Source: an uncultured Gemmatimonadales bacterium (GTDB lineage Bacteria; Gemmatimonadota; Gemmatimonadetes; Gemmatimonadales; GWC2-71-9). Taken from it: 64,000 bases of DNA. How positions within the stretch are numbered: the stretch's first letter is position 1; each line of letters begins with the position of its first letter. The notes beneath the pieces were generated by a model, which saw only the letters and a program-made list of their open reading frames with translations, had not been told where the DNA came from and ran no database searches. The position numbers were made by a program, and so were the translations under genes. Location: positions 431,490 to 495,489 of the forward strand of contig CAWGJN010000001.1 in the NCBI GenBank assembly GCA_963822925.1, in the 5' to 3' direction. Positions 1 through 64,000 of the stretch are shown one piece after another.

Positions 1-946
1 CGCTCGACCGTCCAACAAATGGACCGGTGTCCGGCGTTCCATTGGCCCAGTTGGCGTCCAGGTTGCACAGAGTGAGACAACGCGCGAATCGGATGAAGCT
101 GTTGATGCCATCGTAATAGGTGGCATTCACAATGCCATCTGGCGTCACGTAGATGGAGGGGTTGATGCCGATCAGGCTGCTCGAGTTATCCGCCGTGGCG
201 AAGGACCAGGATGTCAGCGTGGTGCACGCGGTCAGACAGGTAGCGTACTGAAGGGTCTGAAGCCGGTCACTTCGATACACCATGTGGACCCGGCCAGATT
301 GATCGACCCCGATCGCGCTGGAGGAACCGATGTTCCCCACGGTATCGACCGCGAGGACGTTCCAGCTGCCGGGAAGGGCGCAGTTCGTCGCGCATTCGGC
401 GTAGACGAGATCGCCGTTGACCGAGTCGGCGTAGACAGCATGGAGGCCGCCGGTCGAATCCTTGGCGAGGTCCAGGCGACCGAAGAAGCTGGTACCACTT
501 GCGAGCGGGAAGTGAACTATTGGTCGGGTTGTGAAGCTCCAGGTAAACGGCGCCGGGAGCGCGCCACCATTCGTGGAGAGAAGCGCAGTGGAGATCGTCG
601 CCCGGTACTTGGTTCCCGGAAGCAGTGATGCGGTTGCCTGCACCTGATTTCCGCCCGTCACCAGAATCCGGCGCGGTACGTCGAAACCGTCCGCGTCGGT
701 CACGATATTGAACGAGGTGACGGTGGCGGTGGATGTCTGAACCGGAGCGTTGGTGTTGACGAGGACCGGCAAGCCAAAGGGCGCGGCAAGTACGTCAGCC
801 GCTGGGGACGTCGACGTGATCGCCAGCGGAGTCGATCCACCTCCGCCATTGTCAGGAGGAGGAAGCGCCACGGGCTCTTCACATGCGGCCAGCCCGCACA
901 GGAGCAGCAGGACGGCGGCATTGCGCCGGTTCCAAAGTGAGCTCAT
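1..946 (-). CDS. Partial secreted lipoprotein (N-terminus in window, C-terminus off the left edge) with three ~50-aa Cys-pair repeats
   Basis: Minus-strand frame is open from ATG 946..944 to position 1; I checked every codon and found no stop. GGAGGG lies about 7 nt upstream. Lipobox LLLLCGLAAC. It is absent from the ORF track only because it has no in-window stop. Confidence 0.6.
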   Translation of the reverse strand, partial: MSSLWNRRNAAVLLLLCGLAACEEPVALPPPDNGGGGSTPLAITSTSPAADVLAAPFGLPVLVNTNAPVQTSTATVTSFNIVTDADGFDVPRRILVTGGNQVQATASLLPGTKYRATISTALLSTNGGALPAPFTWSFTTRPIVHFPLASGTSFFGRLDLAKDSTGGLHAVYADSVNGDLVYAECATNCALPGSWNVLAVDTVGNIGSSSAIGVDQSGRVHMVYRSDRLQTLQYATCLTACTTLTSWSFATADNSSSLIGINPSIYVTPDGIVNATYYDGINSFIRFARCLTLCNLDANWANGTPDTGPFVGRSS

Positions 947-1079
947 TCGTATCCCTCCGGCCGGCCGGCCTCGAGTTCGATTTGACCACATCCGCACGAA
1001 ACATCGCAAGCGACGAGCCGGTCAGGTATCCCCAAGCTTGTTTGCAAGAGGACGAGGAACGCAAGTCGCTGTGACGGGG

Positions 1080-2699
1080 CTACTTGCCCCCCTGCCCCGG
1101 CTCTAGCCCCCAGCGCTCCACGCCTTCAAGCCAGCTCCACGGATTGATGGATACCCCGGTGATTCGCCGGGACGCGACCGCGGTTTGCTCGGGTGTATAG
1201 AGGAACACAGCGGGCGCATCGGCGTTCATGGAATCGAGCACTTCATGCCAGTGAATGCGCGCCGTCGGCAGCGCAGACGTGCCCAACGCCACCTGGATCA
1301 GCGAGTCCACGACCTCGTTCGCGTAGTGCCCGTAATTGAGCGCGCCCCACCCGGCGCGGGTCCACTGATCGACGATCCCGCGCGGACTCGGCTCGTCGAG
1401 GTAGGCGCCGATGTACACATCGAACTTCCCTTGCGCGAGCCGCTGTTGGAACACCGGGAAATCGACGGCGTCGATGGAGACCTCCGCGCCGAGCCGGCGC
1501 CAGGATTCCTGCAGCGCCTCGGCGAGCAGCTTGCGGCTCGGGCTGGTGGCCGGCACCAGCAACCCGAACGCGAGGCGCGTGGCACCTCGGTGGCGCACAC
1601 CGCCGCCGTCGCGCTTCCATCCGGCCGAATCGAGCAGTGCCGCAGCCGCTGCCGTGTCATACGGCAGGGTGATGACACCGTCTCCGGCGATCCACTGCAG
1701 GCGGGAAACGGGACCTTCGGGCACGGCGGTTTTCGGTCCGAAGACCGCGCGCGCGATGCTGGCGCGGTCGACGGCGAGGGTAAGCGCCTGGCGCACGGCA
1801 CGATCGCTGAAGCGCGCATCGCGCCTTCCCTTCGCGCCCTCGATCTTGAACGCCGCGAAGCCGTACACCGCGGAGGAGTATGGGATCGCGCGGAGCATCG
1901 TGTCGCCTGCGGCACGCTGCGCCTGCGCCGGCGCACCGGCCTGCTCCAGCAACTCGGCTTCATCAGCGAGGAGAAGGTTGAGCGCGGCGTCTGGATCGGT
2001 CGTGAAGCGCCAGACGAGGCGCTGGATGGCCGGCGCCGGTTGCCACGTGGAATCCGCTTCGAGCGTGACCGACGTTCCGCGAACCCAGCTCACCACTCGA
2101 TAGGGTCCACTGCCGACGAGGTGCGCAAGCGAGGTATCACTGACCCAGGCAGCGGGCGGCAGGGCGGCCCAGACGTGCCGCGGCAGGATGCGCACGTGCC
2201 ATGTCGCGTCGTACAGCTGCTCCGGCGAGTATCTGGGGAAGCGCACCAGCACGGTAGCGGAGTCGATCACTTCTGCGCGCACTCCCTCCAGCGCTGAAGC
2301 CGCCCCAGTCTCGAGAGAAGAATCGGTATACGCCGCGAACGAGAAGGCGACATCGCTTGCCGTGACCGAAACGCTGTCATGCCAGAGGGCGCCGGGCCGG
2401 AGGTGAAAGCGCCAGCTTAGCGAGTCGACCCGGTCCCAGGAGATGGCGAGTCCCGGCCGGAACGCGGTGGGGTCGATGGTGGCGCCATTCGGCTCAAACG
2501 TGGCGAGCCGTTCGAACACCCGATCGCCGATATCGCGACCAACGGTCTCGAACACCAGCGGAGGGAAGATGCTGGCCGGCTCCCGCACGGCGGCGATGCG
2601 GACGGTGCGGCAATGCTCGCAGGGTCCGCGGGCCCGTTCGCACCCGGCGAGGATGCTTATAAAGGAGGCGGTCAGGAGTGACGCGATTCGACGGGTCAT
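1080..2699 (-). CDS. ABC-transporter substrate-binding protein, family 5 (peptide/nickel type), lipoprotein
   Basis: 558-aa track ORF. The likely start is MTRRIASLLTASFISILAGC (ATG 2699). Length and sequence pattern are typical of DppA/OppA-type binding proteins. No permease or ATPase genes are adjacent. Confidence 0.75.
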   Translation of the reverse strand: MTRRIASLLTASFISILAGCERARGPCEHCRTVRIAAVREPASIFPPLVFETVGRDIGDRVFERLATFEPNGATIDPTAFRPGLAISWDRVDSLSWRFHLRPGALWHDSVSVTASDVAFSFAAYTDSSLETGAASALEGVRAEVIDSATVLVRFPRYSPEQLYDATWHVRILPRHVWAALPPAAWVSDTSLAHLVGSGPYRVVSWVRGTSVTLEADSTWQPAPAIQRLVWRFTTDPDAALNLLLADEAELLEQAGAPAQAQRAAGDTMLRAIPYSSAVYGFAAFKIEGAKGRRDARFSDRAVRQALTLAVDRASIARAVFGPKTAVPEGPVSRLQWIAGDGVITLPYDTAAAAALLDSAGWKRDGGGVRHRGATRLAFGLLVPATSPSRKLLAEALQESWRRLGAEVSIDAVDFPVFQQRLAQGKFDVYIGAYLDEPSPRGIVDQWTRAGWGALNYGHYANEVVDSLIQVALGTSALPTARIHWHEVLDSMNADAPAVFLYTPEQTAVASRRITGVSINPWSWLEGVERWGLEPGQGGK

Positions 2700-2935
2700 G
2701 GGACTCCAGCAGGTGATCGAACGGCGCCATTGGCGCATCGGCGCCTGTCTCGCCATGATGTACCTGGAACAAAACGTTACAACACTACGATGCAGGCCTG
2801 ATTGAGTCTCTTGTGTAACTTATTACTCCAAAGCTACTTAGCAAATCGCGGAAGCGGGAACGGGACCTGCCCATAGAGGGGCGTCCGGGTCCAGCCATGG
2901 GACCATCTTCACCGCCCAGATCCAGAGGTATCCTC

Positions 2936-3862
2936 ATGAGAAATTTCAGTGCTGTTACTGTTGCCGCGGGTATGGTCCTTCTCGCCGGCTGTTCCGATTC
3001 AGGTACCGGCACCGCCGCCGATGCCACGGTGCGCTTCAACGTGGCGACCTCGAGTGCCGCGGCCGCGGCGGGCGTGGCCCTCGATGTAAGCGGCGGACCG
3101 GAGACGTTCACCGACGGCACCAACACACTGGTGGTCGAGAGCGCCCAGATGGTCCTGCGCGACATCGACTTCCACCTCGTCGAGACCGCGACCTGCACGG
3201 ATGACGGGTCCGACGACGGCTCGCCCGACGATGGCTCGGGCAACGGCTCTGACGATCCCAGTGGCGATGACCACGGTGGCAACAGCGGTTCGGATTCGCG
3301 GACGGCTGCCGTAAGCGGAACCATCGCGATGTCGCATGACGATGACGGCAACGATGACGATTGCGACGAGCTCCGCATCGGGCCGTACCTGCTCGACCTG
3401 CCGCTCGGCGCCGGCGCGTCGCGGGCCTTCTCGATCGAGCTTCCGGCCGGTAGCTATCGCGAGGTGAAGTTCAAGGTGCACAAGGCGACCCGCGATAGTG
3501 ACGCGACGTTCATCGCAGCGCACCCTGAATTCGAGCAGCGGAGCGTGCGGGTAGTCGGCACCTACAACGGCGTGGCGTTCGATTTCACCAGCGACGCGAC
3601 CGCGAGTCAGGAAGACGAGTTCAATCCTCCGCTCACGGTCGATGGGACGACGGCCACGGACCTGACGCTCTTCGTCGACCTGTCCACCTGGTTCCTGGTG
3701 AATGGCGTGCTGGTGGATCCGGCCCAGGCCAATGGCGACCAACCCTTCGCCAGCCAGGTGAAGGACAACATCAAGGCGTCGATCCGGGCGTTCGAGGATG
3801 ACGACCGCGACGGCGAGGATGATCACCATGAGAGCGGGGGCGACAATCAGGGCCACGGCTGA
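2936..3862 (+). CDS. DUF4382-like lipoprotein with a D/G/S-rich acidic insert
   Basis: Start MRNFSAVTVAAGMVLLAGC (lipobox). The central tract is DDGSDDGSPDDGSGNGSDDPSGDDHGG. The C-terminal half (LDLPLGAGASRAFSIELPAGSYREVKFKVHK) resembles DUF4382. Confidence 0.5.
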   Translation: MRNFSAVTVAAGMVLLAGCSDSGTGTAADATVRFNVATSSAAAAAGVALDVSGGPETFTDGTNTLVVESAQMVLRDIDFHLVETATCTDDGSDDGSPDDGSGNGSDDPSGDDHGGNSGSDSRTAAVSGTIAMSHDDDGNDDDCDELRIGPYLLDLPLGAGASRAFSIELPAGSYREVKFKVHKATRDSDATFIAAHPEFEQRSVRVVGTYNGVAFDFTSDATASQEDEFNPPLTVDGTTATDLTLFVDLSTWFLVNGVLVDPAQANGDQPFASQVKDNIKASIRAFEDDDRDGEDDHHESGGDNQGHG

Positions 3863-3880
3863 CCGGAACCGCGAGTACGG

Positions 3881-5212
3881 ATGACGCCGGACTGGAGCGT
3901 ACTGATGGTCACGCTCAGTGAGAGCTTCCGCACCACCCTGGACGGGATGGTGCGGGAGCTTGGCGCGTTACCGGTCCCGTGGAACCCGGCCGAGGGCCGG
4001 GCCAAGGTAGACGGTCCGGTGCTGGTGCTCGGCGGCGGGGTGGAGACTGATGCCATCGACCTCATCACCGAGCTCGACAAGGCAAACCCGGTGCTGCTGG
4101 TGGGCGCCTCCACCGATCACCGGCTGGGATCGGCCGCGGTTCGCGCGGGCGCGCGTGACTACTTCGCGCTGCCGGGCGACCTCGATGCGCTGCGCCGCAC
4201 GCTGGAGCGCGAGGGGCGCGAGCGTCGGGGCGCGAGCGAGGGAGGGCGGTTCGCCGCCGCGGAGCGGCTTGCCAGCGGCTTCGCGGCGATCGTGGGTCAC
4301 AGCGAGCCGATGCGTCGCGCGCTGGACCAGGCGCGGCGCGTGACCCGGCACGGCAGCGTGACGGTGCTGATCACGGGTGAGACCGGCACGGGCAAGGAGC
4401 TGCTGGCACGGGCGATCCATTACGAAGGGCCACGCGCTACCGGGCCATTCGTGGAGATCAATTGCGCCGCGATCCCTGCGTCGCTGCTGGAGAGCGAATT
4501 GTTCGGGCACGAGAAGGGCGCGTTCACCGGCGCCATCGCCACCAAGCCCGGGCTGTTCGAGCTGGCGCACGGTGGCACGCTGTTCCTCGACGAGATCGGC
4601 ACCATGCCGATGGAATTGCAGGCCAAGCTCCTGCGCGCACTCGAGAGCCGCGAGATCCGGCGGGTGGGCGGACAGCGCACCCACCGTCTCGAGGTGCGGG
4701 TGATCGCCGCGACGCATGGGGACCTTCGGAGCGCCATTGCCCGGGGTGAGTTCCGCGAGGACCTCTTCTACCGGCTCAACGTGGTGGCACTGTCACTGCC
4801 CCCGCTCAGGGAGCGGCTGCAAGACGTGGAGCAGCTGGCCGAGGTGTTCCTGGAGCGGCTGGCCGCAACGTACGGTATGCCAGTGCCGCCGCTCACGCCC
4901 GCTCTGCGTGCCGCGCTGCACGCGCATCGCTGGCCCGGTAATGTCCGGGAACTCCGCAACACGATCGAACGCGGCCTGGTGTTGTCGCCGCGGGGCTCGC
5001 TGGACACCGACGCGCTGTTCGCTTCGGATGCGCCGGCGTCTGCTCCCGCCGGATCCGGTGGCCTGCCCTTCCCCGCCGACCTCGCCACGATCAATCGCGC
5101 CGCGGCGCGGTCGATGGTTGAGTACACCGGTGGCAACAAGAGCGAGGCCGCCAGGCGCCTCGGGATTTCGCGTCCACGACTGAACCGACTGCTCGATGAT
5201 TCCACTCCCTAG
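3881..5212 (+). CDS. Sigma-54-dependent transcriptional activator (NtrC family) with a degenerate receiver domain
   Basis: AAA+ motifs GETGTGKE and GAFTGA-type loop (EKGAFTGA). C-terminal Fis-type HTH (GGNKSEAARRLGISRPRLNRLL). The N-terminal receiver-like fold lacks the acidic pocket and the phospho-Asp. Confidence 0.85.
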   Translation: MTPDWSVLMVTLSESFRTTLDGMVRELGALPVPWNPAEGRAKVDGPVLVLGGGVETDAIDLITELDKANPVLLVGASTDHRLGSAAVRAGARDYFALPGDLDALRRTLEREGRERRGASEGGRFAAAERLASGFAAIVGHSEPMRRALDQARRVTRHGSVTVLITGETGTGKELLARAIHYEGPRATGPFVEINCAAIPASLLESELFGHEKGAFTGAIATKPGLFELAHGGTLFLDEIGTMPMELQAKLLRALESREIRRVGGQRTHRLEVRVIAATHGDLRSAIARGEFREDLFYRLNVVALSLPPLRERLQDVEQLAEVFLERLAATYGMPVPPLTPALRAALHAHRWPGNVRELRNTIERGLVLSPRGSLDTDALFASDAPASAPAGSGGLPFPADLATINRAAARSMVEYTGGNKSEAARRLGISRPRLNRLLDDSTP

Positions 5213-5240
5213 ATCCGGCCGCCGGCCGGAAGGATCCCGC

Positions 5241-5888
5241 ATGTTTGCCAGCGCCCGCGTCCGGGCCATGGTGACCAGCATCGCGCTGGCACTCGCCATC
5301 GGCTGTTCCTCCGACACCACCTCCCCCAGCTCACCGGGGTCCCCCAGCTCACCGGGGTCGGAACGGCCGCCCGAAGGCCTCAACGTTGCCCGGCTCGCCA
5401 GCTCGGCGCCGCCGCTCGAGGAGAGCACCGTCTCGTTCTGGGCGGTCAAGGGCCGGGGCGTGGAACAGAAGCTCTACTTCCTCGATTCACAGGGCCAGCG
5501 CGGGGAGGAGTATCTCGCGCTCAAGCTGGACAACGAATCGCTGAGGCTTCGCCCGGACGGGACGGCCATCGCCGAAGGCGACTCGGTGCTCATCACGATC
5601 ACAGTAGAGGATCCGGCCCTGTTGCTCTTCGAGCTCCAGCCGACTGGCCTCAAGTTCAGCGCCGCCGCGCCGGCGGAACTCAAGATCCGCTACGACCATG
5701 CGGACGACGACCTGAACGATAATGGCAAGGTGGACGGCGAGGACGACCATCTGGAGACGATGCTCGGCATCTGGAGGCAGGAACAGCCTGGTGACCCGTT
5801 CGTGCGGCTGGGTAGTGTGAAAGTTGAAGGCGTGGAAGAACTCGAGGCCGAGCTCGAGGGGTTCAGCCGCTACGCGATCGCCTATTGA
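5241..5888 (+). CDS. Hypothetical lipoprotein
   Basis: MFASARVRAMVTSIALALAIGCSSD lipobox. It follows the activator gene on the same strand. Confidence 0.55.
   Translation: MFASARVRAMVTSIALALAIGCSSDTTSPSSPGSPSSPGSERPPEGLNVARLASSAPPLEESTVSFWAVKGRGVEQKLYFLDSQGQRGEEYLALKLDNESLRLRPDGTAIAEGDSVLITITVEDPALLLFELQPTGLKFSAAAPAELKIRYDHADDDLNDNGKVDGEDDHLETMLGIWRQEQPGDPFVRLGSVKVEGVEELEAELEGFSRYAIAY
5323..5358 (+). repeat. Perfect 18-nt tandem duplication (cccccagctcaccggggt x2) encoding SPSSPG x2
   Basis: Read directly: 5323..5340 equals 5341..5358. Confidence 0.9.
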
Positions 5889-5898
5889 GGATGGATTA

Positions 5899-6894
5899 AT
5901 GATCGCGCCCAACGCCGAACCCGACTTCGTCGCCACCCTGCGCGCGCTTCTCAGCGCGGGCCGGTATCGTGATGTCGTAGCGTCGTGGCTCGACGCCCCG
6001 GCGGCGGAAGCGCGGCGCAGCGAGGCGCTGCTGCTGGCGGCCACGGCGTCGATGCGCCTGGGCGAGGTGGCACGGGCGGGGGAGCTGGCCGCCGAGGCGG
6101 CGGAGGGATTCCGGCAGCGCGCCGACCAGGATGGCCGACTGCGCGCCCTCAACCTGCTTGGCGCGGTCGCGTTCGAGCAGGGAGCGCTCGACGATGCGGT
6201 GAGCCAGTTCGAGATGGCGCGCGGCCTGGCCCGTCAGCTCCAGGATACGCTCTTCGAGGCACATGCGGCCAACAACCTGGCCTCGGTGGCCCACCTTCGA
6301 GGCGATGCGGTTTCGGCGCTGAGCCTCTATCGCGCCGCGCTGCTGGGTTACCAGCGCCTCGGCGACCGGCGTGGCACCAGCCAGACCTACCACAACCTGG
6401 GCCTCGCGTTCCGGGAACTGGGCGCCTGGCAGGATGCCGACGAGGCGACGGTGCAGGCGGTGCGGCATGCGCGGCTGGTGGAGGACGCGGCACTCGCCGC
6501 ACTGGCAGTAACGGGTCGCGCGGAGCTGGACGTGGCACGCGGCGCGCTCGACGTCGCCGCACGCGAACTCGATCGCGCCGATGAGCTGGCGCGGCAGGCC
6601 GGGGATCAGCTGGGCATCGCTGATGTCGGCCGGGTGCGCGCAATGGTGGCGCTGCAGTCGGACGACGCCGCCGGGGCACTCGTATCGGCACGAGCTGCCG
6701 GCGCCATGGCGGAGGAACAAGGTTCGGCGCTTCTCGCGGCGGAGTGCGCCGCCGCAGAGGCACTGGCCCTCTGGCGCCTGGCGCGGCGGGATGAGGCTGA
6801 GGCGCGCCGGCGGAGCGCAACCGACGGCTTCGCGCGTCTCGGAGCCACGGCGCTGGCCGAGCGATTGAGCCGTGAGTGGGAAACGCGGGCCTAG
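5899..6894 (+). CDS. TPR-repeat protein
   Basis: ATG 5899 with GAGGA 8 nt upstream. Repeated A/L/R-rich helical pairs (e.g. AANNLASVAHLRGDAVSALSLYRAALLGYQRLGD) are typical of TPR proteins. Confidence 0.6.
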   Translation: MIAPNAEPDFVATLRALLSAGRYRDVVASWLDAPAAEARRSEALLLAATASMRLGEVARAGELAAEAAEGFRQRADQDGRLRALNLLGAVAFEQGALDDAVSQFEMARGLARQLQDTLFEAHAANNLASVAHLRGDAVSALSLYRAALLGYQRLGDRRGTSQTYHNLGLAFRELGAWQDADEATVQAVRHARLVEDAALAALAVTGRAELDVARGALDVAARELDRADELARQAGDQLGIADVGRVRAMVALQSDDAAGALVSARAAGAMAEEQGSALLAAECAAAEALALWRLARRDEAEARRRSATDGFARLGATALAERLSREWETRA

Positions 6895-7943
6895 CGAGGC
6901 GTGGACAAGGGCTCGCGTAGCGACGCGATGTCGGCCCGCCCATAGCGATCCAGGAGCTGCCGCACTACGAGCGTCAGCGGCACGGCCAGGATGGTTCCCA
7001 CCGGTCCAAACACCCAGCCCCAGAAGAGCAGCGAGAAGAACATCTCGACAAAGTTCATCTCGAACCCGTGCTTGATGAGCCGGGGCCTGACGATGTTGTC
7101 GTTGATGAAGCTGATGATCACATACCCAGCGACCACCATCAGGGCGCGATCCCAGCCGTATTCGAGCAGGGCGATGAGAGCCGGCGGCACCATCGCGAGC
7201 ACGAACCCTACCACCGGGATGAAGGAGACGAAGAAGGCGAGCACGCCCCAGGTGATCGCGAAGTCGATCCGCAGCGCCTCGAGCAGGAGCAGGTTGGCCG
7301 CCGCGCCGATGAAGGCCATCAGCGCGGTCAGGCGCATGTAGGAGCGGATTTCGCCGCCGAAGACCTCCGTCTGCCGCATCCAGCGCAGCCCCGGCAGCCC
7401 CGGCGTGCGGCTGTCGCGCACCGCAAGGTCGATCAGCATGAACACCACGAGCAGCAGAACAAAGATGGCGCGCCCCAGCGTCAGGATGACGCTGCTCGCC
7501 ACCGAGGTCGCCGTGCCGACCAGGCGGCCGGGATCCAGGAAGCCGAGAGTCCTCAGGTGGCTGGTATCGACGTGGGCGCGCGTGAGCAGTCCCGTGATGG
7601 TGTCGCCGATCGCGGCCAGCTGCTGCTGGTAGTTCGGCAGCGTCTGCACCAGCCGCGTAAGCGAGTTGATCAGGAGGCCGATCAGCACCACGCCGCACAC
7701 CACCGTCAGCACCAGCGTGAGGATCGCCGATGTCGCGTTGCTCAGGCCCCGGCGCATGAGCCACTGCATCACCGGTGCGAGACTCTCGGCGACCACGATG
7801 GCCACCATGAAGACGGTGAGTACGGAGGCGAGAGCGCGGAGGCCCAGCACGATGACCACCACGGCGGCGGCGCCGACGAGCAGCCGCAGCAGCGGAGTCA
7901 TCGCCAGGCGGCCCAGGCCGGGGCCCGGATCGGCGGGTGTCAC
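6891..7943 (-). CDS. AI-2E family transporter (PerM/UPF0118)
   Basis: 350-aa polytopic membrane protein. The C-terminal GTILAVPLTLVV pattern is typical of the family. Confidence 0.75.
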   Translation of the reverse strand: MTPADPGPGLGRLAMTPLLRLLVGAAAVVVIVLGLRALASVLTVFMVAIVVAESLAPVMQWLMRRGLSNATSAILTLVLTVVCGVVLIGLLINSLTRLVQTLPNYQQQLAAIGDTITGLLTRAHVDTSHLRTLGFLDPGRLVGTATSVASSVILTLGRAIFVLLLVVFMLIDLAVRDSRTPGLPGLRWMRQTEVFGGEIRSYMRLTALMAFIGAAANLLLLEALRIDFAITWGVLAFFVSFIPVVGFVLAMVPPALIALLEYGWDRALMVVAGYVIISFINDNIVRPRLIKHGFEMNFVEMFFSLLFWGWVFGPVGTILAVPLTLVVRQLLDRYGRADIASLREPLSTPR

Positions 7944-7950
7944 CGGCGCA

Positions 7951-9021
7951 TCAGGCGACGGTGATCTCCTTCGCGAGATAGACGTCCTGGATCAGGTTGA
8001 GCAGCTTGACGCCCTCGGCCATGGGCCGCTGGAACGCCTTCCGGCCCGAGATGAGGCCCATGCCGCCGGCCCGCTTGTTGATGACCGCCGTCTTCGCCGC
8101 CTCGGCGAAGTCATTCGAGCCCGAGGCACCGCCGGAGTTGATCAGCCCGGCGCGTCCCATGTAGCAGTTGGCCACCTGGTAACGGGTGAGGTCGATGGGA
8201 TGGTCGGTGGTGAGCTCGGAGTAGATGCGCGGGTCGGTCTTGCCGTACGGATTCTCCTTGCTGTTGAGCGCGGTGAACCCGCCGTTGTTTTCCGGCAATT
8301 TCTGCTTGATGATGTCCGCCTGGATGGTGACGCCGAGGTGATTGGCCTGCCCGGTCAGGTCGGCGGAGACGTGAAAGTCCTTGTCCTTCTTGAAGGCGCT
8401 GTTGCGGAGGTAGCACCAGAGCACGGTGGCCATGCCCATCTCGTGCGCGATGGCGAAGGCCTGGCTCACTTCCACGATCTGCCGCCCTGACTCGGCCGAC
8501 CCGAAGTAGATGGTGGCCCCCACGGCGACACACCCCATGTCCCGTGCCTGCTTCACGCTGGCGAAGGCGATCTGGTCGAACTTGTTGGGATAGGTGAGAA
8601 ACTCGTTGTGATTGAACTTGACCATGAAGGGAATGCGGTGCGCGTACTTCCGCGCGACCGAGCCGAGCACGCCGAGCGTGCTGGCCACCGCATTACATCC
8701 ACCCTCCATCGCCAGCTTCACGATGTTCTCGGGATCGAAGTAGATCGGGTTCTTGGCGAACGACGCGCCCGCCGAGTGCTCGATGCCCTGGTCTACGGGA
8801 AGAATGGAGACGTAACCGGTGCCGGCGAGCCGGCCGTGGCCGGTCAGCGACTGCAGGCTCCGAAGGATCGGCGTCGGGCGATCGGACACGAGGTGCATCC
8901 GGTCCACCCAATCCGGCCCGGGCAGGTGCAGGGACTCCTTGGTAATGCCGGTACACCGGTGCTCCAGCAGGCTCTTCGCGTCGCTGCCCAGGAGCTCGGT
9001 GATCGCTGACAATGGGGCCAT
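7951..9021 (-). CDS. fbaB: Class I fructose-bisphosphate aldolase (FbaB/DhnA type)
   Basis: 356 aa. It is collinear with my memory of E. coli FbaB ([75 protein letters not shown]). Confidence 0.9.
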
Positions 9022-9221
9022 AAGTCCCTTCTCCGTAGTGCTTTATGCAGATTGAACAGCCGGGGTGACCGGACACGTGCGACGTGCCCGGGGCAGTATC
9101 CTATGGCGCGAACGGCCCCGGCGCCACCGTCGCATTGGCCCAAACTTCCTCTGGACAGGGGAACAGGGGTTCACCATGTTTCTCAGCCCTTACCTGCCTA
9201 ACCCGTTCAGAGGATGCTCTC

Positions 9222-9909
9222 ATGCACCGTTTGTTCGTCCGTACCGTTGCTGCTGCTGCAGTGCTGGCCGCAGCAAGCACCGCGCCCGCTGCCGCACAGA
9301 TCCCAACGTCGTCCTTCGAGATCACGCCCCTCGCTGGCTATCTCTGGGGTGGTGGTTTCCAGACCCCGGCAAACGGCGTCTTCCCCGCCGGCAAGATCGC
9401 GATCCAGCCGAGCTTTGCCTGGGGCGCTGAGGTCGGCTACACGCCCAGTGGGTCAACCTGGTTCGAACTTACCTACCTGCACCAGTCGACCGACGCCAAC
9501 TTCGAGCCCAGCTCTGGCACGTGTTCGTTGGCTAGCTGCACGGCGACCTTCTCGACCAACTACATCCACGCCGGCGCTCGATGGGAGTTTGGAAACCGTA
9601 ACATCAAGCCGTTCATCGGCGGAGGCCTTGGTGTGACGATCTTCGATCCCGGCCAAACTTCCACTGGCATCGATCTCGGCAGCAACACCGATTTCTCGAT
9701 CTCGGGTGAGGTTGGCTTCCGTTACATGTTCGGCAAGAAGCCGGAGGACCAGCGCTTTGGGCTCCGCGGCACCTTCCGCGGCTGGTGGACGTTCGTGCCC
9801 AGCGGCCAGTACGTCTGCGTGGTGCGGATACTACGGCTGCTATGCGGTCGAGGAGTCTGCGACCGTGGCGCAGGGCGAACTCACGGGCGGCCTCGTCATC
9901 ACGTTCTAG
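9222..9909 (+). pseudogene. Outer-membrane beta-barrel protein whose frame breaks near 9810-9825 (true frameshift or sequencing indel)
   Basis: ATG 9222 with AGAGGA upstream and signal peptide [26 protein letters not shown]. The frame of 9084 becomes Arg/Cys-rich nonsense after ...[11 protein letters not shown]. The +1 frame (track ORF 9706..9909) ends ...[13 protein letters not shown]-stop, a typical OMP C-terminal Phe. Confidence 0.6.
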
Positions 9910-9932
9910 TCGAACTCCGAGGCAGCTGCAAA

Positions 9933-9959
9933 GAAACCCCGGGCGGTGCCCGGGGTTTC
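9933..9959 (+). terminator. Stem-loop: 11-bp perfect stem gaaaccccggg / cccggggtttc with loop cggtg
   Basis: Read directly. It lies 24 nt after the OMP stop (9907..9909) and is followed by tctctcgtt. Confidence 0.6.
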
Positions 9960-10022
9960 TCTCGTTATGGGGTGGTGGCCGTGGGGCCGATCGAACTGTT
10001 TCAAGCCGACAATGCGAGGCAC

Positions 10023-10277
10023 ATGATGACACCAGACGAGCCACTGCCGGATTTCTCCGACGTCGAGGGCGGCAGTTCCTCTGCCGCGGCGGTGCCGGGT
10101 GCGAAGAACGCGCCGCGCACCTATGAGGTGAAGAAGGGTGACAGCCTCTCCAGGATCGCGAAACACGTGTACGGCGACGCGAACAAGTGGAAGCAGATCT
10201 TCGAGGCCAACGGCGACAAGCTCAAGGATCCTGACAAGATCTATCCCGGTCAGGTTCTCACCATTCCAGACGCCTGA
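10023..10277 (+). CDS. Small LysM domain protein
   Basis: ATG 10023. The C-terminal [50 protein letters not shown] is a canonical LysM domain. Confidence 0.75.
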
Positions 10278-10294
10278 TCGGGCGAGGAGCCATC

Positions 10295-10747
10295 ATGCAG
10301 ACGACCCGCACCCTGTTCACATTCACCCTGCTGGCGGCGCCGCTGTTCGGTCTCGGGTGCAAGAAGGAAGCGCCACCACCACCGCCGGCCGAAACCGTCA
10401 CGCCCCCGCCACCGACGCCCCAGCCGGCCGTCAGCAAGATCGAACTCGGCAGCTCGGTGGGCGCCGACAAGCGCGTCCTGGCACCGCGGTCGAGCTTCGG
10501 GGTGAAGGACAGCATCATCGCCTCGGTCTACACCGAGAACACGGCCCCGAACTCGACACTGACCGCGAAGTGGACTTTCCAGACTGGACAGACGGTCGAT
10601 TCCACCAGCCAGACGGTCGCGGCCTCGCCCGGCATCACCGAGTTCCACATCGTGAAGAAGACCGCGTGGCCCGTGGGCCGGTACAAGGTTGAGATCTCTC
10701 TCAACGGCACTCCGGCGGGATCGCAGGAGTTCGATGTAACGAAGTAG
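10295..10747 (+). CDS. Hypothetical lipoprotein
   Basis: MQTTRTLFTFTLLAAPLFGLGCKKE lipobox followed by a Pro-rich linker. Confidence 0.6.
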   Translation: MQTTRTLFTFTLLAAPLFGLGCKKEAPPPPPAETVTPPPPTPQPAVSKIELGSSVGADKRVLAPRSSFGVKDSIIASVYTENTAPNSTLTAKWTFQTGQTVDSTSQTVAASPGITEFHIVKKTAWPVGRYKVEISLNGTPAGSQEFDVTK

Positions 10748-10759
10748 AGGGTGGGACCA

Positions 10760-10778
10760 GGGGCGCCGCTGGCGCCCC
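10760..10778. terminator. GC hairpin between convergent genes (ggggcgcc gct ggcgcccc)
   Basis: 8-bp perfect stem and 3-nt loop, read directly, between the stops at 10747 (+) and 10796 (-). Confidence 0.45.
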
Positions 10779-10795
10779 GCATCCCGCCACATCCT

Positions 10796-11332
10796 TCAGA
10801 GCACCACCACCGCCGCCGTCCATTCCGCAGGCTGCTTGTCATTCCGGTACAGTACGTCGAGATCGACCTGGACTTCTACGCCGTCGTGCTTGATCGCGTA
10901 TCGATCCATGTTGCGTGTGGCCCGGCCGGAAATGAACGTGCCATCCGGCTGGTACTTCGACTTGTGCTTGGGACACTGGAAGCGCCCCTCGTCGACCCAG
11001 CGAAGCGCCGTATTCTGGTGCGGACAGGACAATGCGAAGGCGTAGACGTGACCCTGGTTGCGCACCAGGATGACCTCCTGATCCTTGTCGAACTGCACCC
11101 CATCCTCTGCGGGCACGGGGAACGCCGTCACGCCCGCGCCCAGCTTCCTGCCGGACGGCGTGGCGCTCACACGACGGGTGAGCGCCATCACGACGCGGGG
11201 AGCGATCCCCTCAGCGAGGAGGGCAATGGCTACACCGGCCAGGGCGCGGTTGAGGAGATCCCGGCGCGTCAGTGGGCAGGCGCCGCAGTCCGGGTCAGTC
11301 GATCCATGGGGTTCGTCGAGCATCGGGTGCAC
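10796..11332 (-). CDS. Rieske [2Fe-2S] domain protein with a Tat-type signal
   Basis: CPH...CPKH (SCPHQNTALRWVDEGRFQCPKHKSKY). N-terminal TRRDLLNRALAGVAIALLA twin-arginine motif. Confidence 0.8.
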   Translation of the reverse strand: MHPMLDEPHGSTDPDCGACPLTRRDLLNRALAGVAIALLAEGIAPRVVMALTRRVSATPSGRKLGAGVTAFPVPAEDGVQFDKDQEVILVRNQGHVYAFALSCPHQNTALRWVDEGRFQCPKHKSKYQPDGTFISGRATRNMDRYAIKHDGVEVQVDLDVLYRNDKQPAEWTAAVVVL

Positions 11333-11339
11333 TCCAGAA

Positions 11340-11837
11340 TCAGGCCGCGTTGTTCAGTACGGTGCCGAGCAGGGTGGTCAGGAACCAGAGGGCGACGCTC
11401 GCACCTGCGGAAAATCGGAGGTGACGCCAGGCCCGATCGTCCGTCGGATACGTGATGCAGGCGCGTTCCAGCCGCAGCATCCAGGTGCCGTTGGCGAGGA
11501 GCGTGGCAACGGACCCCATCTTGAGCCAGAACGGCAGCGACGAGAGATAGGTGTCCCGATCGGCAAGGAAGAAGGCTGCGCCGCTCGCGACGACCACCGT
11601 GAGCGCAATGAGCACCCAGATGTGGATGCTTCGGTGAGCGAGCACGGCGGTGCCTCTTGCCTTGATGTTGTGCCGCGGCACCAGCAACGTCTCGCGATCG
11701 GTAGCGAGCGCCAGCCCACCCGCCGCGAGCAAGCCACCGATGTGCAGGAACTGGATCGTCACCTGGGTCGCGGTGTGGTCCTTGTAGTAGTCGGCCCAGC
11801 GATCGGCCAGCCCGGCGAGCGATACGGCGAGCATCAT
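11340..11837 (-). CDS. Hypothetical 4-TM membrane protein
   Basis: 165-aa hydrophobic ORF, 7 nt upstream of the Rieske gene start. Confidence 0.5.
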   Translation of the reverse strand: MMLAVSLAGLADRWADYYKDHTATQVTIQFLHIGGLLAAGGLALATDRETLLVPRHNIKARGTAVLAHRSIHIWVLIALTVVVASGAAFFLADRDTYLSSLPFWLKMGSVATLLANGTWMLRLERACITYPTDDRAWRHLRFSAGASVALWFLTTLLGTVLNNAA

Positions 11838-11840
11838 GGT

Positions 11841-12542
11841 TCAGTCCTTCCAGACGAGCATCATGAGCCAGGAGGCGGTTGCAACCGCCATTGATGTGAT
11901 GGCCAGGGTTTTGTGTGTCGTCGCATTCCCGCCCTCTCCGACCTCACCATCCTCGATCTCGGGTGCCGTCGCGCCCGTGGCCACGAAGCCGGCCTCGGCC
12001 ACGAACATCGCGATCGAGTGGACCCAGCGACGGGTGCGCCCCGCGGGATCGTGCCGGCTCTCGACGAGGTTCCACACCCCAGTCACCGTATTGACGGCAA
12101 AGAGGGCGGCGGTTGCACCGGCGAAGACGCCATGCCAGTCCTTGGAGAAGGACGAGGCGTTGTTACCGTTGTTGATCAGGTCGGTTCCGGTGGCATACGA
12201 CCCGATGAAGAACGGCAGCATGGCCCAGCTGGCATACTGGTGGATCTTGAGCCGCACGTAGTAGCCATTGGAGTACTCGATGGACTTCTTGCGGGTGGTG
12301 TCCGCGAATGCCGCGCGCACGCCGGGCTCGTAGCGTGCGTCCTGGAACGTGGTCGGGGCGATCGCCTCGACGGTGGGCGCGAGGCTGGGACCCTCACTCA
12401 CGACCGGTACCGGAGCCCGAAAGGCGCCGGCGGTGTCGGCCATCGGGCCCGCCAGGGCGGCAAGCGACACCTGCAGTAGTGCCAGCATCGTGAAGCTCCG
12501 GCGAACGAGGGGGCGCGACCAGTTCAGGGGGAGTTTGAGCAT
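11841..12542 (-). CDS. Hypothetical membrane protein with several conserved-looking His residues
   Basis: 233-aa ORF with a 3-nt gap to the next gene. It has a signal/anchor and TM segments with His residues (KIHQY, WHGV, VHSIAM). Confidence 0.5.
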   Translation of the reverse strand: MLKLPLNWSRPLVRRSFTMLALLQVSLAALAGPMADTAGAFRAPVPVVSEGPSLAPTVEAIAPTTFQDARYEPGVRAAFADTTRKKSIEYSNGYYVRLKIHQYASWAMLPFFIGSYATGTDLINNGNNASSFSKDWHGVFAGATAALFAVNTVTGVWNLVESRHDPAGRTRRWVHSIAMFVAEAGFVATGATAPEIEDGEVGEGGNATTHKTLAITSMAVATASWLMMLVWKD

Positions 12543-12745
12543 AGGCCGCCATCATGAATGATCGATGAACGCGGGGTGAATCATAGGCATACCCGATGCC
12601 AACTGGTGCAGCGTGGCGCGCGATGCAGATTGAGGATGCCATCAGGGGAATGAGTGAACGCCCCCGGGGTCACGCGATGCGCGTGTCGCGCCGGTGCCTG
12701 TAACGGCGCAATTCAACTGCAACGCCACGATGCAGCGGAGCCACC

Positions 12746-14686
12746 ATGTCCCCGAATCCCCGCGACGCCCTGCGCGCCTGGTTCCTGGGCCCGCGCGCCG
12801 AGAACGCCGACCTCATGGAGCGGCTCATCACCGAGTCGTTTCGCGACCACGTGTTCTGGCGGCGCAACTACCGGCCGGAGGACGGGGTCACCATCCGGGA
12901 AGTTGACCGGCGGCAGGAGGGATACGAGGACGCGATCGCCACGCTGACGCAGGAGCTGATGGCGCTCCTGGCCCAGCTCAAGCGTGACGTGCCCTTCTTC
13001 AGCGGGCGCTACCAGGGGCACATGGTATGCGAACCCACGATCGCGGCGCAGGTGGGCTACTTCGCGGCGATGCTGTACAACCCGAACAACGTGACCCGCG
13101 AGGCCGGTCCGGTCACGACCCGCCTCGAGTTCGAAGTGGCGGAGCAGCTGGCGCGCATGATCGGGTACGATCCCCGGGACACCTGGGGTCATCTCACGTC
13201 GGGCGGCACCGTTGCCAACTTCGAGGCGCTCTGGATCGCACGGAGCCTCTTCTACCTGCCGGTGGCGGCGGCGATGGCGACGCGCGCCGGCGCACCCGAC
13301 GTGGAAGTGACACGCCCTGGCGGGTCGCGAACGCCCATCTCGTCAATGGGGCTCTACGACCTGCTGAACCTGCGCGGTACGGCCGCGCTCGATGCGTGGG
13401 TCGCATTGCGCGAAGGGGTGCCGCGCGCCGGCTGGCCTGACGTGATCGACCGGCACACGCTCGCGCATGCCGGCTACCAGGAGTACACCCGGCGGCTGTC
13501 GCGGCACTGGGGCGACCCGCTCCCCGACAGCGTGGTGCTCGTCGCCGCCACAGCGCACTACTCCTGGGAGAAGATCGTGCGCGCGCTCGGCATCGGGGCG
13601 GAACAGCTCTCCTTCGTGCCGGTTGACCGGCACTGTCGCATTGATCCCGACGCCCTGTGGGAACGGATCGAGCAGCTGCACGCGCGACGGGCGCCGATCC
13701 TGGCCTGCATCAGCGTATGTGGCACCACCGAGGAGGGCGCGATGGACCGGCTGGACCGCGTGCTCGAGGTGCGGGCACGGGCTGAGCAGGAGCTGGGGGT
13801 CACCTTCCACCTCCACGCCGACGCGTGCTACGGTGGCTATGCCGCGGCCGTCACGCGCCGCACCGACGGGGCCCATCGCACCGGGAAGGAGATCCGTGCA
13901 TCCACCGGCATCAACTGGCCGTCGGACGACTGGGTGCAGTCTATGGTGGCACTGGGCTGGTTCGACTCGGTGACGATCGACCCACACAAGCTCGGGTTCG
14001 TTCCGTATCCCGCCGGCGCGATGCTGCTGCGCGATCGCCGCGCGCGTGACCTCGTCGCGGTGGAACCACCCTATCTCGCTCCCGCGGCCGACCCGACCCA
14101 GGACGCAACCTTCCTGGGGCAATTCATTCTCGAAGGATCCAAGCCTGGCGCCGCTGCCGCCGCAGTATGGCTGGGGCAGAAGGTGCTCCCGCTCGATGAG
14201 CGAGGGTATGGCTACCTGATCGAGCGCACCGTCATCGGGGCGCACCGACTCTACGACGCCATCCACGCGGCCAACCTGTCACCTTTTCGCGTGGTGATGT
14301 TTCCCCGGCCCGACCTCAACATCGTCTGCTTCGTGGTGACCCATCCGTCGCTCAGCAGCCTGCCAGGGGTGAACCGGCTCAACGAGGGGGTCTACCGGCA
14401 GATGAGCCTGGGCGGAACCGATCAGATGCCGGACTACATGATCACCCGCACGCGGCTTACGCATCCGAACTACGATGGCGCGGTGCCCCCATTGCTCGCG
14501 GCGCTCGGTATCGAGGACGCGGGGCTATGGGAGCGGGACACTGAGGGGCTGGTTGTGCTTCGCTCGACAGTGATGGACCCGTTCCTCACCGGCGATGCGG
14601 GGGGAGCGGATCATGTGGCGGGATACGTCGCCGCGCTGCTTCGCGCCTGCACCGCAGCGATGGACGAGATGACGCCCGAGGGTTGA
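12746..14686 (+). CDS. Group II pyridoxal-dependent decarboxylase (long form)
   Basis: 646 aa. TSGGTVANFEAL, HADACYGGY and TIDPHKLGFVPYPAG (PLP-lysine) motifs. Confidence 0.75.
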   Translation: MSPNPRDALRAWFLGPRAENADLMERLITESFRDHVFWRRNYRPEDGVTIREVDRRQEGYEDAIATLTQELMALLAQLKRDVPFFSGRYQGHMVCEPTIAAQVGYFAAMLYNPNNVTREAGPVTTRLEFEVAEQLARMIGYDPRDTWGHLTSGGTVANFEALWIARSLFYLPVAAAMATRAGAPDVEVTRPGGSRTPISSMGLYDLLNLRGTAALDAWVALREGVPRAGWPDVIDRHTLAHAGYQEYTRRLSRHWGDPLPDSVVLVAATAHYSWEKIVRALGIGAEQLSFVPVDRHCRIDPDALWERIEQLHARRAPILACISVCGTTEEGAMDRLDRVLEVRARAEQELGVTFHLHADACYGGYAAAVTRRTDGAHRTGKEIRASTGINWPSDDWVQSMVALGWFDSVTIDPHKLGFVPYPAGAMLLRDRRARDLVAVEPPYLAPAADPTQDATFLGQFILEGSKPGAAAAAVWLGQKVLPLDERGYGYLIERTVIGAHRLYDAIHAANLSPFRVVMFPRPDLNIVCFVVTHPSLSSLPGVNRLNEGVYRQMSLGGTDQMPDYMITRTRLTHPNYDGAVPPLLAALGIEDAGLWERDTEGLVVLRSTVMDPFLTGDAGGADHVAGYVAALLRACTAAMDEMTPEG

Positions 14687-14691
14687 ACCGC

Positions 14692-16746
14692 TCAGGCGTG
14701 CTGCAACTCGGCGCGCTCCTTCGACTCGCTCGCGACCTTGGTCGTTACCTCGGGCGGTGCCTCGGCGAAACCGTGGAATTTTTCCTTGTGGGTGCCCCGT
14801 CCGTGAGTGATCGAGTGCAGCGCAGTGGAATAGCGATAGAGTTCGGCCGCGGGCACGATCGAGCGCACGCGGGTGAGCCGCCCGTCGCGATCGGTGCCGA
14901 GGATCTGGCCGCGGCGGGCGCTCAGGTCGCCCATGACGTCGCCCAGGGTTTCCTCGGGAGCCCACGTGTCCACCTCCATGAGGGGTTCGAGCAGCACCGG
15001 CCTGCAGTTGGGCGCTACGTTCCTGAAGGCCTGGATGCCCGCCATCTTGAATGACATCTCGTTCGAGTCCACGTCGTGATAACTCCCGTCGAAGCATTCC
15101 GCCTCGAAGTCTACCACGGGATGTCCCGCGAGCACGCCGCGCAACGCCGATTCCTGAATGCCGCGGTCCACGGCCGGGATGTACTTGTTGGGTATCACGC
15201 CGCCCACCACCTTGTCGACGAAGCGGTATCCCTCGCCGCGGGCGAGCGGCCGGATGCGGATCCAGCAGTCGCCGTACTGTCCCCGGCCGCCGGTCTGCTT
15301 CTTGTGCTTGCCCTGCCCCTCACCCCGTGCCCGGAAGGTCTCCCGGTAGGCGATGCGCGGGCGCGCCAGCTCGGCGGACACGCCGTAGCGCCGCGCGATG
15401 CGGCCGAGGATCGTCTCGAAGTGCCGTTCGCCCATGCCGTGTATGAGCGTCTGTCCCAGTTCCGAGTTGTACTCGAAGTGGAATGACGGGTCCTCTTCGT
15501 GCAGCCGGTGCAGCGCCGAGGCCAGCTTGTCCTCGTCGCCCCGCTTGGTGACGAGCGCGGCGGTCGCCACCGCGTCGGGGAACTCGATCGCCGGCAGCCG
15601 CACCGGCGCATCGCGCCGGCAGAAGGTGTCGCCGGTGTGGGTGTCCTTGAGCTTGGCGACGCAGCCGATGTCGCCCGACATGAGGCGATCCACCTCGACG
15701 CGGTCGCGGCCCTGCGGAATCGACAGGTGGTTGATCTTCTCGGCCACCCCGTGCTCCGCGTTCCACACCTCGTCGCCGTTCTGCATCTCGCCGCGGTAGA
15801 GCCGGAAGTAGGTCACGTCACCCACGTGCGGCTCGGAAACCGTCTTGAACACCCGGCCCAGCAGCGGCAGGTTCTCGTACTCTCCACCGGGCGGCATCGG
15901 GGCCTCCGCGGCCGACGGCAGCAGCTCGACGATCTCCTTGAGCAGGGTACGGGTGCCGTAGGTGAGATCGGAACTGCAGCAGAAGAGCGGCACCACCGCC
16001 CCCGTGACCACTGCGTGCTTCATCGCCGCTGTGAATTCTGCGCGGGGAATCTCCTCACCGCCGAGATAGCGCTCGATCAACCCGTCGTCGGTAGCGGCCA
16101 CCGCCTCGATCAGCTGGTCACTGTACTGCTTTACCTGCTCCGCGAGCTCCTTCGGCACCGGCACCACTTCATACTCGCCGCGGCTGCCCTTGTACTCGTG
16201 GCAGTGCCCGGAGAAGAGATTGACGATCCCATGGAACCCGCGTCCGTCGCCCACCGGCACCTCCACCGGCACGACCCTGGGCGTGAGGTGCGTGCGCACG
16301 GCCTCATACACCCGCGCAAAGTCGGCGTTGTCCTTGTCCATCGCGGCCACCACCAGCATGCGCGGCAGGTGGAAGTGGTCGCAGAGCTCCCAGATCTTCT
16401 CGGTGCCGACTTCAACCCCGGCGGTGGAATTCAGGACCACGAGCGCGGCGTCGGCCACGCTCAGCGCGGCGACGGCTTCACCCAGGTACTCCAGGTAACC
16501 GGGCGTGTCGAGCAGGTTGATCTTGGTATCGAGCCACTCCGCGTACGCCGGGCCCAGCGTGATGGAATGTTGCCGCTCGATTTCGTCGGGGGAGGTATCA
16601 GTGAGGGTACTGCCGTCCTTGATGCGACCGTGGCGGCGGCTCGAGCCCGATACAAAGGCGAGCGCGTCCACCAGGCTGGTCTTGCCACTGCCCCCGTGGC
16701 CGGTCACCGCCACGTTTCGCAGGGCGTTGGGGCCATAGACTTTCAT
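14692..16746 (-). CDS. Elongation factor G family GTPase (orphan paralog)
   Basis: P-loop GHGGSGKT, DTPGY, five-domain EF-G length. The likely start is ATG 16746 with GAAGGAGG upstream (the track start at 16755 is GTG). There is no str-operon context. Confidence 0.85.
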   Translation of the reverse strand: MKVYGPNALRNVAVTGHGGSGKTSLVDALAFVSGSSRRHGRIKDGSTLTDTSPDEIERQHSITLGPAYAEWLDTKINLLDTPGYLEYLGEAVAALSVADAALVVLNSTAGVEVGTEKIWELCDHFHLPRMLVVAAMDKDNADFARVYEAVRTHLTPRVVPVEVPVGDGRGFHGIVNLFSGHCHEYKGSRGEYEVVPVPKELAEQVKQYSDQLIEAVAATDDGLIERYLGGEEIPRAEFTAAMKHAVVTGAVVPLFCCSSDLTYGTRTLLKEIVELLPSAAEAPMPPGGEYENLPLLGRVFKTVSEPHVGDVTYFRLYRGEMQNGDEVWNAEHGVAEKINHLSIPQGRDRVEVDRLMSGDIGCVAKLKDTHTGDTFCRRDAPVRLPAIEFPDAVATAALVTKRGDEDKLASALHRLHEEDPSFHFEYNSELGQTLIHGMGERHFETILGRIARRYGVSAELARPRIAYRETFRARGEGQGKHKKQTGGRGQYGDCWIRIRPLARGEGYRFVDKVVGGVIPNKYIPAVDRGIQESALRGVLAGHPVVDFEAECFDGSYHDVDSNEMSFKMAGIQAFRNVAPNCRPVLLEPLMEVDTWAPEETLGDVMGDLSARRGQILGTDRDGRLTRVRSIVPAAELYRYSTALHSITHGRGTHKEKFHGFAEAPPEVTTKVASESKERAELQHA

Positions 16747-16755
16747 GGCCTGCAC

Positions 16756-16797
16756 CTCCTTCGGCTGGAGTCATCTGCATCATGCAGGCGGAAGGAG
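16756..16797 (-). promoter_or_regulatory. Leader with a perfect 7-nt anti-SD (CUCCUUC) complementary to the SD (GAAGGAG) of the EF-G paralog
   Basis: mRNA sense: GGG-CUCCUUC-CGC-CUGCAU-G-AUGCAG-AUGACUCCAGCC-GAAGGAG-GUGCAGGCC-AUG, read directly. Confidence 0.4.
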
Positions 16798-16844
16798 CCC
16801 CTGTCAAATCGGGCTGCCACACCGTGCGATCGCGTGAAGCTGGC

Positions 16845-18008
16845 CTACTGCGGACTTCCCAGTGCCCCACGGGATCTGAGGATACCGAGCACCTCATCCA
16901 CCGGAATGCCGGCGACGGTGTGGCCATTGGCGGTCTGGGTGGTCGCCATGAAGAGGCTGTTGTAGATCGCTTCTTCCGTCGCTTCGGCCACGCCCTGGAA
17001 GAGCGGCGACACCGCGTCGTTACCGACATCGGCCTGGGTTATGCGTGCCGCGCCGCGGAGCCGGCGCACCGCCTTGCTGGTCGAGAATGCGATGACGTAG
17101 TCGCCCGATCCGTTATCCACGTTCGAGCCGGTACGCGCGATGCCGAGCATCGCGCGGGACGCGAGCCGGCGCAGGTTGCGGTCACTGAGCGGGGCATCTG
17201 TGGCCACCACGACCATGATCGAGCCAAGCGGGCCCTTCGCCGGGGCGAGGGCGGAGAGCCCCGATTTGCCAAGCGCGCGGCCGACCGGAACGCCGACGAT
17301 GGTGAGCTCGGAGGCACCACCGAAGTTTGACTGCACCAGTACGCCGACGGTCCACGTGCTGTCGCCTACCTTCACCTGCCGCGACGACGTGCCGATGCCC
17401 CCTTTCCACTCGAATGCGATCGTTCCAGTTCCGGCACCGACGCTGCCCTCCGCCACGGGGCCGCCAGTTGCCGATGTGAGCGCATGGCGCACATCGGCCT
17501 CGGAGACGAGACGGGAGCGGATGGCGTTGAGCACGTAGCCGTCGTTGGTCTCGCCCACGACCGGATTGATCGAGCGCACCTTCTCCATGCCGGGCTGCTC
17601 GAGCATCCAGGTCACCATCGCGTCGGCGGCGCGCCACACGCACAGCGTGCAGGTGAGGAGGATCGGGGTTTCGAGTTCGCCCAGTTCCACCACCTGGGTA
17701 ACGCCGAGCAGCTTGCCGAACCCGTTGCCCACGTAGATCGCCGCGGGCACACGCTCGAGAAAGAGGTTCTCCGGAGTGGGCCGGATCGCGGTGACGCCGG
17801 TGCGCACCGAATCACCGATCGTCACCGTGGTCTGGCCCACGAGCACGCCGGGCACGTCGGTGATCGTATTGAGGGGCCCCACCGGCATCACGCCGGTAAT
17901 GATGCCGAGATCACGCGCCCGCCTCGGCGTCGCCTGGGCGGCGGCACTGGAGGCAAGCAGCGCAAGCAGGAGTGCCAGGGTCCGCAGCGACCGCGTCGTC
18001 ATCGCCAC
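16845..18008 (-). CDS. P1/S58 family peptidase (DmpA-type L-aminopeptidase / D-esterase)
   Basis: Signal peptide, then GPLNTITDVPGVLVGQTTV...RTGVTAI and GSVGAGTGT motifs. Confidence 0.75.
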   Translation of the reverse strand: MAMTTRSLRTLALLLALLASSAAAQATPRRARDLGIITGVMPVGPLNTITDVPGVLVGQTTVTIGDSVRTGVTAIRPTPENLFLERVPAAIYVGNGFGKLLGVTQVVELGELETPILLTCTLCVWRAADAMVTWMLEQPGMEKVRSINPVVGETNDGYVLNAIRSRLVSEADVRHALTSATGGPVAEGSVGAGTGTIAFEWKGGIGTSSRQVKVGDSTWTVGVLVQSNFGGASELTIVGVPVGRALGKSGLSALAPAKGPLGSIMVVVATDAPLSDRNLRRLASRAMLGIARTGSNVDNGSGDYVIAFSTSKAVRRLRGAARITQADVGNDAVSPLFQGVAEATEEAIYNSLFMATTQTANGHTVAGIPVDEVLGILRSRGALGSPQ

Positions 18009-19168
18009 ATGACCTCCGACACGAAAGGCAGGTGGTCCGAACCCCAGTCGTCACCCACGTGCGCGCTCGCCGCCTTGAGATCCGGGGTGAGGAGGATGTG
18101 ATCGATCCGCACCTTGATCCAGCCGTTGAGCCGGGTGTATCCCCAGCCGTTGCCGGCCGTGCCGAAGGCGTCGTCGAGCGTGCCCCAATAGCGCTGCCAG
18201 ATCACGCTCTCGACGGGCAGGTTGAAGTCCCCCATGACGATGCGCGGCCCGGTGGTGGAGTCGACCCACCGGCGCACGACGCGCGACTCGGTATCGCGCA
18301 GGAGGTTGTTGGCGTCGATGGCGCGCGGCGCATTGGATGGATCGCTGAGCAGGTGCTCCACGCCATGGCGCGGGGTCTCCAGGTGCAGCACGAAGACCGC
18401 CACCACCCCGCCCGGTGTGAGCACCTCGTAGCGCGACACCGCCGCCGAGCCACCCGCGGCCTGGAAATTCCGCGCGGGCATGATGACCGGTGGCGCGCGC
18501 AACGGATAGCGGCTGAGGAAGCAGTTGGTGTACGCGGTGTCGATCACCGCCCAACCCTCCAGGGTGGCCAGCGCATCGCGCATTAGCTTGCCGCACTCCT
18601 GGAACCCGGCGATATCGGGCCGCGTGGCGGCGAGGATCTCACGAAGCCGGAACGCCACCACGTTGCCGGTCTCCACGTTGTAGGTGAGGACGCGCAGCGG
18701 CCGGATGTCGCCCCGCGGCCAGAGTGGTACGGTGCTCATCGTCCCGCCCATGATCGGTCCCATCACGACCAGTGCCGCGAGGCCGACCGGCACCAGCGCG
18801 GTGCGCCGCCAGGCGAGTGCGGCAATGGCAGCGGCCCCGACGGGCAATAGCCAGGGCCACCGCCCGCTATAGATGAGCACCGTACCCCACCAGGTGCGAT
18901 CACCGGCAAGACGGTACACCAGTGCCACGAGCAGGATGGCGAGGAGCAGGAGCCAGCCGGCGCCATCGAGCGGCGTCAGCACCAGCCGGCCGACTCGGAG
19001 CCGCGAACGGGGAGCGGCTCCACGGATCCACTGCCGAAGGCGCGCGGATCGCGTCCGGTCTACGGGCGACTTGCAGATCGGGCAGCGGGCGGCAGCCCAG
19101 TAACGGGTCGCGTCGACAGCGACCTTGTGGCGTCGCGAACAGGAAAAAACGTAGCGGGGTGAGGTCAT
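17999..19168 (-). CDS. Membrane-anchored endonuclease/exonuclease/phosphatase (EEP) family protein with an N-terminal Cys/His knuckle
   Basis: N-terminal CSRRH...CPIC, then TM segments. EEP motifs LRVLTYNVE, GDFN, SDHLP. Confidence 0.7.
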   Translation of the reverse strand: MTSPRYVFSCSRRHKVAVDATRYWAAARCPICKSPVDRTRSARLRQWIRGAAPRSRLRVGRLVLTPLDGAGWLLLLAILLVALVYRLAGDRTWWGTVLIYSGRWPWLLPVGAAAIAALAWRRTALVPVGLAALVVMGPIMGGTMSTVPLWPRGDIRPLRVLTYNVETGNVVAFRLREILAATRPDIAGFQECGKLMRDALATLEGWAVIDTAYTNCFLSRYPLRAPPVIMPARNFQAAGGSAAVSRYEVLTPGGVVAVFVLHLETPRHGVEHLLSDPSNAPRAIDANNLLRDTESRVVRRWVDSTTGPRIVMGDFNLPVESVIWQRYWGTLDDAFGTAGNGWGYTRLNGWIKVRIDHILLTPDLKAASAHVGDDWGSDHLPFVSEVMWR

Positions 19169-19216
19169 GAGCGACGAAAGGTAGAGCCGTGCTCACTAAA
19201 GCCGGTATACTCAAAC

Positions 19217-19927
19217 ATGACTCGATCCCGCGTCGCCCTCGTTACCGGCGCCACTGAAGGCATCGGGCGTTCCGTCGCCTTCACCCTCGGCCGTGCCGGC
19301 TGGTCGGTAGGTGTCTGTGCCCGCACACCCGAGCGCCTGGAGCGCCTGCTGCTCGAACTGCGCGGTGCCGGAATCACGGCCGATGGTCTGCCGGCCGACG
19401 TCGGCAACGAGGAACAGGTGCGTGCCCTCACCGCCCACGTCGCCCAGGCGCTCGGCCCAGTCGACACCCTGATCAACAACGCCGGCGTGCTCATCGCGAG
19501 GCCGTTCAGCGAACTCAGCGTGGACGACTGGGACGCCACGATGCGCACCAACGTGCGAAGCCTCTTCCTCGTGACGCGCGAAGTGCTGCCCGGAATGCGC
19601 AACGCCGGCCGGGGCGACATCGTGAACATCGCGAGCCTCGCCGGGCGGAACGGCTTCGTGGGCGGCACTGCCTACGTCGCCTCGAAGCACGCCGTGCTCG
19701 GCTTCAGCAAGGCGCTCATGCTGGAAGAACGGAAGAACAACATCCGGGTGATCGCTGTCTGTCCCGGTTCGGTGGCCACCACGATGCTGGAGAATCAGCC
19801 CCTCCTCCCTTCCAACGCGGAGAAGATCCTGCGGCCAGAGGATGTCGCCGACACGATCCTCACCGCCCTCCGGCTGCCGGGCCGCGCACTCGTGAGCGAA
19901 CTCGACATCCGTCCCACGAACCCGTGA
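19217..19927 (+). CDS. SDR family oxidoreductase
   Basis: TGATEGIGR and YVASKHA motifs. Confidence 0.9.
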   Translation: MTRSRVALVTGATEGIGRSVAFTLGRAGWSVGVCARTPERLERLLLELRGAGITADGLPADVGNEEQVRALTAHVAQALGPVDTLINNAGVLIARPFSELSVDDWDATMRTNVRSLFLVTREVLPGMRNAGRGDIVNIASLAGRNGFVGGTAYVASKHAVLGFSKALMLEERKNNIRVIAVCPGSVATTMLENQPLLPSNAEKILRPEDVADTILTALRLPGRALVSELDIRPTNP

Positions 19928-20133
19928 GCCGGATTCCGGACCGGTGGGCCGTGACCCGCTGCGTCTGCCAGCGCATGACCTTCGACAGCCTCCTGCGCCT
20001 GTCACGGGAGTATGACTGGACGATCGAGGAACTGGTGGCGAACACCGGGTGCGGCGACCAGTGCGGGATGTGCCACCCCTACCTGGAGCGGATGCTGGAG
20101 ACCGGCGAAACCCGGTTTGCCCCGTTCCCGTAA
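19924..20133 (+). CDS. BFD-like [2Fe-2S]-binding protein
   Basis: CVC...CGDQCGMC pattern. GTGA overlap with the SDR stop. Confidence 0.7.
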   Translation: MSRIPDRWAVTRCVCQRMTFDSLLRLSREYDWTIEELVANTGCGDQCGMCHPYLERMLETGETRFAPFP

Positions 20134-20170
20134 CGGTTGCGCCGGACTTTCCCTGGACTACTTTGACAGC

Positions 20171-20517
20171 ATGCACCGCCGTCCCCTGCTGACCCTGCTT
20201 CGTGGTTTCCTGCTGAGCCTGTTCGTGCTCGGCGGCCCGGGGCTCCCCCTGATCGATGCAGTGTTGTGGCATGGGTCGGGCACGCAGCGGTGGCTGGCTC
20301 GCGGGTCAATGCTCAGGGTGCCCCGCGGACGCACGCCGATGTCTGCGCGCTCGCTGCTCCGCTTCCAGTTCCCGGCCCGGTGCCGTGCACCGTGCAGCCG
20401 ACAGGCGCTTCTGAGGCAGCCCCGCAGGCGCCCCTCGGCGTTCTACACTTGGTCCGCGTCACCTTCACCCCCGATTCCAGCGCACGCCCGCGAGCCCCAC
20501 CCGTCCTCTCCGCCTGA
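20171..20517 (+). pseudogene. Possible DUF2946-like small secreted protein, apparently split between two frames near 20265
   Basis: ATG 20171 gives MHRRPLLTLLRGFLLSLFVLGGPGLPLIDAVLWHG and then Arg-rich nonsense. The frame of track ORF 20266..20517 reads HAAVAG...HADVCALAAPLP...ARPRAPPVLSA, a family-like tail. Weak call. Confidence 0.25.
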
Positions 20518-20636
20518 CACCAGAAGCACCCTGACATCGCGCAGTCGCTGATGCCCCGTCCTGACGGGCCGTTGGCGCTGCTGGCTGCTCATTTCACCGT
20601 CCTCGCGGGCGGTTCAATCGTGCCTGGAGATCCCGC

Positions 20637-22931
20637 ATGTACGCACTGCTGCTCGCCGCGGCAATGGCATCCGCGGCCGTGTCTGATACACCCGCGTCGG
20701 CGCCCCTGCGCGACGCGGGCCGCCTCCATGGAAAGGTGACCGACTTCCACGGAAACCCGCTCGCCGGCGTCCGCGTGACCGTCGCCGAGTTTTCCCGGCT
20801 GGTGGTGACCGACCAGGAGGGCAACTACGCCCTGGTCAATCTTCCGGGCGGCACGTACAACGTCACGTTTGCGCTGCTGGGCTTCGGGCCGCAGTCGCGG
20901 CGCGTCACCCTGGGCGCGGATGACCTCACCCTCAACGTCACGCTCAACGAATCGCTCGTCGAGCTGCCGCCGCTGCAGGTCACGGCCAGTCCCAACGCGA
21001 CGACGGCCCTGACCTCCCCGCAGCCCGTGGCGGTTCTCGGTGGCGCCAAGCTCGAGGCCGATCACACGGCGAACCTGGGCCAGACAATCGACAAGATCCC
21101 GGGCGTCACCGCGTGGACCACCGGTGCCGGGATCGGCAAGCCCGTCATTCGGGGCCTGTCGGCAAACAACGTGCTGATCCTCGCGAACGGCCAGCGCACC
21201 GACACCCAGCAGTGCGCCGACGAGCACAGCCCCAACATCGAGACCTCCGACGCCGAGCGCATCGAGGTCATCAAGGGCCCGGCCAGCGTGCTGTACGGCT
21301 CCGACGCCGTCGGCGGGGTCGTCAATGTCATTCCCCCCGCGATTCCCGATGCCATCGGCACCAAGGCGACGGTCGGCGGCAAGATCCTGGGAGCGTACGG
21401 CACGAACAACATCAACCCCGACGGCACGCTGATGCTCGATGGCGCGAGCGGCGGCTTCGGATTCCGGGCGGCGCTCGTCGGGCGGAACGGGGACAATATC
21501 GTGACACCGGTCGGCACGCTGTACAACACCGGGTTCTCCACCGTGGACGGCAGCATCGGCCTGGGCTATCACGCCAAGTGGGGCACGCTCACCGGCTCCT
21601 ATGTCCATCGCTATGAGACCCTGCAGCTGATGGACGAGGATCCCGCGGCCACCCCGTTTCAGCACGTCACCGACAACCGCTTCAACATCGGCCTGGTGGC
21701 ACCGACCGGTGGCGCCTCCCGCGTCGAGGCCAATGTCGGGTACGACAGCAACCGGCGGCGGGAGTTCGAGGAGGCAGGCGACACCGAGGCCGAGGTCGCT
21801 TCAGGACTGCAGAATGGCCTGTGGACCAGTGACGTGCACTACCACAACAACCCGCTCGGCCCGTTCGTGGGCACGATCGGCGTGCAGGGCTACCACAACG
21901 GCTGGGACCGTTTCGGTACCGAGAAGTTCCTGCCCCCCAACCAGGCGTTCGGGATCGGCGTCTTCGGCTTCGAGCAGGCGGATTTCGGCCGCTTCACCCT
22001 CTCGCTCGGGCTCCGCTACGATTTCCGCCAGCTCGATGTGGACGAGGCCGAGGTGGGACGGGAAGGCCGGAATCGCATCGTCCCGCAGCAGACCCGCACC
22101 TACAACTCCATCACCGGCAACATCGGCGGCCTGTATCACCTGAGCGAGCCGGTGGCTCTCGTCGTGAACGTCGGGCACGCCTTCCGTGCGCCGACCATCT
22201 TCGAGCTGTTCGGATATGGGGTCCACGAGGGGGTGCCGCAGTTCCTCATCGGCAACGACTCGCTGCAGAACCAGACCTCCTGGACCACCGACCTGGCGTT
22301 GCGGGTGCAGAGTGGCCATGCCCAGCTCGAGGTTGGCGGGTTCTACACGCCGATTCACAACTTCATCTACTCGAATCCCACGTCGGGGCTGGACACGAAC
22401 TCAGCCGACCCGGAGGCGTCGGGGCTGCAGGAGTACGAGGTGACGCAGGGGAACGCGGTGTTCTACGGGTTCGAGGCCGGCGTCGACTACCACCCGACCC
22501 ACTGGCTGGAACTCGAAGGGGGCGGTGATTACACCTACGCGCAGAACCAGGTGCTGGACCAGCCGATTCCGTGGATCGCCCCGCTGCGGATCCGATATTC
22601 CGCCAAGCTGATCGGCGGCGACGGCAAGTGGTACCGGGCACCCTACTTCTCGGTCGGCGCCTCGACGGTCACGGCAAAGGTTGCGTCCCGCGTCGACCCG
22701 AATGAGCTCGAGCCGGGCACGCCGATTCCGGGCGGGTACACCCTGGTCAACCTCGGCGCCGGCGCCCAGTTTCCGGTGGGCGGCCAGCTGATCTCGCTCA
22801 ACCTCGATCTGTTGAACGCGTTCAACCAGCAGTACGTCTGGTTCCTCAACCGCTATCGCAACTTCGTGGAGGACAGCCGGAATCTCGGCATGGGCAGGAA
22901 CTTCATGGTGCGGTTGGCGTGGGCGTTTTGA
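20637..22931 (+). CDS. TonB-dependent receptor with an N-terminal carboxypeptidase-regulatory-like domain
   Basis: GKVTD..GNPLAGVRVTV...TDQEGNYALVNLPGGTY, plug domain, C-terminal ...MVRLAWAF. Confidence 0.9.
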   Translation: MYALLLAAAMASAAVSDTPASAPLRDAGRLHGKVTDFHGNPLAGVRVTVAEFSRLVVTDQEGNYALVNLPGGTYNVTFALLGFGPQSRRVTLGADDLTLNVTLNESLVELPPLQVTASPNATTALTSPQPVAVLGGAKLEADHTANLGQTIDKIPGVTAWTTGAGIGKPVIRGLSANNVLILANGQRTDTQQCADEHSPNIETSDAERIEVIKGPASVLYGSDAVGGVVNVIPPAIPDAIGTKATVGGKILGAYGTNNINPDGTLMLDGASGGFGFRAALVGRNGDNIVTPVGTLYNTGFSTVDGSIGLGYHAKWGTLTGSYVHRYETLQLMDEDPAATPFQHVTDNRFNIGLVAPTGGASRVEANVGYDSNRRREFEEAGDTEAEVASGLQNGLWTSDVHYHNNPLGPFVGTIGVQGYHNGWDRFGTEKFLPPNQAFGIGVFGFEQADFGRFTLSLGLRYDFRQLDVDEAEVGREGRNRIVPQQTRTYNSITGNIGGLYHLSEPVALVVNVGHAFRAPTIFELFGYGVHEGVPQFLIGNDSLQNQTSWTTDLALRVQSGHAQLEVGGFYTPIHNFIYSNPTSGLDTNSADPEASGLQEYEVTQGNAVFYGFEAGVDYHPTHWLELEGGGDYTYAQNQVLDQPIPWIAPLRIRYSAKLIGGDGKWYRAPYFSVGASTVTAKVASRVDPNELEPGTPIPGGYTLVNLGAGAQFPVGGQLISLNLDLLNAFNQQYVWFLNRYRNFVEDSRNLGMGRNFMVRLAWAF

Positions 22932-23046
22932 TGTTTCCCGGCCGCTCCCGACCTTCGGGCAGCTGTGAAGTTGTGGAGCGCCGGGACGTCATAGGATCAG
23001 CGCGATGATGTCTTGGCCGAGGCGCTTACTCACGAGGGGCGGATCA

Positions 23047-23568
23047 ATGTCGATGCGGCGCGCTGACGCGGTCGGACCCGCCCTCCTCGGCCTCATCGTG
23101 GCCGTGCTCCGCCACTGCTGTCGCCGGGTGCAACGGCGAGAGCCCGGGCGACGCGCCGGGAGGAGTCGGAGTTCATCAACGAGGTGACGCTCACGCTCAT
23201 GCGGCGCCAGGACAGCACGTTCCAGAGTGCGGTGATCACCGATCCCGATGGGCCGGGCCCGTTGCCCGCCGCGCGCCCAGTCCGGGAACCCTGAGGCTCG
23301 TCCCGAACAGCTACCTACACCGCGACCGATCACGCTCACCAACTCCAGCGTGACGCCACCAGTCGATGTCACCCCGCTCATCAACGCGCGAAAGCTGCAG
23401 CACCGCTTCTTCTACACGATGCTCCCGGAGGGAGGCGTCCTCGCCACCGACCTGACCATCGACGGCAACAGCGCCTGGTACGGCGAGGCGTTCGCCATCC
23501 ACGTGCCGGCCGCGGTGGAAGCGCGGGAGTGGACGCTGAGGATGCAACTGAGCCACTACGAGGGCTGA
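23047..23568 (+). pseudogene. Receptor-associated lipoprotein whose reading frame changes at least 3 times
   Basis: The sensible text is spread over three frames. These are MSMRRADAVGPALLGLIVAVL (phase 1), ATAVAGCNGESPGDAP (phase 2, lipobox), EESEFINEVTLTLMRRQDSTFQSAVITDPDGPGPLPAARP (phase 0), then ITLTNSSVTPPVDVTPLINARKLQHRFFYTML...HYEG-stop (phase 1). Confidence 0.5.
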
Positions 23569-23641
23569 TACCAAGGGAGATGGAATGACTCCGGCACCGC
23601 TGACCGACGTGGAGGTCACCTTCGTGCTCGAGACCTGACGC

Positions 23642-24189
23642 CTACTGCAGGGTGACCTGCTGGACCCTGGAATTTCCCGGCACGAAGTAGAACGAGAAGC
23701 GCCGGTCGTCCTTGACGCTCAGCACGTTGACGATGTTCTGCTGGCTGGGGAACATCTCGAACAGCAGGTCGTTGCGGATGCCGAGCTGCTTCGGCGGAAC
23801 GGAGGTGGCGTACTCGACCACGAACCACATCATGGGCTGACCCTGCTCATCGACCTCGACCCCGGACGCCTGGACGATGCCCTTGAGCCGGATACCGTCG
23901 GCCTCTACCCAGACCCGCTCCGCGAGGTACCCGGAGAAGAGGGAGTCGGCATCCTTGCTGGTGCCGAGGTCGAGTTTGCGAAGGTTGTGGAACTTCATCA
24001 ACCCGAGCTGCAGGTCATCCTTGAAGCAGCGGATGCGGGAGACGATGGCCCCGCTGTCCACTGCCATGCGGGTGAGGGTGACGTGGACGTCGTGCCGGGC
24101 CACAGGCGGTGCGGTTGGCGCGCTCGCGGTCATCACGAGCGCGAGCGCCCCAAGCCGCCACGGCTTCCAATGGCGGGCCGCCGACAATC

Positions 24190-24193
<4 letters not shown>
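23642..24193 (-). CDS. DUF6702-like secreted protein
   Basis: Signal peptide then HDVHVTLTRMAVD....IVSRIRCFKDDLQ, resembling the H-x-F/V-H-V-S start of that family. ATGA overlap with the M1 peptidase gene. Confidence 0.5.
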
Positions 24194-26289
<2,096 letters not shown>

Positions 26290-26304
26290 GCAGGCATCCG
26301 TTGG

Positions 26305-26892
26305 TCAGGAGACGGGGTTGAGTCGGTCGACGATCATGGTCAGCGCGACGGCCATCGTGCCGCCGCACAGGATGAGCACCCACTCGCGCCGGGTGAGGCC
26401 CACCACCCGGACAGCGATGACACCCACGAGCATTACCAGGCCGACGATGAAGAGCTGGCCGATTTCGAGGCCGACGTTGAAGGCCAGGAGTGGCTTCGCG
26501 ATCGACTCCTCGCCGCCGAGCAGGCTGCGCAGGAAGGTGGAGAATCCGAGCCCGTGGATCAGCCCGAACGTGGACGCGAGCACGTACTGCGGCAACTGGG
26601 AGCGCGTGGGGCCGCTCTCCTCGGAGTCGCCCTTTGAGAACGCGATTGCCGCGATGCTGGTGAGTACAATCGTCACCGGGATGAGCACCTCGACCAGCTG
26701 CGTCTTCACCCGCACGAGATCCAGCGTAGCCAGCGCCAAGGTCACCGAATGCCCGAGCGTAAAGGCCGTCACCAGCCACACCAGCCGACGCCAGGCCACC
26801 GGCGGGTAGGCCGCCGTCAGTGCCGCAACGAAGAGGATGTGGTCATAGGCCTTCGGGTCGGCGATGTGGCCAAAACCAAGGCGGAGATACAC
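26305..26892 (-). CDS. HupE/UreJ family membrane protein
   Basis: LGFGHIADPKAYDHILFVAALT N-terminus and a 6-TM profile. Confidence 0.7.
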   Translation of the reverse strand: MYLRLGFGHIADPKAYDHILFVAALTAAYPPVAWRRLVWLVTAFTLGHSVTLALATLDLVRVKTQLVEVLIPVTIVLTSIAAIAFSKGDSEESGPTRSQLPQYVLASTFGLIHGLGFSTFLRSLLGGEESIAKPLLAFNVGLEIGQLFIVGLVMLVGVIAVRVVGLTRREWVLILCGGTMAVALTMIVDRLNPVS

Positions 26893-27008
26893 CAGGAACT
26901 CGGACAGTCAGGCTCCTCGCGCTGGCTGTGGGGGTATTGTAACAAACGCCAAAGTCACGGGGACGACTTGCGGTACGTACGCCCGCCACCCCGGCTCGGT
27001 TTCGTGAA

Positions 27009-29102
27009 CTACAGGATTCCCCACAAGAATCGGCCCGCGTCCACTCCGAATCGCCAGCCGCCCTCCCGGAATCCGTAGGCCACGTCGAAGCGCAACACAT
27101 CGAAGAGCATGAGGAAGCCCAGGCCTACCGACGGATAACAGCCGTTGGCGGAAGATCCCCCCGCTTGTGCCACCCGATCCGCCACGCACACCAGAGTGCC
27201 GTACGGCGCCAGCGTCGCCCGCGCCGGGCTCTTGCCGTACTTGAGCAGGGGCAGTGAGACGAACGGCACCGGGATTCGCAGTTCGGCGCGTTGCGAAATG
27301 CCGTAGCGCGCGGCGAACGCGTGATACGAATCGCCCGGTCCCGTCACCATGCCACCCAGCCGTACCAGCTCCTGGCTCGGGACGGTGCCACCACCAACAG
27401 CCCCGGCGTGCGTCTCCAGGTGCAGCAGCGGCGGGCCGACCGGGCGATCGTAGATGAGCGACGCCGCCGCGCGCGCTATCACCGCATTCGGCGATCCGTC
27501 CCGCGGATCGATCGCCTCGAGCCGGCCACTGACGCTCCACCCGAGGGTACTGCCGCTGCTGCCGACCGCGTCGCGCTGCCGCGTGAGCGTCAGGTCGAGA
27601 CGCAGCGCATCGAGTTCCAGCGCCGGTATCGTCGGCCCATACGTGCCGCTCCAGGGCGACGCGTTGACGCTCAGGCTCTCTTGCCGCTCCGCCGAGAGGC
27701 GCGCCTCCCACGTGTATGCGCCACCCGGTTCCACCCGCAACGCGAGGCCGGCAGCGTACACGTCGTACGGATCGGTGTCATCGTCCCCCAGGATTTGCGC
27801 CGCCAGCGTATTGCGCACTCCCGACACCTCGGCGACATCGCCCGCATCGCGATACGCGCGCCCGCCGAATGCCGACAGCCGCATCGTCGGCGTGGCTCGC
27901 CACGAAATGTCGAGCCCACCCTTGAGCTGCTCGTCGCTGAAGCCGTAGGCCACGCGCGCCCCGGCACGCCAGGCACCGCCCAGCCCGACGCGGCCGTCGA
28001 TGCCGAGTCCGAGCCCCTCCACGCGGTTGACGTGGGCAAAGTCGGAGATGCCGCGGCCGCCAATCGATGCGTGCGTCGCGCGATCCAGCACGCTCTGCTG
28101 CACCAGCTTCTCCGCCTGTTGCTGCACCGACTGCACTTCGGCGGCGGTCACCGCCTGCTCCGTTGGGCCGAGCGCACTCAAGATCGGCTCGTGCCACTCG
28201 TAGGTATCGCGCTCCTCCGGCGGGGCGAGCGTGATGCGGGTCGATGAATTGGCCACGACGGGCCGGCCGTTCGTGGAAAGCAACGGCGGTGGGGTGGCAC
28301 TGTCGGCGTAGGCTATGTGATTGGTCACGAGCCACCGCGCGCGCACGATGCCCTCGACCGGGAAGTCGAACCACGTGCTGCCGCGCACCACCTCCATTTC
28401 CTGGCGGTACGGCAGCCAGTAGCGCCCTTCCACCAGCAGGTTCTCCAGCACCAGCGCGAGGCGCTCGATACGCTGGTCCAGGATCGCCGCGCGGGTAAAG
28501 GTCACCGCCAGGCGCACGAGGTCACCCGTTTCGCGATCGAGGTACATGCTGCCTACCATGCCGGGAGCGTCAGGGTCGCGCGGCCGCAACAGGAGTTCGT
28601 ACGCCTCTACCTTGCGTCCCGGTACGGCGATCGAGATGGAATCGGAAATCGCGAAGGCGTACGTCGGCCGCCCGGACGGCGAGAGCGGATGGGGCAGGTC
28701 GCGCACGTCGTGTCCGTCGCCCAGCCGGATCTTGTCGCCCAGGTTGTTGGTGACGACGCCGTACCGGTCATTATAGAAGCCGACGTCGCCCGGGAGCAGC
28801 ATGGTGTCCCGCCGCCCGATGATGCGCTGCTGGGTGATGCCCGGGGCCTGCCAGCGAACCAGCGATGCCAGCTCCACCAGCTTCACCACCCGCGGTGGCA
28901 AGACGGTGGAGTTGCCGAGCTCTACCAGGAACTGCAGCGTGCCCGTGGCGTCGCCGGTCCACGCACGCAACGTCGAGTCGACGTGCGCCCGCCGCGCCAC
29001 CGCGCGGTTCACCAGAGCGTCGGCGGCCGGGCTGTCCCACGCCTGTGCCCGGAGTGGCCGACCCCAGAGGGCAGGCATGATGGCCAGTAACAGGGCCGGC
29101 AT
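27009..29102 (-). CDS. Large outer-membrane protein, possibly Omp85/BamA-superfamily
   Basis: 697 aa with a signal peptide. The beta-rich C-terminal half ends GFLMLFDVLRFDVAYGF...; the product call is tentative. Confidence 0.45.
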   Translation of the reverse strand: MPALLLAIMPALWGRPLRAQAWDSPAADALVNRAVARRAHVDSTLRAWTGDATGTLQFLVELGNSTVLPPRVVKLVELASLVRWQAPGITQQRIIGRRDTMLLPGDVGFYNDRYGVVTNNLGDKIRLGDGHDVRDLPHPLSPSGRPTYAFAISDSISIAVPGRKVEAYELLLRPRDPDAPGMVGSMYLDRETGDLVRLAVTFTRAAILDQRIERLALVLENLLVEGRYWLPYRQEMEVVRGSTWFDFPVEGIVRARWLVTNHIAYADSATPPPLLSTNGRPVVANSSTRITLAPPEERDTYEWHEPILSALGPTEQAVTAAEVQSVQQQAEKLVQQSVLDRATHASIGGRGISDFAHVNRVEGLGLGIDGRVGLGGAWRAGARVAYGFSDEQLKGGLDISWRATPTMRLSAFGGRAYRDAGDVAEVSGVRNTLAAQILGDDDTDPYDVYAAGLALRVEPGGAYTWEARLSAERQESLSVNASPWSGTYGPTIPALELDALRLDLTLTRQRDAVGSSGSTLGWSVSGRLEAIDPRDGSPNAVIARAAASLIYDRPVGPPLLHLETHAGAVGGGTVPSQELVRLGGMVTGPGDSYHAFAARYGISQRAELRIPVPFVSLPLLKYGKSPARATLAPYGTLVCVADRVAQAGGSSANGCYPSVGLGFLMLFDVLRFDVAYGFREGGWRFGVDAGRFLWGIL

Positions 29103-29193
29103 CCGGAAAAATACGGATTGCCGGATGCCTGCTCGGAGGTATCCTTCTCGTCCCTTGGTCAGTGTCTCAACCTCAAGCTGCTACGGGATTTAC

Positions 29194-30309
29194 GTGCGAA
29201 CCTCGAACCCGGGAACCGCCCGAGCTGCCCTTGTTGTGTCCATTGCCGCGTCGCTGCTGGTCGCGTGCGGTGGCAAGTCGAACGACAGCGCGGCAGCCCC
29301 GACGCCCGTAGCCACGACACCGGCCTCCAGCACGTACTGGAAGCCCGACTCCGGTGAGCGTCACCTGCGGAACATCCGCCAGCTGACGTTTGGCGGCAAC
29401 AACGCCGAGTCGTATTTCTCGCGCGATAGCAGGCAGCTGGTCTTCCAGCGGCAGGAACAGGTGGATGCCGGTTGCGATCAGCAATACCTCATCAATGCCG
29501 ACGGCTCCAACATGCGCCGCGTCTCGAATGGAGAGGGTCGCACCACTTGCGGCTTCTTCTACGACGGCGACAAGCGGATCCTCTACAGCAGCACCTTCAG
29601 GCACGACAGGGCCTGCCCCACGCCGCCCGACAAGTCCCAGGGCTATGTGTGGCCCCTTGGCTACCTGGAGATCTACACCTCGAAGCTCGACGGCTCCGAC
29701 CTGCGCCAGCTCACCAATAATGGTGCGTACAACGCGGAGACCACCGTGTCGCCCGATGGGAAGAAGCTGATCTTCACCAGCACGAAGGACGGGGACATCG
29801 ATTTGTACACGATGACCCCCGACGGCAGCGACGTGAAGCGCATCACCGACCGCATTGGCTACGATGGTGGGGCCTGGTTCTCGCCCGACGGCAAGAGCAT
29901 CGTGTGGCGCGCGGCGTACCCCAAGACCGCCGCCGACACTGCCGACTATCTGCGGCTGCTCAAGCAGCGGCTGGTGCGCCCGTCGCGCACCGAGGTGTGG
30001 ATCGCGAACGCCGACGGCAGCAGCCCACGCCAGATTACCAATCTCGGCGGCGCCAATTTCGCGCCGGTGTTCACGCCCGATGGCAAAAAGGTCATCTTCT
30101 CCTCCAACTACAGGAGTCCGCGCAGCGGGGCGTTCGATCTCTACCTGATCAATCTCGACGGCACCGGCCTCGAGGCAGTGACCACGAACCCGGAATTCGA
30201 CTCGTTCCCCATGTTCAGCTACGACTACAAGCACCTGGTCTGGGCGTCGAACCGCCATGGCCGCCAGCCGGGCGAGACGGACTTGTTCATCGCGGAGTGG
30301 GTGGAGTAG
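29194..30309 (+). CDS. TolB-like PD40 beta-propeller lipoprotein
   Basis: Probable GTG start (VRTSNPGTARAALVVSIAASLLVACGG). Repeated SPDGKK/FSPDGKS PD40 motifs. The upstream part of the track ORF overlaps the divergent gene. Confidence 0.8.
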   Translation: MRTSNPGTARAALVVSIAASLLVACGGKSNDSAAAPTPVATTPASSTYWKPDSGERHLRNIRQLTFGGNNAESYFSRDSRQLVFQRQEQVDAGCDQQYLINADGSNMRRVSNGEGRTTCGFFYDGDKRILYSSTFRHDRACPTPPDKSQGYVWPLGYLEIYTSKLDGSDLRQLTNNGAYNAETTVSPDGKKLIFTSTKDGDIDLYTMTPDGSDVKRITDRIGYDGGAWFSPDGKSIVWRAAYPKTAADTADYLRLLKQRLVRPSRTEVWIANADGSSPRQITNLGGANFAPVFTPDGKKVIFSSNYRSPRSGAFDLYLINLDGTGLEAVTTNPEFDSFPMFSYDYKHLVWASNRHGRQPGETDLFIAEWVE

Positions 30310-30318
30310 ACTCTCCTC

Positions 30319-30543
30319 ATGCCCACGTACACCTACGAGACTCTCTCCCCCACCCCGCGCCGGTTCGACGTGCGCCAGTCGTTCAGCGATGCGCCGCTCG
30401 AGCAGGATCCCGAAACGGGGGAGCCGGTACGCCGGGTGATCAGTGGTGGAGCGGCACTGCTCACCTCGAAGGAGAGCAGCAAGGTTGGTGAGCTGCCGGT
30501 CTCAGGCGGAGGATGTGGCAACAGCTGCGGCTGTGGCCACTGA
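30319..30543 (+). CDS. FmdB-family-like small protein lacking the zinc-ribbon cysteines
   Basis: MPTYTYE...FDV..SFSDAPL..DPETGEPVRRVIS follows the FmdB pattern, but both CxxC pairs are replaced. The C-terminal tail is GGGCGNSCGCGH. Confidence 0.55.
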   Translation: MPTYTYETLSPTPRRFDVRQSFSDAPLEQDPETGEPVRRVISGGAALLTSKESSKVGELPVSGGGCGNSCGCGH

Positions 30544-30565
30544 GCCTACGCCGCTCCGTCGATTG

Positions 30566-31195
30566 ATGCCTCCGAGGGCGCTCCTGGCGAGCGCCCTTCT
30601 TTTTGCCCTCGCGTGCGCACTCGACGGATGGGCATGGCAGCACCTTCGCGTGGACGACGTCTACGGCAAGGACTGGGGACGCCTCTTCCGCATCGCCGGC
30701 TTCCTCCCCACCTGGATGCTGGGGTCCGTGGCGCTCATCCTCAGCGATCGCGGCACCGGTTCACCCGCGCCACGCCGCTTCTGGTGGCGTGGCATGCTGC
30801 TCACTGTGGCGCCGCTCGTGGCAGGGATCGTGTGTGAGCTCCTGAAGGTCCTTCTCCGGCGCGAACGACCCAACCTGCACGACGGCACCTATTTCTTCCG
30901 CGGCTTCAGCGACCACCCCTGGAGCACCTCGGCGATCGGGCTGCCGAGCAGTCATACGATGGTCGCGTTCGCCGGAGCCGGCATGGCGAGCTATCTGTTT
31001 CCGCGGACCTGGCCCGCGTGGATGCTGCTGGCGGGCGGCTGCGCCTTCACCCGAGTCGCGGCGCAGGCGCATTTCCTGAGTGATGTCATGCTGGCGGGAA
31101 TTGCGGGGTTGTTCGTGGCACGGCTGGTGTGGCTCTGGCCCGGACCGTCGGGCTCACATACGCCGAACCGTCCTCGTCGCGACGGAAGGGGCTAG
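30566..31195 (+). CDS. PAP2 family phosphatase
   Basis: KVLLRRERP, PSSHT and RVAAQAHFLSDV correspond to the three PAP2 motifs. Confidence 0.85.
   Translation: MPPRALLASALLFALACALDGWAWQHLRVDDVYGKDWGRLFRIAGFLPTWMLGSVALILSDRGTGSPAPRRFWWRGMLLTVAPLVAGIVCELLKVLLRRERPNLHDGTYFFRGFSDHPWSTSAIGLPSSHTMVAFAGAGMASYLFPRTWPAWMLLAGGCAFTRVAAQAHFLSDVMLAGIAGLFVARLVWLWPGPSGSHTPNRPRRDGRG
30941..31138 (+). repeat. Copy 1 of a ~198-bp direct repeat (the PAP2 3' end); partner at 43621..43818
   Basis: Gap-free alignment at an offset of 12680. I counted 29 mismatches, about 85% identity, including a 47-bp perfect block. Confidence 0.85.
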
Positions 31196-31810
31196 CTGGC
31201 CGAGTAATCCCTCTGCTGCCTGCAAGTACTCCTCGATGTCGAAGTGCTCAGGATCGATCATTGCCTGAACTGCACAACCTTTGATGAAGCTGACTGCGAC
31301 CGCCGCCAATCCGTCGGGCGTGACGTGGGGGAAGCGCAGGGGCTCGGCCTCGAGTACTTCCCCGGCCATTGGACGGAATGCCTCCCGATACCGCGACAGC
31401 TCGCCCCGCATCTTGGTCCCGATCGCCTTGTGCCGGCCGCCCATGACCCAGAACTCGAAGAACAACCTGAGCCGCATCGGCTCCCGTGAGAGGCGGTCCA
31501 TTTCCTGTCTGAGCAGCGCGACCAGGCGCCGGAGCGGGGCTGCGACAAGCCGGATCTCCGGGCCGATGTGAAGGACCGTAGTTGTCGCAAGAAGCCAATC
31601 GAGGAGCGCGACGATGAGCCGGTCTCTCGACCTGAAGTGAAACAGCACCAAGCCAGTGCTCAGCCGCGCCTTGGCCGCAACGAGCCGTACGGTAAGGCCG
31701 TGAAGCCCCTGAGTGGCGGCAACCGCGTACGCCGCTTTGATGATCTGGTCCCTGCGGGTCGTTTCCGACGCCTTGCGTCCCGGCATGTGAAGGCCTTGGA
31801 GATCGTACAA
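31154..31810 (-). CDS. TetR family transcriptional regulator
   Basis: RRDQIIKAAYAVAATQGLHGLTVRLVAAKARLSTGLVLFHF HTH. Its 3' end overlaps the PAP2 3' end by 42 nt (convergent). Confidence 0.85.
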   Translation of the reverse strand: MYDLQGLHMPGRKASETTRRDQIIKAAYAVAATQGLHGLTVRLVAAKARLSTGLVLFHFRSRDRLIVALLDWLLATTTVLHIGPEIRLVAAPLRRLVALLRQEMDRLSREPMRLRLFFEFWVMGGRHKAIGTKMRGELSRYREAFRPMAGEVLEAEPLRFPHVTPDGLAAVAVSFIKGCAVQAMIDPEHFDIEEYLQAAEGLLGQLAPSVATRTVRRM

Positions 31811-31853
31811 GCCAGAGCCGGAGCCTCAACCCACCGGCCAGTGGACTGATTGG

Positions 31854-32243
31854 TCACTCCATCGACCTGCCTATGTCTCCCCGCTCACTCGGCCGGAAAC
31901 TCAGGTCGAACGCGAGGAATAGCGTCTTGGAAAAGGGATAGAAAAACACAGGCATGGTCAGCGCCTCAACCGGACCGACATACTGCAACTGGTCCCAGGG
32001 CGGATTCGGCCACGTCGCCATGACCACGCCAACGAGTACCGTAACAGAGAACGCTTCGGCAGCCAGGAGGTTGAACCAGACGGCGCCAACGCCATAGCCG
32101 TCCTCCCCACGGGAGAATACCAGCCCGCAGCCGGGGCACCGCGCCGTCATAGAGAGCCAGCGCGTGAAGATCGGCCCTCCGCCGCAACGAGGACAGCGAC
32201 GGCGGAGCGCGCGGTAGAGCATCATTCGCTTCGAGGGCAGCAT
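31854..32243 (-). CDS. DUF983 family membrane protein
   Basis: RCPRCGGGPIF...RCPGCGLVF double CxxC followed by two TM helices. Confidence 0.6.
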   Translation of the reverse strand: MLPSKRMMLYRALRRRCPRCGGGPIFTRWLSMTARCPGCGLVFSRGEDGYGVGAVWFNLLAAEAFSVTVLVGVVMATWPNPPWDQLQYVGPVEALTMPVFFYPFSKTLFLAFDLSFRPSERGDIGRSME

Positions 32244-32372
32244 CGTCACTCGAATCGACCGACAGGTGAGTTCACGAGATTGCACGTCATCGCGGCGCTT
32301 GGGTATCGCCCGGTTGAGTTCGGGGGCGCGCCCATGCGCTCACCGGATTGACCGAGGCCGCAATGGATTCTA

Positions 32373-32398
32373 CATTGACCAAGCGTTCAATGTCAATG
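32373..32398. promoter_or_regulatory. Inverted repeat CATTGAC-N12-GTCAATG; an extra ATTGACC lies at 32347
   Basis: Read directly. It shares CATTGAC and GCGTTCAA strings with the 43524..43578 region. Confidence 0.35.
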
Positions 32399-32470
32399 CG
32401 ATGGCACCTCGCATACGCGATTGCGAAGCGACCCTGAGACGCGATCCGCCGCCCGGCAAGGCATATCGCC

Positions 32471-32869
32471 GTGTCATCTCACGATGCGCCAGATGAACCC
32501 ACGAGCGACTCAGGCCCGCTTGGCGAACGCGAGCTTGGCGTGGAGTACTGGCGGGCCCCCGAACTCTTCCTGCTTGATGCGGTCCTGACGCTGTTCGGGG
32601 TGATGGAGGCCGCGGGGACTCGGCCGCGAGTGTTCGTGTGCGACCTGCGAGCCGTGCCCATTCTCGATGCCCACGCGTGCCGTGTTATCTCCGTGCTGCT
32701 CGGACGCTGCCGGCGGTCGCGGATGGTGCTGATCCTGAGCGGCGTCGGGCCGACCGCCCTCCGCACCCTCGGAGCCGCCGGGACGCTCGACGAGTTGGGG
32801 CCCAGGAACGTGTTTGCGCATCTGAACGACGCGATGTCGCGCGCGCGCATACTGATGAACGATGACTAG
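32471..32869 (+). CDS. Stand-alone STAS domain protein
   Basis: YWRAPELFLLDAV...VFVCDLRAVPILDAHACRVISVLL...MVLILSGVGPTALRTLGAAG resembles SulP/SpoIIAA-type STAS. Its stop overlaps the convergent NuoB-like gene by 4 nt. Confidence 0.55.
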   Translation: MSSHDAPDEPTSDSGPLGERELGVEYWRAPELFLLDAVLTLFGVMEAAGTRPRVFVCDLRAVPILDAHACRVISVLLGRCRRSRMVLILSGVGPTALRTLGAAGTLDELGPRNVFAHLNDAMSRARILMNDD

Positions 32870-33669
32870 GTAGAGGCGTCGCCGGATCTCGCGCCAGGCG
32901 CACTCTGCCCGTCCAGTTGCCCCAGGAGCCGCAGCAGGCCATCCAGTACGGTCAGCGGATGCGGCGGGCACCCCGCGATCCACAGATCTACGGGCAGGTC
33001 GGCCGGTACTCCATTTCCCACCTCCGGGCTGTCCCGAAAGGGACCGCCATTGATCGCGCACGCGCCCACCGCGATCACCAGTTTTGGTTCCGGGATCGCG
33101 TCGTAGGTGCGATACACCGCGTCCCGCATGTTCCGGCTCACCGCCCCCGTGATCACCAGGCCGTCAGCGTGCCGGGGCGACGCGACGAACTGGATGCCGA
33201 ACCGCGCCATGTCGAAGACGACGTTGCCCAGGGCCACCAGTTCCGACTCGCATCCGTTGCAGCTTCCGGCCGCGACCGAGCGCAGACGCAGCGACCGGCC
33301 GAACAGCGTTCGGATGCGTTGCCCCAGCGCCTCGACGGCGGGGAGCTCCCCCGCCTCGCTGACCAGGCCGGAGCGCTCTCGTGCCGACAGGCGCGGATCG
33401 GCCGTGAAGGTGACGGCCCCATGGCGGCAAGCTGTTGCCTCCTCGGGCGCGAACAGGCACGCGCCAATGTCGAGCGATGCCCGGCCTTCCGGTGTCACGA
33501 CGAGCAGTGTGGAGGGCATAGCTGCCTGACACTCGTGGCAGGTCTCCAGGCATCGGGCGGCATCGAGCACCGGCCTGCCGCGAAAGCGCTCCGGGAACTC
33601 CGCGGCCCCGCCGGGAAATGCCGATGTCCGGGTGCCCTGCGCAAACCGGGTGCGGAGGAAGTCAAGCAT
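32866..33669 (-). CDS. NuoB/HycG/HyfI-like small subunit with a fused, degenerate ferredoxin-like N-terminal ~100 aa
   Basis: GSCNGCE, GACAINGG and GCPPHP (all four proximal-cluster Cys are present). The N-terminus has CLETCHEC...C-x10-C. Confidence 0.85.
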   Translation of the reverse strand: MLDFLRTRFAQGTRTSAFPGGAAEFPERFRGRPVLDAARCLETCHECQAAMPSTLLVVTPEGRASLDIGACLFAPEEATACRHGAVTFTADPRLSARERSGLVSEAGELPAVEALGQRIRTLFGRSLRLRSVAAGSCNGCESELVALGNVVFDMARFGIQFVASPRHADGLVITGAVSRNMRDAVYRTYDAIPEPKLVIAVGACAINGGPFRDSPEVGNGVPADLPVDLWIAGCPPHPLTVLDGLLRLLGQLDGQSAPGARSGDAST

Positions 33670-35180
33670 TAGAGGTCATGCCCCGCGTACGACAGGTTGA
33701 AGCTCTTGTTGCACAGCGGAAAGTCCGAGATCTGGTTTCCCGGCATCGCCGCTGCCAGCGCGCTCCAGTTGTGGAACGACGGATCCACCACCTTGTGCCG
33801 GCGGATCCCCCCGGCCTCGTCGGTGATCACCACGTGCGCGACTTCCCCCCGCCAGCCTTCTTCCAGCGCCACCACCAGTTCCGCGGGCCTGAGCGCGTCG
33901 CATGGCACCTGCGCGGCGCCCTTGGGCAGCGCGCCAACTTGCTCGATCACGAACTCGAGCGAGCGCTGCACCTCCAGCCAGCGCACCAGCGTTCGCGCCA
34001 GGACGTCGCCGGCCCACGCGGTGGACACCGGAATGTGGGCGAACCGGAACACCCCGTACGGGTGGTCGTGCCGCACATCCCGCGACACCTTGCACGCTCG
34101 CGCCGCCACACCGACCAGGCCGAGCTCGAGGCACTGCTGGGGCGTTACGGCACCGACGCCTTCGAGCCGCGCCTGCACCGAGGCGTTCTTGAGCAGCAGG
34201 TGTCCCACCGGGAGCAGCTCCTCGGCCAGCACCGCCAGGCGCGCGCGCATCTCGTCCGCCATCCCGGCCGGGATGTCGAAGAGCGCGCCCCCCGGTCGGA
34301 TGAGGCCCCGTCCGTAGCGGTTGCCCGAGAGGGTCATCAGGAGGTTCAGGCACTCACCCCGCATCCGCCCGAAGTACGCCGCGGCAGGCTGGTATGCGAT
34401 GTCTCCCGCAATCGCGCCGAGATCTCCGATGTGATTGGCCAGGCGCTCCAGCTCGAGGGCGATGCCGCGGATGGTCTGCGCCCTGGGCGTCTTGCGGCTC
34501 CGGGCCAGCGCCTCGATGGCACCGCAGGCGGCGCTCGCATGCGCGATAACGGTATCGCCGGCGATCGACTCCGCGATCAGGACGGCGTCCGGCCATCGGC
34601 GCGTTTCCAGCAGACGCTCGACTCCCCGATGTTGATAGCCGAGCATGATCTCGAGGAAGAGCACCTCCTCACCGTGTGCCTGGAAGCGGAAATGCCCCGG
34701 TTCGATGATGCCCGCGTGCACCGGTCCCACGGCGACCTCGTGAACCTCGCTGCCGTGGATCTGGAAGAATGGATACTCCTCCCGCTCCGCCGTCCCCCTC
34801 GACACCTGCCGACCCGCCTCGTCGGGTGGATGCCGGCGGACCGGCTTGAGCCACGGGTGCCCCTCCGGAACGACGCCGCACTGCTCCGCGATCTCCCGCT
34901 CGAACAGATGTGCCTCCGGGCACTCGGGAGTGAGCGCCGGATACGATCCATCCACCAACGTGGTCAACGCGCCGAGTTGACCGCGCTCATCCTGCGCCAG
35001 GATGGCCACCAGTTGGATCCGGTCCGCGAAGCCGGGCATGCCGAAGAACGCGACGAGCCGCCAGCCGTCCCGCACCGCCTGGCACACCGTGTCCCGGAAG
35101 CGTGGCACCGTCTCCATGGGGAGTGCCGCGAACGGGATGGTGCGGCGGTTGCGCAGGCCCAGTCCATCGAAGGCCGTCAT
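33669..35180 (-). CDS. NuoC+NuoD / HycE / HyfG-like 'large subunit' lacking all four [NiFe] cysteine ligands
   Basis: ATG 35180 overlaps the upstream stop (ATGA). EPGHFRF...YQHRGVERL are family motifs. SIAGDTVIAH replaces R-x-C-G-x-C-x3-H, and the protein ends NLSYAGHDL in place of DPCxxCxxR. Confidence 0.85.
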   Translation of the reverse strand: MTAFDGLGLRNRRTIPFAALPMETVPRFRDTVCQAVRDGWRLVAFFGMPGFADRIQLVAILAQDERGQLGALTTLVDGSYPALTPECPEAHLFEREIAEQCGVVPEGHPWLKPVRRHPPDEAGRQVSRGTAEREEYPFFQIHGSEVHEVAVGPVHAGIIEPGHFRFQAHGEEVLFLEIMLGYQHRGVERLLETRRWPDAVLIAESIAGDTVIAHASAACGAIEALARSRKTPRAQTIRGIALELERLANHIGDLGAIAGDIAYQPAAAYFGRMRGECLNLLMTLSGNRYGRGLIRPGGALFDIPAGMADEMRARLAVLAEELLPVGHLLLKNASVQARLEGVGAVTPQQCLELGLVGVAARACKVSRDVRHDHPYGVFRFAHIPVSTAWAGDVLARTLVRWLEVQRSLEFVIEQVGALPKGAAQVPCDALRPAELVVALEEGWRGEVAHVVITDEAGGIRRHKVVDPSFHNWSALAAAMPGNQISDFPLCNKSFNLSYAGHDL

Positions 35181-36601
35181 CGCGCCCCTCCCCCGAGACC
35201 CCAGGCTGCATCGGTGAGCACCTGCTGCAGTGCTGGCGGGATGTACACCCCGAGCAGCAGGACCAGCGCCAGCAGGACGATCGGGCCCGCGACCAGGAGG
35301 ACGCTCTCTCGTACCGGCGGCACCTCGGTTACCGGCGGGTCGTAGATCACCTCCAGGACCACCGCCGCCATGCCGACGAAGATCAGTGCGAGGAACGCGA
35401 GCATCGCGACGGCCACCCACGGGTGCCCCTGCCCGATGGCCGCGTTCAGGATGGTGAATTCGCTGAGGAACAGCCCGAATGGCGGTGACCCGGTCACGGC
35501 GAAGAGTCCGAGAAGCAGCAGCACCCCTGTCACCGGGGCGCGCCGGAGAATGCCGCGCGCGGCGCCCGCATGCGATGACCCGGTCGCGAGCACGACGTTC
35601 CCGACGGCGAGAAACATCAGCCCCTTGATCAGCCCGTTGTTGACGAGGTGAAGGACCGTCCCGTACCGGCCGACGCCGCCCAGCCCCAGGCCGAGCACCA
35701 ACAGGCCCATGTGTTCCACGCTCGAGTAGGCCAGCAATCGCTTCAGGTCCGACTGGCCGATCATGAAGGCCGCCGCCACCACCAGCGACATGACGCCGAA
35801 CGCCACGAGCAGGGGCTGCACGAACGCCGCCTGTCCGGCGGCCATCGTGATCTCGGTGATGCGCGCGAGCCCGAGGAACGCGCAGCTCGTCAGCGCGCCC
35901 GCCATGAGCCCCGCGACCAGGCTGGGCGCCTCACCATAGGTATCGGGCTTCCACGAGTGCAGCGGCGCCAGTCCCATCTTGGTTCCGTAACCGACCAGGA
36001 GGAAGATGAACGCCGTCTGCAGCAGCGCCGGGTGAAGGCTGCCACTTCCGGCGATCAGGTCCTCGAGCAGGAGAGGACGCCCTGAGGTCTGCGCGGCGGC
36101 CAGGAAGAACGTGCCGAGCAGCGCCAGCGCGATCCCCACGGACGACAGCAGCAGGTACTTCCACACCGCCTCCAGCGATCGGCGGTCGTGCCGATGGTAC
36201 ACGAGGGGCGCGAGCGCGAGAGTGGTTGTCTCCATGCCCACCCACAGGAGCGCCATGTGGTGGCTCACGGCCACCAAGGTGGCCGCGGCCAGGAATGCCA
36301 GCAGGCAGCTGACGAAGACCCGCCCTCCGCGCGGGGGCTCGGTTTGCAGGAACCCCGCCGCGTACACCGCGATCACGAAGAAGAGCAGGCTCACCAGCGA
36401 GACCACGAGGAGGCCCAGCGCGTCGATCGCGAGCCATCCGCCGACTTCCGGCGCGACCGGACCGCGCCAGAGATATCCCGCCGCGCCCAGGTGCAGGACC
36501 GAGGTCACGACCAGCAGGCCGAGACGCACGCTCAGCGGCCGCACCAGGTAGGCAGCCACCGCAGCGGCGATCGGGACCAGCACCATCGGCAGGAGGATCA
36601 T
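35177..36601 (-). CDS. HyfF/NuoM-N-like antiporter-type subunit
   Basis: 474-aa polytopic protein starting MILLPMVLVPIAAAV. TGATG overlap with the upstream gene. The longer track ORF is a shadow extension. Confidence 0.8.
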   Translation of the reverse strand: MILLPMVLVPIAAAVAAYLVRPLSVRLGLLVVTSVLHLGAAGYLWRGPVAPEVGGWLAIDALGLLVVSLVSLLFFVIAVYAAGFLQTEPPRGGRVFVSCLLAFLAAATLVAVSHHMALLWVGMETTTLALAPLVYHRHDRRSLEAVWKYLLLSSVGIALALLGTFFLAAAQTSGRPLLLEDLIAGSGSLHPALLQTAFIFLLVGYGTKMGLAPLHSWKPDTYGEAPSLVAGLMAGALTSCAFLGLARITEITMAAGQAAFVQPLLVAFGVMSLVVAAAFMIGQSDLKRLLAYSSVEHMGLLVLGLGLGGVGRYGTVLHLVNNGLIKGLMFLAVGNVVLATGSSHAGAARGILRRAPVTGVLLLLGLFAVTGSPPFGLFLSEFTILNAAIGQGHPWVAVAMLAFLALIFVGMAAVVLEVIYDPPVTEVPPVRESVLLVAGPIVLLALVLLLGVYIPPALQQVLTDAAWGLGGGAR

Positions 36602-37239
36602 CAATCCTTCAACTCGGTCAATCGGGTCGAGTCCAGCGAGTCGAATGCGCGATTGATGTGGAAGACCACGATGCCCATGATGAAGATGCCGACGAAGATG
36701 TCCAGCAGGACGCCCAGCTCGACGAGGAAGGGCACGCGCTCCGCCTGGCTCAGCCCGAAGACGTAGATCCCGTTCTCGAGGATCAGGTAGCCGACCACCT
36801 GCGTCAGCGCCTTGTTCCGCGTCGTCAGCACGATGAGGCCGATCATCACCGTCGCCAGTGCGACCGGGATGAGGAGGCCGCTCTCCGATTCCGGCAGGGG
36901 AATGCGCTGGGCAATGCCGAACGACAGGGCCACCACGATCGTCCCCAGCAGGAGCGACCCGGAGAATCCGATCAGGGGTTCGATCTCCCGGCGTACGGCC
37001 GCCTCGCGGATGGCCCAGGAGAGGAAGGTCGGCAGGAGGATCGCCTTCACCAGCAGCGTGCCGACCGCGAGCCCGATGATGTGCAGCGACCATCCCGGGT
37101 GCAGCGCAACGGGCAGCGCTGCCAGCAGCGCTCCCTGAATCGCGGTGGCGCGAATGGCCGAGCTCAACCGCGTGGTCCCCAACACCCAGAAATTGGTGAG
37201 GACCACGCCGAGGAGGAGCAGCTCATGCAGGTCTGACAT
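36601..37239 (-). CDS. HyfE-like membrane subunit
   Basis: 212 aa. The TRNKALTQVVGYLILENGIYVFG motif is typical of hydrogenase-4 component E. Confidence 0.75.
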   Translation of the reverse strand: MSDLHELLLLGVVLTNFWVLGTTRLSSAIRATAIQGALLAALPVALHPGWSLHIIGLAVGTLLVKAILLPTFLSWAIREAAVRREIEPLIGFSGSLLLGTIVVALSFGIAQRIPLPESESGLLIPVALATVMIGLIVLTTRNKALTQVVGYLILENGIYVFGLSQAERVPFLVELGVLLDIFVGIFIMGIVVFHINRAFDSLDSTRLTELKD

Positions 37240-37242
37240 GAT

Positions 37243-38154
37243 TCACCGCAGCAGGAGGATCACGCCGACGACGGCCAGGGCACCGGCCGCCACGAGGAAC
37301 TGGGGAAGCCGGTTCATCCGCAGTCGCGCCATGCTTGCTTCGACGATGCCGACGCCAACCGCCACTGCCACGAGTCCGCCGAGCAGGATCAGCGCCGCCA
37401 GCGGGGGCGACACCAGTGCGCGCGGCACCACGAGGCTCACCACCAGCGCGCCGAAGAGCGCGAGCTTGAGGGCGCTGCCGAACAGGATCATGGCGAGCTC
37501 CGGCCCGCTGTGATCGAGCACGATCACCTCGTGGATCATCGTGAGTTCGAGATGGGTCCCGGGATCGTCTACCGGCACCCGGGACGTCTCCGCGAGCGCC
37601 AGCATGAACAGGGCGACGGCCGTGAGGGCGAGCGATGGCAGGGTCAGGACCCAGACCGCCGCGAGCCGCTCTCCCAGCATGCCGGCAAGCGACAGTTCAC
37701 CGGTGGCGAGGACCAGCACCGTGAAGCAGAGGAACAGCACCGGCTCGGCGAAGGCGGAGACCGTGACTTCCCGGCTCGCCCCCATCCCCTCGAAGCTCGA
37801 CCCCGTATCCAGACCGGCGAGCACGAGCGCGAAGCGGCCCAGTGCCAGTAATCCGGCGAACGCAACGAGATCTCCGGAGAAGCTGAGCAGTGCCGAATGA
37901 CCGTCCAGCGGGAGGAGCGCAGCGGCGACGAGCACCGTCGCGAGGACCACGATCGGCCCGATGCGGAACACCGCCGTCGTAGTGCCGCTGTAGACGACAT
38001 TCTTCCGGAGCAGCTTCGCCAGGTCCCGGTACAGCTGCAGCACGGGTGCTCCCCGGCGCCCCGTCAGAAACGCCCGGGTGCGCGTCGCGATACCGGGCAA
38101 GGCGGGAGCCACGGCCAGGACCATCACCAGCGTCACGAAAGGCCAGGGCGTCAT
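37243..38154 (-). CDS. HycD/HyfC (NuoH)-like membrane subunit
   Basis: RRGAPVLQLYRDLAKLLRK and AETSRVPVDDPGTHLELTMIHEVIVLDHSG. ATGA overlap upstream. Confidence 0.85.
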   Translation of the reverse strand: MTPWPFVTLVMVLAVAPALPGIATRTRAFLTGRRGAPVLQLYRDLAKLLRKNVVYSGTTTAVFRIGPIVVLATVLVAAALLPLDGHSALLSFSGDLVAFAGLLALGRFALVLAGLDTGSSFEGMGASREVTVSAFAEPVLFLCFTVLVLATGELSLAGMLGERLAAVWVLTLPSLALTAVALFMLALAETSRVPVDDPGTHLELTMIHEVIVLDHSGPELAMILFGSALKLALFGALVVSLVVPRALVSPPLAALILLGGLVAVAVGVGIVEASMARLRMNRLPQFLVAAGALAVVGVILLLR

Positions 38155-40124
38155 GCTCCGCCCTGCCACTTCATCAGGTGATAAAGCAGAAGAAGCAGCG
38201 TGGAGACGACGGCCAGGAGGTACCATCGGATGCGCGCGCCCGGCCATGCTCGCAGGTGCCGGCTCCAGTCATCCAGTGCCCGCCACGCCGGCAGTACCAC
38301 CTGGTCCTGAACCAGGTCCACCGGGTGAGAGTGAAAGCTCGTCGGCTTTCGGGCCTCCCACACTGCGGCGAGCGGTCCGAATGCGGACAGCAGCGGCGCC
38401 GCAAAGGACGACGCGGTGTACTGCATTCTCGGGGTCAGCCCCGGCCCCGCGCACGCCCACGTCGCGCCGGCGCGGACCTCCCCCGCTCGGCCCAGGTACC
38501 CGCGGAAGAGCAGCACCGCGCCCCCAACCAGGATGAGTGCCGCGGCCACCGTGGAAACGCCCGTCGCCCCGGCGGCCCACGTCTGCACCCCGGTGCTTCC
38601 GTCCATCATTCGTGCCACGCTTGCGGCGACCAGCCGGACCGGCGCCAGCACCAGCGTCGGCACGAGGCCGATGACTGCGCAGAAGCCCGCGAGGACCAGC
38701 GCCGGCACCACCATGCCCGCCGTCGGTTCGCTCGCAGCGAGGCCATCGCCGAGGGGCGCGCGCGGCAGCCCGAGGAAGAGCACGCCATCGAGCTTGCTGA
38801 AGCACGCCAGCGCGAGCCCGCCGATCAGCGCCAGTCCCGCCGCGCCGAACACCACGAACCGCATCGCCTCCGTTGACTCCGCGGCCGTGAAGAGCGCGCC
38901 GAACACGACCCACTCGCTCACGAAGCCGTTGAGCGGCGGCAATCCCACGATGGCCACCGACCCGATGCCGAATGCCACCGCCGTCAGCGGCATCCGGCGC
39001 GCGAGACCGCCCAGCCGGTCGATCTCCCGCGTGCCCGTCGCCCGCACCACCGCCCCCGCGCCCAGGAACAGCAGACTCTTGAACAACGCATGGTTCAGCG
39101 TGTGCAGCAGTGCCCCCATGAACCCCAGCAGCGCCACCACCGGATGGCCATAGACCATCCCCAGGACCCCGACGCCCATGCCCAGCAGGATGATTCCGAT
39201 GTTCTCGACGCTGTGGTAGGCAAGCAGCCGCTTGAGATCGTGCTGGCCCAGCGCCCACAGCACGCCCAGCACACCCGACACCAGTCCCAGCCCGAACAGG
39301 GTCCACCCGAACCAGGCCGGCGGGGAGCCCAGGAGGTTGAGCACCCGGAGCAGCCCGTAGATCCCCATCTTGAGCATGACGCCGGATAGCACCGCGGAGA
39401 CGTGCGACGGGGCCGCGGCGTGCGCGCCCGGCAACCAGAAGTGCAGCGGGACGGCGCCGGCCTTGATGCCGAATCCCACGAGCGCAAAGACCAGCGCGAG
39501 CGTGCGCCCCGTGCTCGCGGCCTGGCTTCCGGCGGCGAGGTCGGCGAAGCTGCGGCCTTCGGCATGCGCGCTCAGGGCGGCAAACATCCCGAAGAGCGCG
39601 AGGAGGCTCGTATGGGTGAGCACGATGTAGACCAGGCCCGCGCGACGAACCTCGCCCCGCTCACTCTCGAACACGACGAGCAGGTACGCGCTCACCGCCA
39701 TCACTTCCCAGGAGGCGAGGAACGGCATCATCGCCTGCGACGTGACCACCCCGACCAGGGCCACCAGGAGCAGGGCGAACAGGCCGTGCACCACGTGGAC
39801 ACTGCGATGCGCGCGCTCCGGCGCCAGGTACGCCGTCCCGAACACTCCGGCGGCGGCCCCGACAGGGAGAATGACCAACACGAACCAGGCCGAGAGCGGA
39901 TCGAGACCAAAGCTCCACGGACCACCGGGCAGTGACCCCGCAAGTGCGGCGGTCGGCACCGGTGCGCCACCCAGCACACGGATCGCTGGAATTACTCCCA
40001 GGACGCACCCGGCGAGGAGCAACACGGCGTAGAGTCGGTCGGCTGCGGTGCTCCATCGCCGAAAGAGCACCGCGCAGACGGCGCCTGCCAGAATGCAGCC
40101 CGCGCCCCAGATGAGCCCGCTCAC
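38151..40124 (-). CDS. HyfB/HycC (NuoL)-like antiporter-type subunit, copy 2
   Basis: 657 aa. WLPGAHAAAPSHVSAVLSG core and a C-terminal TWACAGPGLTPRMQYTASSFAAPL extension. GTGA overlap upstream. Confidence 0.85.
   Translation of the reverse strand: MSGLIWGAGCILAGAVCAVLFRRWSTAADRLYAVLLLAGCVLGVIPAIRVLGGAPVPTAALAGSLPGGPWSFGLDPLSAWFVLVILPVGAAAGVFGTAYLAPERAHRSVHVVHGLFALLLVALVGVVTSQAMMPFLASWEVMAVSAYLLVVFESERGEVRRAGLVYIVLTHTSLLALFGMFAALSAHAEGRSFADLAAGSQAASTGRTLALVFALVGFGIKAGAVPLHFWLPGAHAAAPSHVSAVLSGVMLKMGIYGLLRVLNLLGSPPAWFGWTLFGLGLVSGVLGVLWALGQHDLKRLLAYHSVENIGIILLGMGVGVLGMVYGHPVVALLGFMGALLHTLNHALFKSLLFLGAGAVVRATGTREIDRLGGLARRMPLTAVAFGIGSVAIVGLPPLNGFVSEWVVFGALFTAAESTEAMRFVVFGAAGLALIGGLALACFSKLDGVLFLGLPRAPLGDGLAASEPTAGMVVPALVLAGFCAVIGLVPTLVLAPVRLVAASVARMMDGSTGVQTWAAGATGVSTVAAALILVGGAVLLFRGYLGRAGEVRAGATWACAGPGLTPRMQYTASSFAAPLLSAFGPLAAVWEARKPTSFHSHPVDLVQDQVVLPAWRALDDWSRHLRAWPGARIRWYLLAVVSTLLLLLYHLMKWQGGA
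38905..39455. repeat. Near-identical segment shared with 40872..41422 (offset 1967)
   Basis: 213 bp with 1 mismatch (38905..39117), a diverged ~110 bp, then ~149 bp with 1 mismatch (39231..39379). Read directly. Confidence 0.85.
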
Positions 40125-42100
40125 GGCTGCCGCACGATCGCGGCGAAGAGCGCGCCCAGGAGAAGCACCACCGTGAGCACCATGTACTGGAGGTACCGCG
40201 TGATCCGCCCCTGCTGCAGCGGGCGCAGCACCTCGGTGAGGGCGCGGACTCGCTGCCAGACGGGAGCGGCCACCCTGGCCAGGACCAGGTCGCCCGGGTC
40301 GGTGCTGAGCGAGGTCGCATCACGCTTGACCCGAGGTGCCGCGACGCTGCCGAACGCGCGCAGCACCGGCGCGCTGAACGACGAGGCGGTGTACTGCATC
40401 CGGCCGTCCGGACGACCATAGGCGCATCCCCACGTCATCCCGATGACCGGCTCTTGCAATCGGCCGGCGCGCAGACGCAGATACCACAGCAGCACCAGCA
40501 GCATTGCCAGCAGTGCACCGAGGGTGCCAAGGAAAGGGAGGGCGCTCGTAACAGCAGACCCGGCCTCGGTGATTCCCTCGGTGCCCCCCGCTACAATCGT
40601 CCCGACGACGATAGCAGCGGGCCGCACGGCAATCGCAGGGAAGGCGCCGAGCCCGACGCACAATACCGCCAGCGCAAGCATGGGAACCACGAGGCCCGGT
40701 TCATCCCGCACCTCGGCCTCCGGTGCACGCGGCCGGCCCAGGAACACCCCGCCAGTCACCCGGCTGAAGCACGCCAGGGCAAGCCCGCCGATCAGGCCGA
40801 GGCCGGCAATGCCGAGAGCCACGAAGGCCGGCAGCATCCGGTTCTGCACCCCGCGCAAGAGACCTTGCGCTACGACCCACTCACTCACGAAGCCGTTGAG
40901 CGGCGGCAATCCCACGATGGCCACCGACCCGATGCCGAATGCCACCGCCGTCAGCGGCATCCGGCGCGCGAGACCGCCCAGCCGGTCGATCTCCCGCGTG
41001 CCCGTCGCCCGCACCACCGCCCCCGCGCCCAGGAACAGCAGACTCTTGAACAACGCATGGTTCAGCGTGTGCAGCAGTGCCCCCGTGAACCCGAGCAGCG
41101 CCACCACTGGGTGGTCGTAGGCCACTCCCACGACCCCCAGCCCCATGGCCAGCACGATGATCCCGATGTTCTCGACGCTGCTGTAGGCGAGAACACGCTT
41201 GAGATCGTGCTGGCCCAGCGCCCAGAGCACGCCCAGCACACCCGACACCAGTCCCAGCCCGAACAGGGTCCACCCGAACCAGGCCGGCGGGGAGCCCAGG
41301 AGGTTGAGCACCCGGAGCAGCCCGTAGATCCCCATCTTGAGCATGATCCCGGACAGCACCGCGGACACGTGAGAGGGAGCCGCCGCGTGCGCGCCCGGCA
41401 GCCAGAAATGCATGGGCACCACACCCGCCTTCATCCCGAACCCGACCAGTGCGAGCAGTAGTACGAGCCCACCTCCCCACGGAATCGCGGGTGCCGCCGC
41501 GGCCAATGCGTCGAAGGTGAGGTCGGGAGTGCTGCGCCCCCAAACCAGGAACATGGCGATCAGCGCGAGTGTTCCGGTATGCGTCAGCACGAGGTAGATC
41601 AGGCCGGCGCGACGGACCGCTTCGCGGTCCCCATCGAACATGATGAGGAAGTACGCGCTCAGCGCCATGATCTCCCATGCCAGCAGGAAGAGCACGGCGG
41701 CATGCGCCACGACGACCATCACCATCGCGGCGAGCAGAAGCGCAAACACCGCATGCACCCACGCGACCTGCCGGTGCGCGCGCTCCTGCGCGAGGTAGCT
41801 CGTGCCGTAGCTGGTGGCTGCCGCCCCGGCGACGCCGAGCACGACCAGGAACCACCCCGCGAGGGGATCGACCAGAATGGCCCACGGCCCCCCGGGCACG
41901 CGCGGCTCAACCGACAGTGCGATGGGCGATCCACCAAGCAGGACCGCCCCGCCCGCCCCGGCGCAGGCGAGCAGGCCCGGAAGTACGAGCATCTCGTGGA
42001 TGAGATCAGCGAGCCGGGGAGCCCGCGCGAACACCAGCGACGCGACGCCGCCCAGGAGTACCAGCCCGACACCACTGATCAGGAGGGCGGCCGGATTCAT
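40121..42100 (-). CDS. HyfB/HycC (NuoL)-like antiporter-type subunit, copy 1
   Basis: 659 aa with the same core and a TWGCAYGRPDGRMQYTASSFSAPV extension. ATGA overlap with the upstream HTH-EIIA gene. Confidence 0.85.
   Translation of the reverse strand: MNPAALLISGVGLVLLGGVASLVFARAPRLADLIHEMLVLPGLLACAGAGGAVLLGGSPIALSVEPRVPGGPWAILVDPLAGWFLVVLGVAGAAATSYGTSYLAQERAHRQVAWVHAVFALLLAAMVMVVVAHAAVLFLLAWEIMALSAYFLIMFDGDREAVRRAGLIYLVLTHTGTLALIAMFLVWGRSTPDLTFDALAAAAPAIPWGGGLVLLLALVGFGMKAGVVPMHFWLPGAHAAAPSHVSAVLSGIMLKMGIYGLLRVLNLLGSPPAWFGWTLFGLGLVSGVLGVLWALGQHDLKRVLAYSSVENIGIIVLAMGLGVVGVAYDHPVVALLGFTGALLHTLNHALFKSLLFLGAGAVVRATGTREIDRLGGLARRMPLTAVAFGIGSVAIVGLPPLNGFVSEWVVAQGLLRGVQNRMLPAFVALGIAGLGLIGGLALACFSRVTGGVFLGRPRAPEAEVRDEPGLVVPMLALAVLCVGLGAFPAIAVRPAAIVVGTIVAGGTEGITEAGSAVTSALPFLGTLGALLAMLLVLLWYLRLRAGRLQEPVIGMTWGCAYGRPDGRMQYTASSFSAPVLRAFGSVAAPRVKRDATSLSTDPGDLVLARVAAPVWQRVRALTEVLRPLQQGRITRYLQYMVLTVVLLLGALFAAIVRQP
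40872..41422. repeat. Partner of the 38905..39455 repeat
   Basis: See the partner feature. Confidence 0.85.
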
Positions 42101-42804
42101 TGCCCGGGGCGCTTGTTGACCGCGAACGACCCGGTCGTCTGCACCTCGAGGTCGCGGATGCGCTCCAGCAGTTGTTCCGTCGAGGCACGATCCTTCAGCA
42201 ACCGCCGCAATTCCGGGTTGCGCAGCGCGAACGCGAGCTGGGCGAGAATCCGGAGGTGCGAGGGAACCGTGGCGCTCACCACGAGGAAGACCGCGTGCAC
42301 CGGCAGGCCATCCATCGCGCCGAATTCGACCGGCCGGCGCAACAGGCAGAGGGTGACGAACGGCTGATCCACGTGAAGCAGGATTGGATTGCGCACGTGC
42401 GGGATGGCGATGCCATCGCCGATGGCGGTCGACCCCATCGCCTCGCGCGCTTCGAGCACGGCCAGCAGGAAGTCACGGTCCACCTCGGCCGACAAGGGCA
42501 GCCGCGTCACGATGGCGGCCAGTACCGTGTTCTTGTCGTCCCCCTCCACATCCCGATGGATGCCGCCCGTCTCGAGCAATCGCGAGAGCGGCGGCACCTC
42601 CTCCGGAGACCGGCGGGCCTCCTCCAACAGACCCCGGGATGCGGGAACCCCGTGCTCCACCGCCCACTGCCACACCTCGATCGCATTCAGGTGCAGGCGT
42701 TCGTTCAGGCGGTGCACCGGGAGGTCGCGCTCCTTGATCCACCGGCGGAGCGTGGACTCGCCCACGTTGAGGTAGGCTGCGGCCTGTCGAATGGTGATCT
42801 GCAT
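42097..42804 (-). CDS. HTH (excisionase/MerR-like) plus PTS EIIA type-2 (PtsN-like) fusion protein
   Basis: N-terminal ITIRQAAAYLNVGESTLRRWIKERDLPVHR. EIIA core GSTAIGDGIAIPHVR with the phosphorylatable His. Confidence 0.75.
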   Translation of the reverse strand: MQITIRQAAAYLNVGESTLRRWIKERDLPVHRLNERLHLNAIEVWQWAVEHGVPASRGLLEEARRSPEEVPPLSRLLETGGIHRDVEGDDKNTVLAAIVTRLPLSAEVDRDFLLAVLEAREAMGSTAIGDGIAIPHVRNPILLHVDQPFVTLCLLRRPVEFGAMDGLPVHAVFLVVSATVPSHLRILAQLAFALRNPELRRLLKDRASTEQLLERIRDLEVQTTGSFAVNKRPGQ

Positions 42805-42808
42805 GAGA

Positions 42809-43522
42809 TTATCGGCCTGTTGCCCCGGCGTCGCCGAGCAGTACGTGCTCGGTGTCGCGCACCAGGGTGACGACGGCAGCCGCCGCGGTCGCGCTCCGCA
42901 CGCCCTCCAGGAACCCGGGATGGCGACAGAGGCTCGCCACTCGCGCGAGCAGGATCAGGTGGCGACGGGGATCGCGCGCCAGCAGCAGGAACAGGAGATC
43001 GGTCGGGATGGCGCCAAACGCGTCGAAGCCCACCGGCGCCGGGAGCCGGCCGATCGCGAGCAGGTCACCGCGGCGCAACGCGCGACCCTCCCACCGTGCC
43101 GTATGGAGCAGCGCGGCGCCACACTCCGTGGCCGTGCTCGCCAGCTCCTCCCGCTCCCACACCCGCCGCACGACCTCGTCGACGTCGACCGGCTCGGGAA
43201 ACGTGACCTTCCGGATCAGGCTCTCGATCATCGCACGCCGTGACCCGGCCTGGATCGGGAGAAGCGCGTTCTCCGGCGCGAGCGCCTCACTCAAGGAGCA
43301 CCCGGACGTCCGCCATTCGGCTTCCATCGCCCGCAGGTGAGGCGGGCTGATGCGCTCCATCCGGAGGTCCATCCAGTAGTCGACGACGGCTCGCCGGAAC
43401 CGCCAGTGCCCGCCGACCTTGAAACCCGGGAGTTCGCCCCGCCCGAGCAGCCGGTACACTGTGCGCTCCGAGAGCTGGAGATGCTCCGCCAGCTGCTTCA
43501 GCGTCAGGACGTCCGCCTGCAT
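42809..43522 (-). CDS. HTH (excisionase/MerR-like) plus degenerate EIIA-like fusion protein
   Basis: N-terminal LTLKQLAEHLQLSERTVYRLLGRGELPGFKVGGHWRF. The C-terminal half parallels the neighbouring protein, with GAALLHTAR in place of GIAIPH. Confidence 0.65.
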   Translation of the reverse strand: MQADVLTLKQLAEHLQLSERTVYRLLGRGELPGFKVGGHWRFRRAVVDYWMDLRMERISPPHLRAMEAEWRTSGCSLSEALAPENALLPIQAGSRRAMIESLIRKVTFPEPVDVDEVVRRVWEREELASTATECGAALLHTARWEGRALRRGDLLAIGRLPAPVGFDAFGAIPTDLLFLLLARDPRRHLILLARVASLCRHPGFLEGVRSATAAAAVVTLVRDTEHVLLGDAGATGR

Positions 43523-43533
43523 GCATTGACCGT

Positions 43534-43551
43534 GTTGAACGCGCGTTCAAC
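43534..43551. promoter_or_regulatory. Perfect 18-bp palindrome GTTGAACGCGCGTTCAAC, 12 nt upstream of the operon's first start codon
   Basis: Read directly. It is flanked by CATTGAC (43524, 43566) and TTGACTGTCAA (43568..43578; TTGACA on the operon strand). Confidence 0.45.
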
Positions 43552-43610
43552 GTATCGGGACATGACATTGACTGTCAACCGCTGCCACCGGTGACGGGCG
43601 CTCGCCCGGA

Positions 43611-43863
43611 GGCCGTAGGCCTGCCGAGCAGCCATACCATGGTGGCCTTCGCCGGAGCGGGCATGGGAAGCTTTCTCTTTCCGCGGACCTGGCCCGCATG
43701 GATGTCGCTCGCGGCAGGGTGTGCGTTCACCCGCGGCGCGGCGCAGGCGCATTTCCTGAGTGATGTCATGCTGGCGGGAATTGGAGGGCTCTTCGTAGCA
43801 CGGCTGGCATGGCACTGGGGCGCTTGGCTATCCCGCCGGCCGACGGCCAAAGAGGATTATTGA
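43611..43863 (+). pseudogene. 3' fragment of a second PAP2 phosphatase gene (motifs 2 and 3 only)
   Basis: GLPSSHTMVAFAGAGMGSFLFPRTWPAWMSLAAGCAFTRGAAQAHFLSDVMLAGIGGLFVARL is about 88% identical to residues of the 30566..31195 protein. The N-terminal two thirds are absent. Confidence 0.8.
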
Positions 43864-43888
43864 CAGAACAACTATACAACTATATAGT
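43860..43888 (+). promoter_or_regulatory. Sigma-70-type promoter TTGACA-N17-TATAGT in an AT-rich island
   Basis: TTGACA 43860..43865, a 17-nt spacer, TATAGT 43883..43888. The 10-bp palindrome ACTATATAGT (43878..43887) overlaps the -10. Confidence 0.5.
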
Positions 43889-43895
43889 AATGCAT

Positions 43896-45272
43896 ATGAG
43901 GACACCTCCCAGCGACGACCGGCAGCCCCGGACCAGCCTCGCTCTCGCGGCCCTGACGCTCTTGTCCGTGTCGAGCCTGGCCGCCCAGCAGCCGCTGACC
44001 CTGGCCGACGCCTTCCGCCGCGCCGACTCGGCCGCGTTCGCCAATCGCATCGCCGCCGGCGATGCCCGCATCAGCAGCGCCGGGGCCACCGCGACGCTTC
44101 AGGGGATCCTCCCCACGGTCCGTGCCGTGGCGGGCTACGTCCGGTCCAACGACCCGCTCGCTGCCTTCGGGTTCACCCTGCAGCAGCGCGCCGTGACGCT
44201 TGAGTCCTTCAACCCGGCGAGCCTCAACTACCCCGCCCCTGTCACCAACTGGAATGGCGGGTTCGTCGCTGAAGTCCCTCTCATCAATGTCGACGCCTGG
44301 TACGGCCGCGCCGCCGCCTCGAGCGCCGCCGCCGCCGCGACTGCGAGTACCCAGTGGACTCGCGAGGTTACCCGCGTCAACATAGTTCGTGCCTACTTCG
44401 GCGCTGTCCTCGCCGGCGAGCAGGCCACGACCCTCGTCAGCTCCGCGGAAGCCGCCCATGCCCACGTGCGCCAGGCGGAATCGATGGTCGCCAACGGCAT
44501 GGCCACGCGCTCCGACGCCCTGCTCGCCTCGGTGCAGGCCGGCCAGGTCGACGCGCAACTCATCGGCGCAACGGGCGAGGCGCGCATTGCCCGCCATCGC
44601 CTGGCCGTCGTCCTTGGCCAGCCAGGAGACACCAGCTTCACCCTGCCCGATTCGCTGCCGTTGGCCGCAACCATTCGCGCCCTGCCTCCCGACTCCGGCC
44701 CTGACTCCGCCAGCGCACGCCTCGACGTGACGGCCGCCCGGCTCGGCGTCGAAGCCGCGCAGCGCGACGTGCGCCGTGCCAACGCGAAGTACCTCCCCCG
44801 CGTCAACGGCTTCGGTCGCTACGACTGGAACAGCCCCGACCAGCCATTTGGCGGTCAGGGCAGTTACACCGTTGGCATCATGGCATCGTGGTCACCCTTC
44901 TCCGGCGCGTCCGAGATCGCGGCTCGGCAGGAGGCGCGCGGCCGTGCTGAGGCCGCGAGCGCCGGGGCCGAAGCCGCCGCGGCGACCGCCAATCTCGAGC
45001 GGCAAGCCACCGCCACCCAGCGTGAGGTAGCCCTCGTCCGGCTCGACATCGCCGAGACCGCGGTGGTGCAGGCCGCGGAGGCACATCGCATTGTCGCCCG
45101 GAAGTACGCCGGCGGGCTCGCGACGGTCGCAGAGCTCCTCGCGGCCGCCGCGGTCGAGACCCAGGCGCGCCTCGCACTCTCTGAATCCCGGTACCAGGTC
45201 ATCGTTTCCGACGCTGCCGCCCGGCAGGCGACCGGGCGCGACCTGATGGCCCTCACTGCGCTGGAGAACTGA
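43896..45272 (+). CDS. TolC-family outer-membrane efflux protein
   Basis: Signal peptide LALAALTLLSVSSLAAQQPLTLADAF. Two-repeat OEP pattern. An alternative ATG lies at 43890. Confidence 0.8.
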   Translation: MRTPPSDDRQPRTSLALAALTLLSVSSLAAQQPLTLADAFRRADSAAFANRIAAGDARISSAGATATLQGILPTVRAVAGYVRSNDPLAAFGFTLQQRAVTLESFNPASLNYPAPVTNWNGGFVAEVPLINVDAWYGRAAASSAAAAATASTQWTREVTRVNIVRAYFGAVLAGEQATTLVSSAEAAHAHVRQAESMVANGMATRSDALLASVQAGQVDAQLIGATGEARIARHRLAVVLGQPGDTSFTLPDSLPLAATIRALPPDSGPDSASARLDVTAARLGVEAAQRDVRRANAKYLPRVNGFGRYDWNSPDQPFGGQGSYTVGIMASWSPFSGASEIAARQEARGRAEAASAGAEAAAATANLERQATATQREVALVRLDIAETAVVQAAEAHRIVARKYAGGLATVAELLAAAAVETQARLALSESRYQVIVSDAAARQATGRDLMALTALEN

Positions 45273-45273
45273 C

Positions 45274-46293
45274 ATGCGAACGCTGATGCCGGAATCCGGC
45301 CTCCTGCTCGCGACGCTGGTACTCGCCGCATGCGGCGCCGATGCCGCCCCCGCGGTGGTCGAACGGACCGCGGTCACCGGGACGCCCGTCGCCGTGATCG
45401 ATACGCTGATCCCCGATGTCCTCGAGGCGTCCGGCACCGCAACGCCGATTCGCGCCGCCACCCTGAGCACCAAGCTCATGGGATCGGTCACGACCGTCCT
45501 GGTGCATGAGGGGGATCGAGTCGCCTCCGGCCAGTCGCTGGTCCGGCTCGATGCGCGCGACCTCGAAGCGAAGCGGAGCCAGGTCGAGGCCGGGCTCGCC
45601 GAGGCCACCGCGATGCGCGTCGAGGCGAGGGCACACGCCGAGCGCATCCGCGGGCTCTATGCCGACAGCGCCGCCACGAAGGCGCAGCTCGACCAGGCCG
45701 AGACCGGCCTCGCGCGTGCTGATGCCGCCACGGCCTCGGCCCGCGCCATGGCCACCGAACTCGCCGCGACCGCCTCCTACGCCGACGTGCGCGCACCCTT
45801 CGGCGGCATCGTCACCCGGCGATTCGTTGACCCTGGTTCCTTCGCGGCGCCGGGGACTCCGCTGATCACAGTGGAGGACGCCTCCACGCTGCGGGTCACG
45901 GTGAGCGCGGCACCCGATGCGGTGCGCGGCCTGCGGCGTGGCAGTACCATCGCCGCGGTGATCGGCGATTCGGTCGCGGCCGCCACCGTGGAGGGCGTGG
46001 TCCCGTCCGGCGCCAATCTCTACACGGTGAACGCACTCGTGCCCAACGCGACCGGGAGCTTCCAGAGCGGGAGCTCAGCCTCGCTCGCGTTGCCACGCGG
46101 CACCCGGCGCGCTCTCCTCGTGCCCACGGCCGCGATTGTCCGTCAGGGTGACCTCGCCGGCGTCCGTCTCGCGACGACCGGTTCCTCTTCCCTCCGGTGG
46201 ATCAAGCTTGGCCGCAGTACTACCTCGCTGGTGGAGGCGCTGTCGGGCCTGGCCGCCGGCGACACCGTCCTCGTGCCGGCCGGGACTCGCTGA
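45274..46293 (+). CDS. Efflux RND periplasmic adaptor (MFP/HlyD family) lipoprotein
   Basis: Lipobox LVLAACG. The family pattern GQSLVRLDARDLEA...YADVRAPFGGIVTRRFVDPG is present. Confidence 0.85.
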   Translation: MRTLMPESGLLLATLVLAACGADAAPAVVERTAVTGTPVAVIDTLIPDVLEASGTATPIRAATLSTKLMGSVTTVLVHEGDRVASGQSLVRLDARDLEAKRSQVEAGLAEATAMRVEARAHAERIRGLYADSAATKAQLDQAETGLARADAATASARAMATELAATASYADVRAPFGGIVTRRFVDPGSFAAPGTPLITVEDASTLRVTVSAAPDAVRGLRRGSTIAAVIGDSVAAATVEGVVPSGANLYTVNALVPNATGSFQSGSSASLALPRGTRRALLVPTAAIVRQGDLAGVRLATTGSSSLRWIKLGRSTTSLVEALSGLAAGDTVLVPAGTR

Positions 46294-46296
46294 GCC

Positions 46297-49200
46297 ATGG
46301 GCATTGCCGGCCGGGTCGCGCAGGCTTTTCTCCGTTCCAAGCTCACGCCGCTGGTGACGGTGGCGTCACTCGCCGTCGGCGCCGTGGCGATGCTCGCCAC
46401 GCCGCGCGAGGAAGAGCCGCAGATCTCCGTGCCGATGATCGACGTGATGGCCACGCTGCCCGGCGCGTCGCCCACCGAGGTCGAGAACCTCCTCACCCGG
46501 CCGATCGAGAAGCTCATGTGGCAGGTTCCGGGCGTCGAGTACGTGTACTCCATGGCCGGCGAGGGCATGACGCTTGTGACCGTGCGCTTCAAGGTCGGTG
46601 AGGACCAGGATCGCGCCGTCAGTCGCGTCTTCGCGAAGATCGGCGCGGAGGCCGACCGCGCTCTGCCCGGCATCATGCCGCCGCTCATCAAGCCCCACTC
46701 GATCGACGACGTGCCGATCCTGGCGCTCACGCTTCATGGCGGTGGCTACGGCTCCGACGCCCTGCGCGCCCTGGCCACCCATCTGGCCGACGACCTCGCC
46801 ACCATCCCCGACCTGGCCCGCATCGACCTGATCGGCGGCGAGCCCACCCAGTTGCGCGTGACGCTCGACCCGTCGCGACTGGCCGGCAGCGGCGTCACCC
46901 CGGGCGAGGTGATGCAGGCGCTGCGCGCCGCCAACGTACAGTTGCCCGCCGGCGAGTACGCCACCGCCAACGAGGTGTTCCTCGTGTCGGTGGGCGCGCC
47001 CATCCGCACCGCGCGTGATGCCGGCGACGTCGTGGTGGCCAATCGCACGGGACCCGTCTACCTGCGCAATGTGGCCACGGTCGTCGAGGCGCCTGCCGAA
47101 GCCGCCGACTACGTGAGCCACACGGCACGCGGTGAGTCCGGCGAGCAGGCCGTCACTCTTGCCATCGCCAAGCGGCCCGGCGTCAACGCCACGGACATCG
47201 CCCACCTCGCCCTGGCCCGGGTGGAGGAGGTGCGCGGACGGCTGCTGCCGGCCGACGTCCGCGTGAACGTCACCCGCAACTACGGCGAGACCGCGAACGA
47301 GAAGGCCAATGAGCTCATGCTCCACCTGCTCATCGCGACCCTCTCGGTCACGGTGCTCATCGGGCTCTTCCTGGGATGGCGGGAGGCGGTGGTCGTACTG
47401 GTCGCGGTACCGGTCACCCTCGCGCTGACGCTCTTCGTCTACTACGTGCTCGGGTATTCCCTCAACCGGATCACCCTCTTCGCGCTGATCTTCTCCATCG
47501 GCATCCTGGTGGATGATGCCATTGTGGTGGTAGAGAACATCTACCGTCACCTGCAGATGGGCGACCGGGAGCCGGAAGTCGCAGCGGTCGAGGGCGTCGA
47601 CGAGGTGGGCAACCCCACGATCCTCGCCACCTTTACCGTCATCGCGGCGATCCTGCCCATGGCATTCGTCTCCGGTCTCATGGGGCCCTACATGCGGCCC
47701 ATCCCGGTGGGCGCGTCCGCCGCAATGCTTGCGTCGCTCGCAGTGGCGTTCATCATCACCCCGTACCTCGCATTGCGCCTGCTCCGCGGCCACGTCAAAC
47801 AGGTGGCCACACCTCATGATGCCACCCACGAGCCGGGGGAAGCCTCGCGGTTCGCGAAGTTGTATGACCGCATCATGGCGCCGCTGATGGACCGCCCGCG
47901 CCTGCGCACCGGGTTCTACGCCGGGATAATGGCGCTCCTCCTCGGTTCGGTCAGCCTCCTGGCGCTCAAGCTGGTCGAGGTCAAGATGCTGCCCTTCGAC
48001 AACAAGTCGGAGTTCCAGGTCGTGCTCGACCTGCCGGAGGGCGCGACGCTCGAGACCTCCAATGCCGCCGCGCAGGCGGTGGCGACGTACTTGGGCACCG
48101 TGCCGGAGGTCGTGAGCACCGAGAGCTACGCCGGCACCGCCGCGCCCTTCAACTTCAACGGCCTGGTGCGGCACTACTTCATGCGCCGTGCTCCCAACGT
48201 TGCCGACGTGCAGGTGAACCTGTTGCCCAAGGGCGATCGCCGCCGCCAGAGCCACGCCATCGCCGTTGTCGGTCCGCCCGGCAGTGGACTCGATCGCCCG
48301 GGCCTTCGGCGCAAATGCCAAGATCGCGGAGATTCCGCCCGGTCCACCCGTCCTCTCCACCCTCGTGGCCGAGGTCTACGCCGCCGACGACAGCACCCGG
48401 CTCGTGGCGGCGCGAGCATGTCAAGGCGATCCTGCTCGCGACACCCGGCGTGGTCGACGTGGACTGGACCGTGGAAGCTCCCGAGGCGAAGCGCCTCTTC
48501 CGGGTGGACCGGGTGCGTGCGGCCGAGGCCGGTGTGTCGGTGGAACAGGTGGCCCAGGCGCTCACGATGTCCCTGTCGGGCGCCGGCGCCGGGCTGGCCA
48601 GCGTGCCGACGGCCCGCGAGGGTGTGCTCATCGTGCCGCGGCTCGGCCTCGCGAGCCGGAGCGGCGTCGAGGCACTGCTCGCCGTCCCGGTCGCGACGCC
48701 GCACGGGCCCACGCCACTCGCGCGCTTCGTCACGGTGGATTCCACCACGCGCGAGCCGCTGCGCATGCGCAAGAACCTCCGCCCCGTCATCTATGTCACG
48801 GGCGACGTCGCCGGCACCATCGAGTCGCCGGTGTACGCGATCCTGGCCATGAACCGCGCGCTCGACACGCTCCGGGTGAATGGGGCCGCGATCAAGCGCT
48901 ACAACGCCACCGCGCCGACGCGCCTCGACGAAACCGCCATCAAGTGGGATGGCGAGTGGCAGGTCACCATCGAGGTGTTCCGCGACCTCGGCATCGCCTT
49001 CGCCGCGGTGCTGGTGCTGATCTATGTGCTGGTGGTGGGCTGGTTCCAGTCGTTCAAGGTCCCGCTCGTCATCATGGCGCCGATCCCCTTGACCCTGATC
49101 GGCATCCTCCCGGGGCATGCGCTCACCGGCGCCTTCTTCACCGCCACGTCCATGATCGGGATGATCGCGCTCGCCGGGATCATCGTCCGGAACTCGATCC

Positions 49201-49454
49201 TGCTGGTGGATTTCATCCAGCTCGCCGAGGAGCGCGGCCGGCCGCTGCGCGAAGCGGTGCTGGAGGCCGGGGCGGTACGGTTCCGCCCGATCGCGCTGAC
49301 CGCGGCGGCGGTGGTCATTGGCGGGCTGGTGATGGTGCTGGACCCGATCTTCCAGGGCCTCGCGGTGGCCCTGATCAGTGGCGCGATCGTCGCCACGCTG
49401 CTCACGATGGTCGTGGTCCCGCTGCTCTACTGGGAGATGGGCCGCGAGCGCTGA
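46297..49454 (+). pseudogene. RND efflux permease interrupted by two +1 frame changes (~48266 and ~48412)
   Basis: Phase 1 reads to ...RRQSHAIAV. Phase 2 reads SVRPAVDSIARAFGANAKIAEIPPGPPVLSTLVAEVYAADDSTRLVAA. Phase 0 reads EHVKAILLATPGVVDVDW... through to the natural C-terminus at 49454. Confidence 0.8.
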
Positions 49455-49490
49455 TGTGTACTCGAGGGACTGATTGAAGGGAGACAGGCC

Positions 49491-49697
49491 ATGTGCAGTG
49501 AAATGCTTATCCGGCGTATCGCCGGGCTGTTCGTACTGGGGTCGCTGGCACTGGGAGCGTGGGTGAACCCGGCGTGGTTGCTCTTCACCGCCTTCGTCGG
49601 GCTCAACCTCTTTCAGTCGAGCCTGACCGGGTTCTGCCCCCTCGAGCGCATGTTGGGGCGCGCGCGGTTGTTCGGCTGCACCCCGCGGAAGGCCTGA
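49491..49697 (+). CDS. DUF2892 (YgaP C-terminal-like) small membrane protein
   Basis: RRIAGLFVLGSLALG....FVGLNLFQSSLTGFCPLERML pattern. Confidence 0.7.
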   Translation: MCSEMLIRRIAGLFVLGSLALGAWVNPAWLLFTAFVGLNLFQSSLTGFCPLERMLGRARLFGCTPRKA

Positions 49698-49699
49698 CC

Positions 49700-50026
49700 C
49701 TAGCGGCGGCGGAGGAGCTTGCGCTTGCGCCCCAGTTCCTCCTCGAGCCCGCCGCACACCAGTTCACACATGGTGAACACCTCCGGGTCGGTGATGCGGT
49801 ACCAGCTGGTGGTGCCCTCCTTCCGTCGGTCCACGAACCCCTGCTGCAGGAGGACCTGGAGGTGCTTCGACACGTTGGCCTGCCCCCCGCCGGTTCGCTC
49901 GGCCAGCTCGCCGACCGAGCGCTCCCCGGCGCGGAGTGCCTGGAGCAGGCGCAGCCGCATTGGGTCGCCGAGGGCGCGGAACCGCTCGGCGATGAACTGC
50001 GCATTGACGTCACTCAACTCCGCCAT
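49700..50026 (-). CDS. ArsR/SmtB family metalloregulator
   Basis: FRALGDPMRLRLLQAL....SVGELAERTGGGQANVSKHLQVLLQQGFV. ATG 50026 with GAGGAG upstream. Confidence 0.85.
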   Translation of the reverse strand: MAELSDVNAQFIAERFRALGDPMRLRLLQALRAGERSVGELAERTGGGQANVSKHLQVLLQQGFVDRRKEGTTSWYRITDPEVFTMCELVCGGLEEELGRKRKLLRRR

Positions 50027-50146
50027 CTTCACTGCTCCTCTGCTCTATGACTATACGGTAATATAATGCAAGTGGCCGGAAACTTCATGCACCGGCGTGG
50101 TCCGCGCTGCCATATTTCACGTCAACTTCAATCTCGGGGACCCGTC

Positions 50147-52255
50147 GTGAGGATCCGCTCATTCCTGGCACTCGCCGCCCTCCTCGTCGCCGCAACACCC
50201 TCACCGGCACAGCAGGCTTCGCCCCGGGAGTACCCCGGTCTCGAGACCGGCAAGATGTGGCAGTTCGACGTGCCGCCCCTCGAGTACTGGAACAAGCGCT
50301 ACGGGTTCCAGCCGACCGCCGGCTGGCTCGACCACGCCCGCCTCTCCGCCCTGCGCTACGCCGGCAACTGCTCTGCGTCATTCGTCTCCGCCCAGGGCCT
50401 GGTGATGACCAATCACCACTGCGCCCGGGAGTGCATCGAAAGCGTCACCGAGAAGGGTGAAGACCTCCTCGCCAACGGCTTCGTCGCGCCCACCATGGCC
50501 GACGAGCGGCGCTGCAAGACGGTCTTCCTCGACCAGCTCCAGGAAATCACCGACGTCACCGCAAAGGTGCAGGGCGCCATCGGCAGCGCGAAGCCCGAGG
50601 AAGCGGCCCGGCTCCGCGCCGCAACCATCGCCGCCATCGAGAAGGAATGCATCGGCGCCGCGACCGACATCTTCTGCCAGGTGGTGACCCTCTATCGCGG
50701 CGGACAGTACAAGCTCTACCGCTTCCGCCGGTTCAGCGACGTGCGCCTGGTCATGGCGCCCGAGAGCCAGATGGCCTTCTTCGGCGGCGATCCCGACAAC
50801 TTCACCTACCCGCGCTACGACATCGACATGTCGTTCGTTCGAGCCTATGTCGACGGCAAGCCCGCCGCCATCGAGCACCACTTCGCCTGGAGCAAGGCTG
50901 GGGCGAAGGAGGATGACCTCGTCTTCGTCATCGGCAACCCCGGCTCCACCGGCCGGCTCAATACGATGTCCCAGCTGAGCTACCTCAAGGAAGTGTCATA
51001 TCCGGCGCAGCTTGCGACGCTCGACCGCCGCATCGGCGTCGTCGAGCAGCTCTCGGCCATCAGCGACGAGCGCGCCAAGGCACTTCGCAACCAGTACTTC
51101 AGCCTGCAGAACTCCCGGAAGGCCATCGGCGGATACCAGTCGGGACTCCTCGATCCGCGGCTGATGGCACAGAAGCGCGCCTGGGAAGCCGACTTCCGGA
51201 AGCGCGTCGCCGCCAATCCTTCCTACCAGCTCAAGTATGGCAAGGCCTGGAGTGAGGTGGCGCTGGTGCAGACCGAGCTGCGCGCCAGTGCGGTGAAGCG
51301 GCGCTACTACACGTTCAACGCCGACCTGAGCCGGCTCCTTCCCATTGCCGGCATGTTCGTGCGCTACAACGACGAATTGGCCAGGCCCGACTCGGCGCGG
51401 CTGCCGGCCTACAAGGAGGCCAACCGCAAGCAGCTCGAGATCGCCATGGTGGCCGGCGCGCCGATCGACACCGTCGCCGAACGGCTCTGGCTCACCGCCT
51501 GGTTCACCGCCATGGAGAAGGAACTGCCCGCCACCGATCCGGTGCGCCGCGCCGCGCTCGGCGGGCGCGCGCCGGCAGCCGCGGCCGAGGCGATGCTTGC
51601 CTCCACTACGCTCGTCGATCCGGCACAGCGCGTCGCCCTCTTCACCAGTGGTGAGGCGGGTATCACGGCCTCGAAGGATCCGTTCATCGTGCTCGCGCGC
51701 GTCATCGATCCGCTCGATCGCAGCCAGACGAAGCTGGTGCAGGCGCTCGCCAGCCGGGAGAGCGCGGCGACTGAACTCATCGCCCGGGCCCTGCTCGCCA
51801 CCTATGGCAACAGTGTCGCGCCCGACGCCACCTTCTCCCTCCGCATCAGCGATGGCGAGCCCAGGCGCTATCCGATGAACGGCACCTTCGCGCCGGCGTT
51901 CACCACCTTCTACGGCCTCTACGACCGGAGCATCGGGTTCGAGTCCAAGGGTGCATGGACCCTGCCGGAGCGGTGGCAGCAGCGGAAGGATTCCCTCGCC
52001 CTCGCCACTCCCTACAACGTCGCCTCCACCAACGATATCATCGGGGGCAATTCGGGCAGCCCGGTCATCAACAAGAACGCCGAGGTGGTGGGACTCATCT
52101 TCGACGGCAACATCGAGGGTCTGCCCAATCGCTTCCTCTTCACCGAATACCAGGCCCGCTCCGTCTACCTCGATTCACGCGGCATCGTCGAGGCGCTGCG
52201 GAAGGTCTATGGGGCCGGGGCGCTTGCCGACGAATTGACCGGCGCGACGAACTGA
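50147..52255 (+). CDS. S46 family serine peptidase (DPP7/DPP11-like)
   Basis: CSASFVSAQGLVMTNHHCA (His) and GGNSGSPVINKNAEVVGLIFDGN (Ser). The start is uncertain: GTG 50147 gives the signal peptide, and ATGs lie at 50066 and 50087. A perfect TATAAT sits at 50062..50067. Confidence 0.8.
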   Translation: MRIRSFLALAALLVAATPSPAQQASPREYPGLETGKMWQFDVPPLEYWNKRYGFQPTAGWLDHARLSALRYAGNCSASFVSAQGLVMTNHHCARECIESVTEKGEDLLANGFVAPTMADERRCKTVFLDQLQEITDVTAKVQGAIGSAKPEEAARLRAATIAAIEKECIGAATDIFCQVVTLYRGGQYKLYRFRRFSDVRLVMAPESQMAFFGGDPDNFTYPRYDIDMSFVRAYVDGKPAAIEHHFAWSKAGAKEDDLVFVIGNPGSTGRLNTMSQLSYLKEVSYPAQLATLDRRIGVVEQLSAISDERAKALRNQYFSLQNSRKAIGGYQSGLLDPRLMAQKRAWEADFRKRVAANPSYQLKYGKAWSEVALVQTELRASAVKRRYYTFNADLSRLLPIAGMFVRYNDELARPDSARLPAYKEANRKQLEIAMVAGAPIDTVAERLWLTAWFTAMEKELPATDPVRRAALGGRAPAAAAEAMLASTTLVDPAQRVALFTSGEAGITASKDPFIVLARVIDPLDRSQTKLVQALASRESAATELIARALLATYGNSVAPDATFSLRISDGEPRRYPMNGTFAPAFTTFYGLYDRSIGFESKGAWTLPERWQQRKDSLALATPYNVASTNDIIGGNSGSPVINKNAEVVGLIFDGNIEGLPNRFLFTEYQARSVYLDSRGIVEALRKVYGAGALADELTGATN

Positions 52256-52269
52256 CGGGAGATATTTCA

Positions 52270-52761
52270 ATGCGTCACCTGCTCATTCCCGCAGTCGCGC
52301 TTGTTGCGCTGCTCATTCCCGGCACCGGTTCGGCGCAGGAGGCGAGCCCCCTGGCCATGCCGCAGATCACCCGCGTCGATCCCGCCATCGAACAGCAGAT
52401 CGTCGCCATCCGCGACACGGCATGGCAGGCGTACTTCGCCAACGACCAGGCCACGATGTCGCGGCTCTTTCCCCCCAACTTCATCTCGATTGGCTGGAGC
52501 GGCGGTCCCTGGCTCGATCGCGCTGGTACGCTCGCCGATGCCGCGAGCCTCGCCTCCCACGGGGGCAAGCTGGTGGCGCTCGAGTTCCCCCACACCGAGA
52601 TCCAGCTCTTCGGCGATGTGGCGGTGGTCTACAGCCTGTATGTCGTGGAATTCAACTACGACGGGATCACGACGCGTCAGTCAGGCCGCGCGACGGAGGT
52701 GTTCCAGCGGAAGGATGGTCACTGGATCCACCCTTCCTGGCATCTTGACTCGGGAAGGTGA
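52270..52761 (+). CDS. Secreted NTF2-fold (DUF4440/SnoaL-like) protein
   Basis: Signal peptide MRHLLIPAVALVALLIPGTGSAQE. The C-terminal ...ATEVFQRKDGHWIHPSWHLD is typical of DUF4440. Confidence 0.5.
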   Translation: MRHLLIPAVALVALLIPGTGSAQEASPLAMPQITRVDPAIEQQIVAIRDTAWQAYFANDQATMSRLFPPNFISIGWSGGPWLDRAGTLADAASLASHGGKLVALEFPHTEIQLFGDVAVVYSLYVVEFNYDGITTRQSGRATEVFQRKDGHWIHPSWHLDSGR

Positions 52762-52768
52762 TGGACGC

Positions 52769-54238
52769 TTAGCGCCGCATCGCACCTGACGTCGACTCTG
52801 ACGGCGCCAGGCGTAGCAGCTCGACCCACGGCGCGATCCCGTCCGCCACCTGCTGTGCCATCGCGAGATGCAGCCGGGTGAAGGCATCGGCCGCACCCGT
52901 GGTCAGGATCAGCGCTCCGCTGATCGCGCCCCCGGCACGAAGCGGAAACACCAGTTCGATCTCGGCCCCACCTCCCATCACCCCGTGCGGCGCTTCGCCC
53001 GCGATCACCTTGCTCACCACCGCGTTGCTCACGGGCGTCGACGTGATCTCCCCCAGGTGCCGATGATCGCCTGGTACCAGCAGCAGCACGCGATCCGGCT
53101 GTTCCGTCCGCAGGGCCAGACGCACGCGGTGAAACGGCAACAGTGCCGTCGCTTCCGCCATGTATTCGCGCAGGCCGGTCGAGAAGTCCGGCACCGTCGC
53201 AAGGATCGTCGCCATCCGCCGCAGTTGTGTCGGGATCGCGTTCGCCGATCCCAACTGCGCCCGGATGATCTTGAGCTGGTGTGACTGCACCAGCGCCTCC
53301 ACCCGACTCGCGATCCAGGGCGCCAGGCGATTCAGCAGTTCCGCGTCGTGTGCGTCATAGACACCCACGGCATCGGCGCCCAGCAGCAGGTATCCCACCA
53401 CCCGGCCCGCCACCACCAATCGCACGCCCAGGGCCGAGCGTATCGCACCGTGACGGTCACTCTCAGCCCAGCCCGTCCAACCGGCCTCCACGAGCGCGTC
53501 ACCCATCAGCACACCATCGCGCCCGCTGAAGGCGGAGGACGGGTCGAAGAGGTCGCGCGGCACGATGAGCGAGCTGTCGCTCCATAGCCCACCATCCTCA
53601 TGCTCGCTCAGCCGATATATCTGTTCCGGCGATGCGCCCGGCACGAAGATGTCGAGCCGTTCGTGCGGAACCAGCCGGTCCAGTGCGACGCTCGCACCGC
53701 GCGCGAATCCCCGCGGCGTATGCCCTTGCCGCGTCGCGGCGGCGAGCGCGTCGATCACGCCGAGTTCGGCCATCGGCTCTACGTCGGGCCGGTCCGGATC
53801 AGCCAGGCGCCCGAGCGTCGGCGCGATCCGCCGTGCAACGGCGGCGAGGCGGTTGCGGGTGTCGGCGTCATGCATGTCGGGCGCGAACGACGCGACCAGC
53901 AGCAACCCCACGTCATCTCGCTCGGTGCGGCAGGCAAAGCAGGAGACGGATCCGTACCCGGCATCGCGGATCACCGCCTCGAGTAGCGTGAGCTGCGGAG
54001 CCGCGATACGCGGCGCCGGCAGCGGCACCCGCAACTCATCCTCGGCGAGCGCCGCCGGACCCACCAGAGCCGAGCCGCCCGACACCGGGAAGTGCCAGAT
54101 GGCGAGCAGGTCGTGCGGGATCTCCACCCCCACCACGTTGCTCAACGCCTCGTACCACGTCGTGAGCGTCGAAGCCTCACGGAGTGATTCCTCCGGGCCG
54201 GGAACGGGTACTACGAGTTCGCCAAGGTTTGTCTGCAT
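52769..54238 (-). CDS. Multi-GAF-like domain protein (tentative)
   Basis: 489-aa soluble ORF with three repeats of similar length and pattern. The family call is weak. Confidence 0.35.
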   Translation of the reverse strand: MQTNLGELVVPVPGPEESLREASTLTTWYEALSNVVGVEIPHDLLAIWHFPVSGGSALVGPAALAEDELRVPLPAPRIAAPQLTLLEAVIRDAGYGSVSCFACRTERDDVGLLLVASFAPDMHDADTRNRLAAVARRIAPTLGRLADPDRPDVEPMAELGVIDALAAATRQGHTPRGFARGASVALDRLVPHERLDIFVPGASPEQIYRLSEHEDGGLWSDSSLIVPRDLFDPSSAFSGRDGVLMGDALVEAGWTGWAESDRHGAIRSALGVRLVVAGRVVGYLLLGADAVGVYDAHDAELLNRLAPWIASRVEALVQSHQLKIIRAQLGSANAIPTQLRRMATILATVPDFSTGLREYMAEATALLPFHRVRLALRTEQPDRVLLLVPGDHRHLGEITSTPVSNAVVSKVIAGEAPHGVMGGGAEIELVFPLRAGGAISGALILTTGAADAFTRLHLAMAQQVADGIAPWVELLRLAPSESTSGAMRR

Positions 54239-54359
54239 ACCCCCGGCAGGTGCACGAGGTATGCCGAGGGGGACGGTGTGCTTAAGATTTGTATTTGCAG
54301 GGAGTTATGGACGTCAAACCAGTCGATGAATACCGACTGGGCGAGTTCGCTGCCGCGTC

Positions 54360-54388
54360 TTGCGCGATATACCCCCTCCCCCTATCTT
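54360..54388 (+). promoter_or_regulatory. Candidate copZA promoter TTGCGC-N17-TATCTT with an ATACCCCC-T-CCCCCTAT box in the spacer
   Basis: Read directly. The box (54367..54385) is 30 nt upstream of copZ; its left half matches the CsoR half-site ATACCCCC as I remember it. Confidence 0.35.
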
Positions 54389-54414
54389 TTCTCCGAGCGT
54401 CATCGGAGAGGCAC

Positions 54415-54627
54415 ATGACCCCCCTTGTTCTCAGTATCAATGGCATGTCATGCGGACACTGTCTCAACGCAGTGCGGCGCGCGCTCAGCAACACGCCCGG
54501 CGTGGCCATCGAGTCGGTGCGCATCGGCCGCGCGGATGTGCTGTACGATCCCGCGCTGACTTCGCCGGCGCGTGTTGCCGCCGCTGTCACCGACGCCGGC
54601 TACGAAGCCGCCGCCCATGTCGGATAA
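54415..54627 (+). CDS. copZ: Copper chaperone, HMA domain
   Basis: [24 protein letters not shown] (MxCxxC). GGAGAG lies 5 nt upstream. Confidence 0.85.
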
Positions 54628-57061
54628 TCACGGAACCCACACGCATCCCGCTCCCGGCGGGACGGGCACGCCTGCGCACGCAGCAACGGAAGCTGCGCAA
54701 CAGCGCCTCCGCCTCGACGTCACCGGCATGACCTGCGCCGCCTGCAGTTCGCGCGTGCAGCGCGTGCTGGAGCGCACTCACGGCGTGAGCGGCGCCAATG
54801 TCAATCTCATGACGAAAACCGCTGCCGTCGATTTCGATCCTGCTGTCACGTCGCCGGAAGGACTGGTGGCCGCGGTCGAGGGCGCCGGGTACGGTGCCTC
54901 GGTTGATCCTGACAGCATGCCGGCGCTGCGCCACGTGCATCGTCACGAACGCGCCGCGACGCCCGCCGAGGCAACGGCACCGGCGGCCAGGCACGTCCAC
55001 CAGCACGCGGCCGGCATTACTCCCTGGGTGCCGCTCGCGTTCTTCGCGCTGTCGATGATCATCTCGATGCTGCTCGACGCCATCCCCGGCGGATCGGGTC
55101 ATGTCATGAACGATCCGCTGATGCACCTCATGCAGCCGGTCACGGTGCTCCTGCACCGGTGGATTCCCGGCGTCGCCGCGGTGCCCGCGCCAACCTGGCG
55201 CTGGGCCCTTCTCGCGCTCACGCTTCCCGTGGTGCTGGTGCACGGCCGTCACTTCTACGTCCGGGCGTGGGCCGCCGCGAAACACCGTGCCGCGGACATG
55301 AACACCCTCATTGCCCTGGGCACCGGCGCGGCACTGCTTTTCAGTATCGCGACCACGGTCGCCGGGCCCTGGTTCGAGCAGCAGGGCGTGGCGCCCGCCG
55401 TCTACTACGAGGCGGTCATCGGCATCATCGCACTCATCGTGACCGGTCAGTGGCTCGAGGAGCGCGCGAAGGGCCGGGCATCGGCGGCGCTCGACCGGCT
55501 CCTCGCTCTCCGCCCGCAAAACGTGCGCGTGGTCCGGCCCGGTGGCGACATCGAAGTCCCCATCACCCAGCTCGCGACCGGCGACGAGTTCCGCGTGCGC
55601 CCCGGCGAGTCCATTGCCGCCGACGGCGTCATCGTCGAGGGCCAGGGCAGCGTGGACGAGTCCATGCTCACCGGCGAACCGGTGCCGGTCGAGCGCCGCG
55701 CGGGTGACGAGGTCGTGGGCGGCACCGTGAGCCGCACCGGTGCGCTTCGCGTACGCGTCGTCCGCACCGGCGCTGATTCCGTGCTCTCTCGCATCATCCG
55801 CCTTGTGCGCGAAGCCCAGGAAACCCGCGCCCCCATCCAGCGGCTGGCTGATCGCATTGCGGGCATCTTCGTGCCGGTGGTGGTGCTCATCGCCATCGCC
55901 GCCGCAGCCGTCTGGTATCTTCTCGGGCCCGAGCCCCGTCTCCTCAATGCGCTCGTGGCGGCGGTCACGGTCCTCATCATCGCCTGCCCCTGTGCCATGG
56001 GACTTGCCGTTCCAACGGCCGTGATGGTCGGTACCGGCCGTGGCGCCGAAATGGGGATCCTGGTGCGCGGTGGCGAGGCGATCGAGCGGGGCGAGAAGAT
56101 CGACCTCGTGCTGCTCGACAAGACCGGCACCGTCACTGAGGGCCGCCCTCGCGTCACCGCCGCGGTGATGGCGGCGGGCGCCCCCATCGATCGCGATGCA
56201 CTCATTGTCCTGGCCGCCGCCGTCGAGCAGGCAAGCGAGCATCCGCTCGCCGATGCCGTGCTGGCGGCAGTGCCTCCGGGCAGTACCCTGCCCGAGGTAC
56301 GCGACCTCGATATCGCCGCCGGTCGTGGCATCGCCGGGACCGTGGCCGGCCGTCGCATTGCCATTGGCAATGCCGACTTCATGCACGCCAGCGGTGTCAC
56401 CACGACCGAGCTCGATGCGGTCGCGTCGGAACACGCCGCCATGGCCGCGACTCCGGTCTTCATCGCGGTTGACGGTGCATTGGCCGGCATGCTCGCCATT
56501 GCCGATCCCGTCCGTGCCACCAGTGCCGCCGCGATCCGCACGCTGCGCGAGCGCGGCCTCCAGACCGTCCTTCTCACCGGCGACCGGCGCGACACTGCCG
56601 ATGCAGTTGCACGCCAGGTGGGGATCACTACGGTCGAGGCCCAGGTATCACCCGACCGCAAGCTCGATGTCGTGCGGAAGTACCAGGAACAGGGCTGTCG
56701 CGTGGCCATGGTGGGAGACGGGCTCAACGATGCGCCGGCGCTCGCCCAGGCCGATCTCGGGGTGGCGATGGGTGGCGGCACCGATGTCGCGCTCGAAACC
56801 GCCAGCGTCACTCTCCTGCGCAATGACCTCCGCGGCGTCGGTGACGCCTTCGCGCTTGTGAAGCAGACCATGCGGGTCATCCGCCAGAACCTTGGATGGG
56901 CCTTCATCTACAACATCATCTGCATCCCGGTCGCCGCCGGCGTGCTCTATCCCGGCTTCGGCATCCGCCTCACACCGACCATGGCCGCGGCCGCGATGGC
57001 CTTGAGCAGCGTAAGCGTGGTGGCCAACAGCCTGCGGTTGAAGCGGTTTACATCCGCGTGA
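54617..57061 (+). CDS. copA: Copper-translocating P1B-type ATPase
   Basis: [23 protein letters not shown] and [11 protein letters not shown] motifs. Its start overlaps the copZ end by 11 nt. Confidence 0.95.
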
Positions 57062-57085
57062 ACGCAGTTCGTTACGGAGCGTCTC

Positions 57086-57388
57086 ATGAACACGGAATCC
57101 CGTCACGCCGACATCGACCCGGCCACCAAGCAGTCGCTGCTCAACCGCCTGCGCCGCATCGAGGGGCAGGTCCGCGGGCTGCAGCGCATGGTGGAGGAAG
57201 AGCGCTACTGCGCCGATGTGCTCACCCAGGTGCAGTCGGTGCAGGAAGCTTTGCGTGGGGCGGGACGGGAGCTGCTGGAGAATCACCTGCGGCACTGCAC
57301 CACGGCGGCCTTGCGGTCCAACGACCCCGCTCGCGCGGAAGAGATCTACCAGGAGCTGCTCGAACTCGCCTGGCGCTCCGCCCGCTAG
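57086..57388 (+). CDS. csoR: CsoR/RcnR/FrmR family metal-sensing repressor
   Basis: LLNRLRRIEGQVRGLQRMVEEERYCADVLTQV....HLRHC (C-H-C ligand pattern). Confidence 0.85.
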   Translation: MNTESRHADIDPATKQSLLNRLRRIEGQVRGLQRMVEEERYCADVLTQVQSVQEALRGAGRELLENHLRHCTTAALRSNDPARAEEIYQELLELAWRSAR

Positions 57389-57406
57389 CGCCGACTTCAC
57401 TCTTCC

Positions 57407-57459
57407 CGCAGTCGCAGTTCCTCCTCCGCAGTCGATGTTCCCCTCACCCCCACGCAGTC
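57407..57459. repeat. Tandem ~20-nt repeats CGCAGTCG..GTTCCTCCTC; same family as 62279..62373
   Basis: CGCAGTC recurs at 57407, 57427 and 57453. Unit 1 plus its flank is 21/25 identical to the 62.3-kb unit. Confidence 0.6.
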
Positions 57460-58942
57460 TTGGTCAGCGCCCCCACATCCCTCACCACGCTCCTTGCCGC
57501 CATAAGCACCAGTACCCCTCCCAGCAGCGCCACCACCGGCAGCAGGAACATGGCGTACTCCAGCCCGAACCGGTCCGACAGCGCCCCCACCAGCGGGAAC
57601 GCGATCGCATCCCCCGCGAGATGAATGAAGAACAGGTACGCCCCCACCACCGTCGCACCCACCTGCGGCGGCACCACGTCGAAGATCGTGGCGCTCAGCG
57701 GCCCATTGTACCAGGAGAGGAAGAAGAAGGACGCCGAACAGAACACCGGGATGAACACGTCGATGTCCCGGATCGTGAGCAGCCAGATCGCGAGGGGTGC
57801 CCCGATCAGGAGACCGCCCCCGCCACCAGCGGCCGCGCCGCCGGCATTCCGTCTTCCGCAGGTAGTCCGCGATCGCCCCGCCCGCGAGCGTCCCTGCGAT
57901 CCCGAAGATCAACCCGGTCACTTCCCCAGCAGCAGCGTTACCTCGCCCGATGACAACCCCAGCTCCCGCGACATGAAGCTCGGCGCCCAGCCGATGATCC
58001 CGTTCATCCCGAACGAGATGAGCGCCCCGCCGCGAACACGTACAGCAGCGTCGGGGTCTTGAGCACCATCTGGGCTGCCTCGGCGAGTCCCGCGACGCCG
58101 TCGTGAACGCCGCATCCTCGTCGCTGCCGTCTGGCGTCGTCCAGCTTCCCATCCGGACGACCGCACCCACCGCCGCACGTCGAGCACGAGCCCGATCGCC
58201 GCGAGCGTGCCGAGCGCCGCCGCGTCGGCTGAGGTGGTTTCGCCGAGGGACAGGTGAAAGCCGAAAGCCGCCACCGACCCCAGACCAGCCCGAGCAGGAG
58301 GTAGCGGATAGAACTGCAGCACCGGGTGACGCCCGCCCTCGCTCCTGCAGTGTCGACCCCAGCGACAGCAGCGAGCCACCCCGCGAGGGGTCGATCAGTC
58401 GCGCTGCGAGCGCGCCATCACGAATCCCGGCAGCCCGACCACCAGGAAAGCCATCCGCCATCCGTACGCAACGCCCAGCTGACCCGCGATCAGGATGCCG
58501 AGCACGCCCCCCAGCGGAATCCCGGCCTGAACACGCCCATCGCGAGCGCTCGGCGCGGTCCTTCGAAGTAGGTGGCCACCAGCGACGTCGACGCCGCACG
58601 CGCCGCCGCACCACCGAGCCCCACTCCCGCGCGCGTCAGCAACAGCGGCAAGAACCCCCGCACCAGGCCACCGACGCTGGTGCAGATGCTCCAGAGCCCC
58701 ACCCCGGCCGCGATCACCGCTGGCCGTGAGCGCATGTCGCTCAGCACCCCGAGCGGCAGTGACGCGATGGAGAAGATGAGGACGTACGCGGAGGCGAGCC
58801 ACCCGAGATGCGCGTCCGTCGGTGACAGGTCGCGCTTGAGCGGCTCGAAGAGCGCAAAGATCGCGTTGCGCTCCACATAGTTGAGGAGGTTGATCGCCGT
58901 CAGCAGGCCGAGTGCGTAACCCGGGTGTCGCCGCGCCGCCAC
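57444..58942 (-). pseudogene. MFS transporter fragmented by at least 5 frame changes
   Basis: Sensible MFS text is scattered over all three minus frames. It runs from the N-terminus MAARRHPGYALGLLTAINLLNYVERN... through QAGIPLGGVLGILIAGQLGVAYGWRMAFLVVGLPGF and ALISFGMNGIIGWAPSFMSRELGLSSGEVTLLLG. It continues through VTGLIFGIAGTLAGGAIADYLRK to the C-terminus FIPVFCSASFFFLSWYNGPLSATIFDVVPPQVGATVVGAYLFFIHLAGDAIAFPLVGALSDRFG. Confidence 0.75.
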
Positions 58943-58981
58943 TACCCGCCCACCCGCCCACCCGCTACCCGCCTACCCGCA
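58943..58981. repeat. Five tandem octamers YACCCGCY; the minus strand carries seven GGG runs
   Basis: TACCCGCC CACCCGCC CACCCGCT ACCCGCC TACCCGCA, read directly. Confidence 0.85.
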
Positions 58982-58989
58982 GGCACTGA

Positions 58990-60006
58990 TCAATCCCCCA
59001 GTACGTACGCGAAAATCAACGGCACCACGATCGTCGCATCCGACTGGATCATGAACTTGGGCGTGTCCACGTCGAGCTTGCCCCACGTGATCTTCTCGTT
59101 CGGTACTGCGCCCGAGTAGCCGCCATAGCTCGTCGACGCATCGGAGATCTGCGCGAAGTAGCCCCAGAATGGCACGTCGTCCATCTGGAGATCCTGCACC
59201 ATTGCCGGTACTGCGCAGATTGCGAAGTCGCCCGCGATCCCCCCGCCCACCTGAAAGAAGCCGACGCTCGGCCGGTCCAGCACCGCGTCGCCGCCCTTCG
59301 CCTTCTTCTTGGCCGCGTTGTACCCGCTCGCGTCCAGGTACCAGCGCATCAGATGTTCCATCTGCTCCGTGCCGCTCTTCACGCACTGATGATGCTTCAC
59401 CTCGCCCCGGAATACCGCCGCCGCGAACATGTTGCCGGTGGTGGAATCCTCCCAGCCCGGGTGATACACCGGGATCCCCTTCTCCCACGCCGCCAGCAGC
59501 CACGAGTTCGCCGCCGGGATCTGGTAGAACTTCTCCATGGCGCCGTTGGCGAAGATGTCCTGCAGGAACTCCGCCTCGAATTTCCGCTCCCCCGAATCAG
59601 CCGCCGCCTTCCACCGGTCGATCAGCTTCCGCTCCAGGTTCCGCATCACCGTCTCCGGGATCGCCGTGTCGGTCACCCGGTTGAAGCCCGCATCGTACAG
59701 CTCCTTCTCGTCCTGCACCGAGAGCGCGCGGTAATCCTCGATGATCTTGTAGTCGTTGTAGGCGAGGAGGTTGAAGAGGTCTTCTTCCAGATTGGCACCG
59801 GTACAGCAGATGCCGTGCACCATATCCGCCCGGATCATGCGCGCCAGGATCTGCCCCAGCTTGGCCGTGCTCATGGCGCCCGCCAGCGTCACCATCATCT
59901 TCCCGCCCGCCTTGATATGGTCCTCGTAGGCGCGGGCCGCCGCCACCGCCTCCCGGGCGTTGAAGTGCAGGAAGTGCTGGTCGAGAAAGCTGCGAATGGA
60001 GCCCAT
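58990..60006 (-). CDS. Deoxyhypusine synthase family protein (bacterial DHS-like / homospermidine-synthase-like)
   Basis: 338 aa. MVTLAGAMSTAKLG....HGICCTGANLEEDLFNLL and C-terminal WGK motifs as in the DHS family. Confidence 0.75.
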   Translation of the reverse strand: MGSIRSFLDQHFLHFNAREAVAAARAYEDHIKAGGKMMVTLAGAMSTAKLGQILARMIRADMVHGICCTGANLEEDLFNLLAYNDYKIIEDYRALSVQDEKELYDAGFNRVTDTAIPETVMRNLERKLIDRWKAAADSGERKFEAEFLQDIFANGAMEKFYQIPAANSWLLAAWEKGIPVYHPGWEDSTTGNMFAAAVFRGEVKHHQCVKSGTEQMEHLMRWYLDASGYNAAKKKAKGGDAVLDRPSVGFFQVGGGIAGDFAICAVPAMVQDLQMDDVPFWGYFAQISDASTSYGGYSGAVPNEKITWGKLDVDTPKFMIQSDATIVVPLIFAYVLGD

Positions 60007-60036
60007 CGGTCGATCTCCGGACGTGTGAGTGTGTCG

Positions 60037-60786
60037 CTACTCCCGGCGGGCCCGGGCATCGAGGACGATCTGTACCGCTTCCTTCGGGTCGTCCGTGACG
60101 TGGAACAGGTTCAGGTCTGTGGCGCCGATGTTCCCGGCGCCCATCGCCGTCTGGCGCAGCCAGTCCACCATTCCCTGCCAGTAACGCTTGCCGAACAGGA
60201 TTACCGGGAAGTTGCTCACCTTCCCGGTCTGGATCAGTGTCAGCGCCTCGAACAGCTCGTCGAGCGTGCCATAGCCGCCGGGGAACACGATGAACGCCGT
60301 CGAGTACTTCACGAACATCGTCTTCCGCACGAAGAAGAACTTGAAATAGAGCGCGCGGTTGGCGAACGCGTTGCCGCGCTGCTCGAAGGGCAGTTCGATG
60401 TTGCAGCCGATCGAGAGGCCGGAACCCTCCGCGGCGCCCTTGTTGCCCGCCTCCATGATGCCCGGTCCGCCGCCGGTGATCACCGCGATCCGCTGCTGCG
60501 CCAGCAGGCGCCCGGTTTCCCGCGCCTGCTCGTAGTACGGTGTCCCTTCCTTGGTGCGCGCCGAGCCGAAGATCGTCACGCCGTCCTTCACGTCGGCGAG
60601 GTTGTCGAAGCCCCACACGAACTCGCCCATGATCCGGAGCACCCGCCACGACTCGCTGACTCGCACCGCCTCTTCCCGCTCCTTGGGCGACGGCAGCTGC
60701 TGCAGCAGCTGCTCGTCTTCCGTGCCGAGGGGGGTAGCGGAGCTGAGGCGGAAGGGCATTGGGGTCGGCGTGAACGCGTCGCTCAT
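60037..60786 (-). CDS. LOG family / TIGR00730 Rossmann-fold nucleotide-binding protein
   Basis: VITGGGPGIMEA and PGGYGTLDELFEALTLIQTGK motifs. Confidence 0.85.
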   Translation of the reverse strand: MSDAFTPTPMPFRLSSATPLGTEDEQLLQQLPSPKEREEAVRVSESWRVLRIMGEFVWGFDNLADVKDGVTIFGSARTKEGTPYYEQARETGRLLAQQRIAVITGGGPGIMEAGNKGAAEGSGLSIGCNIELPFEQRGNAFANRALYFKFFFVRKTMFVKYSTAFIVFPGGYGTLDELFEALTLIQTGKVSNFPVILFGKRYWQGMVDWLRQTAMGAGNIGATDLNLFHVTDDPKEAVQIVLDARARRE

Positions 60787-61979
60787 GGGGCCAGGTGCTC
60801 CAGGAGTGCCCGGTAATCGTCGGGCACGTTGTAGAAATACGGTGACACGCGGACGTGGCCGGGCCGCGCATCCGTGATGATCCCCGCAGCCGCCAGCGTG
60901 CGCACATCGCGCGCCGGATCATCGCTCGGCAGCATCACGATGCCGCTCCGTTCGGCCGCGGTGTTCGCCACCTTCGGCTTGAATCCGCGTTCCCGCGCCA
61001 GCGCGATCAGGTCTTCGGTCAGCGCGGCCGTCTCCTGCCGCACGGCTCCGATGCCGATCTCCTCCAGCAGCTCGAGTCCGCCCAGCTGCGCGTACACCGG
61101 CATCAGCGCCGGCGTGCCGCTCTCCAGCCGGCGCGCGTCATCGTGCAGCTCCAGCGCGTTGGGATCGAAGCGGAACTGCTCCCGGTGACTGAACCATCCC
61201 GCCGCCCTCGGCGAGAGCGTCGGCAGGAGATCGGCGCGCGCATACATGAACGCAATGCCGGTGCCGCCCAGCAGCCACTTGAGCCCGCCGCTCGCGTAGA
61301 AGTCGGCGTCCATCGCCGCGACATCCACCGGGATCTGTCCCGCTGCCTGGTATCCGTCGATCAGTGCCAGCGCCCCGCGCCGGTGCGCAATCTGCGCGAT
61401 CGCCGCAGCATCCTGGATGCAGCCACTGGTGAAGAAGACGTGACTCGTCGCCAGCAGCGCCGTTCGCTCGTCGATCGCCCGCTCATACAACTCCAGCGGC
61501 ACTCGCACCCCGTCGGGACTCTGCAGCACCACTACTTCCACCCCGTGCGGCACCCGCGCCAGCCACTGGTACGCGATGGTGGGGAAGTCGAGCGATGTCA
61601 CGACCACCTTCGGGCGCCGGGAGTAATCCAGCGATTCCGCGATGCTCGTGAGTGCGCTCGAGATGTTCGGGTGGAGCGCGATCGTGCCCGCCGGCGCTCC
61701 CACTACCAGGCCGTAGGCGGCGCGCAGGTCGGCCAGCGCCTGCCACCAGGTGTCGTACCACGCCGACGCCCCTCGCGTCTCCCACTGGTCGAGGTACGTG
61801 TTCACCCGCGCCCGCGATCGCCGCGACAGCGCTCCCAGCGAACAGCTGTTCAGGTACACCGACTGCCGGAAGATCGGGAATTCGTCGCGATACCGTACGG
61901 CGAGCGATGTGTGGAGCGGGCGCACGGTCATAGGGTGCCAAATATACCCTGCGTTATCTTGTTGGCTCATGGCCGCCAC
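60783..61979 (-). CDS. Class V aminotransferase-fold PLP enzyme
   Basis: 398 aa with the fold-type I pattern (..TSHVFFTSG.., ..DFYASGGLKWLLG.. PLP-Lys region). ATGA overlap with the LOG gene. Confidence 0.75.
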   Translation of the reverse strand: MAAMSQQDNAGYIWHPMTVRPLHTSLAVRYRDEFPIFRQSVYLNSCSLGALSRRSRARVNTYLDQWETRGASAWYDTWWQALADLRAAYGLVVGAPAGTIALHPNISSALTSIAESLDYSRRPKVVVTSLDFPTIAYQWLARVPHGVEVVVLQSPDGVRVPLELYERAIDERTALLATSHVFFTSGCIQDAAAIAQIAHRRGALALIDGYQAAGQIPVDVAAMDADFYASGGLKWLLGGTGIAFMYARADLLPTLSPRAAGWFSHREQFRFDPNALELHDDARRLESGTPALMPVYAQLGGLELLEEIGIGAVRQETAALTEDLIALARERGFKPKVANTAAERSGIVMLPSDDPARDVRTLAAAGIITDARPGHVRVSPYFYNVPDDYRALLEHLAP

Positions 61980-62274
61980 ACCAGGAACACCGCATGAGGG
62001 CTGGGAGGGACGCTACCCCGGCAGCTGGCCTGTCCTCAGCGGAACGCTCGCCCTTCGCGGGCTCCTCAACCCCCGCGTCGGCATCGACCTCATGCGCACC
62101 GCCTGGGCCTTTCGCCGCCGCCGCTGGTGGGCCCAGTTCCCCTGGCTTCCCCTACCCGACCAGGCCTACCTCCGCTGGCGCATGTACACCGCCTATGGTG
62201 ACGAGGCCGCCGTGCCACCCGCCGAAGACGTGATCCGCTTTGCCCGTTGGCGCCGGGAGACGATGCACCTGTAG
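61969..62274 (+). CDS. Hypothetical small protein
   Basis: ATG 61969. 101 aa (…WAFRRRRWWAQFPWLPLPDQAYLRWRMYTAYGDE…). It overlaps the divergent aminotransferase start by 11 nt. Weak. Confidence 0.3.
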   Translation: MAATPGTPHEGWEGRYPGSWPVLSGTLALRGLLNPRVGIDLMRTAWAFRRRRWWAQFPWLPLPDQAYLRWRMYTAYGDEAAVPPAEDVIRFARWRRETMHL

Positions 62275-62278
62275 TCAC

Positions 62279-62373
62279 CTGACCGTCGTTCCTCCTTACG
62301 CTGTCGTCGTTCTTCCTTCGCTGTCGCCGTTCCTCCTTCGCTGTCGCCGTTCCGCCTCGCGCTCTTGTCACCT
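62279..62373. repeat. Four tandem ~20-nt repeats (consensus TGTCGCCGTTCCTCCTTCGC) bracketed by GTCACCTGNCCG direct repeats
   Basis: Read directly, between the stop at 62274 and the ndh ATG at 62395. Confidence 0.8.
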
Positions 62374-62394
62374 GCCCGCCTTTATCTTTCCCCC

Positions 62395-63687
62395 ATGGCT
62401 CACACCCACCCCAAGGTCATCATTATCGGCGGCGGCTTCGGCGGCCTGTATGCCGCGCGCGCGCTCTCCCGGACCCCGGTGAAGATCACCCTCATCGATC
62501 GGCACAATCACCACCTGTTCCAACCCATGCTCTACCAGGTGGCGGGGGCTGCGCTCAACCCGTCGGATATCGCCATACCCATTCGCCGCACCCTCCGCCG
62601 CGAGTCGAACACCGAGGTCATCCTCGCCGATGTGGCGCGCATCAACCCCTCGGATAAATCTATCGTGCTTGTGGATGGTAGTAGCTTGTCATACGACTAC
62701 TGCATTCTGGCCCCTGGCATCGAGACTTCCTATTACGGCAAGGATGAAGCGTGGGCGCCACTTGCCCCTGGCCTCAAGACCCTCGACGACGCGCTCGATA
62801 TCCGACAGCGGGTCCTGCTCGCCTTCGAGCAGGCCGAGCGGGAGGCTGACATTGCTCGGCGTCATGCCCATCTCACCTTCGTGGTGGTGGGCGGTGGCCC
62901 GACGGGCGTTGAGATGGCCGCCACCATCGCCGAACTGCGGAGATACACCCTGGCGCGCGATTTCAGGCACATCGACCCGCGTGAAGCCACCGTGATGCTC
63001 CTGGAGGGTGGGCCTCGCATCCTTCCGACCTATCCCGAGGAACTGAGCGCCGCTGCCAAGGTGAAGCTCCGCGGGCTTGGTGTCGAAGTGCGCGAGAACA
63101 TGATGGTGAGCAGCATCAAGCGCGGCTGCGTCGAGGCCGCCGGCTGGACCATCCCGACGCACACCGTCGTGTGGGCTGCCGGCATGAAGGGATCGCCGTT
63201 GCTGCAGACGCTCGATACGCCGCTCGACCGCATGGGCCGCGCGATCGTCGAGCCCGACTGCACCATTCCCGGACATCCCGAGCTCTTCGTCATCGGCGAT
63301 GCGGCGCACTTCGAAGACCCCGTGCAGGGCATCCTCCCCGGTGTCGCACCCACCGCAATGCAGATGGGCCGCTACGTCGCGCGCGCCATTGCCGGCGACC
63401 TTCAGGGAAAGCCGCGCGCGCCGTTCAGGTATTTCGACAAGGGCCAGCTCGCCGTCATCGGCCGCGGTCAGGCGGTGGCTGACATCTGGAAGCTGCGCTT
63501 CTCCGGGTTCATCGCCTGGTTCATCTGGGCGTTCGTGCACATCGCGTTCCTGATCGGCTTCCGGAACCGCGTCCTCGTCATGCTCCAATGGGCCTGGTCC
63601 TACTTCAACTATGAGCGTGGTGCCCGGCTCATCACCGGCACGGAAGAGTTCCCGGTCCAGACCGCCCATCGCGAAGTGCGCGGATGA
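62395..63687 (+). CDS. ndh: Type II NADH dehydrogenase (NDH-2)
   Basis: KVIIIGGGFGGLYAAR and a second VVVGGGPTGVEMA dinucleotide fold. GDAA motif. Confidence 0.85.
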   Translation: MAHTHPKVIIIGGGFGGLYAARALSRTPVKITLIDRHNHHLFQPMLYQVAGAALNPSDIAIPIRRTLRRESNTEVILADVARINPSDKSIVLVDGSSLSYDYCILAPGIETSYYGKDEAWAPLAPGLKTLDDALDIRQRVLLAFEQAEREADIARRHAHLTFVVVGGGPTGVEMAATIAELRRYTLARDFRHIDPREATVMLLEGGPRILPTYPEELSAAAKVKLRGLGVEVRENMMVSSIKRGCVEAAGWTIPTHTVVWAAGMKGSPLLQTLDTPLDRMGRAIVEPDCTIPGHPELFVIGDAAHFEDPVQGILPGVAPTAMQMGRYVARAIAGDLQGKPRAPFRYFDKGQLAVIGRGQAVADIWKLRFSGFIAWFIWAFVHIAFLIGFRNRVLVMLQWAWSYFNYERGARLITGTEEFPVQTAHREVRG

Positions 63688-64000
63688 CCATTGCGCCGGC
63701 TCCCTTCCCGGTCGACGAGCTCAAGGCGTTCGCCCTCTCACTCGGTTTCATCGCCTGCGGCATCACCGACCTCTCCCCCGCCCCGCACGGCGACGTGCTC
63801 GATCGCTGGCTGAAAGCCGGATACGGCGGTGTGATGCGCTACCTCAATCGCCAGGCAAGGAAACGCAAGGATCCTCGCGGAATCGACCCAAGAGGAAGAT
63901 CTGCCGTTATTGTTATCGATAGCTACTACTATAGGGAAAATACGGAACAGCAACATTTTAAGATTGCTCGATATGCCCGAGGCCAGGACTACCACATCTC
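63684..64000 (+). CDS. queG: Epoxyqueuosine reductase, N-terminal part (runs off the window)
   Basis: ATGA overlap with the ndh stop. My translation reads MTIAPAPFPVDELKAFALSLGF..CGITDL...WL..GYGGVMRYL......RKDP.....ARYARGQDYH, matching the QueG N-terminus. It is not in the track because it has no stop. Confidence 0.7.
   Translation, partial: MTIAPAPFPVDELKAFALSLGFIACGITDLSPAPHGDVLDRWLKAGYGGVMRYLNRQARKRKDPRGIDPRGRSAVIVIDSYYYRENTEQQHFKIARYARGQDYHI

Follow-up and report, generated by a model that had tools for sequence, protein, structure and literature searches.

The window, by which we mean the whole stretch of 64,000 nucleotides analysed, carries on its plus strand an intact PAP2 phosphatase gene (30566-31195, 209 aa; Pfam PAP2, E=4e-19) in which the motifs KVLLRRERP, PSSH and TRVAAQAHFLSD are all found, and whose orthologues in Gemmatimonadales show 75-87% identity. 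A PAP2 3' fragment (43611-43863, plus strand), here annotated as a pseudogene, lies further downstream in an ORF (43591-43863) covering positions 50-127 of the 130-position Pfam PAP2 profile (E=1.4e-11); it keeps motifs C2 and C3 and lacks C1. A repeat search pairs 30931-31138 (PAP2 codons ~122-191) with 43611-43818 on the same strand, over 208 gapless nt at 85% identity, and the ungapped alignment contains an identical run of 47 nt (31057-31103, plus strand, equivalent to 43737-43783). The original prediction had described this arrangement, with an intact gene on the left, a 3'-only fragment on the right, and ~198 bp at ~85% around a 47-bp perfect core; Pfam, the ORFs and the alignment agree, with the lengths as re-measured here. 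It had also put the encoded peptides at ~88% identity and taken this as a sign of coding evolution. We find 58 of 66 residues identical (88%) and a dN/dS of 0.13 (dS 0.54 and dN 0.068 between intact copy and fragment), which supports the view that both copies diverged mostly as coding sequence. Outside the core the copies differ by ~19%, matching the level between orthologues of different species, and the repeat is therefore not a recent internal duplication.

The cargo between the copies is the one that had been listed (TetR, DUF983, STAS and a nine-gene operon), Pfam resolving the operon into seven Ehr-type and two HTH_17-PTS_EIIA_2 genes. The gene for a TetR-family regulator (31154-31810, minus strand, in its correct frame; Pfam TetR_N and TetR_C_6) overlaps the PAP2 stop convergently. 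The last ~55 nt of the intact PAP2 gene (from ~31141) form a corresponding tail of TetR-overlap type, homologous to L001 and common to the other genomes in which the site is occupied. The DUF983 gene (31854-32285, minus strand; Pfam) and the STAS-domain gene (32471-32869, plus strand; Pfam STAS) belong to an extra piece of ~1.1 kb (31811-32888) which is absent, judging from an alignment and the L021 gene list, from L021 and from M1 (L001/L014, the closest other species as judged on the left flank). The seven Ehr-type genes (32866-42100, minus strand; assigned from Pfam and L001 gene lengths, with approximate starts) encode, by Pfam, NuoB-like (32866-33669), NuoC/D-like (33669-~35180, in an ORF open to 35420), antiporter-like (35177-~36604), NuoJ/K-like (36601-37239), NuoH-like (37243-38247) and two NuoL-like (38151-40124 and 40121-42100) subunits. 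[quoted passage not shown] What sets the Gemmatimonadales version apart is that two HTH_17-PTS_EIIA_2 genes (here 42097-42804 and 42809-43522, minus strand; Pfam) always head it, as they do in every related Ehr operon retrieved (22 related loci).

Upstream of this operon, the region 43523-43588 (delimited from the sequence and an alignment to L014, and identical in a second strain, W2) holds a perfect palindrome, GTTGAACGCGCGTTCAAC (43534-43551), and the sequence TTGACTGTCAA (43568-43578). Homology to M1 stops at 43588 in the L014 alignment, and the following 22 nt (43589-43610) are, from alignments to M1 and W2, best described as filler at an apparently illegitimate junction, resembling neither PAP2 nor the spacer of M1. 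The fragment comes next, and its stop overlaps the -35 hexamer of a promoter-like site of the TolC operon (43860-43888, plus strand; TTGACA-17-TATAGT, 11/12 matches), which is 91% identical to L020 and which, from an alignment with L020, L017, L003 and L014, is conserved downstream of PAP2 in the empty-site genomes. Set against this conserved promoter, the fragment occupies the position of the PAP2 3' end in genomes of the latter kind.

The slot 3' of PAP2 is variable in this group of Gemmatimonadales, where three forms were found. PAP2 is followed by the TolC-RND operon and S46 in the empty form (L003, L017, L018, L020 and L040), directly by the S46 peptidase gene in a form from which the TolC operon is also missing (L004, L019 and L041), and by TetR-Ehr-EIIA, TolC-RND and S46 in the occupied form (M1, L002, L021 and W2). 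The existence of the Ehr-containing block as a real presence/absence polymorphism is thereby supported, and the empty site that the original prediction called for, a PAP2 gene running directly into the TolC operon, exists in five related genomes; the operon-less relatives have one PAP2 copy each rather than the two that would have spoken against it. In M1 the order is PAP2, TetR, Ehr, EIIA, a 50-nt spacer and TolC. This species has the same left junction as the window and resembles it upstream of Ehr as far as 43588; a PAP2 fragment is missing, though the cargo sits at the same site. Some 20 more distant Ehr operons lie in other contexts, and a PAP2 piece accompanies none of them.

Could the fragment be a complete second PAP2 gene that had been mis-framed, an outcome envisaged beforehand as a refutation? 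Only 88 nt separate it from the start of the divergent gene at 42809-43522 (minus strand), and tblastn across the window finds PAP2 homology nowhere beyond the two copies, so this is ruled out. An older full-length PAP2 paralogue upstream of TolC, its 5' half since deleted, would account for the divergence of the copies under purifying selection and for the fragment adjoining the TolC promoter. Such an origin is nevertheless highly improbable, as a pair of PAP2 genes is seen in none of the relatives (apart from W2, each empty or occupied genome has exactly one), M1 has just the 50-nt spacer at this place, and the fragment falls within a single PAP2 orthologue group, with no paralogue clade of its own in the database. 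The sequence closest to the fragment is the intact copy resident in the window (86-87.5%); L020 is more distant (78-80%).

The same architecture is found in independent assemblies of W2 (L038 and L039; 98-99.5% identical to the window), and the repeat is therefore not an assembly artefact. The junction is identical in the two strains, which indicates that it arose once. The 47-nt core is not shared in this way: the W2 fragment has three synonymous mismatches within it, carrying the state common in orthologues. This argues that the core results from later gene conversion and is not an att core. We interpret it as a secondary, strain-specific conversion tract, a short stretch of the fragment in the window strain having probably been overwritten by the intact copy. 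Conversion between paralogues is visibly active elsewhere in the operon, between NuoL1 and NuoL2.

Genomic islands that bring an integrase insert at the 3' ends of genes for tRNA, tmRNA or proteins, and the end is duplicated as attL/attR. The original prediction proposed such an event, namely site-specific insertion of an island into the PAP2 3' end. In a model of this kind the island, integrated by a recombinase, would have carried a replacement end, displaced the original one and later lost its integrase. The succession of intact gene, cargo and 3' remnant in direct repeat matches this pattern, as do the empty sites in relatives and the ancestral position of the remnant beside the TolC promoter. 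What does not match is more extensive. The genes examined in the window include no integrase, transposase or tRNA gene, the lack of an integrase having already been remarked; nor is there room for a recombinase remnant, the gaps between cargo genes reaching 185 nt at most. The repeat, 208 nt at 85%, is unlike a short identical att core, and its perfect stretch is confined to one strain. In M1 the repeat is missing although the cargo occupies the same site, and the other Ehr operons have no PAP2 segment. The excisionase-type HTH_17 domains, being fused to PTS_EIIA_2 and part of every such Ehr operon, look like operon regulators rather than Xis. The repeat, the empty site and the polymorphic block thus stand, whereas site-specific integration is largely refuted and must be considered very unlikely.

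The state of decay of the fragment also bears on this question. When the changes are polarised, the branch of the fragment receives 18 and that of the full copy 6, and those specific to the fragment make up most of the amino-acid changes and fall at residues invariant or nearly so in orthologues. A fragment evolving neutrally since the copies diverged would be expected to show a dN of ~0.3; the observed 0.068 suggests that it is young. Its flanks differ from M1 with a dS of 0.52-0.76, so a fragment dating from a shared original insertion should be far more decayed, and this one appears too little decayed to stem from that insertion, which predates the M1 split. On the best reading of the sequence it would be a young pseudogene, the final ~40% of a PAP2 orthologue whose loss of function was recent. 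Imports from empty donors crossing over inside the fragment could have refreshed it, making it seem young relative to the junction, which weakens the dating; its leftmost part, the oldest under this idea, is not more decayed than the rest.

If selection maintained the fragment as a functional mini-gene or as a regulatory element, this could explain why a frame of 90 codons is open in the window and why the overall dN/dS against the intact copy is low. Such a role is extremely improbable, however, given the missing catalytic motif C1, the six fragment-specific replacements at conserved residues, and the absence of the fragment from M1. The GTG is not preceded by any evident Shine-Dalgarno-like sequence, and the sole promoter-like site in 43400-44000 is that of TolC, downstream of the fragment. 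Between the window strain and W2 the fragment changes by ~6%, close to what the neighbouring genes show at synonymous sites, and in W2 it has a frame-breaking indel.

The region is a mosaic of ancestries. Beside the fragment, TolC (43896-45272) and most of HlyD form a tract of discordant ancestry (43896-45900, plus strand), 85-89% identical to L020 and 75-85% to M1 over 44128-45900, whereas M1 is the closer relative for S46 and for the left flank. The tract is also a divergent patch between the window strain and W2, whose divergence is patchy as in recombining populations. Synonymous divergence of the Ehr block is 2-5 times below that of its flanks (dS 0.16-0.32 against M1, compared with 0.52-0.76), with codon bias no stronger; against W2 it is again below the flanks (dS 0.004-0.014). 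TetR differs from M1 at the flank level (dS 0.54).

It seems probable to us, if well short of certain, that the fragment is a scar left when an occupied and an empty version of the locus recombined. The Ehr block would originally have inserted at the C-terminal tail of PAP2, which is variable, and created no duplication, giving the form seen in M1. At a later time, in a common ancestor of W2 and the window strain, a chromosome of one haplotype would have recombined with DNA of the other, by a homologous crossover at one end and an illegitimate join (43589-43611, with 22 nt of filler) at the other. This event, which like its direction we infer from about 200 nt of repeat and from metagenome-assembled genomes, can be drawn in two mirror-image versions that fit equally well. 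In version (a), an occupied chromosome would have imported the 3' part of PAP2, TolC and HlyD from an empty-site donor, with the right crossover near 45.9 kb and the left join just beyond the Ehr upstream region; as the fragment is not closest to L020 while the adjoining TolC resembles L020, this version needs an unsampled donor. In version (b), a chromosome reverted to the empty form would have re-acquired the segment from the PAP2 3' part through TetR and Ehr to EIIA from an occupied donor, with PAP2 as the homologous anchor of the exchange and with the right end fused to codon ~121 of the resident PAP2. For this version the cargo must have been lost beforehand, and the donor must have differed from M1 as much as the flanks do in TetR and the PAP2 3' end but not in the Ehr genes. 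Looking for parental haplotypes, we found no full-length PAP2 with the tail of the fragment and no close empty-site strain of the species. The fragment would since have decayed neutrally, with conversion adding the 47-nt core in the window strain.

Campbell-type integration without an integrase would yield exactly the topology seen. A circularised molecule running from PAP2 codon 121 to its stop, through TetR and Ehr, to the EIIA upstream region would have entered an empty-site chromosome by a single RecA-type crossover in the PAP2 3' region, leaving both copies chimeric. Their orthologue-level divergence would be explained, and a stretch of perfect identity is what homologous crossover requires. 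We nonetheless regard this as unlikely: the perfect core is secondary and specific to the window strain, circularisation is an additional step, prior loss of the cargo is required in a clade in which every known member is occupied, and the discordant TolC-HlyD tract is left unaccounted for.

The recombination scar that we favour would be a case of homology-facilitated illegitimate recombination, a process obtained experimentally in Acinetobacter, Streptococcus pneumoniae, Pseudomonas stutzeri and E. coli, and one that leaves orphan 3' ends of genes, as at Rhs, CDI and T6SS effector loci (PMC5361080, PMC3240628). The present case differs in that the gene is a PAP2 phosphatase rather than a polymorphic toxin, with one fragment instead of an array, and that the neighbouring module is a 12.5-kb respiratory-type operon. 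Common to both would be incoming DNA that pairs by homology at one end and undergoes an illegitimate join at the other, a displaced resident 3' end surviving downstream of the new material with no integrase involved, and alternative modules in the same slot of related strains. The block would then move between related lineages via flanking homology, with no machinery encoded by an element, and the repeat would be an ordinary by-product of gene exchange between relatives among soil Gemmatimonadales.

The repeat on which the original prediction was built, that of an island inserted site-specifically into the 3' end of a PAP2 (type 2 phosphatidic acid phosphatase) gene, is real. A repeat search of the window aligns 30931-31138 with 43611-43818 in direct orientation over 208 nt, without gaps and at 85% identity, and alignment of the copies contains an identical run of 47 nt (31057-31103 = 43737-43783). 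The left copy is the 3' portion of a complete PAP2 gene (30566-31195, plus strand; Pfam E=4e-19) in which all three superfamily motifs are present: KVLLRRERP for C1 (tested as KxxxxxxRP), PSSH for C2 (PSGH-like) and TRVAAQAHFLSD for C3 (SRxxxxxHxxxD-like). Exact look-up of its protein returned no record. The right copy, a fragment at 43611-43863 (plus strand), covers PAP2 profile positions 50-127 of 130, with C2 and C3 present and C1 absent, and is therefore not a complete enzyme. The gap between it and the start codon of the divergent gene is 88 nt, and tblastn finds only two PAP2 matches in the window (the intact gene and the fragment), which together rule out a mis-framed full-length gene. 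The peptides of the two copies are identical at 58 of 66 residues.

According to a Pfam-based gene map, the intact PAP2 gene is preceded by genes for a PD40 propeller (28.8-30.3 kb) and a Zn-ribbon protein (30319-30543), both on the plus strand. The cargo between the PAP2 copies consists of TetR (31154-31810, minus), DUF983 (31854-32285, minus), STAS (32471-32869, plus), seven Ehr-type genes (NuoB-, NuoC/D-, antiporter-, NuoJ/K- and NuoH-like, and two NuoL-like; 32866-42100, minus) and two HTH_17-PTS_EIIA_2 genes (42097-43522, minus). Following the fragment are a strong promoter-like site detected by promoter scan (TTGACA-17-TATAGT, 43860-43888, plus), genes for TolC, HlyD and AcrB (43896-49454, plus), YgaP-like and ArsR genes (49455-50044, plus and minus strands) and an S46 peptidase gene (50051-52255, plus).

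Gemmatimonadales assemblies contain PAP2 orthologues at 75-87% identity, whose contexts define three haplotypes. In the 'empty' haplotype, the PD40, Zn-ribbon and PAP2 genes are followed directly by the TolC-RND operon (L003, L017, L018, L020 and L040), which is the empty site that had been predicted. In another, the RND operon is also missing and PAP2 is followed directly by the S46 peptidase gene (L004, L019 and L041). The 'occupied' haplotype has the order PAP2-TetR-Ehr (L002, L021 and L001/L014, the latter a single 867-kb contig of the closest other species, hereafter M1). The window is homologous to the empty-site genomes up to ~31134-31140, where the variable tail of PAP2 starts, and again from the TolC promoter onward. 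The interval from PAP2 to the S46 peptidase is a variable slot with nested insertions, holding nothing, the RND operon, or the Ehr and RND operons (compare L004, L019 and L041 with L003 and L020). Elsewhere, a degraded Ehr operon adjoins S46 in the opposite orientation (L012, 10001-18692), and an RND operon, ArsR and a multicopper oxidase adjoin the Ehr operon of L025 (1227-9232).

Judged by the left flank, M1 is the closest other species, and its cargo is the same and occupies the same site. The PAP2-tail/TetR overlap of the window is found in M1 too, as is the Ehr upstream region as far as window position 43588, beyond which M1 has 50 nt of unrelated spacer and then directly the TolC promoter. 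No PAP2 fragment was found in M1 by alignment or tblastn; the possibility that the spacer is a decayed PAP2 remnant was rejected, as its local alignment score was reached by 145 of 500 shuffled sequences. The 22 further operons of this Ehr type, retrieved from genomes and metagenomes, occupy different contexts, and none of them adjoins a PAP2 segment that could represent the attP-side copy of a mobile unit. Given the lack of a fragment in M1 and of a PAP2 piece in those 22 operons, the original insertion of the block left no duplication. On parsimony, this insertion predates the split between the window lineage and M1.

A search with the fragment peptide retrieved two short 'proteins' encoded on two contigs of a single sample (L039 on the left, L038 on the right), which represent a sister strain (W2) that is 98-99.5% identical to the window and has the same architecture. 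The two strains are identical from 43480 to 43643, junction included, so that the junction has a single origin and cannot be an assembly artefact. The core of the W2 fragment (AGCGACGTG) has 3 mismatches to the sequence shared by both intact copies and the window fragment (AGTGATGTC), and holds the state common among orthologues. The core of the window fragment is therefore a later gene-conversion tract and not an att core; later gene conversion can give such repeats a 'perfect core'.

Conversion between paralogues within the operon is also seen, as a stretch of 300 nt is 94% identical between NuoL1 and NuoL2 in the window strain only (38905-39204 and 40872-41171, with a further repeat at 38755-38858 and 40722-40825), while the proteins are overall only ~55% identical. 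About 93 substitutions separate W2 from the window exactly within 40548-41504 (NuoL2). From these sequences, this looks like a conversion of NuoL2 by NuoL1 specific to the window strain, which is probably also the reason for the break of the W2 assembly within the operon.

While the repeat and the empty site stand, site-specific integration by an integrase does not. Such integration would be expected to leave direct att repeats at both ends, identical in their core, at each integration, and the same-site cargo of M1 is without a repeat and the W2 core imperfect. Pfam scans, which covered every cargo gene and those larger ORFs of the window that were examined, detected no tyrosine or serine recombinase or remnant of one; no transposase was found among the window genes examined, and no tRNA gene in the window by tRNA scan. 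Intergenic gaps within the cargo reach at most 185 nt. GC content is 0.63-0.71 inside the cargo and 0.64-0.72 outside. From TetR through the antiporter-like gene (31154-36850, including DUF983, STAS and the NuoB- and NuoC/D-like genes) GC3 is somewhat lower (0.74-0.81, against 0.85-0.90 in the flanks) and codon bias weaker (Nc 38-49), whereas the flanks and the remaining operon together have a GC3 of 0.83-0.93 and an Nc of 31-38.

The two PAP2 copies differ by ~19% outside the 47-nt core, a divergence comparable to that of orthologues between species, on which ground a recent internal duplication was rejected. The fragment is also unlikely to be the remnant of an old second PAP2 paralogue, and tblastn detects a single PAP2 copy, not two, in relatives lacking the operon. 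Between intact copy and fragment, dS is 0.54 and dN 0.068, a dN of ~0.3 being expected had the fragment been neutral since divergence. Polarisation with seven orthologues assigns 18 changes (11 synonymous, 7 not) to the fragment branch and 6 to the intact-copy branch, and the amino-acid differences are mostly fragment-specific, at residues invariant or near-invariant among orthologues. This pattern fits a history of constraint on the gene followed by a recent truncation. As dS between the window and M1 is 0.52-0.76 in 13 flanking genes, far more decay would be expected of a fragment that dated from their shared insertion. An old fragment refreshed by TolC imports was rejected as the main explanation, its leftmost part being not more decayed. 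The fragments of the window and W2 differ by ~6%, close to the rate at which neighbouring genes change at synonymous sites, and the W2 fragment contains a frame-breaking indel, behaviour that would be expected of a pseudogene; that the fragment serves as a functional mini-gene is unlikely.

The fragment is best read as the scar of a recombination between the occupied and empty versions of one locus. Both parental arrangements exist, the occupied one without a fragment (M1) and the empty haplotypes. One side of the event would have been a homologous crossover. On the other, the ends would have been joined illegitimately at 43589-43611, with 22 nt of filler: the similarity to M1 stops at 43588 and homology to PAP2 starts at ~43611, and the 22 nt between them match neither. 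Such a mechanism, homology-facilitated illegitimate recombination, is known to leave orphan gene 3' ends (PMC5361080, PMC3240628). Either an occupied chromosome took in PAP2(3')-TolC-HlyD from an empty-site donor, or an empty chromosome regained the block from an occupied donor, with its anchor in PAP2. These two versions are mirror images of two events each and may be equally well placed. The former accounts in one step for a discordant TolC-HlyD tract, and since the fragment does not resemble L020, the donor would have to be unsampled; the latter corresponds to the topology originally predicted, minus the integrase, and requires an earlier loss of the cargo. All orthologues are about equally distant from the fragment (74-82%), which has its nearest match in the resident copy; the comparison covers only 192 nt and is uninformative on direction. 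Searching for a donor with the fragment peptide yielded W2 and ordinary orthologues only, and a metagenome scan with EIIA2 nothing nearer than 68%. As an alternative to this exchange between versions of the locus, a circularised fragment may have entered by a Campbell-type single crossover.

The discordant tract, TolC-HlyD (44128-45900), adjoins the fragment and is 85-89% identical to the empty-site locus L020, versus 75-85% to M1; identity to L020 is 91% in the TolC promoter. The window is nearer to M1 in its left flank and S46. Ancestry switches near 45.9 kb from L020-like to equidistant or M1-like, and there is no clear switch inside PAP2. Divergence between the window and W2 is likewise patchy: over a background of 1-3 substitutions per 500 nt, dense patches occur at 30706-31035 (PAP2), 40548-41504 (NuoL2) and 43644-45850 (fragment, TolC and HlyD). 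The population recombines freely at this locus. Further dense patches, at 23000-23499 (63 substitutions), 27000-27999 (29) and 46500-46999 (23), appear typical of imported recombination tracts.

The Ehr block (32866-42800) shows synonymous divergence 2-5x below that of its flanks in comparisons with both M1 (L001/L014) and W2 (L038/L039). Against M1, dS is 0.16-0.32 for the Ehr genes and 0.52-0.76 for TetR, PAP2 and all flanking genes; against W2, it is 0.004-0.014 for the Ehr genes and 0.011-0.17 for the flanks. Codon bias was rejected as the cause, Nc and GC3 being no more biased than in the flanks. The low values hint at recent exchange or a sweep, with spread among related lineages. It is conceivable, if rather doubtful, that the block from the NuoB-like gene through EIIA is an integrase-free cassette under positive selection, repeatedly passed among related Gemmatimonadales lineages through the flanking homology of the PAP2/TolC slot in a gene-specific sweep. 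This would explain the lower Ehr dS in both comparisons, and the PAP2 fragment would be one accident of the traffic.

The feature is thus a real but ordinary recombination scar and not a new kind of system. An integrase-driven island cannot be concluded from the footprint of intact gene, cargo and 3' remnant alone: in these uncultured Gemmatimonadales from soil, the footprint marks a slot in the chromosome where alternative versions have recombined. Its use is modest, as a worked example of accessory respiratory-type operons (Ehr) being gained, lost and exchanged through homology alone.

Ehr complexes have group-4-hydrogenase/complex-I-like subunits and a large subunit without Ni-Fe-ligating cysteines (PMC6349859). 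By Pfam, the window operon encodes Oxidored_q6, Complex1_49kDa/30kDa, NADHdh and three Proton_antipo_M proteins, and its NuoC/D-like protein has no CxxC pair (Cys at 71, 113, 167, 181, 299, 357, 430, 443, 507 and 570), so that its predicted products fit the published definition. Two paralogous fusions of HTH_17 (an 'excisionase-type' HTH) with PTS_EIIA_2 stand at the head of each Ehr operon of this type, as seen in the window (42097-43522) and 22 related loci (L005-L014, L022-L034); judged from this arrangement, they would be a conserved regulatory pairing, unusual for a respiratory-type complex. In M1, the EIIA2 gene (L014, 10001-10306) has an internal deletion that leaves residues ~9-61 and 191-237. 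Upstream of the EIIA genes are a perfect 18-nt palindrome, GTTGAACGCGCGTTCAAC (43534-43551), and a second site, TTGACTGTCAA (43568-43578), both kept in M1 and identical in W2, which are candidate operator sites.

DUF983 and STAS form a piece of ~1.1 kb (31811-32888) between TetR and the NuoB-like gene that is absent from M1 and L021, and W2 is without 139 nt inside DUF983 (32014-32152; L039 position 11031/11032). In the distant metagenome contig L026 (104-457), a DUF983 gene adjoins the EIIA end of an Ehr operon, a neighbourhood that hints at a functional link. Finally, compared with the intact 1051-aa AcrB of W2, the window AcrB gene (46297-49454) has two single-base insertions, at 48263 and 48413, 150 nt apart, that shift the frame twice and would reflect either an RND pump pseudogene in the window strain or sequencing errors.

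What the first reader, a model, noticed from the sequence alone, without database searches (positions are those of the whole stretch)
32866..43522. Nine-gene translationally coupled Hyf-like membrane complex with no hydrogenase chemistry (Ehr-type)
All nine minus-strand genes are joined by ATGA/GTGA, TGATG or TAATG overlaps or by 3-4-nt gaps, so they form one operon.

Gene order:
- HTH-EIIA
- HTH-EIIA
- HyfB/HycC-like subunit (copy 1)
- HyfB/HycC-like subunit (copy 2); both copies have the MQYTASSF C-terminal extension
- HycD/NuoH-like subunit
- HyfE-like subunit
- HyfF/NuoM-N-like subunit
- NuoCD/HycE-like subunit
- NuoB/HycG-like subunit

This is the hydrogenase-4 membrane-arm layout with three antiporter-like subunits. 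However, the window contains no FdhF/HyfA electron-input module, no hyp maturation genes and no maturation endopeptidase. The catalytic subunit also has no Ni-Fe ligands (separate finding).

The operon fits the class defined only bioinformatically as energy-converting-hydrogenase-related (Ehr) complexes. As far as I know, the electron donor, the acceptor and the coupling ion of that class are unknown.
Basis: partly seen in the sequence, partly recalled or inferred. Interest (0 to 1): 0.85.

Follow-up and report, generated by a model that had tools for sequence, protein, structure and literature searches.

The report
Hydrogenase-derived Ehr membrane complex operon
This is a nine-gene operon from a Gemmatimonadota bacterium encoding an Ehr complex, a known but never characterised hydrogenase- and complex-I-like membrane machine that has lost its nickel-iron site; here it has also lost part of its iron-sulfur wire and comes with two PTS-type regulator genes.

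Summary
Nine minus-strand genes (43522..32866) are joined by 1- or 4-nt overlaps or 3-4-nt gaps: two HTH_17-EIIA(Ntr-like) genes, two HyfB-like, HycD-like, HyfE-like, HyfF-like, a 503-aa NuoC+HycE-like large subunit and a small subunit. The large subunit has A/T/S/G in place of the four NiFe cysteines. It also lacks the complex-I quinone His/Tyr. It falls in a large Cys-less clade, far from NuoCD.

The Ehr reading is supported. The same gene order occurs in Geobacteraceae, where Ehr was named. No paper or PDB entry I could search characterises Ehr.

Additions:
- The last gene is a fusion of a HyfH/NuoI-like and a HycG/NuoB-like domain.
- An HTH-EIIA gene with an intact PtsN-type Arg/His/His triad accompanies ehr in about 45 of 56 loci across many phyla, often behind TGTCY-N5-TGTCY repeats.
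- The Fe-S ligands are evolutionarily labile. This lineage has lost one ferredoxin-type cluster (35/35). Opitutales have lost the NuoB-type cluster (100/120). A third clade keeps a single cluster. The large-subunit motifs, checked in all three, stay conserved; the membrane-subunit charges were checked family-wide only for EhrB and EhrC.

Verdict: a new member of a known, functionally unknown kind. Interest is moderate.

The parts
43534..43551 (-). Perfect 18-bp palindrome GTTGAACGCGCGTTCAAC, 12 nt upstream of the R1 ATG. A TTGACA box lies at 43573-43578 and TGTCA/TGTCC half-sites are nearby. This is a candidate promoter/operator of the operon.
   Evidence: Sequence read; palindrome search. Function is inferred, not shown.
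42809..43522 (-). ehrR1: 237-aa HTH_17 + PTS_EIIA_2 protein. It is a divergent paralogue; the G-x-G before the active His has degenerated to ECGAALLH.
   Evidence: Pfam HTH_17 4.4e-15 and PTS_EIIA_2 5.2e-14. R1-type genes are also found at ehr loci L003, L004 and L072.
42097..42804 (-). ehrR2: 235-aa HTH_17 + EIIA(Ntr-like) protein with an intact Arg120/His136/His183 triad. It is the regulator type that accompanies ehr across phyla.
   Evidence: Pfam. Best PDB hits are PtsN structures (3urr 3.2e-11). The triad is 97-100% conserved in 40 homologues taken from ehr loci. ATGA overlap with ehrA1.
40121..42100 (-). ehrA1: 659-aa HyfB/NuoL-like antiporter-like subunit with the MQYTASSF motif at residue 568.
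   Evidence: NCBIfam hydrogenase 4 subunit B 2.4e-166. TM5 Glu143, TM7 Lys224, TM8 Lys255 and TM12 Glu407 are conserved.
38151..40124 (-). ehrA2: 657-aa second HyfB-like subunit with a GTG start. Its central ~500 nt are 92-100% identical to ehrA1, which indicates a gene-conversion tract.
37243..38154 (-). ehrB: 303-aa HycD/HyfC/NuoH-like membrane subunit.
   Evidence: Pfam NADHdh 2.7e-33. HyfC 103 bits against NuoH 30 bits. Conserved charged residues are shared with NuoH and HycD: R128, E137, D196, E203, R277.
36601..37239 (-). ehrC: 212-aa HyfE-like membrane subunit.
   Evidence: NCBIfam hydrogenase 4 membrane subunit 7.8e-27. E155, E174 and D180 are shared with HyfE.
35177..36601 (-). ehrD: 474-aa HyfF/NuoN-like antiporter-like subunit.
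   Evidence: NCBIfam hydrogenase 4 subunit F 2.5e-91. It has Glu124, Lys208 and Glu381; the TM8 position is Ser, where HyfF has Asn.
33669..35180 (-). ehrL: 503-aa NuoC + HycE/NuoD-like large subunit. It has no NiFe cysteines and no quinone His/Tyr, and it ends at ...GHDL, the position aligned to the HycE C-terminal ...CTDR motif (by recall, the maturation cleavage site).
32866..33669 (-). ehrS: 267-aa fusion. Residues 1-105 form a HyfH/NuoI-like domain that keeps one Cys quartet (C40, C44, C47, C81) and has lost the other (M51, A74, E77). Residues ~120-255 form a HycG/NuoB-like domain with all four cluster cysteines (C137, C140, C204, C234).

Best explanation
SHOWN. This is an operon for an Ehr (Ech/energy-converting-hydrogenase-related) complex from a Gemmatimonadota bacterium. 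It is a Hyf-derived, complex-I-like membrane assembly made of 2x EhrA, EhrB, EhrC, EhrD, EhrL and EhrS. The operon begins with two HTH_17-EIIA(Ntr-type) genes. The NiFe site is gone. The canonical quinone ligands are absent. One of the two ferredoxin-type [4Fe-4S] sites of EhrS is gone. The NuoB-type cluster site, the beta1-beta2 loop of EhrL, the NuoH-type charged residues and the Glu/Lys residues of all three antiporter-like subunits are intact.

INFERRED, most likely mechanism. The conserved job of the complex is ion (H+ and/or Na+/K+) translocation by the antiporter-like arm, gated by the EhrL/EhrS/EhrB junction. In this lineage it is not driven by a conventional electron flow from a cytoplasmic donor along a three-cluster wire to a catalytic pocket. 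The retained NuoB-type cluster would serve a structural or redox-sensing role, for example equilibrating with the menaquinone pool. The polar pocket that replaces the NiFe site (Glu160, Glu204, Asp209, Thr210, His214, Ser497) would act as a proton- or cation-handling site.

Expression is probably set by the HTH-EIIA proteins, which would bind operator sites upstream of the operon. They would respond to phosphorylation of the conserved EIIA histidine by a nitrogen-type PTS relay, tying the complex to carbon/nitrogen or ion-homeostasis status.

My confidence that this is an Ehr complex is about 0.9. The confidence given below is for the mechanistic reading.
For: Identity.

Transport machinery intact.

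The wire is not conserved. In EhrS, 49 of 68 species-level homologues keep all 12 Cys. All 35 metagenome relatives at 59% identity or more to the window protein lack the second ferredoxin-type quartet, about 11 of them have also degraded the first, and 34 of 35 keep the NuoB-type Cys. Conversely, 100 of 120 Opitutales-type EhrS, including cultured Opitutus terrae, lack the NuoB-type Cys (the fourth is always Trp) but keep both ferredoxin quartets. Seventeen contigs keep only one ferredoxin quartet, yet have the D-L-S order and every EhrL motif. Two Omnitrophota loci show gaps at all of the aligned ferredoxin-quartet positions. So no continuous wire is common to the family, while the EhrL motifs stay conserved in all three variants; the membrane-subunit charges were shown family-wide only for EhrB and EhrC.

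No conserved electron-input partner appears in the flanks of 80 loci, and none is in this window.

Regulator: an R2-type gene lies next to ehrA in roughly 45 of 56 loci with enough upstream sequence, across Planctomycetota, Verrucomicrobiota, Desulfuromonadota, Spirochaetota, Actinomycetota, Bacteroidota and Fibrobacterota. The PtsN-type triad is conserved. The direct repeat TGTCY-N5-TGTCY occurs in 12 of 40 upstream regions against 0.15% of random windows. An 18-bp palindrome lies before R1 here.
Against: - Most family members (72%) keep all three cluster sites across phyla. That argues the clusters do something in most lineages, and a redox-driven pump remains plausible for them and perhaps for this one.
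- I could not establish which ferredoxin-type cluster lies next to the NuoB-type cluster. If the retained one is the medial cluster, a shortened two-cluster wire would still work here.
- Geobacter Ehr subunits are more abundant on formate, which hints at a redox link.
- No driving force for a non-redox pump is identified.
- The window's upstream region has a palindrome rather than the TGTCY repeats seen in other phyla.
- PTS-Ntr genes (ptsP, ptsO) were not found in the window, and the rest of the genome could not be searched.
- The HTH-EIIA protein could be a physical subunit rather than a transcription factor.
Confidence: 0.4

Rival explanations
1. It is a conventional redox-driven ion pump. 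A low-potential cytoplasmic donor (ferredoxin, or a detachable formate dehydrogenase or other module encoded elsewhere) feeds the EhrS clusters. Electrons leave at the EhrL/EhrS/EhrB junction to menaquinone or an unknown acceptor, and this drives H+/Na+ export, as in Fd-dependent NDH-1, Fpo, Mbh or Mbs.
For: 49 of 68 EhrS keep all 12 Cys. The NuoB-type Cys are kept in 34 of 35 close relatives of the window protein. The coupling residues and beta1-beta2 loop are conserved. Ehr is up-regulated on formate in Geobacter. An FDH-Ehr partnership has been proposed in Margulisbacteria.
Against: There are no NiFe ligands and no equivalents of Nqo4 His38/Tyr87. One ferredoxin-type cluster is lost in the whole lineage and the second in about a third of it. 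Other clades lack the NuoB-type cluster. No conserved input module lies near 80 loci. Some Ehr hosts are reported to lack quinone synthesis.
Confidence: 0.3
2. The EhrL pocket carries out a non-redox reaction, or binds a substrate or ion (for example a hydration/dehydration or cation-binding step). That step is coupled to the antiporter-like arm, by analogy with CO2 hydration by NDH-1MS/CupA or by DAB complexes.
For: Nearly invariant polar residues replace the NiFe ligands: E160, E204, G208, D209, S497, Y498, G500 and D502. SulP/STAS transporter genes sit beside ehr in a few loci, and a STAS gene abuts ehrS here. EIIA(Ntr)-type regulators are classically linked to ion homeostasis (my own knowledge).
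Against: No recognisable catalytic metal motif is present. The SulP/STAS association is seen in only about 5 of 80 loci. There is no direct evidence for any substrate.
Confidence: 0.12
3. It is a decaying, non-functional remnant of a hydrogenase-4 operon. This view has been expressed for Geobacter KN400 in one paper.
For: The catalytic site and part of the Fe-S wire are lost. A 2026 paper treats Ehr as non-functional because it cannot oxidise H2.
Against: Nine intact ORFs with translational coupling. More than 100 distinct relatives at 72-96% identity all have full length. Replacement motifs are conserved over many phyla. Transport residues are intact. All Ehr subunits are detected as proteins in Geobacter.
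Confidence: 0.03
4. It is simply this organism's respiratory complex I, or a true [NiFe] hydrogenase with sequencing errors at the CxxC motifs.
For: Pfam and NCBIfam give NuoD/NuoB/NuoH-type hits.
Against: All NCBIfam Nuo hits are far below their cut-offs. Hyf/Hyc scores exceed Nuo scores for every subunit, and NuoA/J/K/E/F/G are absent. The tree places EhrL far from NuoCD. The Cys-less motifs are shared by 97 of 103 representatives. No hyp or hycI genes are in the window.
Confidence: 0.02

Closest known systems
Ehr complex of Geobacter sulfurreducens (GSU0739-0745: ehrA-1, ehrA-2, ehrB, ehrC, ehrD, ehrL, ehrS; Coppi 2005) and the Ehr class of Marreiros et al. 2013
   Same: Same subunit set and order, including the duplicated EhrA. 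The large subunit lacks the NiFe cysteines. EhrL is about 50-52% identical to Geobacteraceae homologues, and those loci also carry an HTH-EIIA gene. Function is unknown in both.
   Different: The Gemmatimonadota version has two HTH-EIIA genes. It has lost one ferredoxin-type Cys quartet in EhrS, whereas the Geobacteraceae EhrS for which the ligands were printed keep the NuoB-type quartet and at least one ferredoxin-type quartet. Its EhrL lacks the Cys at 499 found in 43% of the family.
E. coli hydrogenase-4 / formate hydrogenlyase-2 (HyfA-J) and FHL-1 (HycB-G, PDB 7Z0S)
   Same: Closest characterised homologues for every subunit: HyfB 304 bits, HyfF 238, HycE 157, HyfI 114, HyfC 103, HyfE 55. 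The membrane-arm logic is the same, and the HycG-type CxxC...C...C cluster motif is present.
   Different: There are no NiFe ligands, and EhrL ends at the position aligned to the HycE C-terminal ...CTDR motif. HyfA/HycB, HyfD, HyfJ and Hyp/HycI are absent (FdhF was not searched for). HyfH and HyfI are fused. The regulator is an HTH-EIIA protein rather than HyfR/FhlA.
Pyrococcus furiosus MBS/Mbx (PDB 6U8Y) and MBH (6CFW)
   Same: These are hydrogenase-derived, complex-I-like complexes with Mrp-type modules. MBS is a precedent for a relative that no longer makes H2. MbhJ and MbhL are among the best PDB matches.
   Different: Similarity is much lower (MbsL 2.9e-21). The membrane subunit set differs. 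MBS has an identified substrate and an intact three-cluster wire (literature, one search list). Ehr has neither.
Respiratory complex I / NDH-1 (Nuo, Nqo, Ndh)
   Same: It shares the L-shaped module logic, with NuoB-, NuoCD-, NuoH-, NuoI- and NuoL/M/N-like parts, the N2-type cluster site and the conserved antiporter Glu/Lys residues.
   Different: Nqo4 His38 and Tyr87 correspond to Ile159 and Gly208. There are no NuoA/J/K/E/F/G. It is a distant outgroup in the tree.
Mrp-type multisubunit cation/proton antiporter
   Same: It has MrpA/MrpD-like antiporter subunits with the same charged residues. If the redox-independent reading is right, Ehr would work like Mrp.
   Different: Ehr has a NuoH-like subunit and a two-protein peripheral arm with Fe-S sites. 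MrpB/E/F/G were not looked for individually and no hit to them appeared.
PtsN (EIIA-Ntr) of the nitrogen-related PTS
   Same: The EIIA_2 domain of R2 aligns best to PtsN structures. It keeps the Arg/His/His active-site spacing (16 and 47 residues) and the GxGIAIPH motif.
   Different: PtsN is a stand-alone protein of about 160 aa. R1 and R2 carry an N-terminal excisionase/MerR-like HTH_17 domain and are embedded in the ehr operon. Scores are below the NCBIfam PtsN cut-off (61 against 139 bits).

Membership tests
Ehr (Ech/energy-converting-hydrogenase-related) complex | The large subunit is homologous to group-4 [NiFe]-hydrogenase large subunits / NuoD. | tested here: met
   Pfam Complex1_49kDa 1.8e-37 plus Complex1_30kDa. 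Best PDB hit HycE 7.5e-45.
Ehr (Ech/energy-converting-hydrogenase-related) complex | All four NiFe-ligating cysteines (N-terminal RxCGxCxxxH, C-terminal DPCxxC) are absent. | tested here: met
   A207, T210, S497 and G500 align to HycE C241, C244, C531 and C534.
Ehr (Ech/energy-converting-hydrogenase-related) complex | NuoB/HycG-like small subunit, NuoH/HycD-like subunit, HyfE-like subunit and antiporter-like subunits are encoded together. | tested here: met
Ehr (Ech/energy-converting-hydrogenase-related) complex | Gene order matches the prototype cluster (ehrA, (ehrA), ehrB, ehrC, ehrD, ehrL, ehrS). | tested here: met
   Geobacteraceae loci L013, L016, L022, L030 and L037 and most of the 80 loci show A-(A)-B-C-D-L-S.
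Ehr (Ech/energy-converting-hydrogenase-related) complex | Phylogenetic placement is with Cys-less relatives, apart from NuoD and from bona fide hydrogenases. | tested here: met
   Neighbour-joining tree of 106 sequences. The tree is rough (BLOSUM distances, no bootstrap).
Ehr (Ech/energy-converting-hydrogenase-related) complex | No dedicated hydrogenase maturation genes (hyp, endopeptidase) and no NuoEFG, HyfA or FdhF module. | tested here: inconclusive
   HyfA/HycB, NuoEFG, Hyp and HycI/H are absent from the 64-kb window (FdhF was not a query) and no conserved partner appears in the flanks of 80 loci. The rest of this genome could not be searched.
Group 4 [NiFe] hydrogenase (Hyf/Hyc, 4a/4f) | CxxC pairs that ligate Ni-Fe. 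| tested here: not met
Group 4 [NiFe] hydrogenase (Hyf/Hyc, 4a/4f) | C-terminal extension removed by a maturation endopeptidase, with hyp and hycI genes nearby. | tested here: not met
   EhrL ends at ...GHDL, aligned to HycE ...CTDR; that this is the maturation cleavage site is my recall. No Hyp or HycI homologue is in the window.
Respiratory complex I (NuoA-N) | Quinone head-group ligands His38 and Tyr87 (T. thermophilus Nqo4 numbering). | tested here: not met
   They align to Ile159 and Gly208 (alignment).
Respiratory complex I (NuoA-N) | The full subunit set, including NuoA, NuoJ, NuoK and (for the NADH type) NuoE/F/G. | tested here: not met
   No hits in the window. All NCBIfam Nuo hits are far below their cut-offs.
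Mrp cation/proton antiporter | MrpA-G subunit set without a peripheral Fe-S arm. | tested here: not met
   Only the MrpA/D-like fold is shared. EhrL and EhrS form a peripheral arm.
PtsN / EIIA-Ntr (for R1 and R2) | EIIA_2 fold with the phosphorylatable His and the Arg/His partners. | tested here: met
   R120, H136 and H183 are 97-100% conserved. Best PDB hits are PtsN structures.
PtsN / EIIA-Ntr (for R1 and R2) | Phosphorylation by NPr/EI-Ntr and a stand-alone architecture. | not testable with these tools
   The architecture differs, since an N-terminal HTH_17 domain is present. Phosphotransfer needs biochemistry, and PTS-Ntr genes elsewhere in the genome could not be searched.

The most novel reading that the evidence does not exclude
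Ehr complexes as a family may be complex-I-like scaffolds that have shed redox catalysis. On this reading they work as ion-translocating (Mrp-like, or gated by redox or phosphorylation state) machines under control of a nitrogen-PTS-type HTH-EIIA regulator. Different lineages have discarded different Fe-S clusters, and this Gemmatimonadota operon is one stage in that process: NiFe site gone, one ferredoxin-type cluster (possibly the medial one) gone, NuoB-type cluster kept.
Probability: 0.25. Interest if true: 0.8.

Novelty: new member of a known kind. Interest (0 to 1): 0.5.

Why it matters
Ehr complexes are widespread. A pattern-limited scan of species-representative genomes gave at least 596 matches across many phyla. 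Published reports place them in about half of Nitrospirales, in Geobacter and in M. tuberculosis. They sit between [NiFe] hydrogenases and complex I in evolution. Their substrate, coupling ion and physiological role have been unknown since 2005/2013.

This window adds a Gemmatimonadota member. The comparison it prompted yields three testable handles:
- a dedicated EIIA(Ntr)-type regulator with a candidate operator;
- natural variants lacking each Fe-S cluster in turn, including the cultured Opitutus terrae, which lacks the NuoB-type cluster;
- a conserved polar pocket in place of the NiFe site.

If the electron wire is truly dispensable, Ehr would show how a redox enzyme was converted into a different kind of membrane machine.

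Tried and rejected
- I searched for a conserved electron-input partner by clustering all flanking ORFs of 80 loci. Nothing recurred except generic sensor kinases.
- STAS/SulP as a partner: only weak hits in about 5 loci.
- I tried to decide which ferredoxin-type cluster (N6a-like or N6b-like) is lost. Papers give the order N6a-N6b-N2 but not the ligand assignment, and the structure tools return no coordinates. It is left open. By analogy with PsaC (my own knowledge), and because the remaining quartet is decaying in a third of the lineage, I suspect the medial cluster was the one lost.
- Reverse association (are R2-type genes found away from ehr?): the protein search lists only close Gemmatimonadota relatives, so this did not complete.
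- The original Ehr papers (Coppi 2005, Marreiros 2013) are not held. I cannot exclude that they already mention the EIIA gene or the Fe-S ligand losses.
- I looked for a new Cys-based site in EhrL. No Cys column is general; Cys at 168, 285, 490 and 499 co-occur in about a quarter of the family, and of these only Cys490 is present here.
- Structure prediction was not run. It would not have given distances, and sequence matches to solved structures were already unambiguous.
- The ENA contig carrying the identical R2 protein is 97.8% identical to the window, with 33 gap openings (indels) in the alignment. It ends inside ehrA2, so it gave no extra context.

Full report
1. OBSERVATION

The region holds nine minus-strand ORFs exactly as described. 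I chose starts by junction geometry and by homology.

| Gene | Coordinates | Length | Junction to next gene |
|---|---|---|---|
| R1 | 43522-42809 | 237 aa | 4-nt gap |
| R2 | 42804-42097 | 235 aa | ATGA |
| A1 | 42100-40121 | 659 aa | GTGA |
| A2 | 40124-38151 | 657 aa | ATGA |
| B | 38154-37243 | 303 aa | 3-nt gap |
| C | 37239-36601 | 212 aa | TGATG |
| D | 36601-35177 | 474 aa | ATGA |
| L | 35180-33669 | 503 aa | TAATG |
| S | 33669-32866 | 267 aa | (end) |

No terminator-like site and only one weak promoter-like match lie inside the operon. Upstream is a divergent RND efflux operon (OEP/HlyD/AcrB, 43809-48852). Downstream is a convergent STAS-domain gene whose stop overlaps the ehrS stop by 4 nt, followed by DUF983, TetR and PAP2 genes. 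The unit is therefore exactly these nine genes.

Composition (about 67% GC) and the nearest homologues place the organism in Gemmatimonadota.

2. WHAT THE PROTEINS ARE

- R1 and R2 are HTH_17 + PTS_EIIA_2.
- A1 and A2 match hydrogenase-4 subunit B (E=2e-166 and 5e-157).
- B is NuoH/HycD-like.
- C is HyfE-like.
- D is HyfF-like.
- L is NuoC + NuoD/HycE-like.
- S is NuoB/HycG-like.

One correction: S is a fusion. Its first ~105 residues match HyfH/HycF/NuoI.

Against E. coli proteins, every subunit scores higher with Hyf/Hyc than with Nuo:

| Subunit | Hyf/Hyc score (bits) | Nuo score (bits) |
|---|---|---|
| A1 | HyfB 304 | NuoL 72 |
| D | HyfF 238 | NuoN 81 |
| L | HycE 157 | NuoCD 78 |
| S | HyfI 114 | NuoB 77 |
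| B | HyfC 103 | NuoH 30 |

No HyfA/HycB, NuoA/J/K/I, NuoE/F/G, HypA-F, HycI or HycH homologue exists in the 64-kb window.

3. THE LARGE SUBUNIT

The best solved relative is E. coli HycE (7z0s_E, 7.5e-45), followed by Nqo4 (1e-33), MbhL (2e-33) and MbsL (3e-21). No closer structure exists in the 2026 PDB copy.

- The four NiFe cysteines align to A207, T210, S497 and G500.
- The protein ends at ...GHDL, aligned to the HycE ...CTDR motif, which by recall is the maturation cleavage site.
- The complex-I quinone ligands His38 and Tyr87 align to Ile159 and Gly208.

This is not an error or a recent decay. Among 103 full-length 50%-identity cluster representatives, 97 lack the cysteines. They share the replacement motifs E-S-I-[A/S/C]-G-D-[T/S]-x-x-x-H and [N/D]-L-S-Y-[C/S/A]-G-x-D-L at the C-terminus. 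Only 6 are CCCC. In 34 diverse members, H155, E160, E204, G208, D209, S497, Y498 and G500 are at least 90% conserved and D502/L503 are invariant.

A neighbour-joining tree puts the window protein inside the Cys-less clade. A small CCCC clade lies adjacent, HycE/HyfG lie outside and NuoCD is distant.

4. THE MEMBRANE ARM IS INTACT

- A1 and A2 keep TM5 Glu, TM7 Lys, TM8 Lys and TM12 Glu, the HyfB pattern.
- D keeps Glu, Lys and Glu, with Ser where HyfF has Asn.
- EhrB keeps the charged residues shared by NuoH, HycD and HyfC (R128, E137, D196, E203, R277 and others).
- EhrC keeps the HyfE acidic residues.
- MQYTASSF lies in a ~90-residue stretch between the last two predicted transmembrane segments of EhrA, at a NuoL-lateral-helix-like position. 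It is an Ehr-family signature, not an E. coli HyfB/HycC one.

5. COMPARISON WITH OTHER GENOMES

The best 80 come from Gemmatimonadota, Planctomycetota, Verrucomicrobiota, Omnitrophota, Desulfuromonadota (Geobacter, Geomonas, Pelobacter), Spirochaetota, Acidobacteriota, Actinomycetota, Bacteroidota, Fibrobacterota, Myxococcota and others.

The order A-(A)-B-C-D-L-S is near-universal. EhrA is single in 41 of 55 scorable loci and double in 14. Geobacteraceae, where the ehrA-1/A-2/B/C/D/L/S cluster was named, have the same layout. This is the direct basis for filing the window under Ehr.

No conserved neighbour that could be an electron-input module was found.

6. THE HTH-EIIA GENES BELONG TO THE SYSTEM

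An R2-type gene lies directly upstream of ehrA, between two ehrA copies, or divergently with a second ehrA. This holds in roughly 45 of 56 loci with enough upstream sequence, across at least eight phyla. R1-type paralogues occur at ehr loci of Gemmatimonadota and one Actinomycetota genome, sometimes after ehrS.

In 40 homologues, Arg120, His136 and His183 are 97-100% conserved. Their spacing of 16 and 47 residues matches, by recall, that of the E. coli PtsN active site (Arg57/His73/His120). The best solved relatives are PtsN proteins. The HTH is also conserved.

Upstream of these genes in other phyla, a direct repeat TGTCY-N5-TGTCY (for example ATGTCCAAAAATGTCCAAA) occurs in 12 of 40 regions. 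It occurs in 0.15% of random 150-nt windows. Here the R1 start is preceded by a perfect 18-bp palindrome (43534-43551), a TTGACA box and TGTCA/TGTCC half-sites.

I infer a phosphorylation-controlled, autoregulated transcription factor. A role as a physical subunit is not excluded. I found no mention of this association in the searchable literature. The two founding papers are not held.

7. THE Fe-S LIGANDS ARE LABILE

The family consensus of EhrS has 12 cysteines: two ferredoxin-type quartets and the NuoB-type quartet. In window numbering they are:
- quartet A: 40, 44, 47 + 81
- quartet B: 51 + 71, 74, 77
- NuoB-type: 137, 140, 204, 234

49 of 68 species-level homologues have all 12. Four departures from this pattern were found.

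| Lineage | Sample | Quartet A | Quartet B | NuoB-type |
|---|---|---|---|---|
| Window lineage | 35 metagenome relatives at ≥59% identity | degraded in about 11 of 35 | lost in 35 of 35 | kept in 34 of 35 |
| Opitutales-type (incl. cultured Opitutus terrae, SEEW) | 120 relatives of one EhrS | kept | kept | lost in 100 of 120 |
| Third clade | 17 contigs | lost | kept | lost |
| Omnitrophota | 2 loci | gapped | gapped / non-Cys | kept |

- The window protein has M51, A74 and E77, so quartet B is lost. In the relatives, position 77 is almost always Glu.
- In the Opitutales type the NuoB-type positions read NEEW, DACW, SEEW, NDEW and so on, and the fourth is always Trp. The rest of the protein and the EhrL motifs are intact.
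- The third clade still has the D-L-S order and every EhrL motif.

No continuous surface-to-pocket wire is therefore common to the family. The EhrL pocket motifs remain conserved in all three variants. The membrane-subunit charges were shown family-wide only for EhrB and EhrC, and the regulator across the genome sample.

Which quartet is next to the NuoB-type cluster could not be determined. Quartet A is eroding in a third of this lineage. In PsaC, the equivalent of quartet B is the inner cluster (my own knowledge). Both points make me suspect that the medial cluster was the one lost.

8. MECHANISM

Shown:
- an intact, conserved, translationally coupled Ehr operon
- no NiFe or quinone ligands
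- a truncated Fe-S set
- intact transport residues
- a dedicated EIIA-type regulator

Inferred (confidence about 0.4): the complex translocates ions through its antiporter-like arm without a conventional three-cluster electron flow. The NuoB-type cluster is structural or senses redox state. The polar EhrL pocket handles protons or cations. Expression depends on a PTS-Ntr-like phosphorelay acting on R1 and R2.

The main rival (about 0.3) is a conventional redox-driven pump with ferredoxin, or a detachable dehydrogenase, as donor and menaquinone or an unknown molecule as acceptor. It is favoured by the 72% of members that keep all clusters and by up-regulation on formate in Geobacter. A non-redox reaction in the pocket (about 0.12), a dead relic (about 0.03), and complex I or a true hydrogenase (about 0.02) follow.

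9. WHAT IS KNOWN, AND NOVELTY

Papers from 2019 to 2025 all state that Ehr complexes lack the NiFe ligands and that their function is unknown. A 2026 paper goes further and treats the Geobacter Ehr as non-functional. The 2020 proteomics study shows only that the proteins are made.

The lineage-specific Fe-S truncation, the family-wide lability of the clusters and the conserved HTH-EIIA regulator are, as far as I could check, not described. They are what gives the finding its moderate interest.

10. SIDE OBSERVATIONS

- The central ~500 nt of ehrA1 and ehrA2 are 92-100% identical, against 40-65% in the flanks. This indicates gene conversion.
- A 201-bp in-frame copy (85.6% identity) of the 3' end of the PAP2 gene (30938-31138) lies at 43618-43818. 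It brackets a 12.5-kb block made of TetR, DUF983, STAS and ehr. The flanks are not shared with other Gemmatimonadota ehr loci. This is compatible with insertion or rearrangement of the block.
- A HupE/UreJ_2 family gene lies at 26305-26907.
- There are no tRNA genes in the window.

Noticed in passing
window 38905-39430 and 40872-41400: The tandem ehrA paralogues are 57% identical in protein overall. Their central ~500 nt (the TM7-TM12 core) are 92-100% identical at DNA level, against 40-65% in the flanks. This suggests a recent gene-conversion tract, or possibly assembly collapse. A 97.8%-identical ENA contig ends inside ehrA2.
   Followed up: partly
window 43618-43818 vs 30938-31138: A 201-bp direct repeat, ungapped and 85.6% identical. 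An in-frame copy of the last ~67 codons of the PAP2 gene sits between the R1 promoter region and the OEP gene. It brackets a 12.5-kb block (TetR, DUF983, STAS, ehr operon). No integrase or tRNA is present. Other Gemmatimonadota ehr loci have different flanks.
   Followed up: partly
window 43534-43551 (and 43573-43578): A perfect 18-bp palindrome GTTGAACGCGCGTTCAAC lies 12 nt upstream of the R1 start, with a TTGACA box and TGTCA/TGTCC half-sites nearby. It is a candidate operator.
   Followed up: partly
loci L007, L012, L014, L015, L017, L021, L026, L027, L028, L038, L041, L044 (upstream of the HTH-EIIA gene): The direct repeat TGTCY-N5-TGTCY (for example ATGTCCAAAAATGTCCAAA) is present in 12 of 40 upstream regions from several phyla, against 0.15% of random 150-nt windows. 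It is a candidate conserved binding site of the HTH-EIIA protein.
   Followed up: partly
L062:11515-12381, L047, L009, L034, L072; proteins P0391-P0510 (including Opitutus terrae P0406): These EhrS proteins are otherwise well conserved but lack the NuoB-type cluster cysteines (for example S/E/E/W) while keeping both ferredoxin-type quartets. This holds for 100 of 120 Opitutales-type sequences.
   Followed up: yes
loci L148-L165: A further Ehr clade (D-L-S order, all EhrL motifs present) whose EhrS keeps only one ferredoxin-type Cys quartet. It has lost both the other quartet and the NuoB-type cysteines (pattern V-LC CCCF DCDN).
   Followed up: partly
window 32471-32869 (+); loci L029, L046, L064, L069, L079: A stand-alone STAS-domain gene converges on ehrS, with the stops overlapping by 4 nt. 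In a few Verrucomicrobiota and Omnitrophota loci a SulP-type transporter with a STAS domain sits next to ehr.
   Followed up: partly
window 26305-26907 (-): A HupE/UreJ_2 family membrane protein (Pfam 7e-47), a family associated with Ni/Co uptake for hydrogenases and ureases. It lies about 6 kb from an operon that has no NiFe site.
   Followed up: no
window 3863-5212 (+): A sigma-54-dependent AAA+ activator, which was the only window hit for E. coli FhlA. It is about 28 kb from the operon and is probably unrelated.
   Followed up: no
L037:13236-20563 and L059:2193-9974: Some genomes carry a second, more divergent Ehr-like cluster (A-B-C-D-L-S) immediately next to the first.
   Followed up: no

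Follow-up and report, generated by a model that had tools for sequence, protein, structure and literature searches.

What becomes of a hydrogenase-like large subunit that carries none of the cysteines of a nickel-iron site? The question is raised by a gene in a 64,000-nt stretch of DNA from an uncultured Gemmatimonadales bacterium (the window), which the initial annotation, working by eye, had placed at 33669–35180 and described as HycE-like, with all four [NiFe] cysteines replaced and an end exactly at the maturation cleavage position. The coordinates are correct, and the gene lies on the minus strand (Table 1). The best overall explanation, and very likely the right one, is that it encodes EhrL of a Gemmatimonadota Ehr (Ech/energy-converting hydrogenase-related) membrane complex; its identity as a non-hydrogenase EhrL can be stated with great confidence. 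Ehr complexes are widespread and resemble proton-pumping hydrogenases, but without the nickel-iron site. This cysteine-less feature is already known as the trait that defines the family (PMC4378227, PMC10284858, PMC6349859, PMC7894505), which has been delimited by its absent CxxC motifs (PMC4378227, PMC10284858, PMC6349859, PMC6728331). The observation thus rediscovers a family described between 2005 and 2013.

A group-4 scaffold without nickel-iron ligands

The start codon of EhrL is supported by the 4-nt overlap of its ATG with the stop of the upstream gene and by the lengths of its homologues, nearly all of which have 500–509 aa and most exactly 503. The protein matches Pfam Complex1_30kDa (PF00329) and Complex1_49kDa (PF00346, 1.1e-37), with a sub-cut-off match to NiFeSe_Hases, and a phmmer search of PDB chains returns E. 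coli HycE first (7z0s_E, 7.5e-45). In these alignments ESIAGDTVIAH of EhrL pairs with DRVCGICGFAH of HycE and ERMCGICSFSH of MbhL, so that C241 and C244 of HycE correspond to A207 and T210 and both N-terminal ligands are absent. NLSYAGHDL-stop pairs with DPCYSCTDR of HycE and with NKSFELCYSCTDR of the closest true hydrogenases; here C531 and C534 correspond to S497 and G500, and both C-terminal ligands are absent as well. The formal alignment places no cysteine at any of the four ligand positions and bears out the register first drawn by eye. C219 and C490 lie close to, but outside, these positions and are not family-wide. Together with position 499, which is Ala here, they were considered as substitute metal ligands and rejected, none of the three being universal.

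The remaining hydrogenase core is intact, including the β1-β2 loop with its glutamate (H155...E160-P-G-H), and the flanking motifs that had been called intact are present (EPGHFRF at 160–166, YQHRGVERL at 182–190). EhrL is a group-4 hydrogenase large-subunit scaffold with small residues (A/S, T/S, S and G) in place of the four Ni-Fe cysteines. HycE (7Z0S chain E, group 4a) shares with it the NuoC-NuoD fusion and the EPGHFR β1-β2 loop and is its best PDB match in both sequence and fold; unlike EhrL, it keeps the four cysteines, has a 32-residue C-terminal extension that is removed after R537, and is partnered by a formate dehydrogenase and by HycF and HycG as separate subunits. An AlphaFold2 model of EhrL (38-sequence alignment, 72–91% identity) has a mean pLDDT of 65, with the pocket segments 203–219 and 487–503 below 50. 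Foldseek with this low-confidence model ranked 7z0s_E first and confirms only the HycE/NuoCD fold.

The last residue, L503, aligns formally with HycE R537, the maturation cleavage site. The protein therefore does end at the cleavage position without a C-terminal extension, as first described, but this ending is not tied to the loss of the cysteines. Among the 150 best matches, six representatives retain all four cysteines (CCCC; 35–40% identity), and all six end at the same residue as EhrL (...NKSFELCYSCTDR-stop, no extension); so does a CCCC gene that adjoins the Ehr cluster at one of the loci compared (L016). Since the nearest true hydrogenases also lack the extension, its absence is ancestral.

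Table 1. Features of the Ehr locus, in window coordinates.
Feature	Position	Strand	Description
EhrS	32866..33669	minus	267 aa; HycF-like ferredoxin domain (1-105) fused to HycG/NuoB-like domain (120-255)
EhrL	33669..35180	minus	503 aa large subunit, NuoC-NuoD/HycE-like fusion; ATG at 35180, stop codon 33671-33669
Former L2 motif and C-terminus	33669..33698	minus	N495-L-S497-Y-A-G500-H-D502-L503-stop; HycE: D-P-C-Y-S-C-T-D-R, then 32-aa extension
Former L1 nickel-binding motif	34539..34571	minus	E204-S-I-A207-G-D209-T210-V-I-A-H214; HycE equivalent D-R-V-C-G-I-C-G-F-A-H
EhrD	35177..36601	minus	HyfF/NuoN-like antiporter-type membrane subunit, 474 aa; Pfam Proton_antipo_M 1e-43
EhrC	36601..37239	minus	HyfE-like membrane subunit, 212 aa; NCBIfam hydrogenase 4 membrane subunit 7.8e-27, sub-cut-off
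EhrB	37243..38157	minus	NuoH/HycD-like membrane subunit, about 304 aa, start codon inferred; Pfam NADHdh 1.9e-33
EhrA-2	38151..40124	minus	HyfB/HycC/NuoL-like antiporter-type subunit, 657 aa; Pfam Proton_antipo_M 5.8e-52
EhrA-1	40121..42100	minus	HyfB/HycC/NuoL-like antiporter-type subunit, 659 aa; PDB match HycC 7z0s_C 1.3e-73
HTH_17 + PtsN-like EIIA protein	42097..42804	minus	235 aa; stop overlaps EhrA-1 start by 4 nt; Pfam
Second HTH_17 + EIIA paralogue	42809..43522	minus	237 aa; Pfam

Conservation of the cysteine-less site

The residues that stand in for the ligands are themselves conserved. Across 121 sequences (72–96% identity) E204, I206, A207, G208, D209, V211 and H214 are invariant and T210 is T or S; 118 of 120 close homologues end in the same nine residues. 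All 83 full-length cysteine-less cluster representatives have G500 and D502, and all but one of them have S at position 497. The cysteine-less pattern extends to about 135 of the best 150 50%-cluster representatives; in all, 825 representatives fall below 1e-30. Seven orthologue pairs give dN/dS values of 0.13–0.25, with no stops or frameshifts: EhrL is under purifying selection. The conserved motifs in the 120 close homologues, the dN/dS values and the breadth of the pattern argue that EhrL has not decayed.

Nearly all positions with 90% or higher conservation across the cysteine-less family recur in the nearest cysteine-bearing hydrogenases, among them E160, H155, R238, E243, D368, R370, D392, R396, E441, R444 and D502. 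Together with the dN/dS values, this upholds the proposal that the active site was lost specifically rather than through general decay. The clear exceptions are the ligand positions S497 and G500, D209, the pair D466-P467 and the last residue, L503; positions 207, 210 and D260 also differ between the cysteine-less and CCCC groups but fall below the 90% cut-off. D209 lies between the two former N-terminal ligand positions; 78 of 83 cysteine-less representatives (94%) have D there, against V, A or M in the CCCC relatives. These relatives, with their four cysteines kept, also differ from EhrL in having G at D260, S-A at D466-P467 and R at L503. Three Ehr-specific aspartates, D209, D260 and D466, thus accompany the loss of the cysteines; we found no earlier report of them in the literature. 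Published work places Ehr beside group 4f (PMC10284858).

The Ehr cluster and its iron-sulfur subunit

EhrA-1, EhrA-2, EhrB, EhrC, EhrD, EhrL and EhrS form one translationally coupled operon of seven genes, which encode two NuoL-like, one NuoH-like, one HyfE-like and one NuoN-like subunit together with the large and small subunits. Among 80 fetched loci, which cover at least 10 phyla and include Geobacter (52% identity), every contig that spans the cluster shows the A(A)-B-C-D-L-S order; more than 570 species-level genomes contain relatives. The G. sulfurreducens Ehr complex, GSU0739-45, has a subunit list that matches the cluster here, and proteomics detected all of its subunits (PMC7894505). 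Its locus, GSU0739-0745, is the type locus of the family (Coppi 2005; Marreiros et al. 2013, as cited in PMC7894505, PMC4758237, PMC6349859). The match to the Geobacter cluster and the occurrence in more than 570 species identify the complex as a new member of the known Ehr family. The gene combines group-4/NuoD homology, both Ni-Fe motifs without cysteines, an ehrA(A)BCDLS cluster, orthology to Geobacter and a small-subunit partner that keeps the ligands of the proximal [4Fe-4S] cluster.

EhrL is 52–53% identical over its full length to the proteins of three Geobacter/Geobacteraceae loci (L065, L075, L078) with the same synteny, all from MAGs, G. sulfurreducens PCA itself being absent from the fetched loci. 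Gene set and order (EhrA, EhrA, B, C, D, L, S), the cysteine-less large subunit (52% identical in the Geobacter MAG orthologues) and a retained proximal cluster are common to both. Unlike the type Ehr, the Gemmatimonadota version has lost three of the eight ferredoxin-type cysteines of EhrS, has A instead of C at position 499 of EhrL, carries a second HTH-EIIA paralogue and shows gene conversion between its two EhrA genes, which have a tract in common. A further likeness is the M. tuberculosis 'hyc' cluster Rv0082-Rv0087, described as homologous to EHR complexes and as hydrogenase-like in an organism said to be without maturation genes (PMC6728331).

The top NCBIfam match of EhrD is hydrogenase 4 subunit F, below the cut-off, and the Pfam Oxidored_q2 match of EhrC is weak. 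EhrA-1 keeps the charged residues of the ion path (WEIMALSAY, GMKAG, LNHALFKS, VSEW). Promoter and terminator scans at the cluster ends gave nothing decisive. Clustering of the ORFs within 5 kb of the cluster in the 80 loci revealed no partner gene that recurs across phyla. A TetR gene lies near the cluster in 8 of the 80 loci, downstream in 7 of them.

EhrS matches Pfam Oxidored_q6 and, in the PDB, 7z0s_G (2.6e-31) and 7z0s_F (2.8e-4). Its proximal-cluster cysteines C137, C140, C204 and C234 are each C in 74–76 of 76 orthologues, and its motif GSCNGCE is the hydrogenase-type CxxC found in HycG and MbhJ, with no tandem CC. The ferredoxin-like domain evolves 3–4 times faster than the NuoB-like domain. 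It retains five of eight ferredoxin-type cysteines here (pattern CCCM/CAEC) and 0–4 of eight in other Gemmatimonadota; decay of the ferredoxin-like clusters is seen in every one of the 23 Gemmatimonadota loci, and 5 of 7 Desulfuromonadales loci have a reduced set. The full complement of 12 Fe-S cysteines in EhrS is present in 38 of 41 loci from other phyla. The lost cluster is presumably the neighbor of the proximal cluster, if the standard 2x[4Fe-4S] ligation pattern applies (T. thermophilus Nqo9 N6a/N6b). Judged from its cysteines, the electron wire looks broken in this lineage. We found no earlier report of ferredoxin-cluster decay beside an invariant proximal [4Fe-4S] cluster in Gemmatimonadota.

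Candidate functions of the complex

Ehr is among the most widespread relatives of complex I and hydrogenases without a known function, and our literature searches (EhrL/EhrS, GSU0738-45, Marreiros) found no functional study of, or biochemical data on, any Ehr complex. With its ligands gone, the complex would be able neither to make nor to split H2. The former Ni-Fe pocket would now be a metal-free, acidic, polar cavity beside the proximal cluster, where reduction or oxidation of that cluster could be linked to protonation or to the binding of an acceptor, most plausibly membrane menaquinone. The event in the pocket may then be relayed through the conserved loop to the membrane arm with its three antiporter-like subunits, leading to ion movement. 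This specific redox-coupled, quinone-linked mechanism is tentative. Electron throughput is put in doubt by the incomplete ferredoxin-type cysteines of EhrS and the faster evolution of the domain that holds them. H38 and Y87 of Nqo4 are the quinone ligands in established complex I structures; they pair with I159 and G208 of EhrL, which, with the CxxC of EhrS and the want of a conserved partner oxidoreductase near the cluster in the 80 loci, speaks against a quinone acceptor.

A redox-independent ion transporter in this clade, which would act like a cation/proton antiporter of the Mrp type or move ions by some other secondary transport, is a somewhat unlikely alternative. The EhrL/EhrS arm would then serve only as a structural cap or as a regulatory or sensing module, and the proximal [4Fe-4S] cluster would be structural or a redox sensor. 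Such a transporter would fit the decay of the ferredoxin-like clusters in a complex that is otherwise conserved, the three antiporter-like subunits with intact charged residues and a conserved companion gene that is PtsN-like; a conserved donor or acceptor module is lacking around the cluster in the 80 loci. However, it is difficult to account for the complete EhrS cysteine sets of the other phyla if no electrons are transferred, clades with and without ferredoxin clusters have the same EhrL pocket motif, and both the Ehr-specific aspartates and the retention of the E160 loop point to chemistry or protonation in the pocket. An invariant proximal cluster next to a predicted polar cavity in place of the Ni-Fe site would also suit a reductase of a soluble, non-quinone substrate, a reading that we consider decidedly improbable. 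Its model is MBS of Pyrococcus, where polysulfide chemistry takes place at an Fe-S cluster instead of a Ni-Fe site. MBS/MBX of P. furiosus (6U8Y) is derived from a hydrogenase, no longer makes H2 and still pumps ions, as the complex here would; MbsL is a detectable homologue of EhrL (6u8y_L, 2.9e-21), and Ehr complexes are reported in lineages without an identified full quinone biosynthesis pathway (PMC6349859). Yet the likeness to MBS is much weaker than that to HycE or MbhL. MBS has 13 subunits and a full Mrp module, against seven genes without MrpE/F/G-like subunits here; genes of sulfur metabolism are missing from the surroundings of the cluster, both in this window and in the 80 loci, whose host phyla are mostly aerobic soil heterotrophs. 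PDB searches with the C-terminal 64 residues or the 122-residue motif region of EhrL, aimed at the sulfur site of MBS, did not return MbsL.

Two further readings concern EhrL itself. That it is a true complex I-type NuoCD subunit, following the NCBI name 'NADH-quinone oxidoreductase subunit C' on some homologues, is very improbable. The Complex1_49kDa match favors it, D260 pairs with Nqo4 D139, and DPSF resembles the NuoD motif; NuoD/Nqo4 with NuoB has the same fold and likewise no Ni-Fe site. But EhrL reaches 191 bits where the NuoD equivalogue model NF004739 requires 360 and 162 where TIGR01962 requires 459, the quinone-ligating His38 and Tyr87 are replaced, the small subunit has CxxC rather than tandem CC, the NADH-oxidizing NuoE/F/G module is missing, and the membrane subunits are Hyf/Hyc-type, so that the tested defining features contradict this identity. 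Homologues are often mis-annotated under this name or as 'Ni,Fe-hydrogenase III large subunit', which inflates predictions of H2 metabolism from metagenomes. A non-functional hydrogenase relic drifting under relaxed selection, a status assumed for Geobacter (PMC13194489), would account for the absence of all four catalytic cysteines and of hyp maturation or endopeptidase genes among about 30 window genes scanned with Pfam. It is scarcely tenable: selection on EhrL and conservation of the replacement residues refute it, the fetched genomes, from at least 10 phyla, preserve synteny and translational coupling, and the Geobacter subunits are all present as protein.

The preferred reading, an EhrL-containing Ehr complex, leaves room for a broader proposal. 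At least in Gemmatimonadota, Ehr might not be an electron-throughput enzyme but a hydrogenase-derived machine for ion or K+/H+ homeostasis, gated by redox or metabolic state under a dedicated PtsN-like (PTS-Ntr) regulator that accompanies it across phyla. We consider this unlikely; if true, such a function would be one not known for any complex I relative. The proposal builds on the shedding of the ferredoxin-like wire while the proximal cluster, the putative metal-free, aspartate-lined pocket and three antiporter-like subunits remain under strong selection. Ehr here is no new class, and what the locus offers are experimental handles: the Ehr-specific aspartates, the lineage-specific loss of ferredoxin clusters and a near-universal PtsN-like companion gene.

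In 45 of 54 loci across phyla, this companion, an HTH + EIIA gene, immediately precedes the Ehr cluster in the same orientation. The 235-aa protein matches PtsN in the PDB (3urr, 3.2e-11) and carries the phospho-histidine motif GDGIAIPHVRN; of 50 orthologues, 49 retain the histidine. In E. coli, K+ transport is under PtsN control. Ehr expression is probably under the control of the phosphorylation state of this PtsN-like regulator (PTS-Ntr; carbon, nitrogen or K+ status). The literature on EhrL/EhrS, GSU0738-45 and Marreiros yielded no mention of an Ehr-associated HTH-EIIA gene. The second EIIA paralogue is a separate upstream gene that occurs in a subset of the Gemmatimonadota loci.

Gene call and family of EhrL

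The cysteine-less large subunit, EhrL, is encoded by a single open reading frame, the sixth gene of a dense minus-strand operon with overlaps of 1–7 nt. A longer, GTG-initiated frame (to 35420) is unlikely to mark its start because its ATG lies in a 4-nt overlap with the stop of the preceding gene and homologues are nearly all 500–509 aa, most exactly 503 aa. EhrL is a fusion of NuoC-like and NuoD-like domains (PF00329, PF00346); the Ni-dependent hydrogenase Pfam model stays below cut-off and no NCBIfam equivalogue model passes its own. A phmmer search of all PDB chains returned E. coli HycE first (7z0s_E, 7.5e-45), followed by T. thermophilus Nqo4 (1.1e-33) and P. furiosus MbhL (1.7e-33). The predicted structure was of low quality (pLDDT 65).

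Because gene set, gene order and cysteine-less large subunit all match the Ehr (Ech-hydrogenase-related or energy-converting hydrogenase-related) complex, EhrL is very probably its large subunit and not a hydrogenase. Ehr is defined by absent CxxC motifs, and its function is called unknown (PMC4378227, PMC10284858, PMC6349859, PMC6728331, PMC4758237). EhrA, EhrC, EhrL and EhrS are listed for GSU0739-45 of G. sulfurreducens, and proteomics found all Ehr subunits in Geobacter (PMC7894505). With each species represented by one genome, a scan gave at least 574 relatives. The best 80 loci, which we fetched, have hosts among the Gemmatimonadota (64–83% identity), Geobacter/Desulfuromonadales (50–58%), Eisenbacteria, Acidobacteriota, Planctomycetota, Verrucomicrobiota, Kiritimatiellae, Myxococcota, Omnitrophota and Latescibacterota, and repeat the gene order wherever the contig spans the cluster. 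The cysteine-less site is the hallmark of a family known since 2005–2013; the gene described here is a new, unremarked Gemmatimonadota member. Public entries for cysteine-less homologues (P0004, P0092 and others) carry the names 'Ni,Fe-hydrogenase III large subunit' (IMG) or 'NADH-quinone oxidoreductase subunit C' (NCBI).

EhrA-1 matches HycC (1.3e-73) and retains the charged residues of an antiporter-type ion path. Over a central 539 bp it is 94% identical to EhrA-2, with two blocks at 98–99% and flanks at 56–57%, which looks like recent gene conversion over the conserved TM7–TM12 core.

Features of the Ehr operon and its surroundings
Feature	Position	Strand	Remark
RND efflux set and genes beyond	43809-48852; 54572-57388	(+)	divergent from Ehr operon
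Second HTH_17 + EIIA paralogue	42809-43522	(-)	upstream, tandem
Proximal HTH-EIIA gene	42097-42804	(-)	stop overlaps EhrA-1 start
EhrA-1	42100-40121	(-)	HyfB/HycC/NuoL-like
539-bp tract, EhrA-1	41400-40872		
EhrA-2	40124-38151	(-)	HyfB/HycC/NuoL-like
539-bp tract, EhrA-2	39433-38905		
EhrB	~38157-37243	(-)	NuoH/HycD-like
EhrC	37239-36601	(-)	HyfE-like
EhrD	36601-35177	(-)	HyfF/NuoN-like
EhrL	35180-33669	(-)	503 aa; ATG 35180, stop codon 33671-33669
ESIAGDTVIAH	34571-34539	(-)	A207, T210
NLSYAGHDL-stop	33698-33669	(-)	S497, G500, L503
EhrS	33669-32866	(-)	small subunit, 267 aa
EhrS residues 1-105	33669-33355		HycF-like
STAS-domain ORF	32471-32869	(+)	convergent with EhrS end
Promoter-like site of DUF983 gene	32396-32367		
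DUF983 gene	31854-32285	(-)	
TetR/BetI-type regulator	31154-31810	(-)	
HupE/UreJ_2, M1 peptidase, DUF6702 cluster	23642-26892	(-)	6 kb from Ehr operon

The former Ni-Fe site

The PDB alignments place A207 and T210 at HycE C241 and C244 (DRVCGICGFAH in HycE, ERMCGICSFSH in MbhL) and S497, G500 and L503 at HycE C531, C534 and R537 (DPCYSCTDR); the PDB chain numbering of HycE is the native numbering offset by +12. The by-eye register of the initial annotation, which had all four [NiFe] cysteines replaced, is therefore correct. It also had the protein ending at the maturation cleavage position, and the final residue, L503, is indeed the equivalent of HycE R537, after which HycE is cut in HycE/HycI maturation.

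A C-terminal extension is absent, as likewise noted there, but this does not follow from loss of the metal site. The six CCCC relatives, cluster representatives with all four cysteines, stop at the same position without a tail (...NKSFELCYSCTDR-stop), as does a cysteine-bearing large subunit beside an Eisenbacteria Ehr cluster (...NLCHACTDK-stop); judged from these sequences, the missing extension is ancestral to the EhrL branch of group 4. The Eisenbacteria subunit (locus L016, 6415-7842 (-); four cysteines, first motif ERLCGTCAFSH) belongs to a second, divergent cluster adjoining the Ehr cluster; a single internal stop in its extended reading frame may reflect a frameshift or an extension artefact.

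The replacement residues are conserved. Among 120 close homologues (72–96% identity; Gemmatimonadota and neighbours), E204, I206, A207, G208, D209, V211 and H214 are invariant, position 210 is T or S, and 118 share the final nine residues unchanged. HMMER, run exhaustively over 1.84 billion cluster representatives, gave 825 at E<1e-30; about 135 of the best 150 share the pattern [A/S/C]-G-D-[T/S] ... NKSFNLSY-x-G-x-DL-stop, and only 6 have all four cysteines. When 83 full-length cysteine-less representatives were compared with the six CCCC relatives, nearly all positions conserved at ≥90% in the former also occurred in the latter, including H155, E160, R238, E243, D368, R370, D392, R396, E441, R444 and D502. 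The exceptions, start methionine aside, are S497, G500, D209 (D in 78/83; V, A or M in the CCCC relatives), D466-P467 (there S-A) and the last residue, 503 (L, there R). The ligand positions 207 and 210 and D260 (D in 70/83; G in 5/6 CCCC relatives) also differ, conserved less uniformly. EhrL has no internal stops and a dN/dS of 0.13–0.25 against seven orthologues.

By these sequence measures the active site is specifically remodelled and the replacement residues are under selection. The alignments confirm the initial observation, and scaffold conservation, conserved replacements and dN/dS leave its interpretation, specific loss without general decay, essentially right. The selection data, with the Geobacter proteomics, contradict the assumption that Ehr is non-functional (PMC13194489), and that EhrL is a relic is scarcely credible.

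D260 aligns with Nqo4 D139, and the DPSF of EhrL resembles a NuoD motif; both parallels fit the literature view of Ehr as 'intermediate between hydrogenase and complex I'. At the positions of Nqo4 H38 and Y87, which ligate quinone in complex I, EhrL however has I159 and G208, and a true NuoCD is a very remote reading of EhrL.

The small subunit and a PtsN-like companion

EhrS is a fusion of a HycF-like domain (7z0s_F, 2.8e-4; NCBIfam PRK12387) and, at residues 120–255, a HycG/NuoB-like domain (7z0s_G, 2.6e-31) with a hydrogenase-type CxxC proximal cluster motif. The four proximal-cluster cysteines are essentially invariant across lineages. Of the eight ferredoxin-type cysteines, all are kept in 38/41 loci of other phyla, four in 5/7 Desulfuromonadales loci and 0–5 in all 23 Gemmatimonadota loci. 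EhrS in the window has lost three (CCCM/CAEC); in other Gemmatimonadota the loss reaches up to eight, in some through deletion of the first motif. With an omega of 0.21–0.39, compared with 0.05–0.13 for the NuoB-like domain, the ferredoxin-like domain evolves 3–4 times faster. By the standard 2x[4Fe-4S] ferredoxin ligation pattern, the cluster lost in the window is putatively the neighbour of the proximal cluster; this identification uses the N6a/N6b assignment of Nqo9 in the T. thermophilus structure.

Immediately 5' of the Ehr cluster and codirectional with it lies a gene combining HTH_17 with a PtsN-like EIIA domain; this arrangement, seen across phyla, occurs in 45 of the 54 loci whose contigs reach far enough upstream. 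Among solved structures its closest relative is PtsN, and the phospho-histidine motif GDGIAIPHVRN is retained in 49/50 orthologues. In the searchable literature we found no report of this link, of Ehr-specific aspartates with complex I parallels or of ferredoxin-domain decay in Ehr clusters; all three bear on what Ehr complexes do.

Mechanism and neighbourhood

The Ni-Fe ligands are absent, while the hydrogenase scaffold with its Glu-bearing beta1-beta2 loop, the proximal cluster, the ion path in three antiporter-like subunits and the PtsN-like companion are conserved. Tentatively, we propose that Ehr could not turn over H2 and that the former metal pocket would be an acidic and polar cavity adjoining the proximal cluster. 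Redox-linked protonation or binding of an acceptor, most plausibly menaquinone, would occur there, coupled to ion movement, and transcription would track the PTS-Ntr phosphorylation state.

The main alternative, a redox-independent or redox-sensing ion transporter, we consider unlikely: the broken electron wire in the Gemmatimonadota lineage and the lack of a conserved partner gene speak for it, but most other phyla keep the full Fe-S complement. An MBS-like reductase of a soluble substrate is improbable, and it, the relic and the true NuoCD are each less likely than the transporter.

Among the scanned genes of the 64-kb window we saw no hyp genes, and the HupE/UreJ_2 cluster showed no link to hydrogenase maturation, family name notwithstanding. 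Eight loci, mostly of Gemmatimonadota, have a TetR gene beside the Ehr cluster (downstream of it in 7), and four loci have a SulP-type transporter close to the cluster. The RND set comprises an outer-membrane factor, a membrane-fusion protein and an AcrB-like pump whose ORF, with only 851 aa covering profile positions 11–630 of 1021, may have suffered a truncation or a frameshift; genes for a heavy-metal P-type ATPase and for a CsoR-like repressor lie beyond.
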